64,000 nt of DNA from Malacoraja senta (taxonomy: Eukaryota). Under the pieces are notes generated by a model. It ran no database searches, had not been told where the DNA came from, and saw only the letters and a list, made by a program, of their open reading frames with translations. The position numbers were made by a program, and so were the translations under genes. Below are positions 1 through 64,000 of this stretch, one piece after another; the stretch's first letter is position 1, and every line of letters begins with the position of its first letter. The stretch covers positions 25,980,001 through 26,044,000 of the forward strand of contig CM075987.1 in assembly GCA_038087875.1 (NCBI GenBank), read 5' to 3'.

Positions 1-298
1 GGGGGGAGGGACGGAGAGAGGGAATGCAGGGGTTACTTGAAGTTAGAGAAATCAATATTCATACCGCTTGGCTGTAAGCTGCCCAAGCGAAATATGAGGT
101 ACTGTTCCTCCAATTTGTGCTGGGTCTCACTCGGACAATGGAGGAGGCCCAGGACAGAAAGGTCAGTGTGGGAATGGGAAGGGGAATTAAAGTGTTTAGT
201 AACCGGGAGATCAGGTCGGTCCAGGCGGACTGAGCGAAGGTGTTCAGCGAAATAATCACGCCGTCTATGATTGGTCTCGCCGATGTATAAGAGTCCAC
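1..298 (-). mobile_element. Penelope-like element 3' fragment (end of GIY-YIG region plus pyrimidine-rich 3' UTR)
   Basis: Reverse complement matches the 'PDLPV..HFNSPSHSHTDLSVLGLLHC..E..KLEEQ.LIFRLG' segment also seen at 16125-16440, 41385-41600 and 50995-51225. Confidence 0.8.
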
Positions 299-965
299 AT
301 CTTGAACATGTGGAGAGGATGTTTCCACTAGTGGGAGAGTCTAGGACTAAAGGTCATAGCCTCAGAATTAAAGGACGTTCTTTTAGGAAGGAGATGAGGA
401 GGAATTTCTTCAGTCAGACAGTGGTGAATCTGTGGAATTATTTGCCACAGAAGGCTGTGGAGGCCAAGTCAGTGGTGGCGCAGCGGTAGAGTTGCTGCCT
501 TACAGCGAATGCAGCGCCGGAGACCCGGGTTCGATCCCGACTACGGGTTCTGTCCGTATGGAGTTTGTACGTTCTCCCCGTGACCCGCGTGGATTTTCTG
601 CGAGATCTTCGGGTTCCTCCCACACTCCAAAGACTTACAGGTTTGTAGGTTAATTGGCTTGGTAAATGTAAAAATTGTCCCTCGTGGATGTTGGATGGTG
701 CCAATGTGCGGGGATTGCTGGTCGGCGCGGACCCGGTGGGTTGAAGGGCCTGTTTCCACGCTGTATCTCTAAACTAAGCTAAACAGTGGATATTTTTAAG
801 GCAGAGATAGATAGATTCTTGATTAGTACTGGTGTCAGGGGTTACGGGGAGAAGGCAGGAGAATGGGGTTAGAAGGGAGAGATAGATCAGCCATGATTGA
901 ATGGCAGAGTAGAATTGATGGGCCAAATGGCCTAATTCTGCTCCTATCACTTATGATCTTATGAT
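299..965 (+). mobile_element. CR1/HER1-type LINE 3' fragment interrupted by an HE1 SINE
   Basis: Translates VERMFPLVGESRTKGHSLRIKGRSFRKEMRRNFFSQTVVNLWN (CR1 ORF2 C-terminus); resumes at about 784; 3' GGGCCAAATGGCCT hairpin and (TTATGATC)n tail. Confidence 0.85.
472..783 (+). mobile_element. HE1-type V-SINE
   Basis: A box TGGCGCAGCGG, B box GGTTCGATCC, V-domain (GGGTTTTCT..CCTCCCACACTCCAAAGAC), CR1-like tail GAAGGGCCTGTTTCC and (CTAAA)n; CAGTGG on both sides. Confidence 0.9.
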
Positions 966-1512
966 CTTGAACAACGGATACAGAAAGGCTCGGCAGGCAC
1001 GGACAGTCCAACAGCACCATCTCTTGTCAGCTTCACAAAGATGCCCTTGTGTCACTTGAAATAAATGCAGTGACCTGATTGTTGTGCAGTGAGAAAGATT
1101 GCCAGCGAACTTAAATGGATTCGGGTGAAGCAAGTATTCGTGGGATTTTGAAAGAAAAAGTGACCTCGTCATTCTGAAGGTAAACACAAAACATTGGGGA
1201 AACTCAGCGGGACAGGCAGCATCTCTGGAGAAAAGGAGTGGGTGACGTTTCGGGTCGCGACCCTTCCTCACTCTGAGAGGCAGGCGAGAGGTGCATTAAG
1301 AGATATGGAAGGTTAAGGTGTGAAAATGACAGATCAAAACAGAAAACGGTAAAAGGAAATGCAGAATAGTTCATTGTTAGCAGAGGGGAAGGTGTGCGAT
1401 CAGTAATAGGACGGTAGATCTAGTCGGAGAACTAGGGTGGGGGAGGGATGGAGAAAGAGGGGAAAACGAGGGTTACTTGAATTTAAAGAAATTTAACATT
1501 ATTCTATTGTGA

Positions 1513-1673
1513 GTAGACAAAAATGCTGGAGAAACTCAGCGGGTGAGGCTGAAGAAGGGTTTCGGCCCGAAAAGTTGCCCATTTCCTTCGCTCCATAGAT
1601 GCTGCCTCACCCGCTGAGTTTCTCCAGCATTTTTGTCTACCTTTGATTTTCCAGCATCTGCAGTTCCTTCTCA
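1513..1673 (+). mobile_element. Short Penelope-derived fold-back element with hammerhead-like core
   Basis: Inverted arms GTAGACAAAAATGCTGGAGAAACTCAGCGGG / CCCGCTGAGTTTCTCCAGCATTTTTGTCTAC; CTGAAGAAGGGTTTCGGCCCGAAA core; 18-bp TSD AACAT(T/C)ATTCTATTGTGA. Confidence 0.8.
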
Positions 1674-1748
1674 AACATCATTCTATTGTGAAATGCCTCT
1701 GGACTTTAGCCCATTCCGAAATGATTATTGAACATGGTAATTACCTAT

Positions 1749-1962
1749 GTGTAGGAAGGAACTGCAGATGCAGGCTTCAACCGAAGATGGACACAAAATG
1801 CTGGAGTAACTCAGCGGGACAGGCAGCATCTCTGGGGAGAAGGAATGGGTGACGTTTCGGGTCGAGGCAAAAAGGGTTTTGCCCCGAACCGTCACCCAAT
1901 CCTTCTCTCCAGAGACGCTGCCTGTCCCGCTGAGTTACTCCAGTATCTTGTGTCTATCTTCA
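1749..1962 (-). mobile_element. Short Penelope-derived fold-back element (second subfamily)
   Basis: TGTAGGAAGGAACTGCAGATG..GAGTAACTCAGCGGGACAGGCAGCATCTCTGG arm and its reverse complement. Confidence 0.8.
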
Positions 1963-2930
1963 GGGTAATTAACTAAACAGAATGGGATATTTGGATTCCA
2001 AAAGTACTATGTTCCGCAATATATTAGCAGGGCGACAGTGTTTCTTTTTTTGCTGCTGGGCTGAATCACATTGACTACTTCTCGAGTTGCTGTGTTCATT
2101 TTTAATTGACTAAAATCCCGCGGATAATCAGCATCAAGACAGTTTCCGGGCACTCTTGTAAGAATGCGGTTTAATTAGATTATTTAGTTGAGGGCAAAGA
2201 GAAAAAAATAATGAAGGACTGCGCTGAATTCTCATTCTCTCTCCACTATATTTTGTGAAAAATAAATTAAATAAAGTTACCTGCTGCTACACTGCAGAAT
2301 TGGCCGATTTAAAGTCCAGCTGTTTTGGGCAGACCACGTGATATTTTTAAAATATCTTTTTCTTTCTTCTCCCTAAACATTATATTCAAGAATCAAGGTG
2401 AAGGATTCAATTGAAAAACTGAGGATATGAGTGAAATATGAAAGAGTCCGTGTACATCTGCAAAGGTCTTTTGATTAATAGCAAACCATGTGTAGGAAGG
2501 AACTGCAGATGCTGGCTTAAACCGAAGACAGTACATATCTAATTGTTTCTTAGACATTGCGATAGTCCCTGCATCAACTACCTCCTCTAGCAGCTTGTTG
2601 CATACACCCACCACGCTTTGTGTAAATAAAGTTATCCCTCAGGGATATTGGCCAAGCGCAGGCAGGAGAGACTCGTGTAGATGGGACATGTTGGTCGGTG
2701 TGGGCAAGTTGGGCCGAAGGGCCTGTTTCCATGTTGTATGACTCAATGGCAGCATTTGAACGGAACCTTAACCAAATACAACAGCCTGAATATATATTAG
2801 TGTCAGATACCTGCGTGGGTTTCCTTCGGGTGCTCCGGTTTCCTCCCACACTCCAAAGACGTACAGGTTTGTAGGTTAATTGTCTTTGGTCAAATTGTTA
2901 AATGTCCCTATCGTGTGTAGGATAGTGTTA

Positions 2931-3250
2931 TAGCCCTGTCCCACGGTGCGAGTTCATTCCAAGAGCTCTCCCGAGTTTAAAAAAAATCAAACTCGTGATA
3001 AGCACGGAGAATGAACGTAGCGGGTACGTCGGAGCTCGGGGACATCTCTTAGTGCTAACGGCAGGTACTCGGGAAGACTCGCTAACGGCAGATAAGCACG
3101 GGAAGACTCGTGAAGATTTTTCAACATGATGAAAAATGTCCACGAGAGCCCCGAGTACCGACGAGTGGCCATTACCGTAAATCTCCGAGTTCGAATCAGG
3201 GCAAACGCGGGAGAACTCTTGGAATGAACTCGTACCGTGGGACAGGGGTT
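2931..3250. mobile_element. PIF/Harbinger-type MITE, family A, inside an HE1 SINE (2809-3322)
   Basis: TIR CCCTGTCCCACGGT(G/A)CGAGTTCATTCCAAGAG; TTA/TCA flanks. Confidence 0.8.
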
Positions 3251-4241
3251 TCAATCTGCGTGGATCGCTGGGCGGTGCGGACTTGGTGGGTCAAAGGGCA
3301 TGTTTCCGCACTGCATCTCTAAGTAGATACTATACGATATGATACGACACATTGCGATACAATACGATAGAACTTCGTCACAGGAGGGAAATTGATCTGC
3401 CAACATTCATAAAAACACAAAATACATGAAATATAAATGTCAGGGTTTGCAGAAGATATTTTGCAAACCATAGTCGAGAAGCTACGGATAGAACAAGGTG
3501 TTGAAGATGTACAAACATTCCTGACTTAGGAGGCAGAGAATCAGTGGGCTCTTCCACCATGACCAGGACCAGGGAAACGACCAGAGGAGACGCCGTTGCA
3601 CTGATTCGCTGGGACCGTGGGAAGCGTGGGAGCAGGAGTGCGTCATGTCCATTAGATCATCTATCACGGTGGCAGACGCATGATATAATGATAATGATAT
3701 TGTTGACTAATTGTAGCCATCGATCTCGTTCAGTTAGTCGGCAACTGACCCAGAAACGTCATAAGGGATACACCAGTGACAGGAAGCTTTGGGAGCCATT
3801 AGCGTCGGAGTTATCTCTCCCTGGACAGTGTTGTCACAATTAGCTCAGGCCTTGGTTTAAATTACTCATACGCTGCGTTACAAAATGTTATTTGCTGAGA
3901 GAAATCTATCTCGTTTGCATTTGAATTAAAAACACTGATCTGTGTCGAAACAAATCTGTGTGATGAAAAGTGACAACGAAGAGAGGTGGGAATGGAAATG
4001 CGATACAGGTGGCTGCCTGCGCAGATATACCAAATAAAATAAATCTCTTAGACTTGTCTTTCATTATTTGCTGGGATAAAACTCCATAGCTTCCTGTTTA
4101 GTGTAGTTTAGAGATACAGCACGGAAACAGGCCCTTCGGCCCACCGAGTCCATGCCGACCAGCGATCCCTGCACACAAGCACCACCCTACGCATGCTTGG
4201 GACAATTTACGTTTATTCCAAGCCAATCATCCTACAAACCT

Positions 4242-4426
4242 GAAGGTAGACAAAAATGCTGGAGAAACTCAGTGGGTGAGGCAGCATCTATTGAGCGAAG
4301 GACCCGATCTTGACCCGAAACGCCGCCTATTCCTTCGCTCCATAGATGCTGCCTCACCCGCTGAGTTTCTCCAGATTTTTTGTCTACCTTCGACTTTTCC
4401 AACATCTGCAGTTCTTTCTTAAACAT
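4242..4426 (+). mobile_element. Short Penelope-derived fold-back element
   Basis: Same inverted arms and CAGTTC(C/T)TTCTTAAACA end as 1513-1673 and 31922-32221. Confidence 0.8.
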
Positions 4427-4429
4427 GCT

Positions 4430-4974
4430 ACATCTGAGGATCTGACATGGACATCACACGCTGCAGCACTGGTGAGTAAGGCAAGGCAGCGCCTTTACCA
4501 CCTCAGGCAATTGAGGAAATTCAGAGTGTCTCCGAAGATCCTCCAGTGCTTTTACTCAGCGGCTGTGGAAAGCATCTTGTCCGGAAATATTACAATCTGG
4601 TTTGGGAATTGCTCTGCCCAGGACAAGAAGGCTCTGCAGAGAGTAGTGCGTTCGGCCGAACGCACAATGGAAACTGCACTCGCCCCCCTGCAGGAACTAT
4701 ACATCAGAAGGTGCAAATCCAGAGCCAACAAGATCATGGGGGACCCCTTCCACCCCAGCAACGGACTGTTCCAGCTGCTCCGGTCAGGCAAACGCCTCCG
4801 TTGCCATGCTGTGAGAACAGAGAGGTTGAGAAGGAGTTTCTTCCCAGAGGCCATTAGGACAGTAAACTCCTATCTCACCAGGGACTAACTTTACTGAACC
4901 ACTCTACTGTCTTTTAAAAATTGCTGTTTTTTCCCCCCTTTTTCCTTCCGCCCACAATATTCAAAATGTAAAAG
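4430..4974 (+). mobile_element. Rex1/Babar-type LINE 3' fragment; its 3' UTR continues at 9732-9864
   Basis: SEDLTWTSH..KARQRLYHLRQLRKF..FYSAAVESILSGNITIWFGNCS..DPFHPSNGLFQLLRSGKRLR..SFFPEAIR (DUF1891-type region); AATAAA(CTTGA)n tail at about 9844-9864. Confidence 0.85.
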
Positions 4975-5190
4975 AATAGTAAGATTAAACGAGAACTTAC
5001 CAGTTTGAAGTTTGATCATTATTTTATGAGGAGTATGTTGAGGGATTACATGAAGACCCCGCCAGGACGCGTGCGTGTCATTCTTCAAAGCAGCGGTGTG
5101 AAATCACAGATAACTGTAATGACTGAACATAGTAAGATTAGAAAAGATGATACCAGTTGAGTATATGATCAAGGGTGGGAGCGGAGGGCA

Positions 5191-5300
5191 CGTATTCCCT
5201 CAACGTACTCCTCATAAAATAATGATCAAACTTCGAACTGGTAAGTTCTCGTTTAATCTTACTATTTTACTTCGGAGTCACGTGAGTGACTACGTGAAGA
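5191..5300. repeat. DIRS internal complementary region (ICR)
   Basis: 5191-5266 is the reverse complement of about 4975-5050; 5263-5300 is the reverse complement of about 9694-9731. Confidence 0.9.
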
Positions 5301-5464
5301 TTTCAAAGCTCTGTGATTTCATGCCGTGGAAACGAGTCCATGCATCACATCTGCCTTAATGACTATGGGAGGAATTGTGTTAACATGTTTAGACATGAAT
5401 ACGACATTGAAATCCACGATAAAGTTATTAACACCAAATTATAGCCCCTATTTATGGGGTGAAA

Positions 5465-6442
5465 TTATATTACAGAACTTAAAATTGTTTCTGCAAACGT
5501 TCCAGATTTAATTACTGGTTTATGATAAAATAGTTGGAAAGGTTTCTCCGTTGACCATCCTGCTGTCTTGAGGATTTGGTCCATCGGAACATCCAACTGC
5601 ATAGCTGCCGATGAAGCTGCAGCCCTGGTGGAATGAGATTTGAAAATGTTAGTATCCACCCCAGCCTTTAATAGAACCTGTTTCAGCCATCTTGAGATGG
5701 TCTGGACCGTCACTTTTTTGTGAGGTTGCTTGTGGCTGATTAATAGTGCCATCTCTTTGCCTCTGATGATTTTCATGTTCTCCATATATAGCAGTAAATG
5801 TCTTACTATATAGAGACGATCATCTGTCGGGTAAGCCCTAAATTCTATATTGAGGCCTGCTGACCCCTGTCTGTTCTGCTTGACTAATTCATAAATATGA
5901 CACGTTATATTTCCAGATGAAGAAGTCATGTTGTCCAGTCTTAACTTATGTAATGACTGTACCCTTTGTGCCGTGACCAATGCCATCAGCATGACTGTTT
6001 TCAGTGTCAGTCTTTGTAGGGACAGAGTTTTTGCTGGAGACCAATTCCTTAGCATCATCAGGACAATACTCACATCCCATATTTGGGAGTACCTGGTTCT
6101 TGGGGGATTGATATTAAAAATTCCCCTCATACGTTTTGTTACCAGGGGGTGAGTTCCAACAGAATGACGCTCTGTTCCTTGGTATAGATATGTTGACAGG
6201 GCACTTCTGGCGCAGTTGATGGCACTATAACTGAGCCCCTCATCGTAATGGAGGCCTGCCAGGAATTCCAGAACAGACAGGATGTTCATGGATGTGTAGG
6301 TGATGTTGTTTCTGTGACAGTACATCTCCCATTTCCTGATGTATACCAGGTACTGTTTTTTGGTGGACTGTCTGTGGGCCGCTGAAATAATGTTCACTGT
6401 TCGGTCCGTCAGTCCCAGTTGCAGTAGAGGTACTTTTAGACT
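5465..6442 (-). CDS. DIRS tyrosine recombinase (open frame, no ATG at its 5' end)
   Basis: N-terminal SAM-like region (STKKQY..W..YC..LEFL..GLSYSAINCARSALS); catalytic R (TAQRVQSL), HSTR, AGWS and Y (FQLFYHKP). Confidence 0.9.
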   Translation of the reverse strand, partial: SLKVPLLQLGLTDRTVNIISAAHRQSTKKQYLVYIRKWEMYCHRNNITYTSMNILSVLEFLAGLHYDEGLSYSAINCARSALSTYLYQGTERHSVGTHPLVTKRMRGIFNINPPRTRYSQIWDVSIVLMMLRNWSPAKTLSLQRLTLKTVMLMALVTAQRVQSLHKLRLDNMTSSSGNITCHIYELVKQNRQGSAGLNIEFRAYPTDDRLYIVRHLLLYMENMKIIRGKEMALLISHKQPHKKVTVQTISRWLKQVLLKAGVDTNIFKSHSTRAAASSAAMQLDVPMDQILKTAGWSTEKPFQLFYHKPVIKSGTFAETILSSVI

Positions 6443-7100
6443 CTACAAATTAATAAGTTCATATGGTTATGACATGGGTGGCTTTCCCTTGTTACGGGAT
6501 GAACCAGTAAATCTGGTCTATGCCAGATGGTGGTGCATGGTTCTAATACCATGTCGAATATCACAGGGAACCATGGTTGAGTAGGCCAATCGGGTACTAC
6601 CAAAATACCAGACGCAGAGTCTTGCTGTATTTTCCTTAATACCCGACTGATGAGGCAGAAAGGAGGGAATGCATAAATAAACAATTTCCCCCAATGCAGC
6701 GAAAATGCATCTGTCGCCTCTGCCCCAGGATCTGGTTCCCATGAAACATAGTTTGATAACTGGTGATTAAGCCTGGATGCGAATAGATCGATATCTGGTG
6801 TTCCATACCATGCTGTAATATCAGCAAATACTTTTTTATCCAACATCCATTCGGTATTTTCATTAAATTTGCGTGACCTGGTGTCTGCCACTGAATTTAG
6901 TTTACTTGGTAGGTAAGTGGCTGATATCCAAATATTTTTCTGGATACACCATTGCCAAATTGTGTTGGCCAGCTTGTCACATGATATCGATTTGTTTCCA
7001 CCCATGTGGTTGATATATGCTACCACCATGATATTGTCAATCTGTAGTCTAACATGCTGGTGACATAACCCAGAACAATATGACTTTAGGCCATACAGCT
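6436..7100 (-). pseudogene. DIRS RNase H C-terminal part plus Dam-like DNA adenine methyltransferase domain
   Basis: IDN..VAYINHMGG, YLPSKLNSVADTRSR (RNase H); PDIDLFAS, DAFSLHW, YAFPPF, VVPDWPTQPWF (DIRS MT domain). Confidence 0.88.
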
Positions 7101-8285
7101 GGAGATGGAATTGGTAGCACCCCAACCAAGTGCACTGGCATCCGTTTGTAGCACCATAGAAGGGTTTCTGATAACGATTGGATTGGAACAATGCCGACTG
7201 TTATCTGTCCACCATTTTAGTTCCATTATGGCTTCGATTGGTAGCTTCATTGGTCTGTCAAAATGACCAGCATTAACTTTGAGTGCTCGTATCTTTGCCC
7301 TCTGTAAATTTTGATAATGTAAAGGTCCAAATTGTGTGGCTGGAAAGGCAGCCACTATTTTGCCAATTATTCTTGCTACCAATCTGATGGATGGTTTACT
7401 GATGAGGGTATTGCAAGCCTCTATTAAGGCTGTAGCCTTTTCCTTAGGCAAAGTCACCGACATGTGAACTGAGTTCTTGGTGAACCCCAAATAATCCATT
7501 GTGGTGGAAGGGTTTAATTTAGATTTAACTGGATGGATGATAAACCCCAGTTTTTTAAATAATTGTTTTGTGGCTGTTACCGTTTCTTTGGCCAATTCCA
7601 AAGTTTTGCCCACAATGAGGATGTCATCTAGTTATGCCATCACCATGTGTTTTTGTTTCCGCAGAAACGAGAGAGCTGGTTTCAAAATTTTAGTGAACAG
7701 CCTAGGGACTGAGGTTAGCCCATTTGGTAGTGCTCTGTACTGCCAGAGCTGTCCCATCCAGTTGAATTTTAAATAACATCTGTGGTCACCTCGTATAGGG
7801 ACTGAACAGTAAGCATCTTTTAAATCGATGCTAGCCATGAAGTAACCTTTGGAAATCAATTGTTTAGCAGTAACAAAGGTTTCCATTGTGAAATGAATAT
7901 ATTGTACAAACGTATTCAAATTTGTCAAATCTATGATGATGCGACAACCACCATCTTTTTTGTTTTTGGTAAAGATATTGGACACAAATTCCATCGATTC
8001 GTGTTGGGTTTTTCCAATTACCCGTTTTGCGTAAAGCCGCTCCAGTTCAGCACGTGCTTCTGATTTTTCTTTACCTGAAAGTACGAACATTCGATTCGGT
8101 ACATGCTGAACTGGAGGGCTATGTTTGTGTATAAATTCTATGGTATATCCCTGGATACTGCTTAAAATATAAGTGTCTGTAGTTAACATACTCCATTCAT
8201 CCAGAAAGAAGTGTAATCTCCCACTAACCTCCATACTCCCTGCAATTCGTAAGGAACCAGACCCACCTACCTCCATAGTTACCAC
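7086..8285 (-). pseudogene. DIRS reverse transcriptase and RNase H N-terminal part
   Basis: KKDGGCRIIIDL, IDLKDAY, ALPNGLTSVPRLFTK; YLDD motif reads TAA-CTA-GAT-GAC (nonsense at Y); LQTDASALGWGA followed by a deletion/frameshift. Confidence 0.92.
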
Positions 8286-9523
8286 TGGCTGGTTTCCTTC
8301 CTATTGTGAATCCTTCGTGGAGGTTGAGCCGCCGGCGTCTGGGTTTGTGGTTGGGTTGGCGTTGGGGGTTTGCGCATCTTCCACGAAGGCTGGTCTGGGC
8401 CATGGCCTAAAAAAGACCCATGTGCAGTGTACCTGGCCTTTGAGCTTTCACCAGTTTGTCTTGTTCTACTGGTGGGTGCATAAGGGTGCTGTTTATGACC
8501 ATAGTAGGGTTTTGATGATGTCGCTTTGATGAGCCCCAGGGTTTTTGCCTCCTCATCGAGCTCTTTGACTTGCTTGGTTGGATAGGTTACCTCCAAATAG
8601 TAAAATTGGTGGTTTTATATTTCCAGGTTTGCACAGACCTGCAAATTTCGGGTTTAAAGCAGGTCGAATGGCACTCTTCCTGATGCTGTTTATTTCGTAT
8701 TGTGTATTACAGAGCAGTGCCAGTGCATCCTGTTGATACTGCGACATCTCCTTTTCATCTACTGTCCGGGCGAAAGCTGTTATTCCCGTTGTTAGGAGCT
8801 TTAGTACTTTTTGGAGTTTGACATCCCATGCCTCTAACTCCTGCTCCGACGTGTTTCCATATGCAATTATTTACAATGGGAACATTCAGGGATGTACAGT
8901 TCCCAGGTGGCAAATGTCTTGCCGTGGTGTCCAATACAGCCTGTTCCTGTAGCTGCTTAAATTACATATAGTCAATACTGGCAGCTAGTTTCGGTTCCAG
9001 GTTTCGGCCAGTTTGGTCTGGCTGTATGAATTGGGACACCATGTCCAGTAGATTGTGGTCTTCCTGCACCCCTCGCACACTTGATGTTTGTTCTGGAAAC
9101 CCCTCTTCAGGGTCAACCCAGAATTGACCCCCAGTACTCCCCTCTGACGAGGGAGATGCACTGTGCAGACCTACAAGAGGTGCTGCTGTGGGTGTATTAA
9201 ATTGCCCACAGTGACTAGACTCCATCTCCCGGAGCCTGTCACGTTGCAGCATTTGCTCCATAAGCCGCTCCATCCGGCTCCAGCGTTCACGGCCGCTGGC
9301 CGCTCGCGGCTGCTCAAAGTCGGACTCATCCGAGTCAACGACTCTATTAGACTTTTGTATTGCCTTACCGCCCGGCCGCGGTGTAGATCTGGCCGAAGTC
9401 GGGCACAGCTGTTCCCATTACGGGTGATTCACGTGCCGCTGGCCGCTGCTGGCTGCCCGTAACTCCGCGGTCCTCCCTCGCCAGCTTTGGAGCAGCCTTC
9501 TTGGTTTTCCTTGTTTTGTCCAT
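8279..9523 (-). pseudogene. DIRS ORF1 (gag-like), frameshifted
   Basis: ATG at 9523; fragments 8962-9273, 8553-8747 (DALALLCNTQYEINSIRKSAIRPALNPKF..LLFG) and 8279-8596; overlaps the RT start as in DIRS1. Confidence 0.75.
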
Positions 9524-10084
9524 TGGAGTCTACACCTGTAAAACAGTATGTAGAACAAAAAAAAAAGAACGCAGAGTATCACTTACCTGCAGTTCCCGGC
9601 TTTTAAATTTTGCCGGTGAGGGGGAACGTCGTTCCACCTGTGACTGTTTCGCAATGCGTGTAGCGATATGACACGCATGCGTCCTGGCGGGGTTCTTCAC
9701 GTAGTCACTCATGTGACTCCGAAGTAAAATATGTGATTCTATTCTTCCATTCTGTTTGTAGTTTGCTTGTTTGTTTGTTTTTGCACAATCCGCCAGCATT
9801 GCCACTTTTCATTTCACTGCACATCTCGTATGTGTATGTGACGAATAAACTTGACTTGACTTGAGGCTGAGACTGGAAACCTGTACGTCTTTGGAATGTG
9901 GGAGGAAACTGAAGATCTTGGAGAAAATTCAGGTGGTCACAGGGGGAACGTACAAACTCCAAACACACAGCACCCGCAGTCAGGATAGAACCGAGTCTCC
10001 GGGGTTGAAAGCGCTGTAAGGCAGTAAACTCTACCACTGCGCCACCGATAACATTAATCAGGACGCAGAGAGGAACTTCAATAA

Positions 10085-10299
10085 AGGGCATGTCCCACTT
10101 GGGCGTCATTTGCGCGCCATGCAGGTGGCGAACGAAGATTTCGTGAATCCCCAAAATCCTGGGGCGCTGTGCGCGACCGCGCGTCACTGCCTACCTCACC
10201 ACGCACCATGCGCGCATAATGCACGACATGCGCGCATCACGTACCCGTCACTACGCGTAAATGATGTCGCGCAAATGACGCCCAAGTGGGACAGGCCCT
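10085..10299. mobile_element. PIF/Harbinger-type MITE, family C
   Basis: About 33-bp TIR AGGGC(A/C)TGTCCCACTTGGGCGTCATTTGCGCG; TAA TSD. Confidence 0.88.
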
Positions 10300-10701
10300 T
10301 AAGAGTTCAAACAAGTACTTAAGTGCAACAGCTGAATGTTATTTTTCCCGAGCATTCCGTGTTTTTTAATTGCCTTGAAACTTTGGCTGCATTACTGTAC
10401 AAATTCCCTTCACTTCCCACAATTAACTTCTTTGAAATTCCTCAAAAAGCTCCACCCCATCGCTCAATAACTTGAGGTGAACTGTCTGGAATAAATTAGC
10501 TCAAGAGAATGAAGAGTATAAATGATTCAAGATTCAAGTGTCTGCATTTATTTCCCATGGCTAATCACTTTAAATGCTCATCTACACTATTTTTTTTTTT
10601 TACACACTCTTGCTTCAAGGCAACAATCCTTTATCTTCTTAATTTTCTTTGCATTGATATTTCTTTAAATGTAATGAGATGAGAATTAGCAAAAAGCTAA
10701 A

Positions 10702-11031
10702 CGGGCGGCACGGTGGCGCAGTGGTAGAGTTGCTGCCTATACAGCGCTTGCAGCACCAGAGACACGGGTTCGATCCTGACTACGGGTGCTGTCCGTACGG
10801 AGTTTGCACGTTCTCCCAGTGACCTGTGTGGGTTTTCTCCGAGATCTTCGATTTCCACCCACACTCCAGAGACGTACAGGTTTGTAGGTTAATTGGGTTA
10901 GTGGAAGAGTAAATTGTCTCCTAGTGTGTGTAGAATAGTGTTAGTTTGCGGGGATCGCTGGTCGGTGCAGACTCGGTGGGCCGAAGGGCCTGTTTCCGCG
11001 TTGTATCTCTGAAATAAACCAAATTAAACTA
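10702..11031 (+). mobile_element. HE1 SINE, full length
   Basis: GGGCGGCACGGTGGCGCAG start, A/B boxes, V-domain, tail. Confidence 0.9.
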
Positions 11032-11424
11032 AAATTATTAAGTCGTGCACCAGGTCTTGTTGCTATCATATTGAAGCTGAAAACATATTTCAAAAATACC
11101 TTAGATTATCAAAGAAATGCAGAGAGGTTCCCTATCTGTACAAGGACTTTCTGTAAACTTAAAGATTCAATGATTCAGTTATACTTTATTGTCACTTGTA
11201 CCGAGCTACAGTGAAATGCTTTGTTTTGCATACAACCAGAAAAATTGTATTGTATTGTATTCCTTTATTGTCATAATTCATACAGCAGACCTCACCTATT
11301 TAACATTTTTCTTTTTAAATTACAAATACTTTGATTCAGAAAACAAAAACAAACATTCAATGAAAGTAACGCGATCAAAACTGTCTTTGTGGCAGTTTAC
11401 AGAACAACAGTCAACAATTTTATA

Positions 11425-13300
11425 TAGACAATAGACAATAGACAATAGGTACAGGAGTAGGCCATTTGGCCCTTCGAGCCAGCACCGCCATTCAATGTGA
11501 TCATGGCTGATCATCCCCAATCAGTACCCCCGTTCCTGCCTTCTCCCCATATCCCCTGACTCCGCCATCTTGGAGGAACGGCTGCTAAACAGCAGCCATC
11601 CGTCAAATTCACTTTTTGTTTAGTTTTAGCTTTTTTATTTCTTTGTTTGTTTGGGGGATTTTGACTTTTAATGTGGGGGGGGTAAGGGGGAAACTATTCC
11701 TAGGTCCCTACCTGGTCGGTGAGGCAGCTTTTTCTCCGGGCTGCCTCGTCGACCCGTCCTCGTGGCCTACCAGCGGGCATGGAGCGCCGTTTCCTGACGG
11801 GGACCGCCCAGCACCTTCAGCTTCGGTGGCGGCACAGCGCTGGAGCGCTATCGTGGAGCGTAGTGGGCGATGCCTTGCCTGGGTCGCCGCGCTGGATCGA
11901 CGCGCTGGAGCTCCGGTATGCGTTGGCCGCCGACATCAACACCTCCGGGCTGCGGGACTGCGGAACGACCAGCCACGGGCGGCGGCGCCGACTCCAACAT
12001 CGGGAGCCTCGTGGCTCCAAATCGGAGCGGCCCTGTCGGCTTCAGTTGAGATCGACTCCGCTGGGAAACCGGCCGTTCCAGCCGCTGCGAGGACTCTCCC
12101 GACGGCCAGGAACATCGGGCCTCCATAGAGGCAACTGTGGTGGCCTCGATGGGCCTGACTCTGGGGAGAACTGGGTTGGGGACTGGACATTGTGCCTTCC
12201 CCCACAGTGGTGGTCATTGTGGGGGGATGATTTCTGTGTGCTGTGCCTGTTAGTCTGTGTGCAAGATGGCGGTCGGAAGGGAGAGTGGACGCTGGCGCGA
12301 ATTGGTCGCCGCTGCTCTCTCCTCAAATTGTGTTTCTTATTTTCTTTTTGTGCTTTTGTACTTGAATTCTGTCCTTGATTTGTGTACTGTGGTGTTTTTA
12401 TATTTAATTTATTCCGATTATGTGTTTTGTATATTTGTGATTCTATGCCTTGTAAGGTGTCCTTGGGTTTTAGAAAGGCGCCAGTAAATAAAATGAATTA
12501 TTATTATTATTATTATCTTTAAGAGCCCTATCTAGCTCTCTCTTGAAAGTATCCAGAGAACCGGCCTCCACCACCCCCTGAGGCAGAGAATTCCACAGAC
12601 TCACCACTTTCTGTGAGAAAAAGTGTTTCCTCATCTCCGTTCTAAATGGCTTACTCCTTATTCTTAAACTGTGGCCCCTGGTTCTGGGCTCCCCCAACAT
12701 CGGGAACATGTTTCCTGCCGCTAGCGTGTCCAAACCCTTAACAATCTTATACGTTTCAATAAGATCCCCTCTCATCCTTCTGAACTCCAGAGTGTACAAG
12801 CCCAGCCGCTCCATTCTCTCAGCATATGACAGTCCCGCCATCCCGGGAATTAACCTTGTAAACCTACGCTGCACTCCCTCAATAGCAAGAATGTCCTTCC
12901 TCAAATTAGGGGACCAAAACTGCCCACAATACTCCAGGTGTGGTGTCACTAGGGCCCTGTACAACTGCAGAAGGACCTCTTTGCTCCTATACTCGACTCC
13001 TCTTGTTATAAAGGCCAACATGCCATTTGCTTTCTTCACTGCCTGCTGTACCTGCATGCTTACTTTCATAGACTGATGAACAAGGACCCCCAGATCCCTT
13101 TGTGCTTCCCCTTTCCCCAAGTTGACGCCATTTAGATAGTAATCTGCCTTCCTGTTTTTTATACCAAAGTGGATAACCTCACATTTATCCGCATTAAACT
13201 CCATCTGCCATACATCTGCCCACTCCCCCAAACTGTCCAAGTCACCCTGCATTCTCATAGCATCCTCCTCACAGTTCACACTGCCACCCAGCTTTGTGTA
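11425..13300 (-). mobile_element. CR1/HER1 LINE 3' part, split by an insertion at 11571-12515
   Basis: ORF 12470-13279: WQMEFNADKCEVIHFG..RDLGVLV..LYRALVTPHLEYC..; (CTATTGT)n tail. Confidence 0.92.
11571..12515 (+). mobile_element. GC-rich non-autonomous retroposon with L2-like (ATT)n tail
   Basis: Interrupts CR1 at ATCTT/ATCTT; ends GTAAGGTGTCCTTGGGTTTTAGAAAGGCGCCAGTAAATAAAATGAATT(ATT)n; no coding similarity recognised. Confidence 0.65.
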
Positions 13301-14204
13301 TGGAAGGGTCAGCTGTGAAAAAGTAAATTATCAAAGCAGATGGTGATAAGGAAAAGTAAAATGGTTCATTGTTAGCTGAGGGTAAGGTGACTACGAGGCG
13401 CACAATCCGTTATATTTAATCAGGAGGACAGTAGAACTCATCAGAATGAATGAATGAATGAGTGAATGAATACTTTATTGTTACATGTGACAAGTCACAG
13501 TGAAATTCTTTGCTTGCGTACCCAAGGTATGCAAATAGTGGCCACATAAAGGACGGCAACAAAGTTACAAAGTGCCCCGCGCCAGGTCCACGCTTGCGCT
13601 CCCCCCCTCCCCCTCCTTCACGCCGGGTCCTCTATTGTTCTTCCCCCTCCCTCAGAACGAGGATTAGAAAGATCAGAGAGAGTTCATTTTTCTTCTGTGA
13701 AAATTATGTGACACAAGTTTGAATTTGTGTAAAAGTTAGATTGTGATGAAGGGAAAAAAATCATCTGATTTAGAAGTTGCGTTGCAATAATTAGGTAACC
13801 ATACCATAGTTAGGAAAAATGACAGTTTTGTTCAAATGAATCTTAATGGAAGGAATCATTAAATAGGGAGAAGTTCATTTCTGCTCTTCAATCAACAAGC
13901 TAATTTGATTTTGTTCAATGTTTGGAATTTCATGCTTGAAGCTTGTTTATTATAGTCAGCGACAGAATACAAATCTCACTGGAGTACAAGGTTTGGAGGT
14001 GAGAGTCTAACAGAACATACCGGCAACTCACAAAAATCACAATACATGTTTCCTGTCAAGGCGTTGATACACTGAGGTGAAAACGCAAGGACAATGAAAA
14101 CTAACTGCTTGAAAATCATAGATAGACACAAAAAGCTGGAGTAACTCAGCGGGGCAGACAGCATCTCTGGAGAAAAGGAATAGGTGACGTTTCGGGTCAT
14201 TGAA

Positions 14205-15605
14205 ACAGAGAAAATAGGTGCAGTAGTAGGCCGTTCGGCCCCCTGAACCAGCACCGCCGTTCAATAGGATCACGGCTGATCATCCAAAATCAGTACCCCG
14301 TTCTTGCTTTCTTCTATATCCCTTGATTCCGTTAGCCCCAAGAGCTCCATCTAACTCTCTCTTGAAAACATCCAGTGAATTGGCCTCCACTGCCTTCTGT
14401 GGCAGAGAATTCCACAGATTCATAACTCTCTGCGTGAAAAAGTTTTTCCTCATCCCAGTCCTAAATGGCCTACCCCTTATTCTTAAACTGTGTGACCCCT
14501 GGTTCTGGACTCCCCCAACATCGGGAACATTATTCCTGCATCCAACCTGTCCAATCCCTTAAGTATTTGATATATTACTATAAGACGCCCTCTCATCCTT
14601 CTAAATTCCAGTGAATATAAGAGTTGAGAGTCGAGACCCTTCTTCAGACTGAGAGTCTTGGGTGGGAAACGAGGGATATAGACGGTGATGTAGATGTCCA
14701 TTTCCACCCTGGGAAACAGGCTCTGACCTTCTACCCAATCTAAGCCTTTTATATACTTCTATTAGCTCTCCCCTCAACCACCGATGTTCCAGAGAAAATA
14801 ATCCAAATCTATCCAACCTCTCGCTGTAGCCAAAGCCCTCTAACCCAGACAGCATTCTAGTATATTTCCTCTGCACCTTCTCCAAAGCCTCCACATCTTT
14901 CAATAGACAATAGACAATAGACAATAGGTGCAGGAGTAGGCCATTCGGCCCTTCGAGCCAGCACCGCCATTCAATGTGATCATGGCTGATCATCCACAAT
15001 CAGTACCCCGTTCCTGCCTTCTCCCCATATCCCCTGACTCCGCTATTTTTAAGAACCCTATCTAGCTCCCCCATGAAAGCATCCAGAGAACCTGCCTCCA
15101 CCGCCCTCTGAGGCAGAGAATTCCACAGACTCACCACTCTCCGTGAGAAAAAGTGTTTCCTCATATCCGTTCTAAATGGCTTACACCTTATTCTTAAACT
15201 GTGGCCCCCGGTTCTGGACTCCCCCAACATCGGGAACATGTTTCCTGCCTCTAGCGTGTACAAGCCCTTAACAATCTTATATGTGATGTAATCTTATCCT
15301 GTAATGTGTGAGCAGAACTGCACTCAATACTCCGAATGTGGTCTAATCAACGTCCTACGGAGCTGCATCATGGTTTCCTGACTCTTATATTCAATGCCCC
15401 TCTCAATGAGGGCAAGCGTACCATACGCTTTCTTTACCTCCCTATCTACTTGTGCTGCCATCTTCAGTGAGCTATGAACTTGGACTCCAAGATCCCTCTG
15501 TACATCAATGCTCTTAAGTGTGTGTGCCACTGATTATATACTCTCCCCTTCCATTCGACCTTCCAAAGTGCAACGCCTCACACTTGCTCGGGTTAAACTC
15601 CATTA
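14205..15605 (-). mobile_element. Cluster of CR1/HER1 3' fragments with small Penelope-derived pieces
   Basis: Repeated ESRTRGHSLRIR-type and LEKVQRKYTRMLSGLE-type segments, (CTATTGT)n tail near 14905-14926. Confidence 0.8.
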
Positions 15606-15730
15606 AACCCCAATGACATTGCGCAGTAACTCCAAATTAAACACAACTAAATTAATCGCTTGCATACTCGACATATTAATCCCATATTGTTCCCAATACT
15701 CTACATGAATTAATGTTGAATGCTTAATTT

Positions 15731-16000
15731 CGAGATACAACATGGAAACAGGCCCTCCGGCCCACCGAGTCTGCGCCGACCACCACTCCCGGCAAACTAA
15801 CACTATACTACACACACGCGGGACAATTTACAATATACCACGTCGATTAATCTACAAACCTTTGGAGTGTGGAAGGACACCGGAGGAAACCTACGCATGT
15901 CACGGAGGGGAACAGACAAACTCCGTACAGACAGCACCCATAGTCAGGATCGGACCCAGGTCTCTGGCGCTGTGAGACAGCAACTCTACCGCCGTGCCAC
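15731..16000 (-). mobile_element. HE1 SINE
   Basis: Reverse complement of the HE1 consensus. Confidence 0.85.
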
Positions 16001-16124
16001 GTCTTAATCCAAATGCCTAATCAAAATCACAATCAGGTTGTTGCCAAAATGTGAATCTTAGAATTTTCCCCAAAACGTTTGTTAATTGTACTTCTAAATG
16101 TCTCAAAAGAGACAGGAATTCTTT

Positions 16125-16615
16125 TCCAGGTGAGGCAGAGGTTCACCTGCACCTCCTCCAACCTCATCTATTGCATCCGCTGCTCTAGGTGTCAGCTGCT
16201 CTACATCAGTGAGACCAAGCGCAGGCTCGGCGATCGCTTCGCCCAACACCTCCGCACAGTTCGCATTAACCAACCTGATCTCCCAATGGCTCAGCACTTC
16301 AACTCCCCCTCCCATTCCGAATCCGATCTTTCTGTCTTGGGGCTCCTCCATGGCCAGAGTGAGTCCCACCGCAAATTGGAGGAGCAGCACCTCATATTTT
16401 ACACCCCAGCGGTATGAACATTGACTTCTCCAATTTCAGGTAGTCTTTGCTTTCTCCCTCCTTCCCCTCCCCTTCCCAGCTCTCCCACAGCCCACTGTCT
16501 CCGCCTCTTCCTTTCTTCTTCCCGCCGCCCCCACATCAGTCTGAAGAAGGGTCTCGACCCGGAACGTCACCTATTCCTTCGCTCCATAGATGTTCCTCCA
16601 GCATTTTTGTCTACT
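16125..16615 (+). mobile_element. Penelope-like element 3' end: GIY-YIG endonuclease fragment, UTR and hammerhead-like core
   Basis: QVRQRFTCTSSNLIYCIRCSRCQLLYISETKRRLGDRFAQH (GIY-YIG with CxxC); CTGAAGAAGGGTCTCGACCCGGAACGTC at 16541. Confidence 0.88.
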
Positions 16616-17136
16616 TCGGAATTCTTCAAATGTTGATTTAAAATACAGTATCCACCTGAACACCATTTTCACGCATCTATGTCAAAGACAGTTGGCACAA
16701 AAGCCATTATACTCTGTTGTCCATTGCTGTATAGAACTGAAGACATTGTCACCTTGTGGGGGGGGGCAACAATCTTAAATTGTCGAAGTGGCCATATTCA
16801 TGACATTTGTCACTGTTGCCGTGACAAAGGATGGCTGTGACAAAAGCAAAAGAAGTCATTAGAAATTGTGCGTGCTCATTGGAAAAGTAGATTCAATGAT
16901 GTGACCTTGTTTCTGGACAGAATCTTGCACCAAATAGTCCTTCCCACTCAGCTGGATGACAAAGAACAGAGTCCAAAAATACTTTTTCTTATTGAGTAAA
17001 GAGATTCAATGGACATGTTTTTAAAGGGATCAGGAGCGCAGCCCTTATGAGTCAATTCTACATCAATAACTGTTCCAGTATTAGGGTGCTCCTAGCAATG
17101 ACACTCACATGATACAGATTTGCAAAGCAGCTCACT

Positions 17137-17447
17137 TGTTTAGTTTAGTTTAGAGATACAGCGAAGAAACAGGCCCTTCGGCCCACCGAGTCCGCGCCAA
17201 CCAGCAATCCCCACACAGTAACACTATCATACACACACAAGGGAAAATGTGCATTTATACCAAGCCAATTAACCTACAAACCTGTACATCTTTGGTGTGT
17301 GGGAGGAAACCGAAGATCTTGGAGAAAACCCACGCGGTCACAGGGAGAACTTACAAACTCTGTTGGACAGCACCCGTAGTCAAGATCGAACTTGCGTCTC
17401 TGGCGCTGCAAGCGCTGTAAGGCAGCAACTCAACCGTGGCACCACCG
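17137..17447 (-). mobile_element. HE1 SINE
   Basis: Reverse complement of the HE1 consensus. Confidence 0.88.
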
Positions 17448-17544
17448 TTTCTTGGCTTCATAGTTTATGTTCGTAAAGTTAAAGGAACAGAATTAGGCCA
17501 TTCGGGTTTCCGATCGACTAACTGGCTTGGTACAAGTGTAAAAT

Positions 17545-17930
17545 TGAAACATATAAGATTGTTAAGGGTTTGGACACGCTAGAGGCAGGAAACATGTTCC
17601 CGATGTTGGGGGAGTCCAGAACCAGGGGCCACACAGTTTAAGAATAAGGGGTAAGGCATTTAGAACGCAGACGAGGAAACACTTTTTCTCACGGAGAGTG
17701 GTGAGTCTGTGAAATTCTCTGCCTCAGAGGGCGGTGGAGGCAGGTTCTCTGGATGCTTTCAAGAGAGAGCTAGATAGGGCTCTTAAAAATAGCGGAGTTG
17801 GGGGATATGGGGACAAGGCAGGAACGGGGTACTGATTGGGGATGATCAGCCATGATCACATTGAATGGCGGTGCTGGCTCGAAGGGCCGAATGGCCTAAT
17901 CCTGCACCCATTGTCTTTTGTCTATTGTCT
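17545..17930 (+). mobile_element. CR1/HER1 3' fragment inserted in an HE1 remnant
   Basis: ETYKIVKGLDTLEAGNMFPMLGESRTRG; HE1 sequence on both sides. Confidence 0.85.
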
Positions 17931-18640
17931 CCAGTGTGTTAATGTGCAAGGATCGCTGGTCGGCACGGACTTGGTGGACTGAAGGGCCCGTTGCCACGCT
18001 ATAGCTCTAAACTAAACTAAACATAAGTTTGCACAGGCTCAATGCAGAGGGAAAGGAAAGGATGAATTGTTTTATAGATTGGGGAGATACAGTTTCTGCA
18101 GAGATCAAGTGCGATTGCAGCACAAATCTCTTAGCCTTTGTTGGCGGTCCATGAAGCGGTTCAGTTAAGCTCTGCGGTTGCTTTGGTGGTCAATTCATGC
18201 ATAAGTTGACCCATTGTACCAGGACTTGTGAATTGCCCATCTATTGCTCGACAGTGTTTGAGGATGTAAATAATATGATGACACTCCATGTGTCAGTGTC
18301 AGTTCGTATTTTAAAAGGAAGGTTTGACACACAGGCAGACTTTTTTTTACTGCAGTCTCCAATGGCACAAACAGGTAGCAGGCAGAAAAAAATGCTGGAG
18401 GAACTCAGCGGGTGAAGCAGCATCTATGGAGTGAAGGAATAGGCGACGCTTTGGGTCAAGACCCTTCTTAAACAGAAAGAAGGCAGTCAGAAGAACATTT
18501 TTAATTAAAAATCAGACACATTTGCTAATGTAAATGAGGAAATAGCAGGCTGAAACTTGAATACACAGTATTTACAGCTATCTGTAAGAAAAGCTGCAAA
18601 ACTAAATGCCTGATCGTTTCCATAATTTCGAAGAGACTTA

Positions 18641-18970
18641 AACCCCTGTCCCATGGTACGAGTTCATTCCAAGAGCTCTCCCGAGTTTGCCCTGATTCGA
18701 ACTCGGAGATTTACGGTAATGGCCACTCGTCGGTACTCGGGGCTCTCGTGGACATTTTTCATCATGTTGAAAAATCTTCACGAGCCTTCCCGTGCTTACC
18801 TGCCGTTAGCGAGTCCTCCTGAGTACCTGCCGTTAGCGTTACGAGCCGCTAAGAGACGTCCCCGAGCTCCGACGTACCCGCTACGTTCATTTTCCGTGCT
18901 TACCACGAGTTTGATTTTTTTAAAACTCGGGAGAGCTCTTGGAATGAACTCGTACCGTGGGACAGGGCCA
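18641..18970. mobile_element. PIF/Harbinger-type MITE, family A
   Basis: TIR as at 2931; TTA TSD. Confidence 0.88.
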
Positions 18971-19499
18971 TTAGAGATTGACTTGGAAACTTGAGGGAAT
19001 CGAGAACCAGAGAACGTAGGTCTAAGTTGAGGGGGGGGGAGAAATTTAAGGGTCGGATGGGTAACTTTTTCACGCAAAGGGGGACGTGTGTGTGGAACAA
19101 ACTGCGGAGGAGGTAGTCGAGGCTGGGATCTATCGCAACGTTTAGGAAACATTTAGACAGGTACATGGATAGGACAGGTTTAGAGGGATATGGGCCAAAT
19201 GAAGGCAGGTGGGACTAATGTTGAGACATATTGGACGGTGTGGGCAAGTTAGGCCGAAGGGCTTGTTTCCAACCTGTAAGACTTCTATGACTCGATGACT
19301 CAATTTAAAATAAAGATTCCTAGCATTCAAGTTATAAACAGGAACATTTTGTTTTTAAAGATGATGCGGACTTATCGTGGAATGCATTTCGACCCCCACA
19401 GCCACAGCTGGGATATTGGCCAATGTGCATGTTGTTCTGTACTTTTCTACGTTCTAAACCAGATCATTTGTGCGCATTTTAGCGGGATGTGTCACAGCT

Positions 19500-19990
19500 T
19501 CATCGAAATTGCAGCGAATTGTGGACGCAGCTCAAGACCATCACACAAACCAACCTCCCTTGCATTCACTCCATTTATACGTCACGCTGCCTCGGCAAGG
19601 CCAGCAGCATAATCAAGGACGAGTCGCACCCCGGCCACTCCCTCTTCTCCCCTCTCCCATTAGGGCAAAAAGTACAGAAGTTTGAAAACGCACACCTCCA
19701 GTTTCAGGGACAGTTTCTTCCCAGCTTTTATTAGGCAACTAAATCATCCCACCACAACTTGAGAGCAGTCCTGAGCTACTATCTACCTCATTGGAGACAC
19801 TCGGACTATCTTAGATTGGACTTTGCTGGCTTTACCTTGCACAAAACGTTATTCCCTTATCATGTATCTGTACACTGTGAATGGCTCGATTGTAATCATG
19901 TATTGCCTTTCCGCTGACTGGTTAGCACGCAACAAAAGCTTTTCACTGTACCTCGGTACACGTGACAATATACAAAAACTGAACTGAACT
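19500..19990 (+). mobile_element. Rex1/Babar-type LINE 3' fragment
   Basis: KLQRIV..SIYTSRCLGKASSIIKDESHPGHSLFSPLP; (AACTG)n tail; related copies at 39040-39470(-), 50010-50490(+) and 58920-59165(-). Confidence 0.85.
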
Positions 19991-20499
19991 GGATAAAATT
20001 TACAAATCTTTTGCTGCACTGATGTCATTTTGAATATTCCCCCAATACAACTTATTGTCGCAGAACGAAAACCTACCTATTTTCCAGCATGTTCCGTTGT
20101 AATTGCCGGCAATGCAATATTTGTCCTTTCTCAGCTTCCTTTCCCACCATTGTGGGGTCCACACTAGATGTTCAACTGCACCACTGTAGGGACCTGGGAC
20201 AAACCTGATCTTCTCAACGTGTAGGAAGGAACTGCAGATGCTGGTTTACACCGAAGAAGGAAAACAAAATGCTGGAGTAACAGCGGAACAGGCAGCATCT
20301 CTGCAGAGAAGGAATGGGTGATGTTTTCAAGTCGAGGCCCTTCTTCAGACTTAGTCGTTAGTGTTAGTGTGCAGGGATCACTGGTCGATGTGCACTCGGT
20401 GGGCTGGAGGGCCTGTTTCCACGCTGTGTCTTTAAACTAAACTACAGTAAATAAGCTTGACATAACTTTAACTACTGTTGATTTTGTATAGACCTAGAA

Positions 20500-20720
20500 C
20501 AGGGGTTTCCAACCTTTTTCGTCCCGTTTACCCCTGGCAACTTTCTTGGCACATAACAATGTTATTTCACTAATTAATGAACAACTAATGATGAACAGAT
20601 ACCAGTATACCGGAACCAAGCACAGTTAGTCAATGAGAACAAATATGTACAAATCCAGAATCAACAAATCTACCCCCTGGGTAGGCGATATTTACCCCAT
20701 TCCCAGATTGGGAATCCTTA
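20500..20720. mobile_element. hAT (Charlie-like) MITE
   Basis: CAGGGGTTTCCAACCT / AGATTGGGAATCCTTA imperfect TIRs; perfect 8-bp TSD ACCTAGAA. Confidence 0.8.
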
Positions 20721-22422
20721 ACCTAGAAGCTCATCACACTATTCTAAACGAACATTACCATATCACCATCTGCTTTGATCTGCCATTTTCACACCTTACT
20801 CTTTTATATCTCTTGACTCCCTCTCCCCTGACTCTGTCTGAAGAAGGGTCTCGAGCTGAAACGTCACCCATTCCTTCCACCCAGAGATGCTGCCTGTCCC
20901 GCTGAGTTACTCCAACATTTTGTGCCTATCTTGATCCTCCCAATCTTCCCCCTCCTTCTATTCTGCTGCCTTCACTCCACGATTTTCACGCATTGTGTGG
21001 GTAAAAAATCATCAGCTGCCAAGAAAGACACGAGTTTCTTAATTGCTACTGCATTCTATCTCCACAAACCCATAAAATAATGACACATTGCTGAGGGATA
21101 GCCGTAGGAATTGAAATCTAATCAAGTAGCGCTCAAGGTGCCAAGCTATAAAATGGTGATATTCAACAAGACATGTTCTTGCAGTATGCATTCACTCTCG
21201 TCATTACTTTGGGAAGGGCAAAGAAAATATTGCCTGATGCAGTTTGTATAACAAATGGAGGAATTGGTAGTAGGAAAGTTTGGGAAGTGACACAGTAATA
21301 ATAAAACTCACAATTTATTTTTCAAAATTGTCATTCACCATATTGGCGTGCCTCATATGCAGTTTATATCTGCAATGTGAAAAGACGATTTTAACACAAC
21401 ATGCTCTCTCTGCTGCCCAGCCATTCCTCGAATAATGCGATGTCTTCAGGGAAAATATTTTGTTGAGTGAGGCTTCGTAAATCATGACAAAAACATAATG
21501 TGAGTATTTTAATATGGACTCGGGGGGGGGGGGGGGGGGGCTCATGTTGTCCACCTCCCCGTGGTGAGCCCTGTCAACTGGCCTCAGTCAGGCGAACGCC
21601 AACAAACATAGACAGCTTGGCGCCGCAGCTTGGCGCCAACCCGGAGTACGCGCCCCTTTTTAGGGCGGCCCCAGGAATTAAAATGTACAAATACAAATGG
21701 TCAGGTTCTGAGTATGGTACACCTCCAATTAGCTATTTTCCTCATTTCCATTTGAAAATACATCTTTCACCACAATAAAGCATTTTTTTCCCTCTGCAAT
21801 AAAGAGGCTTTTATTCCATTAATGGTGTTTTTAAAGTTGATGAACGCTTATTCTGACTTTAATCAATCCTCCTCGCACGATTCCTGTCATTGTAAATGCT
21901 GCCATTAATATCGCCGCGCAGAAAATGAGAAAGGATATTTGCAACGCAATATGCTGGGGAGACTTGTGATAAATGCAGCTGGTTATAAAGTCAACTCAGT
22001 AATCAAAGCGTTTTGAATAACGTCAGCAAAGGCCCCGTAAATAAGGCTTACATAGCTCCATTATGTTTGACAGTTACAAAATTCATGTTTCTCAAGTTGC
22101 AAATTCTACCATTTCATATCCAGTTATGTTGTCCAACCTTCCTTTATTCCCATTCATCCACAGAGTCATAAGAATGATACAGCATGGAAACAGGCCCTTC
22201 GGCCCAACTTGCCCAAACCGGCCAACATGTCCCAGCTACACCCATCCCACCTGCCTGCGTTTGGTCCATATCCCACCAAACCTGTCCTCTCCATGTACCT
22301 GTCCATTTTGATCCATCTAGCTATATTGCTTTCAAAATAAACCTCTCAATGTACCGAAACTTTAAAATACCAATGCGAACAGATGCAATTGTGAATCAAA
22401 CAGGTCAAAGTTTACGTGCTAA

Positions 22423-22759
22423 AGGGCCTGTCCCACTGTACGAGGTAATTCAAGAGTTCTCCCGAGTTCTCCCCTGATTCGAGCTCGTGTAATGTACGTG
22501 GCGGGTACGTGGGGGCTCGTACGAGTAAAAAAAAATTTTTAAATTCATCACGAGTATTTTTTTTACTCGGGGACATTTTTCATGGTGTTAAAAAAACATC
22601 ACGAGTTTACCGGATTTCCTGAGTACCTACCGTTACTCGTACGAGCCGCTACGTGACATCCACGAGCTCCTACGTACCCGCTACGTACATTACACAAGCT
22701 CGAATCAGGGGAGAACTCGGGAGAACTCTTGAATTACCTCGTACAGTGGGACAGGCCCT
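22423..22759. mobile_element. PIF/Harbinger-type MITE, family B
   Basis: About 100-bp TIR starting AGGGCCTGTCCCACTGTACGAGGTAATTCAAGAG; TAA TSD. Confidence 0.9.
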
Positions 22760-23347
22760 TAAATATCAAGTTCAAGTTCACATTTATTGTCACGTGTACC
22801 AATTAAGGAACAGTGATATTTGAGTTACCATACAGCCATGCTAATTGAAAAGAAACATTACACACAGCCACATAAAATAAAATTTAACATATGGATAGCG
22901 GAGTTAATGGATATGGAGAGAGGGCAGGAGCGGGGTACTGATTGTGGATGATCAGCCATGATCACATTGAATGGCGGTGCTGGCTCGAAGGGCCGCATGG
23001 CCTACTCCTGCACCTATTGTCTATTGTCTATAAACATCCACCACAGCGGGATGAGTGAATGTTATCTATGTCGAGGGTTGCTTTTTTGAATCTTTATGAA
23101 GTAAAATATTTACACAGGTATTCCTTAAGGAGAATTACAGACTCGTCATCCTGAATAAAGGGCAACTCAATTGACTTTGGCAAAGAGAACTAGGCATGCG
23201 ATCAACAGCAAAGCAGCAGATGGCAATCAGTCTAATTTTCTTGGCTGGGATGAAAATAGTTTAAACATACCTATTGAGGAGATGCAATCAACAAAGATGT
23301 AGCAACTATTCTTGGCTGGTCAGCCAATGTTGTGTACATAATACAAC

Positions 23348-23760
23348 ATAGTATAGTATTTTAGTATAGTATTTTAATGACCACACAGCCAAGCTGGTGG
23401 AATTTTTGGGTTGTCAGCAGCGATACAATAATAAAGAACACACAACCACAATAAAAAAACGTAACACAAACATCCACCACAGCATTCAACACTGTGGTGG
23501 AAGGCACAAGAATTTGGCCAATCCTCCTCCATTTCCCCTCCGTGGACAGGGCCAGAGTCCAGAGTCAGTCCAGGATCGGCTCTTCCTCACCGGAGACCGC
23601 GGCCTTAAGTTGTTGTAGGCCGCAGGCCGGCTGTCGAGATTTAAAGTCTCCGCCGCAGCCAGAAGCACCGTAGACTGCAGGGCCGGCGGTCGAAGCTCCC
23701 CTGCAGGGGTGTTGGTAAGTCCATGCCGGCCCCGCGGTAGAAGTTGGCCGCGGGCCGGCA
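23348..23760 (-). mobile_element. GC-rich non-autonomous retroposon fragment with Rex1-like tail
   Basis: Shares the CCTTCCACCACAGTG..CTGTGGTGGATG hairpin with 11571-12515 and 57955-58773; (ATACT)n tail. Confidence 0.55.
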
Positions 23761-24073
23761 GTTACGGGAAGGCAGGTACGGGATACTGAGTTGGATGATC
23801 AGCCATGATCATATTGAATGGCGGTGCAGGCTCGAAGGGCCGAATGGCCTACTCCTGCACCTATTTTCTATGTATCTATGTATCTATATACAGGTATGTA
23901 GCTATGTATCTATGTACATGCAAATCAAATGATAATAAAGTTATTACTGGTTGTGATTTTCTGTATTCAAATGTCTGATTGCCTTTTAGTTTAGCAAGAA
24001 ACATTTTTTTAGTTCATCCACAAGTTGTTGATCTCCTGATTAAAGCATTTAAAGACTTTGAAATATTTAGGTG

Positions 24074-24273
24074 NNNNNNNNNNNNNNNNNNNNNNNNNNN
24101 NNNNNNNNNNNNNNNNNNNNNNNNNNNNNNNNNNNNNNNNNNNNNNNNNNNNNNNNNNNNNNNNNNNNNNNNNNNNNNNNNNNNNNNNNNNNNNNNNNNN
24201 NNNNNNNNNNNNNNNNNNNNNNNNNNNNNNNNNNNNNNNNNNNNNNNNNNNNNNNNNNNNNNNNNNNNNNNNN
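24074..24273. other. Assembly gap (200 N)
   Basis: Run of N; ORFs spanning it are artefacts. Confidence 1.
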
Positions 24274-24474
24274 GTGACGTTTTGGCATCGGAACCCACTG
24301 AAACGTCACCTTCTGACTTCCGACCTGAAACGTCACCCATTCTTTTTCTCAAGTGATGCTACCTGACCCGCTGAGTTACTCCAGCATTTTGTGTCTGTCT
24401 GTGCGGTGAGGGGAACACTGGGAAAGTGTCCATAAGAGGCTAGGCCTGCCTATCCCCAAGATAAACAGCCTCAT

Positions 24475-24760
24475 GTGTAGGAAGGAACTGCAGATGCTTG
24501 TTTACACCGAAGATAGACACAAAATGCTGGAGTAACTCAGCGGGACAGGCAGCATCTCTGGAGAAAAGGAATGGGTGGTGTTTTGGGTCGAGACCCTTCT
24601 TCGGACTGAGAGTCAGTGGAGAGGGAGTCTAGGGATATGTAAGGGTAAGGTTATGAAAACGACAGATCAAAGCAGACGGTGATAAGGAAATGTAGAATGG
24701 TTCATTGTTAGCTGAGGGGGAGGTGACAACGCAGCATACAGTCAGTAATATTTAATCCAA
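24475..24760 (-). mobile_element. Penelope-derived element with long UTR
   Basis: Same arm plus the UTR segment (GGTTCATTGTTAGCTGAGGG) seen at 1180-1500 and 57555-57955. Confidence 0.75.
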
Positions 24761-24850
24761 AATGCTTTAGTTTAGTTTAGAGATACAGCACAGAAACAGG
24801 CCCTACAGCCCACCGAGACCGTGCCGACCAGCGATCCCCGCACCCGCATC

Positions 24851-25141
24851 TCCTGTCCCACTGTACGAGGTAATTCAAGAGTTCTCCCGAGTTTCCCCTG
24901 ATTCGAACTCGGAGAATTACGGTAATAGCCGTTCGTAGGTACTTGGGGCTCTCGTGGACATTTTTCACAGTGCTTAAAAAACTTCACGAGTTTCCGCGTT
25001 TCCCGAGTACCTGCCGTTAGCTACGAGACATCCGCGAGCTCCGACGTAGCCGCTACGTACATTCTACGTACTTAACACAAGTTTGATTTTTTTTAAATTC
25101 AGGAGAGCTCTTGAATTACCTCGTACAGTGGAACAGGCCCT
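24851..25141. mobile_element. PIF/Harbinger-type MITE (B-type TIR, A-like interior) inside an HE1 SINE (24766-25262)
   Basis: CCTGTCCCACTGTACGAGGTAATTCAAGAG / CTCTTGAATTACCTCGTACAGTGGAACAGGCCCT. Confidence 0.82.
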
Positions 25142-25519
25142 TTACACTATCTTACACACACTAATGACAATTTACAAATTTGTCATTAGTGCCAATTAAC
25201 CCACAGACTCTTTGGAGTGCTGAAGGAAATTGAAGATCTCGGAGAAAACCCACGCATGTCACTGGGATAGAGGCTCGTTTATGCCAAAGATACTTTCACT
25301 GGAATTTGGAAGGATGAGAGGGGATCTCATAGAAACATATTACATTTTTAAAGGATTAGACAGGTTCGATGCAGGAAAAATGGGGGAGTCAGAACCAGGG
25401 GTCACAGTTTAAGAATAAGGGGTAGGCCATATAGGACTGAGATGAGGGAAAACATTTTCACCCAGAGAGTTGGGATTCTCTGCCACAGGTAGTGGAGGCC
25501 AATTCACTGGATGAATTCT

Positions 25520-28290
25520 TTTTTTTTTTCTTTTTTTCTCCCTTTTTCTCCCTTTTTTTTTTTTTTTTTTTTTAATAATATTTTTATTGGAGGCAAATAC
25601 ATATATTGAAATCATGACATATATTTCATTTCTACATTACTAATATTATCCAACATTATTCGTGTTGTCTCCAATAGTTTAAAAAATATATATAGATAGA
25701 AAATAAGAGAGTAGGAGAAAGAAAGATAAGAATAAAAAGACAAAGAAAAAAAAAGAAAAAAAAGGAAAGAGATAATAAAGAAGAATGGAATAACTTACTA
25801 AAAATACATCATTAGAGATATATTCGTACATTTCAAAGTGTAACTTTTCATCTAATCCTTGGCTCGAGTTTTAGTCAGGTTCTCGTGTTGCACCAGTCTG
25901 ACCCTTCAAATAATCAATAAATGGAGACCATGTTCTGATAAATAATTCTTGTTTGTCCAATAGGACAAATCTAATTCTTTCCAAATGTAAGGTCTCCGAC
26001 ATTTCTATAATCCACATTTTAATTGTGGGGGTTATAGGACCTTTCCAAAATTTTAGTATTAATTTTTTTCCAGTTATTATACAATAATCAATAAAGTTTC
26101 TTTGAGTTGTTGTCAATGTTTGATTTTGTTCTAATATTCCTAGTATTATTAATTTTGAATCAGGATCCAATTGAGTGTTGACAACTATAGATATTATTCT
26201 ATAAAATATTTGCCCAGAATTTTTAAATTTTTATACAATTCGCAAATGTATGAGTTAAATAATTTAACTCATACATTTGCGAATTGTATAAAAATTAAAA
26301 AATTCTGGGCAAATATTTTTTAATATTTAATTAATAAAATCTAAATGTTGACATTTATCACAAATAGGGGAGATATGTGGGAAGATTCTATTTAGTTTTG
26401 TTTTAGAATAATGTAATCTATATAGTACTTTGAATTGTATTAGAGAGTGTCTGGCATTTAATGAACATTGATGTATGTGTTGTAAACTTTCTTCCCAAGT
26501 ATCTTTCGTTATTGTTTGATTTAGTTCCTTTTCCCATGTTTGCCTATAAAAGTCCGTCGATTGAATCTCACTTTCTAATAAGATATATATGTGAGATATT
26601 AATTTTTCTGTATTAGGATGTTTATTCAAACAGTCATCAAGGATTTCTGAATCTCTAGTTCTAAAGTTTTGAGTATTTGCTTTAACATAATCTCTAAGTT
26701 GTAGATATCTGAAAAGATCATTTAAATGGAGTCCATAAGTCTGTTGTAGCTCCTGAAATGAAAGAAATGTGCCTTCCTTATAAAGTTGTCCCATCATTTT
26801 AATTCCATAATTTTTCCATTGTATGAAACCTTTATCCAACCAAGAAGGTTTAAATAAAGGGTTATTCACAATGGGACGAAAAAGTGATAAATTATCCAAT
26901 TTTAATGTCTTTTTTAATTGTTTCCAAATTCGCATACCACTGTATATTATAGGATTTTCCCTATACATTTTTTTGTTCAATTTCGAAGTAGCAAATAGTA
27001 TCGAGCCAATTTCAAAGGGTAAACAATCTTCCTTTTCCATTTTTAACCAATCCGGTTGTTGATCTATTTCTTCCAACCAAAAATTCATATTTTTAATGTT
27101 TACTGCCCAAAAATAAAACAAAAAATTTGGTAAAACTAAACCTCCATTTATTTTTGATTTGCACAAATGTTTTTTGCTTATCCTATGATTCTTATAATCC
27201 CAGATAAAATCAGTGATAATGGAATCCAACTTTTTGAAAAAGTTTTTTGGCAAGTATATCGGAATTGTTTGAAAAAGGTATAATATTTGCGGTAAAGAAA
27301 TCATTTTATGGCATTAATTTTACCAACCATTGAAATAGGAAGTGTTTGAATGTTCTTATGTAGTTTATTCAGTAAAGGGGGAAAATTTTATTTAAATAAT
27401 GATGCATATGTTTTAGTGACATAAATTCCTAGATATTTAAATTTTTCATTTACTGTTTTAAACGGGAATTGTTGTAGTATATGTGTATTATGTTCCCTTA
27501 TTGGCATAATTTCACTTTTATTCCAATTGATTCTGTATCCAGAGAGTAAACCAAATTGAGTTATTAAATTTAATAAATTTGGAATACTAATTTCTGGTTT
27601 TGTGATGTAAATTAATACATCATCTGCGTATAGAGAAATTTTATTCACTGTGTCTTTAGTGTTATACCCGTATATTTCCGAGTGGGTCCTAACTCTTTCA
27701 GCAAGTGGCTCAATAGCAAGCGCAAATAATAACGGAGATAATGGGCATCCTTGTCTATAACCTCTAGATAAATTAAATTTAGATGATAACCTTTGATTTG
27801 TTAATATTCTAGCTGTTGGGTTAGTATATAAAAGTTTTACCCATGTACAGAATTTCTTGCCCAATTGCAATTTTTCCATCACCGAAAATAAATAGGGCCA
27901 TTCAACCTGATCAAATGCTTTCTCAGCATCAAGTGAGATTATTGCTAGGTCTTCGTTAGTGATTCTCTTTGAATATATTATATTAAATAATCGTCTCAAA
28001 TTAAACTATGAATACCGTTTCTGAATATAGCCTGTTTGGTCAGGGTGTATTAATTTATTCATCACTGTACTTAATCTGTGTGCTAGAATTTTAGTTAATA
28101 TTTTCTGATCTGTATTTAAAAGCGCAATTGCTCTGTATGATCCTGCATCTTCGAGATCCTTATCAACCTTTGGTATAAGTGTTATTATAGATTCGTTTAA
28201 GGAATCTGGCAATTTCTGTTGAATATAAGTATACTCATACAGTGTTTGTAAACGTGGGGAGACCAAATCGTAAATTTTTAAATAAAATTC
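25520..28290 (-). mobile_element. 5'-truncated L1-clade LINE (ORF2 RT to C-terminus, 3' UTR, poly-A), inserted in a CR1 tail
   Basis: ITLIPK..SYRAIALLNTDQKIL..IHPDQTG, ISLDAEKAFDQVEW, RQGCPLSPLLF, SLYADD, CDKC zinc knuckle; poly-T on + strand at 25520-25572; several frameshifts. Confidence 0.95.
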
Positions 28291-28465
28291 AGAACCTGAA
28301 CCTATTCAAGAGAGAGTTAGATATAGCTCTTGGGGCTAACGGAATCAAGGGATATAGGGAGAAAGGAGGAACAGGTTACTAATTCTGGATGATCATCCAT
28401 GATCATAGTGAATGGTTCAAAAGGCCGAATGGCCAACTCCTTCACCCATTTTCTATGTTTCTATG

Positions 28466-28617
28466 ATAGACACAAAATGCTGGAGGAACTCAGCGGGACT
28501 GGCAGCATCTCTGGAGAGAAATAATGGGCGACGTTTCGGCTCGAGACCTTTCTTCAGACTTCTTCACTCCGAAGAAGGGTCTTGACCCAAAAGGTCACCC
28601 ATTCTTTCTCTCCAGAT
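28466..28617. mobile_element. Penelope-derived fold-back element
   Basis: ..CTTCTTCAGACT and CCGAAGAAGGGTCTTGACCC.. inverted halves. Confidence 0.75.
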
Positions 28618-29210
28618 AAACAACCTCATCTTCTTTGCAACAAGCTTCCAGTCCCAGTTGCAGTTGCTACAACCAGTGAGTAATGAGGTGTTCCACCAAT
28701 CTATTGAGATGAACAATAATCCAATTAGCATCTACACAGGTGAGCATGGGCGGAAAGATCAATTAATGTATTTCTCAAGTGCCCTGCATTACTATTAGTT
28801 TAGGTGACAATAATATTCTCATTCATGAAGCAGAAAAGATATACACAACATTAAATTAGAGAAGGAATCAATAACATGAAGTAAGGATTGCTCTCAGCAG
28901 GATTAGATATGCTCCTGAAGTAGGATATATATATATATATTTTATTTTGGAGATACAGCGCGGAAACAGTCCCTGCGGTCCACCTAGTCCGCACCGACCA
29001 GCGATCCCCACACATTCACACTACCGTACACACGCTAGTGACAATTTACACTTATACCAAGCCAATTAACCTACAAACCTGTACGTCTTTGGAGTGTGGG
29101 AGGAAACCGAAGATCTCGGAGAAAACCCACGCAGATCACGGGGAGAACGTACAAACTCCAATCAGACAGCACCCATGGTCAGGATCAAACCCGGGTCTCC
29201 GGCACTGTAA

Positions 29211-29539
29211 TGGGCCCGTCCCACTTGCCGATTATTTAGGCAACTGCCGGCGACTGTCATTGTCGTAGCAGGTCGCCGAAAAACCGGCGACAACCTACGT
29301 CATCTTGGCGACAACCTACGACAGCACCTACGTCAGGAGAAGTCAAGCTGCGCTCATTGGTGTCAAACCCACTGTCGCCGAAAATGTTTCAACATGTTGA
29401 AAATTTAGCGGGGACCAGAAAGACGCTACGACTTTTGCGCGACAGAGGAGACGACTCCCGGGCGACCACCGGCGAACACGTGGCGACAAACTAGTCGCCT
29501 GTAGTTGCCTAAAAAAATCGCCTAAGTGGGACAGACTCA
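29211..29539. mobile_element. PIF/Harbinger-type MITE, family D, inside an HE1 SINE (28945-29568)
   Basis: TGGGCCCGTCCCACTT / AAGTGGGACAGACTCA; inserted at CTG-TAA-GGCAGC. Confidence 0.82.
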
Positions 29540-30199
29540 CAAGGCAGCAAGTCTACCGCTGCGCCACCTTGTTGCCATATGCATGGACCTATTAATGTCA
29601 TTCAAGACTATTGTATCAATAACAAAGATCTTACTGCAGAGCACAATGCAAAGGAAGATACAATTCCCCGCTGTTTAATGTAGGGACACATTCATGCAAA
29701 TGTAACTTGGCCACAGTCGATGACAGTGGCTCGTGCAAATGTATGAAAGGTCATTTCAGTTGTCACGCCGAAGATTTTTTTTCAGGCGAGATTTCTCAGT
29801 GGGGTTTTAAATATTAATACACGGAGCCAGGGAATGGATCTTTATGTCAGGAGACTGTCACCCAGAATATGCACACAGACATGCTCCACATGCAAGTGTG
29901 ACGTGTATCTGACTCTCTGTACCAGCATCGGGATTGTTAATATTCAAGCTGCAGTGTGTGCTAAAGATATCAAACTGAGACAGCCATAAAAAACGAGAGA
30001 AATATAATAGCCACCCACTGATGAATAAGCAAAGCTGCTTCAACGTGGGATGAACAGAGCCTTGAAAAATGCTATAACTTTGACATTCTCATTAATGCAA
30101 ATGGCTGATAGCCATCATCTTTTTTCCTATGCACTAAGAATGCCTTTGGAGCAGCATGAGGACAATGCCCCTGGAGAACTTTGTCAGGGAACGTGGTCC

Positions 30200-30490
30200 A
30201 GCACGATGGCGCAGCGATAGAGTTGCTGCCTTACAACGCTGGAGACCCGGGTTCGATCCTGACCACGGGTGCTGTCTGTACCGAGTTGGTATGTTCTTCC
30301 CGTGACCTGCGTGGGTTTTCTCCTGGTGCTTCGGTTTCCTCCCACACTCCAAAGACGGACAAGTCTGTAGGTTAATTGGCTTGGTATATTTGTAAAATTG
30401 TCCTGAGTTTGTGCAGGATAGCGGGGATCACTGGTCGGAATGGACTCGTTGGGCCGAAGGGCCTGTTTACATGATGTATCTACAAATTTA
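30200..30490 (+). mobile_element. HE1 SINE
   Basis: A/B boxes, V-domain, tail. Confidence 0.85.
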
Positions 30491-31427
30491 AATAGACATT
30501 GTTGTTCCGACATCAAAGACAGCCATTTAATTAGATTGATTCCATCTCCCATTTTAAGGTTAAAACAGGCCACTGATTTGAACGTTTTTTGGAATAAACT
30601 ACTGCTTGTGTTAATGAAAAATCAGGAAAAACCTTGCAAATCAAATGAATAATTTCAGTTAGCAAGACAGATGTTATGAATAATGAAGTTGAGGATATTT
30701 CATATCCTGATACATGGGCTTCAAAGTGAATCGAGCTAAATGTTACAGAAATTCATTTTGAACATAATTAATACAAAGGGAGGCTCCATTTCTCACTCAC
30801 TGTTGCAAAAATTAATTGTGGCCAATCTGCTGTGGAAGCTGTTCTCTTGGCAGGAAGTACATTGTACATCTCTTCATCAGTTCCCATCGCAGGAGTCAAA
30901 GCCCATGGATGAATGATTCTCAAAAGTTGACAAATTAATAACATTACTGTGTCATTACTTGACACCCATTCAAATTGGCGACCATGATGTGGTCGGAACG
31001 AATTACCACACAGCTTAAGCAGCCAAAAACGCAGAGGCTTATTTGCAAGATGCCAAATGACATTGCCTCATCTCAGGGATTCCTTGCGTAGGAAGGAACT
31101 GCAGATGCAGGTTTTGAACTGAAGACACACACACCCAAAAAGCTGGAGTAACTCAGCTGGGCGGGCAGAGAAGGAATGGGTGACGTTTCGGATCGAGACC
31201 GTTCTTCCCCCGTTCCTTCTCTCCAGGGATGCTGCCTGTCCCGCTGAGTTACTCCAGCTTTTTCTGTCCATCTCAGAGATTCCATATTCCCTTTTTCCCT
31301 TCATTATTCCCTCGTCATGTATCTGTACCACTGTAAATGGTAATAATTAATTGTCCTTCTGCTGGCTGGGTAGCACGCAACAAAAGCTTTGTACCTTGGT
31401 ACACGTGACAATAAACTAGAGTAACTA

Positions 31428-31598
31428 GGGTACACAAAAATGCTGGAGAAACTCAGCGGTTGCAGCAGCATCTATGGAGTGAAGGAGATAGGCAAACATT
31501 GCCTATTTCCTTCGCTCCATAGATGCTGCTGCACCCGCTGAGTTTCTCCAGCATTTTTGTGTACCTTCGATTTTCCAGCATCTGCAGTTCCTTCTTAA
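31428..31598 (+). mobile_element. Short Penelope-derived fold-back element
   Basis: About 70-bp inverted arms; perfect 15-bp TSD AAACTAGAGTAACTA. Confidence 0.85.
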
Positions 31599-31921
31599 AA
31601 ACTAGAGTAACTAATTAAGTAACATGTTGAGACCTGACTTCAGACTGAATATCAGCAAAGCAGTCTGCGACAATGTCTGTTATATCGTTAGACTTCAGAG
31701 ATACAGCGCGGAAACAGGCCCTTTGGCTCACCGAGTCCGCGCCAACCAACGATCCCTGTACACCAACACTGTCCTGCACACTAGTTTAGTTTAGATTAGA
31801 GATACACTGCCCTTCGAACCAGCGAGCCCGTGCCAACCAGCGATCCTCAGACACTAACACTATCCTACACACACTAGGGAAAATTTTACAAATATACCAA
31901 GCCAATTAACCTACAAACCTG

Positions 31922-32221
31922 AAGGTACACAAAAATGCTGGAGAAACTCAGCGGGTGCAGCAGCATCTATGGAGCGAAGGAAATAGGCAACGTTTCGGGC
32001 CGAAACCCTTCTTCAAATTGGCGACCATGATGTGGTCGGAATGAATTACCACACAGCTTAAGCAGCCAAAAACGCAGAGGCTTATTTGCAAGATGCCGAA
32101 CAACGTTTTAGCCCAAAACGTTGCCTATTCCTTCGCTCCATAGATGCTGCTGCACCCGCTGAGTTTCTCCAGCATTTTTGTGTACCTTCGATTTTCCAGC
32201 ATCTGCAGTTCCTTCTTTAAC
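31922..32221 (+). mobile_element. Penelope-derived fold-back element inside an HE1 SINE, carrying a captured local sequence
   Basis: 14-bp TSD AACCTACAAACCTG; centre 32012-32097 duplicates 30969-31054. Confidence 0.85.
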
Positions 32222-32364
32222 AACCTACAAACCTGTATGTCTTTGGAGTGTGGGAGGAAACCGGAGCACCTGGGGAAAACCCACGCAGGTTACGGGGAGA
32301 ACGTACAAAGTCCGTACAGACAGCACCCATAGTCGGGATTAAACCCGAGTCTCTGGTGCTGTGA

Positions 32365-32559
32365 AGGGCCTGTCCCACTTCGGCGACTCTTTAGGCAACT
32401 GCCAGGGACTAGTCTTAACGGAATTCACCTACGACATCTGGCGACAACCTACGACAGCAGAAATTGTCGCCACTGTCGCCGAAAATCTTTCAACATGTTG
32501 AAAATTTTGCAGCGGTCGCCTGTGGTCGCCCGAAAAGTCGCCTAAGTGGGACAGGCCCA
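32365..32559. mobile_element. PIF/Harbinger-type MITE, family D (short variant) in HE1
   Basis: AGGGCCTGTCCCACTT / AAGTGGGACAGGCCCA; TGA/TAA flanks. Confidence 0.85.
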
Positions 32560-32727
32560 TAAGGCAGCAACTCTACCGCTGCACCACCCTGCCGCACAAC
32601 TGTTTATGGTTATTACTGATCCTCCCCCTCCTGTCTATGTGGGAGCTGTTGACATTTCCGTAGAAGGGTCTGGTGGTGGGGCAGGTCGATGGGGAGTTTG
32701 GGAAGTAGTCCACTGCTAAACATCGAA

Positions 32728-33142
32728 CACTCTGGAGTTTAGAAGGATGAGAGGGAATCTCATTGAAACATATAAGATTTTTAAGGGCTTGGACACACTA
32801 GAGGCAGGAAACATGTTACCGATGTTGGGGGAGTCCAGAACCAGGGGCCACAGTTTAAGAATAAGGAGTAAGCCATTTAGAACGGAGACGAGGAAACACT
32901 TTTTCTCACAGAGAGTGGTGAGTCTGTGGAATTCTCTGCCTCAGAGGGCGGTGGAGGCAGGTTCTCTGGATGCTTTCAAGAGAGATCTAGATAGGGCTCT
33001 TAAAAATAGCGGAGTCAGGGGATATGGGGAGAAGGCAGGAACGGGGTACTGATTGGGGATGATCAGCCATGATCACATTGAATGGCGGTGCTGGCTCGAA
33101 GGGCCGAATGGCCTACTCCTGCACCTGTTGTCTATTGCCTAT
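32728..33142 (+). mobile_element. CR1/HER1 3' fragment
   Basis: ORF 32747-33052 MRGNLIETYKIFKGLD..; GGGCCGAATGGCCT tail. Confidence 0.9.
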
Positions 33143-34031
33143 TGAAATACAGGACGATCTTGAGTTTTTGTCTTTCCGTTGTTGATGGGTGATGCCCAGG
33201 TGGGAACCAGTGACTTAAGGTGGGTGCAAAAACTGTGCATCTCTCCACCGATCGGGAGGACGGCCAGACCCGAGGCCGTCCATGAAAGATTCTGTTGTAA
33301 GTGTCGGGTAATCCACATGCTGCGATGCATTATTGTGTTGCAACCTGTGCTGTTCATTTATCGGCAACGAGCCGTCACGGAAATAACACCAGTCTCATCT
33401 CCTTCCCATCCCTCAGGGTTCCCCTTCTGCCAGCACTTCTATTCTTTTAGCTCTGGCATCGTGCTTCCACTCTGCAACGCTGCTTAGCATTTCTACACTT
33501 GAAAAGTTGATTAAAAATACAACGTTGAAAAAAAAATAAATACATAATGCATGCATTTTATAATGGAATCATGCATTTCACTTGGAGGCAATCTGACCCA
33601 AACTCCCTCTGAAAGAATATCTCCACTCTCTCCTCTTTCACCTTCGCTCTTCATGTATATTTTCTTCTGTTTTTAATGATAGATCTAATTCCATTTTGGA
33701 AGATTATAGTCGAATCTCCTTCCAGCACCTTTATAGGCACTAAACATTCGCAACAAAAGCAAGTTGACAATATCACTGTGCATTTAATTCAGGTTTACCA
33801 TCGTTCAGGAACTTAATTCATTTTCACTCAGCTCTAAGTCATTGCGACTCCAAGCATGCCTTTGGTTGTTTGTTGCGTTTTAGTAATCAGCCCTGACATC
33901 GCCAGTTTCAGGCAGAATAGTTTGCAGCCTTTGCAAAAAATTTCATTTTGGAACATGAGACATTTATACATGAGTACAATACAACAACACAAAAGCCATG
34001 ACACTGTAGAGACACAGAGCGCTGGAGTTTA

Positions 34032-34271
34032 AGGGCCCGTCCCACTTTCACCACCTAATTCACGACCTCTGCCGAGTTTGCCCTTGACTCCTACTCGCAG
34101 CATGGTCGTCACGAGGTCGTAGGAGGTCGTAGGTAGGTCGTAGCAGGTCATGATGCTAGTCGTAGGTACTCGTGGCATCAAGTAGGTCGGGTGTTTTTCT
34201 AGCCGGATGAAAAAAAAATGTCCACGAGTAAAAAAGGTTGTGAATTAGGTCGTGAAAGTGGGACAGGCGCT
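34032..34271. mobile_element. PIF/Harbinger-type MITE, family E, inside a Penelope-derived element
   Basis: TIR AGGGCCCGTCCCACTTTCAC..CCTAATTCAC; internal GGTCGTAG repeats; splits GCTGGAG-TAA-CTCAGCGGG. Confidence 0.85.
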
Positions 34272-35599
34272 TAACTCAGCGGGACAGGCAGCATCTCTGG
34301 AGAGAAGGAATGGGTGATGTTCTCAGTCTGAAGAAGGGTCTCAACCCTTGATTACTACAGGTGTTAGAGGTTATGGGGTAAAGGCAGGCAGTTGAGAGGG
34401 GAAGATAGAGAGAAAGATAGACATGGAAACATAGAAAACAGGTGCAGGAGTAGGTCAGTTGGCCCTTGGCGCCCAGCACCGTCATTCAAGTCAAGTCAAG
34501 TCGTCAAGTGAGTTTATTGTCATGTGTCCCTGATAGGACAATGAAATTCTTGCTTTGCTTCAGCACAACAGAACATAGTAGGCATTGACTACAAGGCATT
34601 CTATAAATATATACACACATGAATCAATATACTGATAAAGTGCAAATAACAGTTAGTTGGCTAATAAAATTCAGTGTTTTGTCCGAGCCAGGTTTAATAG
34701 CCTGAAGGCTGTGGGGAAGTAGCTATTCCTGATCATGATTAATATGATCATGGCTGATCATCCAAAATCTGTACCCCATTCCTGCTTTCTACCCATATCC
34801 CTTGATTCCATTAGCCCTAAGAGCTAAATCTAACTCCCTCCATGATTGAATGGCAGAGTAGACTTGATGGGCTGAATGGCCCGAATCTGCTCCTATCGCT
34901 GATGATTTTATGATCTCAACCTCTCCATTTTCTCCTGACATGCTGCCTGACCCGTTGAGTTTCTCCGACATGTTGTGCCTACCTTTGCTTGAGGAGGAAG
35001 GTGGTGTAGGGAGAAAGAGGTTTCGAGCCAGCAACCATATTCACTTGAACCTCAGGCATATTTAATACTTGGGACGTGAGCTCTAATGAGCCAAATAAGC
35101 CAAAGCCGGTGGTTGATGCCGCCCAGCTGGTGTTTGCACGAGTCTGAACTGCGAGCACCTCACCCAGCTTTACCCTGGCTGTGACCATGACTTCAGCTCC
35201 CGACTTCAATGGACCTTCCTAGCAGTTGTTGGTGAAGAGGGGAACTTATTGTAGACACAGCAGTCTGGAGTATCTCAGCGGGACAGGCAGCATACCTGGA
35301 GAGAAGGAATGGGTGATGTTTCGGGTCGAGACCCTTCTTCAGACACCAGAATCTACATCGGGACGGCACGGTGGCGCAGCGGTAGAGTCACGGCCTTACA
35401 GCGCTTGCAGCACCGGAGACCCGGGTTCGATCCCGACTACGGGTGCTGTCTGTACGGAGTTTGTACGTTCTCCTCGAGACCTGCGTGGGTTTTCTCCGAG
35501 ATCTTCGGTTTCCTCCCACTCTCCAAAGACGAATAGGTTTGTAGGTTAATTGGCTTGGTGTAAATGTAAATTGTCCCTAGTGTGTGTAGGATAGTGTTA

Positions 35600-36182
35600 A
35601 GGCTCTGTCTTACCTTTTTGCGGTTATCGGCGGTGAAGCGCGGCGTCACCGGTAGAGGGGACCGCACGGCAACGGCGAGAGCGCCGAGCCTATCCACGGG
35701 AGCGCCGCACGGATGCAGCGCGGGGGCCGAGTAATTCAAATACGGCGGGTCCCACGTGCTTGCGGTAAGTAAAAAAAAGGGCGGGCCGACTGCGATGACG
35801 TCGGCCGGCCGCACGTGACTCACGAGCGGCGGCTGTGGCGGCGGCCGTCCTGATCGCGGCGCTGTAGCGGTGGCTGTGCCTGCGGCCGTGCCGCACACGT
35901 GCCTCACTGGCGGAGGCTGTGGCAGTGGAAGTTTGACGCACGGCGCTCGAGCCACACTGGCTGCGGCCCGTGCGGGCGGCCGTGCCGCACTCGTGCATCA
36001 CTGGTGGAGGTTGTGCGGTAAGAATATAGTTTTCAACAGTGTAGGTTTTATTTTAGCACCGTGCGGTGTTGGGAACACCGCCGCTTGGCCCTGGAATTGT
36101 GCGTTCTCACGAGTGCGCGGTCTATGGCGGCAGATTCTTCCCGTTTCGCCGCCAATGACCGCAGACTCGTGAGACAGGCCTT
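35600..36182. mobile_element. CpG-rich Harbinger-like MITE, family G, inside an HE1 SINE (35359-36265)
   Basis: Imperfect TIR AGGCTCTGTCTTACC..GCGGTTATCGGCGGTGAAGCG / CGTTTCGCCGCCAATGACCGC..GTGAGACAGGCCTT; TTA flanks. Confidence 0.7.
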
Positions 36183-36717
36183 TTAGTGTGCGGGGCTGGC
36201 TGGTCGGTGTGGACTCAGTGGGCCGAAGGGTCGGTTTCCGCGCTGTATCTCCAAAGTAAACTAAAAAAAAATGCCCTTGAGTAAAGCACTGCCAATTACT
36301 CCATTCCTATATACCCTTCAAAAGTTAAAATGACAAATGAACACTAGACAGTAGACCCATCTTATAACAGAGCTATTGGATCTTGCACCTTCTAAACGCT
36401 GTGCTCCATTGTAAAGGCTTTCAGTTTCCCTGACCCTTTGCTGCCTATGTCCATGTGGTTGTCACTTCTTGTTCTAATTTAGCGTTTACCTTGAACAGTC
36501 AAAAATAATAGTTGGTTCATTTACTGATGACAGGTTTGGACCGAACAAGGGGCTCAAAGGTAAGCTTGGTAATTTAGTTTAGTTTAGTTTAGAGATACAG
36601 CATGGAAACAGACCCTTTTCCCACCATGTCCGCGTCGACCAGCGATCCCCGCACTCTAACACTATCCTACACACACTAGGGACATTTTACACATACACTA
36701 AACCAACTAACCTGCAA

Positions 36718-37000
36718 GATTAGTCTGCACCCCAGCGGCATAAACATGACTTCTCCAATTTCCGGTAGCCTTTGCTGTCTCCTCTCCTCCCCTTCTCACC
36801 TCAACCCTCGGCCCTCTGGCTCCTCCTCTTCCTTTCTCCTTTCTTCTCCCCCCCCCCCCCACCCTACATCAGTCTGAAGAAGGGTTTCAGCCCAAAACGT
36901 TGCCTATTTCCTTCGCTCCACAGATGCTGCTGCACCCGCTGAGTTTCTCCAGTACTTTTGTCTACCTTCGATTTCCCAGCATCGGTAGTTCCTTGTTAAG
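36718..37000 (+). mobile_element. Penelope 3' fragment with hammerhead-like core inside an HE1 SINE (36573-37190)
   Basis: ORF end, UTR, CTGAAGAAGGGTTTCAGCCCAAAACGTT; 14-bp TSD CAACTAACCTGCAA. Confidence 0.82.
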
Positions 37001-37699
37001 CAACTAACCTGCAAACCTGCACGTCTTTGGAGTGTGGGAGGAAACCGAAGATCTCGGAAAAAATCCACGCAGGTGACAGGGAGAACGTGCAAACTCCGTA
37101 CAGACAGCACCCGTAGTCGGGATTGAACCCGGGTCTCTGGCGTTGCGAGCGCTGTACGGCAGCAAATCTACCGCTGCACCACCGTGCCGCCCTCGAATGG
37201 GCCAAGGCTGAGGACTGCACCAACACGTTTCAGATTTCGCTCCTCAGATAATGATCCCTTCATGTATTCTTCATGCAGTGCTGCAGGAGGTGGTGGTGGG
37301 CGATATTAAAATGAATCACGTTGTTTTGCCCAAGTCTGTATAATGATGAACAGAGCTTCAAGCATTTACACCCAAGAGCATATGGACTTGACAGGATGTA
37401 CACGTGCCATATTTACTCTGACATTATTTACTGTGCTGCCTGCAAGAATGTTCGTTAGTGATGGAATATATATTGTTGATCCTGGATTGAGTGGATGTGG
37501 AGAGGATGTTTCCACTGGTGGGAGAGTCTTGGACTGGAGGTCACAGCCTCAGAACTGAAGGACGTTCCTTTGGAAAGGAGATGAGGAGGAATTTCTTCGT
37601 CAGAGGGTGGTGAATCTGTGGAATTCATTCAAACTTTATCTTGAACAATTGGAATATTTTCGACAGTTTCTGATTTGTTTTCATATATATTCTGCAGTT

Positions 37700-38280
37700 G
37701 TATAGGGCTCTGGTGAGACCACATGTGGAGTATTGTGTACAGTTTAGGTCTCCTAATTAGAGGAAGGACATCCTTGTGATTGAGGCAGTGCAGCGTAGGT
37801 TCACGAGATTGATCCCTGGGATGGCGGGACTGTCATATGAGGAAAGATTGAAAAGACTAGGCTTGTATTCACTGGAGTTTAGAAGGATGAGGGGGAATCT
37901 TATAGAAACATATAAAATTATAAAAGGACTGGACAAGATGGTGCAGGAAATATGTTCCCAATGTTGGGCGAGTCCAGAACCAGGGGCCACAGTCTTAGAA
38001 TAGAGGGGAAGCCATTTAAGAATGAGACTTTTTCACCCAGAGAGTTGCGAATTTGTGGAATTCCCTGCCACAGAGGGCAGTGGAGGCCAAGTCACTGGAT
38101 GGATTTAAGAGAGAGTTAGATAGAGCTCTAGGGGCTAGTGGAATCAAGATATATGGGGAGAAGGCAGGCACGGGTTATTGATTGGGGACGATCAGCCATG
38201 ATCACAATGAATGGCGGTGCTGGCCGAAGGGCCGAATGGCCTCCTCCCGCACCTATTTTCTATGTGTCAATGTTTCTATA
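37700..38280 (+). mobile_element. CR1/HER1 3' fragment
   Basis: IEAVQRRFTRLIPGMAGLSYEERLKRLGLYSLEFRRMRG. Confidence 0.9.
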
Positions 38281-39911
38281 TGTTTTTAATTATCTGATGC
38301 TTTGAGAGCTTTGTTAGCATTTAGCAGGTAGTTTTATCCCGAATGTGTTTTACGATTTTCTTTAAATATTGCAATGTTTGGTTCAGAGATACAACGTGGA
38401 AACAGGCCCTTTTGGTTGGGATTGAACTTCTTGCCCTTCCCATTTCATATGTTGCCACAGCGACGACATTTCACAAAAGTTGCCCTTCAGAAACAAGCCT
38501 TTCTTCACAGTTCGGCGACGTACTTTTGAAACTACTTTTCTCATGAAGGTTGCTGTTCAAAAGAATAATATTCCTGGAGTTACAAGATTGATCCAACCAG
38601 GATGTCATGAGGTGACACTGTGAACAGTTGATATTAACATAGCTTTGATGTTAAAATGCAATATATTCATTCATTCATAATACAGAAGCAGATTAACAGC
38701 ATAATTTTGTTTTAAAAATGGACACATTTGTCATCCAATATTAGGCATAAAGAACACCATTTCCACATTTGGTTCTGAGAGTTTTTTTCTTCAGGATCAT
38801 AGCGATGATGATGCTCAAATCGTTTTCATTTATTATATATGATATGACATCTTTATTAAAATAACAGAGAGAGAATTTGAATGGCATTGTATGAATTTTA
38901 GTTGCTGTTACCATAAAGTACATTTACAACACATTTATATCTAACCACCTTGACGTTGTTGACTATAACTCAGGCCCCATAATGTTGTTCGTTATGATTA
39001 TATGCGCACTGAAAGATGTTCCTCAAAATAATGTTGTTTAGTTCACATTAGTTTATCGTCACGTGTGGCGAGATACAATGAAAAGCTTTTGTTGCGAGCC
39101 AAGCAGTCAGCGGAAAGACAATACATGATTACGATCGAGCCATTTGCAGTGTATAGATGATACATGATAAGGGAATAACATTTAGTGCCAGGTAAAGCCA
39201 GCAAAGTCCGATCAAAGATAGTCCAAGGGTCAGCGATGAGGTAGATAGTAGATCAGCACTGCTCTCTGGTTGTTGGTAGGATGGTTCAGTTGCCCCATAA
39301 CAGCTGGGAAGAAACTGTCCCTTGAATCTGGAGGTGTGCGTTTTCACACTTCTGTACCTTTTGCCCGATGGGAGAGGGGAGAAGAGGGAGTGGCCAGGGT
39401 GCGACTCGTCCTTGACTACGCTGCTGGCCTTGCCGAGGCAGCGCGAGGTGTTGATGGAGTCAATGGAAGGGAACAGAAGATAGACACAAAATGCTGGAGT
39501 AACTCAGCGGGACAGGCAGCATCTCTGGAGAGAAGGAATGGGTGACGTTTCGGGTCGAGCCCCATCTTCAGACCTTAAAGTGAATACTTTTGTGTCTTAC
39601 AGAAATGTCATAAAACTTCTTTCCAATTGAACCTTCCACAAACGATGCCTCTGCTTTCTCAGATGGAATAAAAGTGTTCCCAAAGAAGAACAGGGGAGTT
39701 TCAGCTAATAGACTTTGCTCAAACAGATTGAACTTGAAATTGGATCCATTAGTGCGTGCTTTCCATGTGCAACTTACACATAACAGCAATTTTACTCAGT
39801 TTACAGGACGATCAATCATTTCCGAATGAAATAGTGCCCATCTGTACACGTCTTTGGTGAATTTGTGCATCTGATGTTTTTATATTATCAGCCATGCACC
39901 TAATGGCTAAC

Positions 39912-40237
39912 GGGTGGCACGGTGGCGCAGCGGTAGAGTTGCTGCCTTACAGCGTTTGCAGTGCTGGAGGCCCGTCTTCGATCCCGACTACCGGCGCTGA
40001 CTGTACGGAGTTTGTACGCTCTCCCCGTGACCGCGTGGGTTTTCTCGGAGATCTTCAATTTCTTCCCACACTCCAAAGACATACAGTTTTGTGAGGCTAA
40101 TCGGCTTGGTATGAATGTAAAATTGTCCTTAATGTGTGTAGGGTGGTGTTAATGTGCGGGGATCGCTGGTCAGTGCGGACTCGGTGGGCCGAAGGGCCTG
40201 TTTCCGCTCTGTATTTCTAAAACTAAAACTAAACTAA
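39912..40237 (+). mobile_element. HE1 SINE, full length
   Basis: A/B boxes, V-domain, (CTAAAA)n. Confidence 0.9.
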
Positions 40238-40334
40238 AGAATTCACAAGTTCCAAACTTTCTTCCTTACATATATTGGATCTTTTGCTTTCAATGTGTCG
40301 GTGAATCACGAACCAACGAACATAGACATTAGAC

Positions 40335-40682
40335 TTTACTTCAGCGATACAGCGTGGAAACGGATCCTTTGGCCCTCAGAGTCCACGCTGACCAGCGAAT
40401 CCCGTAGGCTATCACCATCCGACACACGGGTTTGATCCTGACAACGGGTGCTTGTCTGTACGGAGATTGTACGTTCTCCCCGTGACCTGCGTGGCTTTTC
40501 TCCGGGTGCTCCGGTTTCCTCCCACACTCCGAAGACGTACAGGTTTGCAAGTTAATTGGCTTCGGTAAAGATTGTAAATTGTCCCTAGTGTGCGTCGGAT
40601 GGTGCTAGTGGTCGCTGGTCGGCGCGGACTCGGTGGGCCAAAGAGTCTGCTTCCACGCTGTATCTCTAAACCAATCTAAACC
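40335..40682 (+). mobile_element. HE1 SINE with 5' end replaced by an inverted copy of its 3' end
   Basis: 40341-40427 is approximately the reverse complement of 40588-40670. Confidence 0.7.
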
Positions 40683-41374
40683 CAAAGTCCTGAATAGCAT
40701 TGCTCAAATGGAATTCCAACTTTTGTTAATTTTCTCTCAGAAATAATTTGACGTGATTTTGCATCACCACGTCCTTGGCACCTTTTCGTCTCTCTAAGAT
40801 GCGTGATCCTGAGGAGTTGTGCGGGAAGGAACTGCGGAGGCTGGTTTAAGCCGAAGATAGACACAAAAAAGCTGGAGTAACTCAGCGGGGCAGGCTGCAT
40901 CTCTGGGGAGAAGGAATGGGTGACGTTCCGGGTCGGGAGAACCTTTGAGGAAACGTTTCGAGGACTCGGTGGGACAAGATGCATTTGCGGAATTAATGGT
41001 CAGTCCAAACTTTGGGGTGTCGCAGTTCATCGTCACTCATTCTGTCTGTGCCAGGAGCAGAAAGCACCAGTCAAAAGAGCTGAGCAGGCAGATTCATTAA
41101 ATTGGAAAGCAGCATGAATCCTCAGCACATTAGCTCAGAGTAATGCTTCCCTAATAGGATTTGTTGAGGTGTAAGTAAGAGTGGCATTTGTGGATTTCTT
41201 TTGCACGATGAGCTGGGAGAAAATGAGCTGCAAGTTTAAGCAAACCCCCTCTCATCAAACCGTACAGGTTAGTGTGTGGTTTGGAGTTGCCGCAGTTGAC
41301 TTGCAATCCTTTTGAGTCAAACCGCAGATGGACTTGGTTTGGAGACTGTGAAGGTCAGATTTCCACTTGGCACT

Positions 41375-41762
41375 CTGCGATCGTTTCGCTGATCACCGCC
41401 GCTCAGTCCGCCTGGACCTACCTGATCTCCCGGTTGTCAAACACTTCAACTCCCCCTCCCATTCCCACACCGACCTTTCTGTCCTGGGCCTCCTCCATTG
41501 TCAGAGTGAGGCCCAGCGCAAATTGGAGGAAAAGCACCTCATATTTCGCTTGGGCAAATTACACCCCAGCGGTATGGATATTGATGTCTCTAACTTCAAG
41601 TAACCCTGGCATCCCCTCTTTCTCCATCCCCTCCCGCACCCTAGTTCTCCGACTAGTGTCACTGTCTGTCTGATTAATTTTACTGACTGTACGCCTCATT
41701 GTCATCTTCTCTTCAGCTAACAATGCACCATTCTACATTTCCTTATCATCGTCGGCTTTGAT
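41375..41762 (+). mobile_element. Penelope-like element 3' fragment
   Basis: DRFADHRRSVRLDLPDLPVVKHFNSPSHSHTDLSVLGLLHCQSEAQRKLEEKHLIFRLGKLHPSGMDID. Confidence 0.85.
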
Positions 41763-42042
41763 TAGTTTAGTATAGTTTAGAGATACGCCATGGAAACAGG
41801 CCCCATCCTACACACCTCCACCAGGAACAATTTACACTTACACCAAGCCAGTTAACCTACAAACCTGTACGTGTTTGGAGCGTGGAAAGATAACGGAGAT
41901 CCAGGAGAAAATCTACGCAGGTCACGGAGAGAATGTAAAACTCCGTACAGACAGCGTCCGTAGTCGGGGTCGAACCTGGGTCTCTGGCGCTGTGAGGCAG
42001 CAACTCTACCGCTGCGCCACCATGTCCGCCCACAGATTCTAA

Positions 42043-42402
42043 CAGCCCTGTCCCCACGGTACGAGTTCATTCCAAGAGCTCTCCCGAGTTAAAAAAAAAA
42101 TCAAACTCGTAGTAAGCACGGAGAATGAACGTAGCGGGTACTCGGGAAGCTCGGAGGACGTCTCTTAGCGTCGGAGCTCGGGGATGTTTCTTAGCGGCTC
42201 GTAACGCTAACGGCAGGAACTCGGGAAGACTCGCTAACGGCAGGTAAGCACGGGAAGACTCGTGAAGATTTTTCAACATGTTGAAAAATGTCCACGAGAG
42301 CCCCGAGTACCGACGAGCGGCTATTACCGTAATTCTCCGAGTTCGAATCGGGGCAAACTCGGGAGAGCTCTTGGAATGAACTGGTACCGTGACACAGGGC
42401 TT
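42043..42402. mobile_element. PIF/Harbinger-type MITE, family A
   Basis: Family A TIR; TAA TSD. Confidence 0.85.
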
Positions 42403-42774
42403 TAAGAGTTCTAACCCTGATGGGAGAATGATGCTGTCTGTCACACCAACAGCAGTAACTCAGGCCATACCTCCCACGGTAACCCTCCCTCTAACAAGCC
42501 TCACCCTTCTCTGCCACAGAAGGCAGTGGAGGCCAATTCACAGGACGTTTTCAAGAGAGAGTTAGCTTTAGCTCTCAGGGCTAACGGAATCAAGGGATAT
42601 GGGGAGAAAGCATGAGCGGGGTACTGATTCTGGATGTTCAGCCATGATCATATTGAATGATCACGAGAGGAATAGATCGGCTAGATGCACAGAGTCTCTT
42701 GCCCAGAATAGGGGAATCAAGGACCAGGGGACATAGATCAAAGATGAAGGGGAAAAGGTTTACGAAGAATCCGA

Positions 42775-44105
42775 CATTGGTCAACTTGAGGAGCACCTTC
42801 AGCAACAGACTGGTTCCACCAAGATGCAGCACAGAACGCCACAGGAGATCCTTCTTCCCTATGTCTATCAAACTGGACAACTCCTCCCCTTTCTGTCATG
42901 AGGTAGACCTTCCCCCCCACAAAACCTCTCACCTCCCCCCCTCCCCCAATCTTTATTCATCCAGAATCCTGGACTTTCCACTCGTCACTTTAATTTAACT
43001 TTTTAATTTCATGTTTCATGTATCTTGTGGTGCTTTACGACTGTTGGCAGACCAAATTCCCTGCGGGGATAAATATAGGTATGTTACAAAACTTACCTTC
43101 AGTCGCGCTGTAATTCTGCCACTGGCCGTGTGCGCGATTTTGGCGCCTTTAAGGGGGGGCGGGGTTAAAACGCGGGTTTCTCCTCCCTTGACCTGGTTAA
43201 TATTTTGTTGGAGTACAAGCCTTGGCTGAAGAATCGTTCCTAGTGGCGTTTTGTGAATTTTTTATTTTTATTAAATCGTCAATGTCAGCGCTAGAGTAAT
43301 TTAAAAAGCAGTTCCTGAAGCGTCAACGCCGATAACGGGGACGGATTTCACACACGGGACAGGTAAACGAAAGTGGTTTCTTTAAATGTATAAAAGTGCT
43401 TCTTAAGAAGCCTTTAATTCACATTTTTTCATGCGACACGGTGATTTTATTCCCTGAATTAACGGCAGTATTTTTCATGCCAATACGGGGTTAAATTCAC
43501 CGCAAATCAACGTTCCAAAAGATCGCGTTCCAGAAATCCTCACTCACAAGATGATTTAAATGCCCATTAATTTACAGGTATTAAACATTCAATTCCTTCC
43601 ATTATGTTATATTGTGAATTATTGTGTGAATGTTATTTGGCTATTTAAAAATGTTAATCTATTCTTAAGAAATTGATAGATGTTTAGATCTAGTAATTGA
43701 ATTTTGTAATTAGCTACAATTAGGTAACTAACTAATTATATGCTTTACTTTCATGTCTTCTAAGTAAGATTGTTTCATATTTGTTTCAGAATGCTTCAAT
43801 CTATAATAACTGAAAATTTCTTTCAGTTATCTTAATTTTTAAGAATGTTATGGGCTTTTAACTGTCCTCGATCACAGCTTTTGTGTTAAGTCAAAGGAAA
43901 AGCAATAGGGAACAAGAAGCTAATTTCCGAGTATGAAAATGGCCATAACTTCTTTAATACTGAAGATATGAAAGTGAATTAGGTGTCAAATTAAACTTCT
44001 TTTTATGCTTTATCTGATGGGATAAATTGCAGACTTTATTTTTTAAATCTCAAAATTTTGTAACATTGCTAATAAATAAAGTTCTGTCGTATCATATCGT
44101 ATTGT
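42775..44105 (+). mobile_element. Rex1-type 3' fragment whose tail is split by a DNA transposon
   Basis: STFSNRLVPPRCSTERHRRSFFPMSIKLDNSS; tail ..CCCTGCGGGGATAAAT|AAAGTTCTGTCGTATC. Confidence 0.7.
43076..44071. mobile_element. About 1-kb non-autonomous DNA transposon (hAT-like)
   Basis: TIR TAGGTATGTTACAAAA / TTTTGTAACATTGCTA; ATAAATA on both flanks. Confidence 0.7.
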
Positions 44106-44549
44106 AAAGATATGCTGAGGTATTGAAAGTCTGTGAAGCGGGGAGATTGACAATGCAATTCCAGTTGCTTATTCTGTAAAGGAATGTGCAAACGTTTGAA
44201 TTGATACGAGTCAGCACAGCAATATTACAGAGAAGGGGTAATGCACGTAAAACAGCGATTCAGCGGGAGGTGCGGCACGGTGGCGCAGCGGTAGAGTTGC
44301 TGCATTACAGCACCAGCGACCCGGGTTTGATCCTGACTGCGGGTGCTGGCTGCACGGAGTTTGTACGTTCTCCCCGTAACCGCATGGGTTTCCTGCTGGA
44401 TCTCCCACATCCCAAAGGCTTGTAGGTTAATTGGCTTCTGTAAATTGTCCCCAGTGTGTGTAGGGTAGAGTTAGTGGGCGGGGATCGCTGGTCGGCGCAG
44501 ACTTGGTGGGCCGAATGGCCTGTTCTCTAAACCAAACTAAACTGAGACA

Positions 44550-44967
44550 ATAGACAATAGGTGCAGTAGTAGGCCATTCGGCCCTTCGAGCCAACACCGG
44601 CATTCAATGTGATCATGGCTGATCATCCCCAATCAGTACCCCTGTTCCTGCCTTCTCCCCATATCCCCTGACTCCGCTATCTTTAAGAGCCCTATCTAGC
44701 TCTCTCTTGAAAGCATCCAGAGAACCTGCCTCCACTGCCCTCTGAGGCAGAGAATTCCACAGACTCACCACTCTCTGTGAGAAAAAGTGTTTCCTCGTCT
44801 CTGTTCTAAATGGCTTACTCCTTATTCTTAAACTGTGGCCCCTGGTTTTGGACTCCCCCAACATCGGGAACATGTTTCCTGCCTCGAGTGTGTCCAAGCC
44901 CTTAACAATCTTATATGTTTCAATGAGATGCCCTCTCATCCTTCTGAACTCCAGAGTGTACAAGCCC
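44550..44967 (-). mobile_element. CR1/HER1 3' fragment flanked by a duplicated HE1 3' half
   Basis: GLYTLEFRRMRGHLIETYKIVKGLD..; 44429-44549 repeated at 44968-45100. Confidence 0.88.
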
Positions 44968-45507
44968 AATTGGCTTCTGTAAATTGTCCCTAGTGTGTGT
45001 AGGGTAGAGTTAGTGTGCGGGGATCGCTGGTCGGCGCAGACTCGGTGGGCCGAATGGCCTGTTTCCGCACTGTATCTCTTAACCAAACTAAACTGAGACA
45101 TGCTAACTTTTGTACTGATACAAGTCAATATGTAATATCACAGAGAAGAAGGAAAGCAATTTCGACTGGTGAGGAAAACCGAAAGGAAAAAAACGATAGT
45201 AGATAATTTAAAGGGAATTAATAAAAATGGAGTGCACAAGATCAGAAGCTGGAGTTAATGAAAGGATGATCAATGATACTGGATGTTCCTTGCTCCTGCT
45301 CCTCAAAGTCACAAATTCAAAAATTTCTTCAGAAGGAATGGTTTCAGATCTTTGACCATTCCAACGCCAGCTTCTAAGCCGCTTCGCCTTTGATCAACAG
45401 AAAGATAAATCGTAAAGAAGATTTAAGAATAATAAACAGAAAATGCAGGTCAGACTATACCTGTCTCTTTCAGACCTGCTCATTCCTGCTATCAATCATC
45501 CATATTT

Positions 45508-45772
45508 GGGTGGCGCAGCGGTAGAGTTGCAGCCTTTACGCGCCAGAGACCCAGGTTCCATCCCGACTACGGGAGCGTAGGTTTTCACCGAGATCTTCGG
45601 TTTCCTCCCACACACTCCAAACGACGCGCAGGTTTGTAGGTTAATTGGCTTGGGATTAGTGTAAATTGTCCCTAGTGAGTGTAGGATAGTGTTAGTGTGC
45701 GGGGATCGCTGGTCGGTGTGGACTCGGTGGGCTGAAGGGCCTGTTTCTGCGCTGTATCTCCAAACTAAACTG
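45508..45772 (+). mobile_element. HE1 SINE with internal deletion
   Basis: A/B boxes, part of V-domain missing. Confidence 0.85.
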
Positions 45773-46799
45773 AAAGATCATCTATGGTCTGATTAAATGA
45801 TAGAACAGGCTCAATGGACTGAATGGACTGAATTTCTGTTAGTCTGTTAGTTTGAACATAGAAAAATGGAAGCATAGAAAGTAGGTGCAGGAGTAGGCCT
45901 GTCGGCCTTTCAATTCAATATGATGATGGCTGATCATCCAAAATCAGTACCCCGTTCCTGCTTTCTCCCCATATCCCTTGATTCCATTAGCCCCAAGAGC
46001 TATGTGCAGTTTCCTCTTCAGATACAGCGTTCAGAAGTGTAACTATCAACTATATCATGGCAGATTGTGATACCTAATTCACAAAGTGGCAAGGACAAGT
46101 TTGATGTTCTAATTACTAAACAGCAGCATGCACATCTAAGAGGCCTTTACACAAAATGCTTTGTAGCTCATTGGGTTTATGAAAGGTTTAGGCAGACTGG
46201 GGAGTTAGTGAGGGACTGATCATGTGAATTGAATTTGCTTTCCACCTGCCATATGCAATGACAGCGTTATCTCTGATGAGACAGAAGCGGTGGGGAGTAA
46301 CGAAATATTATTACAATATCAACAGCCCTCCGATTAACTCTTATTCGAGTCACAAAATGGATACCCTTTTGGTATTTATTCCGAGTTTCCAGGCAAAGCT
46401 GCATCATCAATGAAGGTAATTGGGTGCCTCAAGAACTTTGTTAGCAAATTGGGCTATAAAAATCGCCTTTCTATGAATTTTAAATGACACATTACAACTC
46501 GCCATGAATAAAATAAGATCAAAGCCATGGGATATTTTATTGAAAGTCATAAAATGAATTTGTAGCCGGGCTGGAAATGGAATTGACTTGACATGGCAAT
46601 TAAATTTATAGGTGAGAACTTATTGATTATCGGCCACCAGTTATTTTGCCACACGTCAGTTCCTGTATTTCTCTCTATTATTTATGCCACACGTTACCAC
46701 TCCAGTGATAATAACTCCCTCATTTACAGGACGAAATACATAACATCGGTGTTAAATATTATACAACAGCATCTTGAAAGTGCGCAACAGAAACTGTGG

Positions 46800-47112
46800 A
46801 CCTTGTCCCTCTGGAAGGCGACTCCGGACTGTCAAAGCTGCCACAGCCAGACATAAAAACAGTTTTTATCCACGAGTAGTTGCTCTACTCAACAGCCAAA
46901 AATCTGTAGCCTCCCTTTGATCTGGTATTTTGTTGGTTCACCTGCTTGATCAATGGTGTTTTATCATTAATGTCTTATTATTATTAATGTTTAGTGTTTT
47001 CTGAGTCATTCGTAACTGTCACTGTATATCATGTTGTTACTTGTGGGCGGAGCACCAAGGCAAATTCCTTGTATGTGAATACTTGGCCAATAAACTTACT
47101 TACTTACTTACT
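46800..47112 (+). mobile_element. Rex1-type 3' fragment
   Basis: PSGRRLRTVKAATARHKNSFYPRVVALLNS; AATAAA(CTTA)n tail. Confidence 0.75.
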
Positions 47113-47359
47113 TAAGCTGCCCGTACTGTCTAGTTCTTCCCGCGTTTCATTTAGCAACCCAAGGACTGCCGGAGTGCAACAGAGTGGACATTTCTGCTTG
47201 TGAAATAACCTTTTTCTTTGGAAAAAAAAGTTAAAAGTTAAAAGGCTGATAATTTGCCTCCAGAATAATGGCGTGTTAATACTGCAGCTCATGCACAAAT
47301 GTTACAAGAAACGGCAGGGAAGGAAGGCTGGCGAGGGAGATTAAACAGATGCACCAAAT

Positions 47360-47562
47360 GTAGACACAAAATACTGCAGTAACACGGCAGGACAGGCAGC
47401 ATCTCTGGAGAGAAGGAATGGGTGATGTTTTGGGTCGAGACCCTTCCTTTGACTCAACGTCGCCCATTCCTTTTCTCCAGAGATGCTGCCTGTCCCGCCG
47501 TGTTACTCCAGCATTTTGTGTCCATCTTCGGTGTAAACCAGCATCTGCAGTTCCTTCCTACC
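47360..47562 (+). mobile_element. Penelope-derived fold-back element
   Basis: Inverted arms ending CAGCATCTGCAGTTCCTTCCTAC. Confidence 0.78.
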
Positions 47563-47603
47563 CAAAAGATGTTCTCTGTTGTGTACTAAGTATTGTCATG
47601 AGG

Positions 47604-48045
47604 TCATAAGGTCATAAGTGATAGGAGCAGAATTAGGCCATTCGGCCCATCAAGTCTACTCCACCATTCAATCATGGCTGATCTATCACTCCCTCCTAAC
47701 CCCATTCTCCTGCCTTCTCCCCCTAACCCTTGACACCCATACTAATCAAGAATCTATCTATCTCTGCCTTAAAAATATCCACTGACTTGGCCTCAACAGC
47801 CGTCTGTGGCAAAGAATTCCACAGATTCACCACCCTCTGACTAACGAAATTCCTCCTCATCTCCTTCCTTAAGGGACATCCTTTAATTCTGAGGCTGATC
47901 TCTAATCCTAGACTCTCCCGTTAGTGGATACATCCTCTCCACATCCACTCTATCCAAGCCTTTCACTATTCTGTACGTTTCAATGAGGTTCCCCCTCATT
48001 CTTCTAAACTCCAGCGTGTGCAGGCCCAGTGCTGTCAAACGCTCA
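47604..48045 (-). mobile_element. CR1/HER1 3' fragment
   Basis: DERLTALGLHTLEFRRMRGNLIETYRIVKGLDRVDVERMYPL. Confidence 0.85.
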
Positions 48046-48615
48046 TCATTGTGAAAAATGCACTTTGGTCTCGACTCCACCATATAAACATGTTGAATGG
48101 TGCAAACATGTTGTAGTAAATATAAACTGTTCCCATCTTAGAAAGTAAAAACACCAGAAGTGTCCAAATGGGACAATAGTTAAGACTATTGAAGGAATAT
48201 CCTTATCCAGAGATGCTGCCTGATCCTCTGAGTTACTCCAGCTCTTTGTCTCTGGCTTCGAAGGAATTTCCTTCTTATTTCCCAGAGTAGGATAATCGAG
48301 AACCAAAGGACATAGGTTTAAGATGAGGGGAGATAGAGTTAATAGGAATCTGAGGAGTAACTATTTCACACAATGGGTGGTGGGTGTATGGAACGAGCTA
48401 CTGGAGGAGGTAGTTGAGGCTGGGACTATCACAATGTTTCAAAATTCACAATCACAAACATTTGAAAAGGCACATGGGTAGGACAGGTTTGGAGGGGTAT
48501 GGGGCAAACGCAGGCAGCTGGGACTAGTGTAGATGGGGCGTGTTGGTCGACGTGGGAAAGTTGAGCCGAAGGGCCTGTTTCCACGCTGTATGATTCCCTA
48601 AGACTCTGTAAATAA

Positions 48616-48975
48616 AGGGCCTGTCCCACCAGCATGCGATTGCTTGCGTCTAGCGCGACCAAATGTGGTGGCTTGAGGCGTACGGCCGCGCGGGGCCGGT
48701 CCCACTTCCAACCGCGGAGCCGTATGGAGCTGGTCCCGACATCAGACTCACATATGCGTTTGGCGATCGCATACGGCGTCGAGGCCGCTGCGGGCCGGCA
48801 GGCCTTTGCTGCGCGGAATTTTTGAACACTGTCAGTTTTTCGGAGCGATGTCGGGACCAGCTCCGCACAACTCCATACGGCTCCGGCGATCGAAGTGGGA
48901 CCGGCCCCGCGAGGCCACACGGCTATGTTAGGTCGCGCTAGCTGCATGCAGTCGCATGCTCGTGGGACAGGCCCT
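48616..48975. mobile_element. PIF/Harbinger-type MITE, family F
   Basis: Long TIR AGGGCCTGTCCCAC(C/G)AGCATGCGA..; TAA TSD. Confidence 0.9.
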
Positions 48976-49192
48976 TAAGTGTTCAAATGGGACAATAGGG
49001 AAGTCTGTTGAAGGTATATCAAACATTACAACCCAAATTAGCCATTCCTCAAGTGATGAGCAAAGAAGAGTGGAGTATGAATTAAAATCTCTGGTAAGCA
49101 GTAAGTTCTGTAATACAGTATTTACAGTACTTGGGCCCACAGCCGAACACACAACTTCTGGAAGTTGACAATAGAAAAGGAGTTTACAAGGG

Positions 49193-49514
49193 GGTGACAC
49201 AGTGGCGCAGCGGTAGAGTTGCTGCCTTACAGCGCTTGGAGCACCGGAGACCCCTGGTTCGATCCCAACTACGGGTGCTGTCTGTTCGGAGTTTGTACGT
49301 TCCTCCCGTGACCCGCACGGGTTTTTTCCGAGATCTTCGGTTTCCTCCCACACTCCAAAGACGTGTACAGGTTTGTAGGTTTTATTGGCTTGGTATAAGT
49401 GTAAATTGTCCCGAGTGTGTGTAGGATAGCGTTAATGTGCTGGGATCGCTGGTCGTTGCGGACTCGGTGGGCCGAAGGGCCTGTTTACGCGCTGTATCTC
49501 TAAACTAAACTAAA
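49193..49514 (+). mobile_element. HE1 SINE
   Basis: A/B boxes, V-domain, tail. Confidence 0.9.
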
Positions 49515-50994
49515 CATGTTATGCTTCTCATAGGTAAGAATCAACCAAATTGCAACTCCTTTGATATATTCAGTTCTCAAATATTACCACACACAGTAAT
49601 TAGTTGGAAAGCCATTTTCTCTCCATTGATTGCATTATTGACAAAATGAATTATGTGCATTAACCTTAAATTAGTTTAGACTTTTAACAACTCAGGTCCT
49701 TGTTGGTACCCAGAGGAGCAATCCATTCATCCTTTCCCCCCTTGCCTTATTTGCCTGCGTAGTTGTGGTTCATTCTCTCGTAAAAAAAAGCTCATCAACT
49801 CTCCTTTGATTTCTTATCCTATTACTTTGCAAGATTGGACAATTTAAATGGCCAATTAATCCGCTGACACATCTTTGGGATGATGGGGAGGGGTGGGGGG
49901 GGGGGAGGGGGGGGGGATGCTGAAGCTGTAATGCAAAAACCATTCTGACGAAAGTTTCTAGAGCCACCGAACATCAACTCAGTTTCTCTCCCACTAATGC
50001 TGCTTGACCCTAATGCAGCGAATTGTGGACGCAGCCCCGAACATCACGCAAACCAACCTCCCTTCCATTGTCTCCATCTACACCTCACGCTGCCTCGGCA
50101 AGGCCAGCAGCGTAATCAAGGACGAGTCGCACCCCGGCCACTCCCTCTTCTCCCCTCTCCCATCGGGCAAAAGGTATAGAAGTGTGAAAACGCACACCTC
50201 CACATTGAGCGACAATTTCTTCCCAGCTGTTATCAGGTATTGGGACCATCCTACCACAACCCGAGAGCAGACCTGCACCACTATCTATCTCATTGGAGAC
50301 CCTCGGACTATCATTGATCGGACTTTACTGGCTTTACCTTGCACTAAACGTTATTGAAGTTATTCCCTTTATCATGTATCTGTGGATGGGTCGATTGTAA
50401 TCGCGTATGGTCTTTCTGCTGACTGGATAGCGCGCAACAAAAGCTGTTCACTGTACCTCGGTGCAAGTGACAATAAAATAAACAAAACAAAATGAGATAT
50501 TCTTATCAAAGAAAGGCCTATCTTCAATCAACCATTCATTCTTATGCAAAACTTCAATAGGTTGCCCAGCCAATATCTCTCCATTGTAAAAGCTCATAGA
50601 ATTTATATAGTATGGAGTGAGAATTGATGAGCCATTATTTAGCAGAGTGAATCAATGATTCATATCCCCACCACTCTTCCACTTAGCTACTGTGCTTGAT
50701 TCACTGGGTCCAATGTTAATGGAAGGAGGCTGTTGGACATTTTTTTTAATGTCGGAAGGAATTGCAGATGCTGGTTTAAACCGAGGATAGACACAAAATG
50801 CTGGAGCCTGACACTCAGTCTGAAGAAAGGTGTCGACCTGAAACGCCGCACGTTCCTTCTCTCCAGAGTTGCTGCCTGTCCCGCTGAGTTACCTAATCCA
50901 GCTTTTTGTGTCTGCCTTCGGACCTTTTTTTGTTATTGCTTGATGTAATGCGCGCTGATTTCCCATGCCCCTTCGAGAGGGAGCTGGATTTTGT

Positions 50995-51420
50995 TTGGCG
51001 ATCGCTTCGCCCAACACCTCCGCTCAGTTCGCAATAACCAACCTGATCTCCCGGTGGCTCAGCACTTCAACTCCCCCTCCCATTCCGAATCCGACCTTTC
51101 TGTCCCGGGCCTCCTCCATTGCCAGTGTGAGGCCCAGTGCAAATTGGAGGAACAGCACCTCTTATTTCGCTTGGGTAGTTTATACCCCAGCGGTATGAAA
51201 ATTGACTTCTCCAATTTCAGGTAGTCCTTGCTTTCTCCCTCCTTCCCCTCCCCTTCCCAGCTCTCCCACAGCCTACTGTCTCTTCCTTTCCTTTCCCTGC
51301 CCCACCACCCCCCAACATCAGTCTGAAAAAGGGTCTCGACTCGAAACGTCACCTATTCCTTCGCTCCATAGATGCTGCCTCACCTGCTGAGTTTCTCCAG
51401 CACTTTTGTCTACCTTGGAT
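50995..51420 (+). mobile_element. Penelope-like 3' end with degenerate hammerhead-like core
   Basis: GDRFAQHLRSVRNNQPDLPVAQHFNS..; CTGAAAAAGGGTCTCGACTCGAAACGTC. Confidence 0.85.
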
Positions 51421-51456
51421 TTTGTTTTTGCTCAGATGCTGTTATCAGGCAACTGG

Positions 51457-51770
51457 GCAGTACGGTGTCACAGCGGGAGAGTAGCTGCCCTACAGCACCA
51501 GAGACCCAGGTTTGATCCGAGGTATGGGTGCTGTCTAAACGGAGATTGTACCTTCTCCCCGTGACTTGCCTGGATTTTCTCCGAGAACCTCGGTTTCCTC
51601 CCACGATCCAAAGACGTACAGGTTTGTAGGTTAATTGGTTTGGTATAAATGTAAATTGTCCCTAGTGTGTGTAGGATAGTGTTAGTGTGCGGGGATCGCT
51701 GGTCGGTGTGGACTCGGTGAGCCAACGGGACGGCTTCTGCGCTGTATCTCTAAACTAAACTAAACTAAAC
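51457..51770 (+). mobile_element. HE1 SINE inserted in a Rex1 3' UTR
   Basis: Rex1 'ATCAGGCAACTG|AATCATCCTA' is split by the SINE. Confidence 0.85.
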
Positions 51771-51908
51771 TGAATCATCCTATCACCAACTAGAGAGCAG
51801 TCCTGACCTACCATCTCCCTCATTGGAGACCCTTGGATTACCTTTAATCGGACTTCACTGAGACTTTATCTTGCACTAAATGGTATAGGTCATAGAGTTA
51901 GAATCTTA

Positions 51909-52238
51909 AACCCCTGTCCCACGGTACGAGTTCATTCCAAGAGTTCTCCCGAGTTTCCCCTGATTCAAACTCGGAGATTTACGGTAATGGCCGCTCGTCG
52001 GTACTCGGGGCTCTCGTGGACATTTTTCAACATGTTGAAAAATCTTCACGAGTCTTCCCGTGCTTACCTGCCGTTAGCGAGTCTTCCCGAGTACCTGCCG
52101 TTAGCGTTACGAGCCGCTAAGAGACGTCCCCGAGCTCCGACGTACCCGCTACGTTCATTCTCCGTGCTTACCACGAGTTTGATTTTTTTAAAACTCGGGA
52201 GAGCTCTTGGAATGAACTGGTACGTGGGACAGGGGCTA
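51909..52238. mobile_element. PIF/Harbinger-type MITE, family A
   Basis: Near-identical to 18641-18970; TTA/TAA flanks. Confidence 0.88.
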
Positions 52239-53224
52239 TAACAGCGTGGAAACAGGCCCTTTGGCCCAACGCCCACATGACCAACCTACACTAGTCCCGC
52301 CTATCTGCGTTTGGCCGATATCCCTCTAAACCTGTCCTATACATAATTCTTTTACGTTATTCCCTTCGTCCTGTATCTGTACAGTGTAGATGGCTTGATT
52401 GTAATCATGTATACTCTCCCCGCTGACTGGATAGCACAAAATAAGTACAAGGACACCAATCCTTTCCTATCTTGGGCCATTAAATATGTACCCAGTGTTA
52501 GTTGCCATCATATTAAACTGTGGTCATGCATCATTGTTACATTTTATAGCTTGTCATAACATCCTTTTAATGGACAGATCAAATATATAACACGATGAAA
52601 TAGCTTATATCTTTTTTGAAACTGCATCAAATCAAGATCACAATGGTAAATGCTGGGAGACCATTTGGCCCATCGCCTCCTGCAGACCTTTGAAAGGCCA
52701 CTGAAATAGTCACACATGGATCAGACATAGGTTTAAGATGAAGGGGAAAAGATTTAATAGGAACCTGAGGGGTAACATTTTCACATAAAGGGTGGTGGGT
52801 GTACGGAACGAGCTGCCAGAGGGGGTAAGAATATGTGTAAGAAGGAACTACAGATGCTGGGTTAAATCGAAGGATGGACAGACAAAGCTTGCGTAACTCA
52901 GCGGGACGGGCAGCGTCTCTGGAGCGAAGGAATGGGTGACGTTTCGGGTCGAGAGCCTTCTTCAGATAGACTGTTGGTGTAGTGGGAAGTACATCGATAA
53001 GGAAGTGTATAGATCAGGAGTGTAAGGTGTGAAAACAGGACCAAGGGAATGGAAAATGTAGAATAGATTATCGTTAGTGATCAGAGAACTAGGGTGGGGG
53101 AGGGATGGAGAGAGAGGGAAGTCAATATTCATACCGCTGCATTGTAAATTGCCCAAGCGAAATATGAGGTGCTGTTCCTCCAATTTGTGGTGGTTCTGAC
53201 CTTGGGAAGGTTGGAATGCAGCTG

Positions 53225-54977
53225 TAGACAATAGGTGCAAGAGTAGGCCATTCGGCCCTTCGAGCCAGCACTGCCATTCAATGTGATCATGGCTGATCAT
53301 CCCCAATCAGTACCCCGTTCCTGCCTTCTCCCCATATCCCCTGACTCCGCTATCTTTACGAGCTCTATCTAACTCTTCCTTGAAAGCATCCAGAGAACCA
53401 GCCTCCACTGACCTCTGAGGCAGAGAATTCCACAGAATCACAACTCTCTATGCGAAAAAGTTTTCCTCATCTCCGTTCTAAATGGCTTACCTCTTATTCT
53501 TAAACTGTGGCCCCTGTTTCTGGACTCCCCCAACATTGGGAATCTATTTCCTGCCTCTAGTGTGTCCAAACTCTTAATAATCTTATATGTTTCAATAAGA
53601 TCCCCACTCATCCTTCAAAATTCCAGAGTATACAAGCCCAGCCGCTCCAATCTATCAACATGTGACAGTCCCGCCATCCCGGGAATTAACCTCGTGAACC
53701 TACGCTGCACTCCCTCAATAGCAAGAATGTCCTTCCTCAAGTTTGGAGACCAAAACTGTGCACAATACTCCAGGTGTGTTCTCACTAGGGCCTTGTAGTG
53801 CCAGAAACTACAAGCCAGAAACTTAGGAGTAGATGCATTGAGCAAATCAACGATTGGATGAACCAGAATTTTCTCCAATTAAGCAAAGAAAAAACTGAAA
53901 TAATTGTTTTTGGAGCCAAGGAAGAACGATTAAAAGTTAGCACCCAGCTTCAAATGGTAATGCTAAAAACAACAAACCAAGCCAGAAACTTAGGAGTAGT
54001 CATGGACTCAGACCTGAACTTCAACAGCCACATAAAAACAGTCACAAAGTCAGCCTACTATCACCTGAGAAATATATCAAGGATTAAGGGACTTATGTCT
54101 CAGTAGGATTAGGAAAAACTTGTCCATGCATTTATCTTCAGCAGGCTCGACTACTGTAACAGTGTCTTTGCAGGTCTCCCTAAAAAGTCGATCAGACAGC
54201 TGCAGTTAATTCAGAACGCTGCTGCTCGAGTCCTCACTAAGACCAAAAAAGTAGATCACATTACTCCAGTTCTGAGGTCTTTACACTGGCTTCCTGTCTG
54301 TCAAAGAATTGATTTCAAAATACACTGGTTTACAAAGCACTGAATGGTTTAGGGCCAAAATACATTTCTGATCTTCTGCTTAGCTACGAACCACCCAGAC
54401 CTCTCAGATCGTCTGGGACAGGTCTGCTCTGTGTCCCCAGAGTCAGAACTAAACATGGAGAGGCAGCATTTAGTTTTTATGCACCACATATCTGGAACAA
54501 ACTCCCAGAAAACTGCAGGTCTGCTGCAACTCTCAGCTCTTGTAAATCTAGACTGAAGACTTTTCTGTTTGCCACTGCCTTTCAGTAAACAATACAATTT
54601 ATTAATTACCTATATTAAAAGCAATCAAATAAAATATTTAAAATAGAATAAAACCAGGAATAGAAGTTACAGTGCAGTAACTTCTATTCCTGGTTTTATT
54701 CTATTTTAAATATTTTATTTGATTGCTTTTAATTTTGTAATTATTATCTGAATAATCTAATAATCATTTTATATCTAAATGTCATTTTTATATGCTTTAA
54801 ATGTTTTATGTAAAGCACTTTGAATTACCTTGTGGTTAAAAGGTGCTATACAAATAAACTTGCCTTGCCTTGCCTTGTACAGCTGCAGTAGAACCTCTTT
54901 GCTCCTATACTCAACTCCTCGTGTTATGAAGGCCAACATGACATTCGCTTTCTTCACTGCCTGCTGTACCTGCATGC
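53225..54977 (-). mobile_element. CR1/HER1 fragment split by an L2 insertion
   Basis: ..LLQLYKA|LVRTHLEYCAQFWSP.. is continuous across 53798-54870. Confidence 0.88.
53798..54875 (+). mobile_element. L2-clade LINE 3' fragment
   Basis: [67 protein letters not shown]; tail AGGTGCTATACAAATAAA(CTTGC)n; GCCTTGTA on both flanks. Confidence 0.92.
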
Positions 54978-55591
54978 CTGTGTAAGAAAAACATTGTTGG
55001 GCTAAAGTTAAAGGAGATTCAATCTGCTGCTGTTGAAGGTGTTCATCGACCTAAGCAGTAACATTCCTCGCTTCCGATGGTATCTAAAATATGAATGGGG
55101 GGTTGACCTCCACTGGCAAGCAATTGCATATTCCCACAACAATGTATTTTATCACGGCTTGGCTTCACAACAGACAACACACTTTTAAGAAGCAAAGTGT
55201 TGCAATGAATCAAATGTCAGAACCTAGCCACACTTTCATTTTTGAAATCAAGGCTTTCACATAGATTTGATAATATGATTGGAAAAGCCTACAGACACAT
55301 GCGTGGAAAGCGTGCAGAGATTTATTTAACACAATTAATGTATTTCATAATCTTATCTGCAGAGAAGCAAAAGCTAATTACCAACTTCCCACCAAACCAT
55401 TAATCCAAAATGGGTTTAAAATGATCCGATCTAATCTATAATCACAGAACAAAGTTTTATTGAAAAGCGAAGTAATTTGGTGAACGTAAAACATTTCCAA
55501 CAGGACACTTTGTACCTTCAATAAATATATTCATAAAAAGTTTAATATTTTTGGAACAAAGATCATTTTCTCATTTTCTCATTTTCTCATT

Positions 55592-55725
55592 TTCTGAAGA
55601 AGGGTTTCGGCCCGAAACGTTGCCTATTTCCTTCGCTCCATAGATGCTGCTGCACCCGCTGAGTTTCTCCAGCATTTTTGTGTACCTTCGATTTTCCAGC
55701 ATCTGCAGTTCCTTCTTTAACACGT
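55592..55725 (+). mobile_element. Minimal Penelope-derived unit beginning at an intact hammerhead-like core
   Basis: CTGAAGAAGGGTTTCGGCCCGAAACGTT at 55594; CATTTTCTCA on both flanks. Confidence 0.78.
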
Positions 55726-55747
55726 CATTTTCTCAATGTTGGTAGCT

Positions 55748-56062
55748 CAGTGGCTCAGCGGTAGAGTTGCTGCCTCACAGCGCCAGAGACCCCGGCTCGA
55801 TCCTGACCACGGGTGCTGTCTGTACGGAGTTTGTACGTTCTCCCCGTGACCTGCGTGGGTTTACTCTGGGTTCTCCGGTTTCCTCCCACACTCCAAAGAC
55901 GTGCAGGTTTGTAGGGTAATTGACGTCTGTAAATTGTCCCTAGTAAGTGGGATAGAACTAGTGTACGGGTGATTGCCGGTCGGTATGGAGTCGGTGGGCC
56001 AAAGGGCCTGTTTCCACACTCTTCCACGCTATGAATTAAACTAAACTAAACTAAACTAAACT
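55748..56062 (+). mobile_element. HE1 SINE
   Basis: A/B boxes, V-domain, (CTAAA)n. Confidence 0.88.
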
Positions 56063-56439
56063 ACAGCTCCTTTCACCTTTAACACATTCCCAGTCACGCA
56101 TAGATCCTGTTCATAAGTTCCCAGGTTCTAGGAGCAGAATGAGGCCATATTGCCCATCAAGTCTACTCCACCATTCAATCATGGCTGATCTTCCTTTACC
56201 TCCTAACCCCGTTCTCCTGCCTTCTCCCCATAATCCCTGGGACCAATCAAAAAATCTGTCAATCTCCATCTAAAAAATATCCATTGACTTGGCCTCCACA
56301 GCCGTCTGTGGCAATTTAAGACGTTATATTACCCATGCCAGTTGGTCTGAGTCATCTGCAGTTATACAGGACAAATTTTACTGAATTAAAAGCTTTTTTT
56401 AATGTGATAGGTGGTACAGTTATGCTTTTTGTAGTTCAT

Positions 56440-56750
56440 TTTAGTTTAGTTTAGAGACAGCATGGAAACAGGCCCTTCGGCCCATCGAGTCCGCGCCGAC
56501 CAGTGACCCCCCCCCCGCACATTAACACTATCCTACACACACTAGCGACCATTTTAGATTTATACCAAAGCCAATTAACCTACAAACCTGGAGTGTGGGG
56601 GGAAACCGAAGATCTCGGATGAAAACCCACGCAGGTCACGGGGAGAGCGTGCAAACTCCGTACAGACAGCAGCCGCAGTCGGAATTGAGCCCGGGTCCCT
56701 CCCTGGTGCTGTAAGCGCTGTATGGCAGCAACTCCACCAATGTGCCACCG
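56440..56750 (-). mobile_element. HE1 SINE
   Basis: Reverse complement of the HE1 consensus. Confidence 0.85.
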
Positions 56751-57554
56751 TTCTACCTGCAAATTGACAGTTGTGCAAAGATAGCTCTGACAATGTGATC
56801 GAAGTATTATTGCAAAGTGCCTTCGATAGATGTGAGGATCGCACACATTTCAGCCTGTCTTGCAGTTGTCTGAGTCTTGAAAGGAAATAAAACTGGTAAA
56901 CAGTTCATCATATCAAAAGGAATCATAGTAAGAAATTCCTTTGCCTCTGTATTTCATTCAGATGAGGCAAGCCTTTATTCCCTTCTGTACAGTGCTGATA
57001 AGGAATAACAAAGGCTTCACGCAGAGCTTTATATCACTGTTATACCTTTAATGTTGCAGTTAAGGAAGGCTGCCATTTCTTAGGATCTAAAGATTTGAAA
57101 GCAGGGCAATGGGTCGAAGATAATGCAACGAAAACAGCAGATTTTATGAATATTTGTTTTCGGGGCATTTTATTGAAGATTGCAAACCAGTTTAACCTGT
57201 GACTGAAGATAGGCACAAAATGCTGGAGAAACTCAGCGGGGCAGGTAGCATCTTTTGGAGAGAAGGAATGGGTGACGTTTCAGCTCGGAGACCCTTCTTC
57301 AGACTGGGACTTTGGGGATTTCAGTGCCAACTGCCTACTATTTCTGTTTAGAAAATATATTTGTTTGATAATATACCAGAAATTGCAAAAGGCATCTAAA
57401 AAAAGCCAGTACGAATACAACTGGCAAGTGAGATGAATATTGAAAGCCCCTTAAATCAGAGTCGAGGTTACAATTAATGTAGATGTGTTTCATGTTCATG
57501 CACCATGTTAGGCACTGACATCGTGTGCCAAAGGCACCATGTGTGTAATGATCT

Positions 57555-58915
57555 GTGTAGGAAGGAACTGCAGATGCTGATGTAAACCGAAGATAGACAC
57601 AAAAAGCTGGAGTAACTCAGCGGGTCAGGCAGCATCTCTGGAGAAAAGGAATGGGTGACGTTTTGGGTCGAGACCATTAGTCAGAATGAGTGTCATGGGG
57701 AAAGGGAACGAGAGATATAGACGGTGACGTAGATAGATACAGAACAAATGAATGAAAGAAATGCACAAATGTTACGATGATAAAGGAAACAGGCCATTGT
57801 TAGCTGCGGCCTAGGTTAGAACGAGTTACAGACAATGAGACTCAACAAGACGACTTTGAAGCTGGTACACCTTGGATGGGGGAGGGATGCAGAGAGAGGG
57901 GATGCAAGGATTACTTGAAGTTAAAGAAATCAATATTCATACCTCTGGGTTGTAAGAGATTAGAGATTCCTTTATTTGTCATTCAGACCTTTCGTTGCCT
58001 GCAGTCATACATATAATAAATAACAAAACACACAATAAACACAAATTAACATCCACCACAGTGAGTTCACCAGGCACCTCCTCACTGTGATGGAGGCAAA
58101 AGTCTTAAAGTCTCTGTCTCTTCCCTCTTTGTTCTCCCTCTGCGCTGAGGCGATCCAGGCTTCTGATGTGGTGACCCTGCCGGGTGATGGTAAGTCAATC
58201 CCGCGGCTGAATCCGTGCTCCGTGACGGGCCGGTTCAAATTCCGCGGCCCGGGGTGGCCGAAGCTGCCGAAGCTGCCGCCCTCCAGTCCAGCGGACGCAG
58301 CTGTAGTTGCGGGAGCCCCAGAAAAACAGGTCACCCACCTGTGACCTGCGAGCTCCCGACGATGTCGTCCACCGGGCCCGCGGCCGAGCCTCCGGATTCA
58401 GGTTGCCACCAGTGTCCTCGGTCGCCACCGCCGGAACGCCACCGCAGCCCCGAAGTTGGCCAGCCCCGCGCTGGTAAGTCCTGGCTCTGCCTCCGGAGCC
58501 TCGAGGTCGGTCGGTCGCAGTTGGAGTTGGAGGCCGGCAGCTCCGCCATTAGGCCTCGGCGCAGACGGAGGCAGAGAAGGGGGATACGACAAGAAAAAGT
58601 CGCATTCCCCCGACGGAAGAGACAAAAATCATGTTTCACCCCCCCCACCCCACACATACACAACCCAATAAACTAAAATTTAACTAAAATAGGACAAAAG
58701 AAAACAACAAAAAAAGTAAAAACAGACGGACTGCAGGTGAGCCGCTGCTGTTCAACAGCGCCGCCACTTCCGAATTAAGGTGCCTAAGCTAAATATGAGA
58801 TGCTGTTCCTCCAATTTGCGTTTGGCCCCACTCTGACAATGGAGGAGGCCCAGAACAGACAGTTCAGTGTGGGAATGGGAAGGGGAATTAAAGTGTTTGG
58901 CAACCGGGAGATCAG
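57555..58915 (-). mobile_element. Penelope-like 3' end split by an insertion at about 57955-58780
   Basis: UTR and arm at 57555-57955; ORF part ..KLEEQHLIFSLG at 58780-58915. Confidence 0.75.
57955..58773 (-). mobile_element. GC-rich non-autonomous retroposon with Rex1-like tail
   Basis: Head CGGAAGTGGCGGCG, T-rich tract, G-run, GC-rich body, CCATCACAGTG..CTGTGGTGGATG hairpin, tail GAATGACAAATAAAGGAATCTCTAATCTC. Confidence 0.65.
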
Positions 58916-60330
58916 AATAGTGTTCTCTGGTTGCAGTAGGATGGTTCAGTTGCCTGATAACAGCTGAGAAGAAACTGTCCCTGAATCTGGAGGTGTGCGT
59001 TTTCAAACTAGTATGCCTTCTGCCTGATGGGAGAGGGGAGAAGAGGGAGTGACCAGGGTGCGACATGTCCTTGATTACGCTGCTGGCCTTGCCGAGGTAG
59101 CGTGAGCAATAAATGGAGTCAATGGAAGGGAGGTTGATTTGTGTGATGGTTTGGGCTGCTTCCCCAATTCGGCCTTGGATGGAGCTGTTCCCAACCGGGT
59201 GATTACTGGTTGGCACGAACTTGGTGGGGCCGATGAGCCTGTCCCTACGCTGCTACTCTAAACTATTGAGAGTTTCGAGTGTTTGAGTTTTTGAGAGTTA
59301 TAAAGGGGAGCAGAATTAAGCCACTTAGCCCATGAAGTCTACTCCGCCATTCAATCATGGCTGATAAATCAGCTATTCATGAATGGCGGAATAGACTTGA
59401 TGGGCTGAATGGCTTAATTCTGCTCCTATAACTGATAAACCTATGAACTAAATTAAAATGAAAATACTTTGCTTCGCTGTCCTCTCTGCTCTTTGTATAA
59501 GGTTCACCAGCTCAGATAGACCCCTTCTCTATTTTAAAATTTTAAATTAGTAGCAGAATTAGGCCATCAGGTCTACTCCGCCATTCAAGCATGGCTGATC
59601 TATCTCTCCCTCCTAACCCCATTCTCCTGCCTGCTCCCCATAACCCCTGACACCCGAACTAAAATCAAGAATCTATCCATCTCCGCCTTAAAAATATCCA
59701 CTGCCTTGGCCTCCACCGCCTTCTGTGGCAAAGAATTCCACAGATTCACCAGCCTCCGAATTTCTGAACTTGCCAGCATTGCGACCTCAGAAGAAACTCC
59801 ACAACGGATTATTCTGATCCTCCGGACACTGCAGGAGTATGAATTGGTGCTGGAGATATACGGAGCCTGTTGCCATGAGCGATAACCATCACCATTAATC
59901 TTCCTTGTTCTGCCACAGATACTCTCCACACCTCCTGGGTTGCTTTTATTAAACTTTGTATGTCTTCCAGGCAATTCCATTTTAATTTCCAGTTTCTTTA
60001 TGCTCGCAAAGGGTTATTTCTGAGCATTTCTTGTCGGTTCTCTGGGCTATCTCCTATCAAGCTTTTCCATCAAACGATTTCAAGAGAGTTACTGTAGATT
60101 CAGCACTTCGGGCTCACGGGATCAATGGATATGGGGAAAAAGCAGGAACGGGGTACTGATTTTGGATGATCAGCCATGATCATATTGAATGTGTTGGTGC
60201 TTGCTCCAAGGGCCGAATGGCCTAATCTTGCACCTATTTTCTATGTTTCTATTATACCCATGGCTATGTACAACAGATTGGTCTTTATTCTAAAGATAAA
60301 TGCTTTCATCCTTCTCTCCCACACACAACA

Positions 60331-60750
60331 TCTATATATTACTAAAAACCTCATCTTGTTTGTTTGGATGTCTGTCTGTAAGTGAGTGAGTGAGATCCTG
60401 AAATTACGCCAAAACGGCACACGATAGTGCTACAATTTTTGCTCCACCTTACTCACAATTGTCCTGTGGTGTGTTTTCAACAAGTTTCGTTCAGATTGAT
60501 GTTATATTTTACAAGTTATCTCATTTTTTAGGTTTACAAAACCCCACTTTGAGAAAGATTTATTTCTAATCTGCACTGGCAGTTACCAGCTATGATGTCA
60601 CAATGGGATTGTAGCCCTGCCCACTACAATGGTGCTATCCCAGTACACCGAGTCCTTTAGCAAGTGCAATTGCATTTTTTTTAAAGTTTACTATGAGGGA
60701 GGGTGAATAAGGGGAAATGAGCCAGCCTGCACACTTGGGGGCTAAAAGTT
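60331..60750 (+). mobile_element. Probable non-autonomous Helitron 5' part
   Basis: A|TCTATATATTACTAAAA start followed by (GTTT/GTCT/GAGT)n microsatellite; no clear 3' hairpin-CTAG seen. Confidence 0.45.
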
Positions 60751-60837
60751 ATAGAAATCAATATTCATACCGCTGGGTGTAGAAGACCAGTTGTCTTCTG
60801 ACTGACTCTAACGCTGCAAAACTATCTGTAGATTCAT

Positions 60838-61045
60838 GGAGTCACAGAGTCACAGATACACAGAGATACAGAGTCACAGAGTCACAGTCACAGAATCACA
60901 GAGATACAGAGTCACAGAGACACAGAGACACAGAGACACAGAGAGGCAGAGACACGGAGACACAGAGACACAGAGAGACAGAGTTGCAGTGACATAGTCA
61001 CAGAGTCACCCAGACACAGAGTCACAGAGTCATAGATTCATAGAG
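60838..61045 (+). repeat. Imperfect 8-bp tandem repeat (GTCACAGA/GACACAGA)n
   Basis: About 25 units, grading into the CATAGAGT CR1-type tail. Confidence 0.9.
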
Positions 61046-61129
61046 TGTTACAGCGTGAAAACAGAGTGATTAACTTCACTATCTGATAACTTTCAGTTGG
61101 GTGTGTTTTTTTGTGCTTTTCTTTGACTC

Positions 61130-61445
61130 ATACAGCATGGAAACAGGCCCTTTGGCGCAACTTGCCCACACCGACCAACATGCCCCATCTGCACTAGTTT
61201 GGCCCATATCCCTCTAAACCTGTCCTAACCACGTGTCTGTCTAATGTTTCTTAAACATTGTAATAGTCCCTGCCTCAACTACCTCCTCTGGCAGCTCGTT
61301 CCATACACCCACCACCCTTTGTGAAAATGTAACCCCCTCAGATTCCTATTAAATCTTTACCCCCCTCACCTTAAACGTATGTCCTCTGGTTCTCAAATTC
61401 CCCTATGCTGGGCAAGAGACTGTGCATTTTACCTAATTTATTCCT
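61130..61445 (-). mobile_element. CR1 3' fragment (variant whose tail matches HE1)
   Basis: GGAAACAGGCCCTT tail shared with HE1; similar copies at 19010-19295 and 48275-48600. Confidence 0.8.
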
Positions 61446-61867
61446 CTGGTAAAGTTGTACTTCAATGAAGTTTAATTTAACAGAAATCTAGTTTGCCTTC
61501 CCATCAAAAATCCAAACCAGTTAACTTACATAACTCATAGTAAATTACCATAACACTAAGATATCATTACTGACTACTGTGCTGCACAGCTAATTTTCCT
61601 GTTATATTCTATATCTTCCAACATTTCCCTTCGTTATGTGTTCATAAACACATACTGTAAGGACAGTTTCTTCCCAGCTGTTATCAGGCAACCGAATCAT
61701 CCTACCACAACCAGGGAGCAGTGCTGAACTACTATCTACCTCTTTGGTGACCCTCGGAGTATTCTTGATCGGATTTTGCTGGCTTTACAAAGCTGCGCTG
61801 CCATGCCAAGGGACGCAGCGGTAGAGTTGCTGCCTCACAGCACGAGAGGCCCGGGTTCAATCCTGAC

Positions 61868-62259
61868 CAAAGATCCTATAGCGAGCAAGATAGTCCACTC
61901 GAAGAAAAATACGTGGTACGGTCATGGGCAGATTCACGGGTAATTTTCGGCCCCATTTCCGTAACCGGCTTCCGTCTCCGCACCAAAGATCCCGTAGCGG
62001 AGCAAAGATAACTAGTGCGGAGACGGAAACATCCTCGTAAAAATAAAAGTTCTTTGGTAAAAATCTTCTCCTCATTTTCAGAATTATAATTTATTAACAC
62101 AAACTGTTCCCCCGCAACGTTGATTACACTGCGAGTCGGGTCGGGTCGGGTTACTGAAATGGATGAAAAAAAGACCCACGTTCCGCTCCGATGCGTACTA
62201 CACGTCAGCCCATTGCATTTAGAAGGAGTGGTCTATCTTGCTCCGCTATAGGATCTTTG
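61868..62259. mobile_element. hAT-type MITE inserted at the B box of an HE1 head
   Basis: About 33-bp TIR CAAAGATCCTATAGCG(G)AGCAAGATAG.CCACTC; perfect 8-bp TSD ATCCTGAC. Confidence 0.88.
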
Positions 62260-63162
62260 ATCCTGACTACGGGTGCTGTCTGTACTGAGTTTGGCTCGAT
62301 TGTAATCATGTGTTGTCTTTCTGCTGACTGGCTAGCACGCAACAAACGCCACCATGCCGAACAGACGAGGTAGTGTGGAGGTTAAGACGATGGAATGCTA
62401 ATCCATTGTGAATCGAATGATAGGGTTCGAAACCTGTCCTCCTTGTGAACTGTGCCATTCCGTCCTTCAACTCTAAACCAGGATAAACCAGTTTAAATAT
62501 TCTATGGAGTTAAAACACTGAGATACTGCCTCATCTGTGACCCTCGGACTATCTTTGATCGGGACTAAACATTATTCCCTTATCATATCTATAAGCTGTA
62601 GATGGCTCGATTGTAATCATGTATTGTCTTTCTGCTGAATGAATAGCACGCAACAAAAGCTTTTCGTTTACTTCGGTATACATGATAATAAACTAAACTG
62701 AACTGATTGTTCAAAAACAGTGAACCTCCCACAGCTGCCATTTTATTGACGGGTGCATTAGGCACATTTAAAATTCTTAACTTGTCATCTTGCATTTACT
62801 CAACCCAATTCCTTGAGTCGTACTATGTTGCAGTAATGCAATCTTGATTCTTCTGTCATGCTTTTTGCACAACAGACAGCAAAAGAGGTTGCTACATGTA
62901 ATGTGCTGAAAATCATATCGATCTTGTCCAACAATTTGCATGCTCCTTCGATTAGAGAGCAGGGAGTGTTGTCAAAGAAATCCATTAGCACAGCTAAATA
63001 TGCTTTCAGTGCCGAGTTATGTATGGATGAACCAAACACATTAATATCAAGGGACGCAGAGAGATTTCACTAGTATGTGCCTTAATGTACCATGTAACAA
63101 TCCCAGGAGAAGGTGGAATGGAATAAAGACCTCCTTTTTACACGCTTGCCGCAAAGGGAACT

Positions 63163-63665
63163 AGTTTAGTTTAGTTTTGGTTCAGAGATACATCGTGGAA
63201 ACAGGCCCTTCGGCCCACTGAGCCCGTGCCGAACAGCGATCCCCACACACTAACACTATCCTACTTCTTCTTCTTCTTCTTCTTGCGAATGAAACCTAAA
63301 CCAAAGGAATAATTAGATCTCAAGCCGGGTGTCGAGCAGCCAGGTTGTTGTCTCTGTTGGCGTCAATGTCTGCCAGGCCCTGACTGAGCTCCATTTGGTG
63401 GGTGGTAGAGCGGGCACCCAGAGATGACATGGTTGGCTGTCCCTCTGACTATCCTACACACACTAGGGACAATTTACAATTTTATCAAGCCAATTAACCT
63501 ATGAACCTGCAGGACTTTGGGGTGCGGGAGGAAACCGGAGCACCCGGACAAAACCCACGCAGGTCATGGGGTGAACGTACAAAACTCCACACATGCAGCA
63601 GCCATAGTCCGGGTCAAACCCAGATCTCTAACGCTGTGAGGCAACAACTCCACCGCTGTGCCACA
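63163..63665 (-). mobile_element. HE1 SINE interrupted by a Vingi-like fragment
   Basis: HE1 consensus on both sides of 63265-63447. Confidence 0.85.
63265..63447 (-). mobile_element. Vingi/Ingi-like LINE 3' end
   Basis: TANHVISGCPLYHPPNG (end of CCHC knuckle), (GAA)n tail, 10-bp TSD ACTATCCTAC. Confidence 0.65.
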
Positions 63666-63857
63666 ACATTTACACTTCTATATCCTGCTCAAAATTGCCA
63701 TTTTTGGAATTGCCTGAATCTTGTTCAGGAATGAAGTGCATTACAGGCAGAACCGTACATAAGGAGAACATGATTAGAACATTTCTATAGAGGAGTAGAC
63801 ATTGCTCCAAGAGTCTGGTGTTGTTTATGGTATATATTACTGCATCAATACTGCACC

Positions 63858-64000
63858 GTGGGGTGGCACGGTGGCGTTGCTGCCTTACTGCGCCAAAGAC
63901 CCTGATTACGGGCGCAGTCTGCACGGAGCTTGTACCTTCTCCCCGTGACCTGCGTGGGTTTTCCCCGGGTGCTCCGGTTTCCTCCCACACTCCAAAGACA
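63858..64000 (+). mobile_element. HE1 SINE 5' part (runs off the window)
   Basis: Head and V-domain. Confidence 0.8.

Follow-up and report, generated by a model that had tools for sequence, protein, structure and literature searches.

Dispersed hammerhead-bearing repeats in a skate-like genome as probable truncated 3' ends of Neptune-like Penelope elements

Minimal hammerhead motifs are known from fish Neptune, Poseidon and Xena elements, where most of them occur singly and are described as "probably related to truncated PLEs" (PMC4209133). The hallmarks given in the same source are an extra base between positions 9 and 10.1, a G10.1-C11.1 pair and a palindromic stem III, and such hammerheads are reported to cleave weakly as dimers (PMC4209133, review PMC6765202). 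Penelope insertions typically show heavy 5' truncation, an inverted upstream copy and a 30-40 bp tail, often at one end only (PMC8557442, PMC3846280), and a CX2-5CxxC linker between the reverse transcriptase (RT) and the endonuclease marks the Neptune/Nematis type (PMC8557442). Reverse transcription of the anole element can start at two internal sites, and the sequence between them makes up the tail; the hammerhead of that element cleaves only with the element's protein, is dispensable for insertion and leaves no RNA-seq ends at the cut site (PMC11167929). For cartilaginous fishes, our literature searches found no report of Penelope hammerheads in sharks or skates, with a prior mention in Lunse et al. 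2016 or Repbase/Dfam being possible, and no shark or skate was found in two supplement files of PMC4209133; a study of tandem retrozymes sampled one chondrichthyan (bioRxiv 2026.07.22.740005).

We analysed a 64-kb stretch of DNA from a skate-like genome (the window), in which a preliminary description had noticed dispersed short repeats sharing one arm. The full anatomy of these repeats comprises a GIY-YIG gene end, a pyrimidine-rich spacer, a hammerhead core, an arm of ~100 nt and an optional tail of ~35 nt. With a probability of roughly 0.8, we interpret them as 3' ends (pLTRs) that were dead on arrival and derive from no fewer than three related Neptune-like Penelope families. They carry the minimal hammerhead that was described from pLTRs in 2014, and the extra A belongs to it as well. 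The preliminary description had explained this extra A by a viroid precedent; the base is indeed present, but the precedent is unnecessary, since an extra base here is a stated hallmark of minimal Penelope hammerheads (PMC4209133). Positions below are numbered from C3 of the core (+1), which places H17 at +28 and the predicted cut between +28 and +29, and feature coordinates are collected in Table 1.

The arm family and its Penelope origin

Using a profile built from six copies in the window, we found 40 arms (0 in 10 shuffles), which cover 5.8% of the window and uphold the proposal of a dispersed family. Adjacent arms form nine head-to-head and three tail-to-tail pairs, with no head-to-tail pair within 150 bp, and because nine adjacent pairs are head-to-head, the 40 arms correspond to about 31 insertions. 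Among the 18 arms that span the whole core, only two cores (55594 and 39571) are intact, and the exact motif is present at one place in the window, contrary to the earlier statement that many copies retain it. That statement named nine examples, of which 55594 alone is intact; each of the others (1549, 16541, 20838, 36874, 28530, 31990, 35315 and 52940) is disrupted in stem II, stem III or the core itself.

Six arms continue upstream into GIY-YIG gene-end DNA, with the hammerhead about 100-230 nt behind the GIY-YIG stop, which is the pLTR position. This arrangement had been noted for 16118-16617 and 50995-51420, and both hold. A pyrimidine-rich spacer of ~100 nt separates core and gene end in these two and in the third family A copy (36722-37001), while the other three gene-linked copies, at 57552-57965, 1176-1492 and 52830-53231, have spacers of other types, 200-230 nt long. 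The closest proteins to the endonuclease piece come from Leucoraja erinacea (79% identity) and Rhinoraja longicauda (75%), so the host is skate-like. The piece is 52% identical to P0017, a protein with both RT and GIY-YIG; at 16118-16399, a GIY-YIG region with two cysteines between its motifs has a Pfam score below the cut-off. The CX2-5CxxC linker is present in the homologues P0001, P0002, P0017 and P0019, and the window fragments stop short of it. Neither a Penelope RT sequence nor a full-length copy is present in the 64-kb window, RT being present in the homologue P0017, so the assignment to a Neptune-like clade comes from the homologues.

The 3' ends of the arms are bimodal, with 21 of 40 at +92 to +108, 16 at +127 to +135 and three elsewhere, and the two end sites, ~35 nt apart, delimit the Penelope "tail". 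Contigs from public runs, aligned on 36722-37005 with the A1 copy 36722-37001 as reference, also depart from the element at +94 to +96. The 5' ends form a nested truncation series from -420 to +89. In eight of the nine head-to-head pairs exactly one arm is tailed; in the remaining pair, one arm ends early, at +48. We also compared the borders of 25 insertions, set by hand, with 400 random controls: nine insertions have duplications of 11-17 matching bases, whereas the largest duplication among the controls is 10, and 16 of the 25 have no clear target duplication. Six of the nine duplicated insertions are inverted pairs, indicating that these pairs are single events, and three gene-linked copies are bounded by target duplications, indicating that they inserted as already truncated units.

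Table 1 Coordinates of the repeat features within the 64-kb window
Feature	Position	Strand	Remarks
Minimal type I hammerhead core	55594-55621	+	sequence pattern
CUGANGA box	55594-55600	+	extra A directly after, at 55601
Stem II	55602-55605/55610-55613	+	UUCG loop
GAAA box	55614-55617	+	then palindromic stem III
H17 = U	55621	+	predicted cleavage directly 3' of this base
Solo pLTR insertion, subfamily A1	55593-55724	+	starts 1 nt 5' of hammerhead core, ends with tail
Optional ~35-nt Penelope "tail"	55690-55724	+	bimodal 3' ends; predicted fold pairs tail with segment near 55640-55648
Left target duplication copy	55563-55595	.	tandemly expanded, 8-bp unit x4.1
Right target duplication copy	55725-55737	.	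12/13 bases as in left copy
5'-truncated Penelope copy, A2: GIY-YIG end, ~100-nt pyrimidine-rich spacer	16118-16617	+	hammerhead 16541 (G12 region broken); tail absent; 8-bp duplication
5'-truncated Penelope copy, A2: GIY-YIG end, spacer	50995-51420	+	hammerhead 51323 (G8 changed); tail absent; 12-bp duplication
5'-truncated copy, A1: gene end, spacer, tail	36722-37001	+	hammerhead 36874 (G12 changed); 16 matching bases duplicated
5'-truncated copy, B: gene end, ~230-nt spacer, tail	57552-57965	-	decayed hammerhead 57684
5'-truncated copy: GIY-YIG end, another spacer type, tail	52830-53231	-	hammerhead 52965 (stem II broken)
5'-truncated copy, B: extends into gene end, no tail	1176-1492	-	hammerhead 1271 (C3 changed)
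Solo arm, family B	39472-39573	-	second intact core (stem II 3 bp, H17 = C)
Head-to-head pair, one arm tailed	1513-1678	.	17 matching bases duplicated
Head-to-head pair, one arm tailed	1746-1963	.	11 matching bases duplicated
Head-to-head pair, one arm tailed	4239-4427	.	
Head-to-head pair, second arm shortened	28465-28616	.	both arms start just 5' of core
Head-to-head pair, one arm tailed	31085-31273	.	14 matching bases duplicated
Head-to-head pair, one arm tailed	31429-31602	.	16 matching bases duplicated
Head-to-head pair, 83-nt captured nearby DNA (30975-31057) between arms	31921-32223	.	15 matching bases duplicated
Head-to-head pair, one arm tailed	47352-47564	.	spurious Rfam microRNA match
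Head-to-head pair, one arm tailed	50750-50921	.	11 matching bases duplicated

These signatures support three elements of the preliminary description, namely the Penelope origin, the minimal type I hammerhead with a palindromic stem III and mobilisation by a Penelope RT/endonuclease. By analogy with the anole element studied in vitro, the RT-endonuclease protein would bind the RNA near the tail and nick the target, and reverse transcription would begin internally, at either of two RNA sites separated by about 35 nt. It would usually stop early or switch template, leaving solo arms and singly tailed inverted pairs. The hammerhead is carried along as part of the pLTR, and its cleavage does not set the copy ends.

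The spacer between the inverted arms at 32015-32098 is a 97.6% copy (83 nt) of 30971-31057, ~1 kb upstream. It has the same orientation as its source, lies within one target duplication and shows a 4-base microhomology at its left joint; it is local DNA captured during Penelope insertion. Three family A insertions (31921-32223, 36722-37001 and 4239-4427) lie in one and the same AC-rich part of a short repeat that is abundant here. The tail, too, ends in AC-rich sequence, a hint of target preference or of microhomology priming. These Penelope families are also represented by GIY-YIG pieces to which no arm is attached, at 33-353 (-), 41373-41760 (+), 58776-58988 (-) and 60746-60784 (-). Outside the window, four cartilaginous-fish proteins (P0001, P0002, P0003 and P0006) fuse a Penelope endonuclease piece to unrelated domains (DUF4518, receptor-transporting protein 3-like, RT piece); these fusions are probably gene-model artefacts, or possibly exonisation.

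The window also contains a DIRS-type retrotransposon at 5465-9420 (-), with RT pieces at 7086-8300 interrupted by stops, a Dam-like methyltransferase region at 6436-7200 and a tyrosine recombinase ORF at 5465-6442, as well as an L1-like LINE at 25871-28305 (-), whose RT domain is split over several frames. An HDV-like ribozyme family of Rfam matches weakly at 21537-21603 (+; 33.4 bits, gathering score 44, E 0.022), and a tandem repeat of an 8-bp unit (26.5 copies) lies at 60839-61046. Strong inverted repeats at 54633-54714, 59283-59455 and 26217-26305 give microRNA-hairpin matches below the gathering threshold; Rfam microRNA matches on the arms were likewise dismissed as inverted repeats scoring below the gathering score.

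The hammerhead core and its relatives

On the plus strand, positions 55594-55621 read CTGAAGA-A-GGGT-TTCG-GCCC-GAAA-CG-TT. The hammerhead pattern matches at 55594-55620, with H17 at 55621, and has 0 matches in 100 shuffles, confirming the hammerhead-type core first proposed at 55594. CUGANGA, GAAA and NUH boxes occur in type I order here and in the majority of the family. The family also has the additional base between 9 and 10.1, pairs G10.1 with C11.1 and is palindromic at 15.2-16.2. Copy 55594 itself has lost the upstream strand of stem I, with one base pair formed with the flank, and is thus unlikely to fold as a ribozyme.

We searched metagenomes with a pattern of 20 specified bases that leaves out stem I and H17. 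The same core is present at at least 123 metagenome loci, and none of the 80 flanks fetched matches the window arm model beyond the pattern. Of 126 motifs, 96 have a stem I of at least 3 bp, whereas 2000 shufflings of the partners give 29 on average and 45 at most; after dereplication it is 36 of 61, compared with 9 when shuffled; A-U, U-A, C-G and G-C pairs all occur, which is covariation. H17 is not G in 120 of the 126 motifs, and 25 of them are preceded on their own strand by a GIY-YIG end at a distance of 66-168 nt. Judged from these sequence comparisons, the motif is very likely a hammerhead by ancestry. Four metagenome loci (L039, L046, L107 and L118) contain head-to-head hammerhead pairs, and one (L005) has an inverted motif upstream of a Penelope ORF, layouts that are also those of the window.

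The window copies differ from most of these relatives in their shorter stem I, which is 2 bp in long copies, with 80% of cells paired and no double change, as weak as had been cautioned. The fourth pair of stem II is U-A or U.G, and in both stems the variation between U-A and U.G is one-sided. The preliminary description was thus right that the stem II subfamilies keep their pairing, but the change is not compensatory, and the covariation score of the window copies (0.203) is reached by 113 of 500 shuffles. Folding of six copies gives z values of -1.6 to +1.1 relative to shuffles without a hammerhead as the best fold, and a two-strand fold of the core with its upstream bases yields an extended duplex and no hammerhead dimer.

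Conservation of the core across copies had been named as a refutation test, and the core is not more conserved: 13 of 241 core bases are changed (5.4%), compared with 190 of 2696 elsewhere (7.0%, P=0.43). This test does not discriminate, because the copies decay neutrally after insertion and are no gauge of function. CpG counts are 23/166 in the hammerhead and 18/146 outside it, and public contigs show similar CpG decay. Between subfamilies A1 and B, 0 of 11 core bases differ, compared with 17 of 102 bases beyond the hammerhead (simple arithmetic gives a P of about 0.13), and this core identity is suggestive only. By analogy with published minimal hammerheads, we give measurable cleavage by the skate form slightly under even odds; the hammerhead of the parent element would probably be a weak ribozyme needing a second copy or the element's protein.

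5' ends in front of the core and alternative origins of the copies

The 5' ends of the arms are not evenly spread. Among the 19 arms that include C3, nine start 1-7 nt upstream of it and ten extend 14-420 nt upstream, whereas 0.7 starts are expected in the 7-nt interval from the break rate farther upstream (Poisson P=8e-8, with the interval chosen after the data were seen and the borders read by hand). Random truncation alone fails to explain this pile-up. Loose 5' ends at 36871-36873 (-3 to -1), followed outward by unrelated flanks (agreement 0.33-0.47), occur in four of four public runs among the matches listed (24 of 797), of which X19 may be the window's own source; contigs with such ends are 114 and 71 for X19, 150 and 220 for X20, 8 for X4, and 23 and 14 for X2. 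We found no published description of a sharp 5' boundary before the core in literature searches, and the boundary is absent from the invertebrate families checked.

Bases -5 to -1 read TCAGT in six of ten long copies, are one change away in three and differ in one. TCAGT in front of the core fits an initiator. An initiator-like site, TCACT, has been described in a rotifer pLTR (PMC3846280). TCAGT also fits a splice acceptor after a pyrimidine tract, and the Drosophila virilis element has an intron that ends at helix I (PMC4209133) and lies 46 bp after the start site (PMC2377424). Capture of spliced host exons is disfavoured, the 5' flank being a target duplication (55594) or a neighbouring repeat (35343, 20349), and no GT-AG joint ending before the core is present among the matches listed (15 of 28 joints). 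Since the flanks are target DNA and not captured exons, an RNA 5' end or a strong stop is favoured. A general stop of reverse transcription at the ribozyme structure is disfavoured as well, homology being lost within 10 nt upstream in only 5 of 67 metagenome motifs, a count that may be biased by assembled contigs. A transcription start is, at less than even odds, our first candidate for the cause of the pile-up; a strong stop or microhomology bias is about as likely or slightly less so, splicing is unlikely and some other cause unlikelier still.

A fuller version of the transcription-start reading, itself doubtful, is that the pile-up marks the RNA 5' end at TCAGT, the short copies being run-off cDNAs primed at the tail of the 5' pLTR. 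Stem I would then be limited to 2 bp because the RNA has three bases upstream, and the leader would be clipped. If this holds, cleavage would only clip a capped leader of ~31 nt, acting as a switch of RNA fate and not as a step to circles, and hundreds of genomic junctions would record the start of a vertebrate Penelope RNA. On this reading, a rare 45-nt head-to-tail unit with the whole hammerhead may also exist as a mini-retrozyme. The boundary is a cheap handle on where the RNA starts and on whether the cut shapes the template.

That the motif could be a chance look-alike or a protein-binding hairpin of skates, with no ribozyme ancestry, is very improbable. An Rfam scan of the window, the kind of model search proposed at the outset, returned no hammerhead family at E up to 1, and this reading would also accommodate the 2-bp stem I, the lack of covariation and of excess core conservation in the window, and a subfamily core identity that is not significant alone. 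Against it, the 20 specified bases recur at unrelated loci in the same place relative to the endonuclease, their relatives have a covarying stem I and a non-G cleavage base, and families A and B keep the core though their upstream spacers do not align. Comparably improbable is the retrozyme-like cycle of the preliminary description, in which the hammerhead cuts a multimer to monomers that pass through circles to reverse transcription and insertion. The core is of a kind that can cleave as a dimer, by analogy, and tandem retrozymes are reported from one chondrichthyan (bioRxiv 2026.07.22.740005). The 5' ends of three arms lie no more than about 2 nt from the cleavage site, and public contigs contain recurrent joints: one leads from 36961 to 36902, the base that directly follows the cut (X19, depth 381, with a like joint in X20), and others from 36915 to 36871 (depth 993, X19) and from 36914 to 36882 (depths 536 in X19 and 329 in X20). 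If head-to-tail, these joints could be rare tandem derivatives; they are small beside a summed arm depth of about 10^7. The window, however, has no head-to-tail neighbours within 150 bp and no tandem array containing the motif, the ends of the units are not those of a cut-to-cut monomer, the part 5' of the cut is still present at most 5' ends, only 3 of 40 lie near the cleavage site, and in the runs the loose ends with the best support lie away from the cut (among the matches listed, 24 of 797). No RNA runs were among the public runs listed. The copies are nested 5'-truncated Penelope ends and not a separate ribozyme-processed retroposon family.

The sharp 5' boundary itself raises a further alternative, in which the short arms would propagate themselves as a non-autonomous element of SINE-like type, transcribed from a start directly before the core with internal promoter signals and copied by the Penelope protein from short masters. 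The boundary at -7 to -1 in nine of 19 arms and in all four public runs is what such an element would show, as is the initiator-like TCAGT just upstream, exact in six of ten long copies. A change at +89 is common to five short A1 arms and absent from one long A1 copy, and pLTR sequences are described as acting in trans (PMC3846280). We nevertheless regard this alternative as unlikely: gene-linked long copies occur in each subfamily that has short arms, the remaining ten of the 19 arms extend upstream, 3' ends and inversions are common to short and long copies, and the change at +89 is weakly diagnostic, a single long A1 copy having been compared. Truncated Penelope 3' ends remain our preferred reading of short and long copies alike.

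Comparison with described systems

The published motif is hereby extended to a skate-like genome, and the window illustrates that solo Penelope ends can pass for retrozymes or microRNA hairpins. With the metazoan Penelope minimal hammerheads, as described in PMC4209133, the window family shares the boxes, the extra base, the G10.1-C11.1 pair, the loopless palindromic stem III, the pLTR position and the mostly solo occurrence. Stem II has 4 bp and a tetraloop in the window and 7-8 bp in Schistosoma; stem I has 2 bp, as in Drosophila virilis, compared with a typical 4-5 bp; and the cut site is GUU in one window subfamily, unlike the minimal hammerheads set out in that source (PMC4209133).

Neptune/Nematis-type elements (PMC8557442, PMC3846280) have in common with the window a C-terminal GIY-YIG whose motifs enclose two cysteines, strong truncation at the 5' end, an inverted upstream copy, a one-end tail of 30-40 bp, target duplications and unrelated DNA between pLTRs. 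Target duplications are 11-17 bp in the window, compared with 8-10 bp in the rotifer (PMC8557442, PMC3846280), and the linker zinc finger is seen in homologues only, the window having neither RT nor a full-length copy. The Poseidon element PAc of Anolis carolinensis (PMC11167929) shares two internal RT starts that define the tail, an upstream hammerhead and ends that are not at the cut; it belongs to a different clade and its activity was shown in vitro. For the role of pLTR hammerheads, low activity and dispensability for insertion in the anole element are the relevant precedent.

Animal non-LTR retrozymes (PMC7229834; bioRxiv 2026.07.22.740005) resemble the window repeats in being short, non-coding and Penelope-related and in carrying a type I hammerhead. 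As described in these sources, retrozymes are arranged head-to-tail with a hammerhead per unit and form circular RNA, whereas the window repeats are solo or head-to-head and often joined to Penelope gene DNA. The retrozyme hammerhead is canonical, with a 6-bp helix I and a contact between loop 1 and loop 2, whereas that of the window is minimal, with a helix I of 2 bp.
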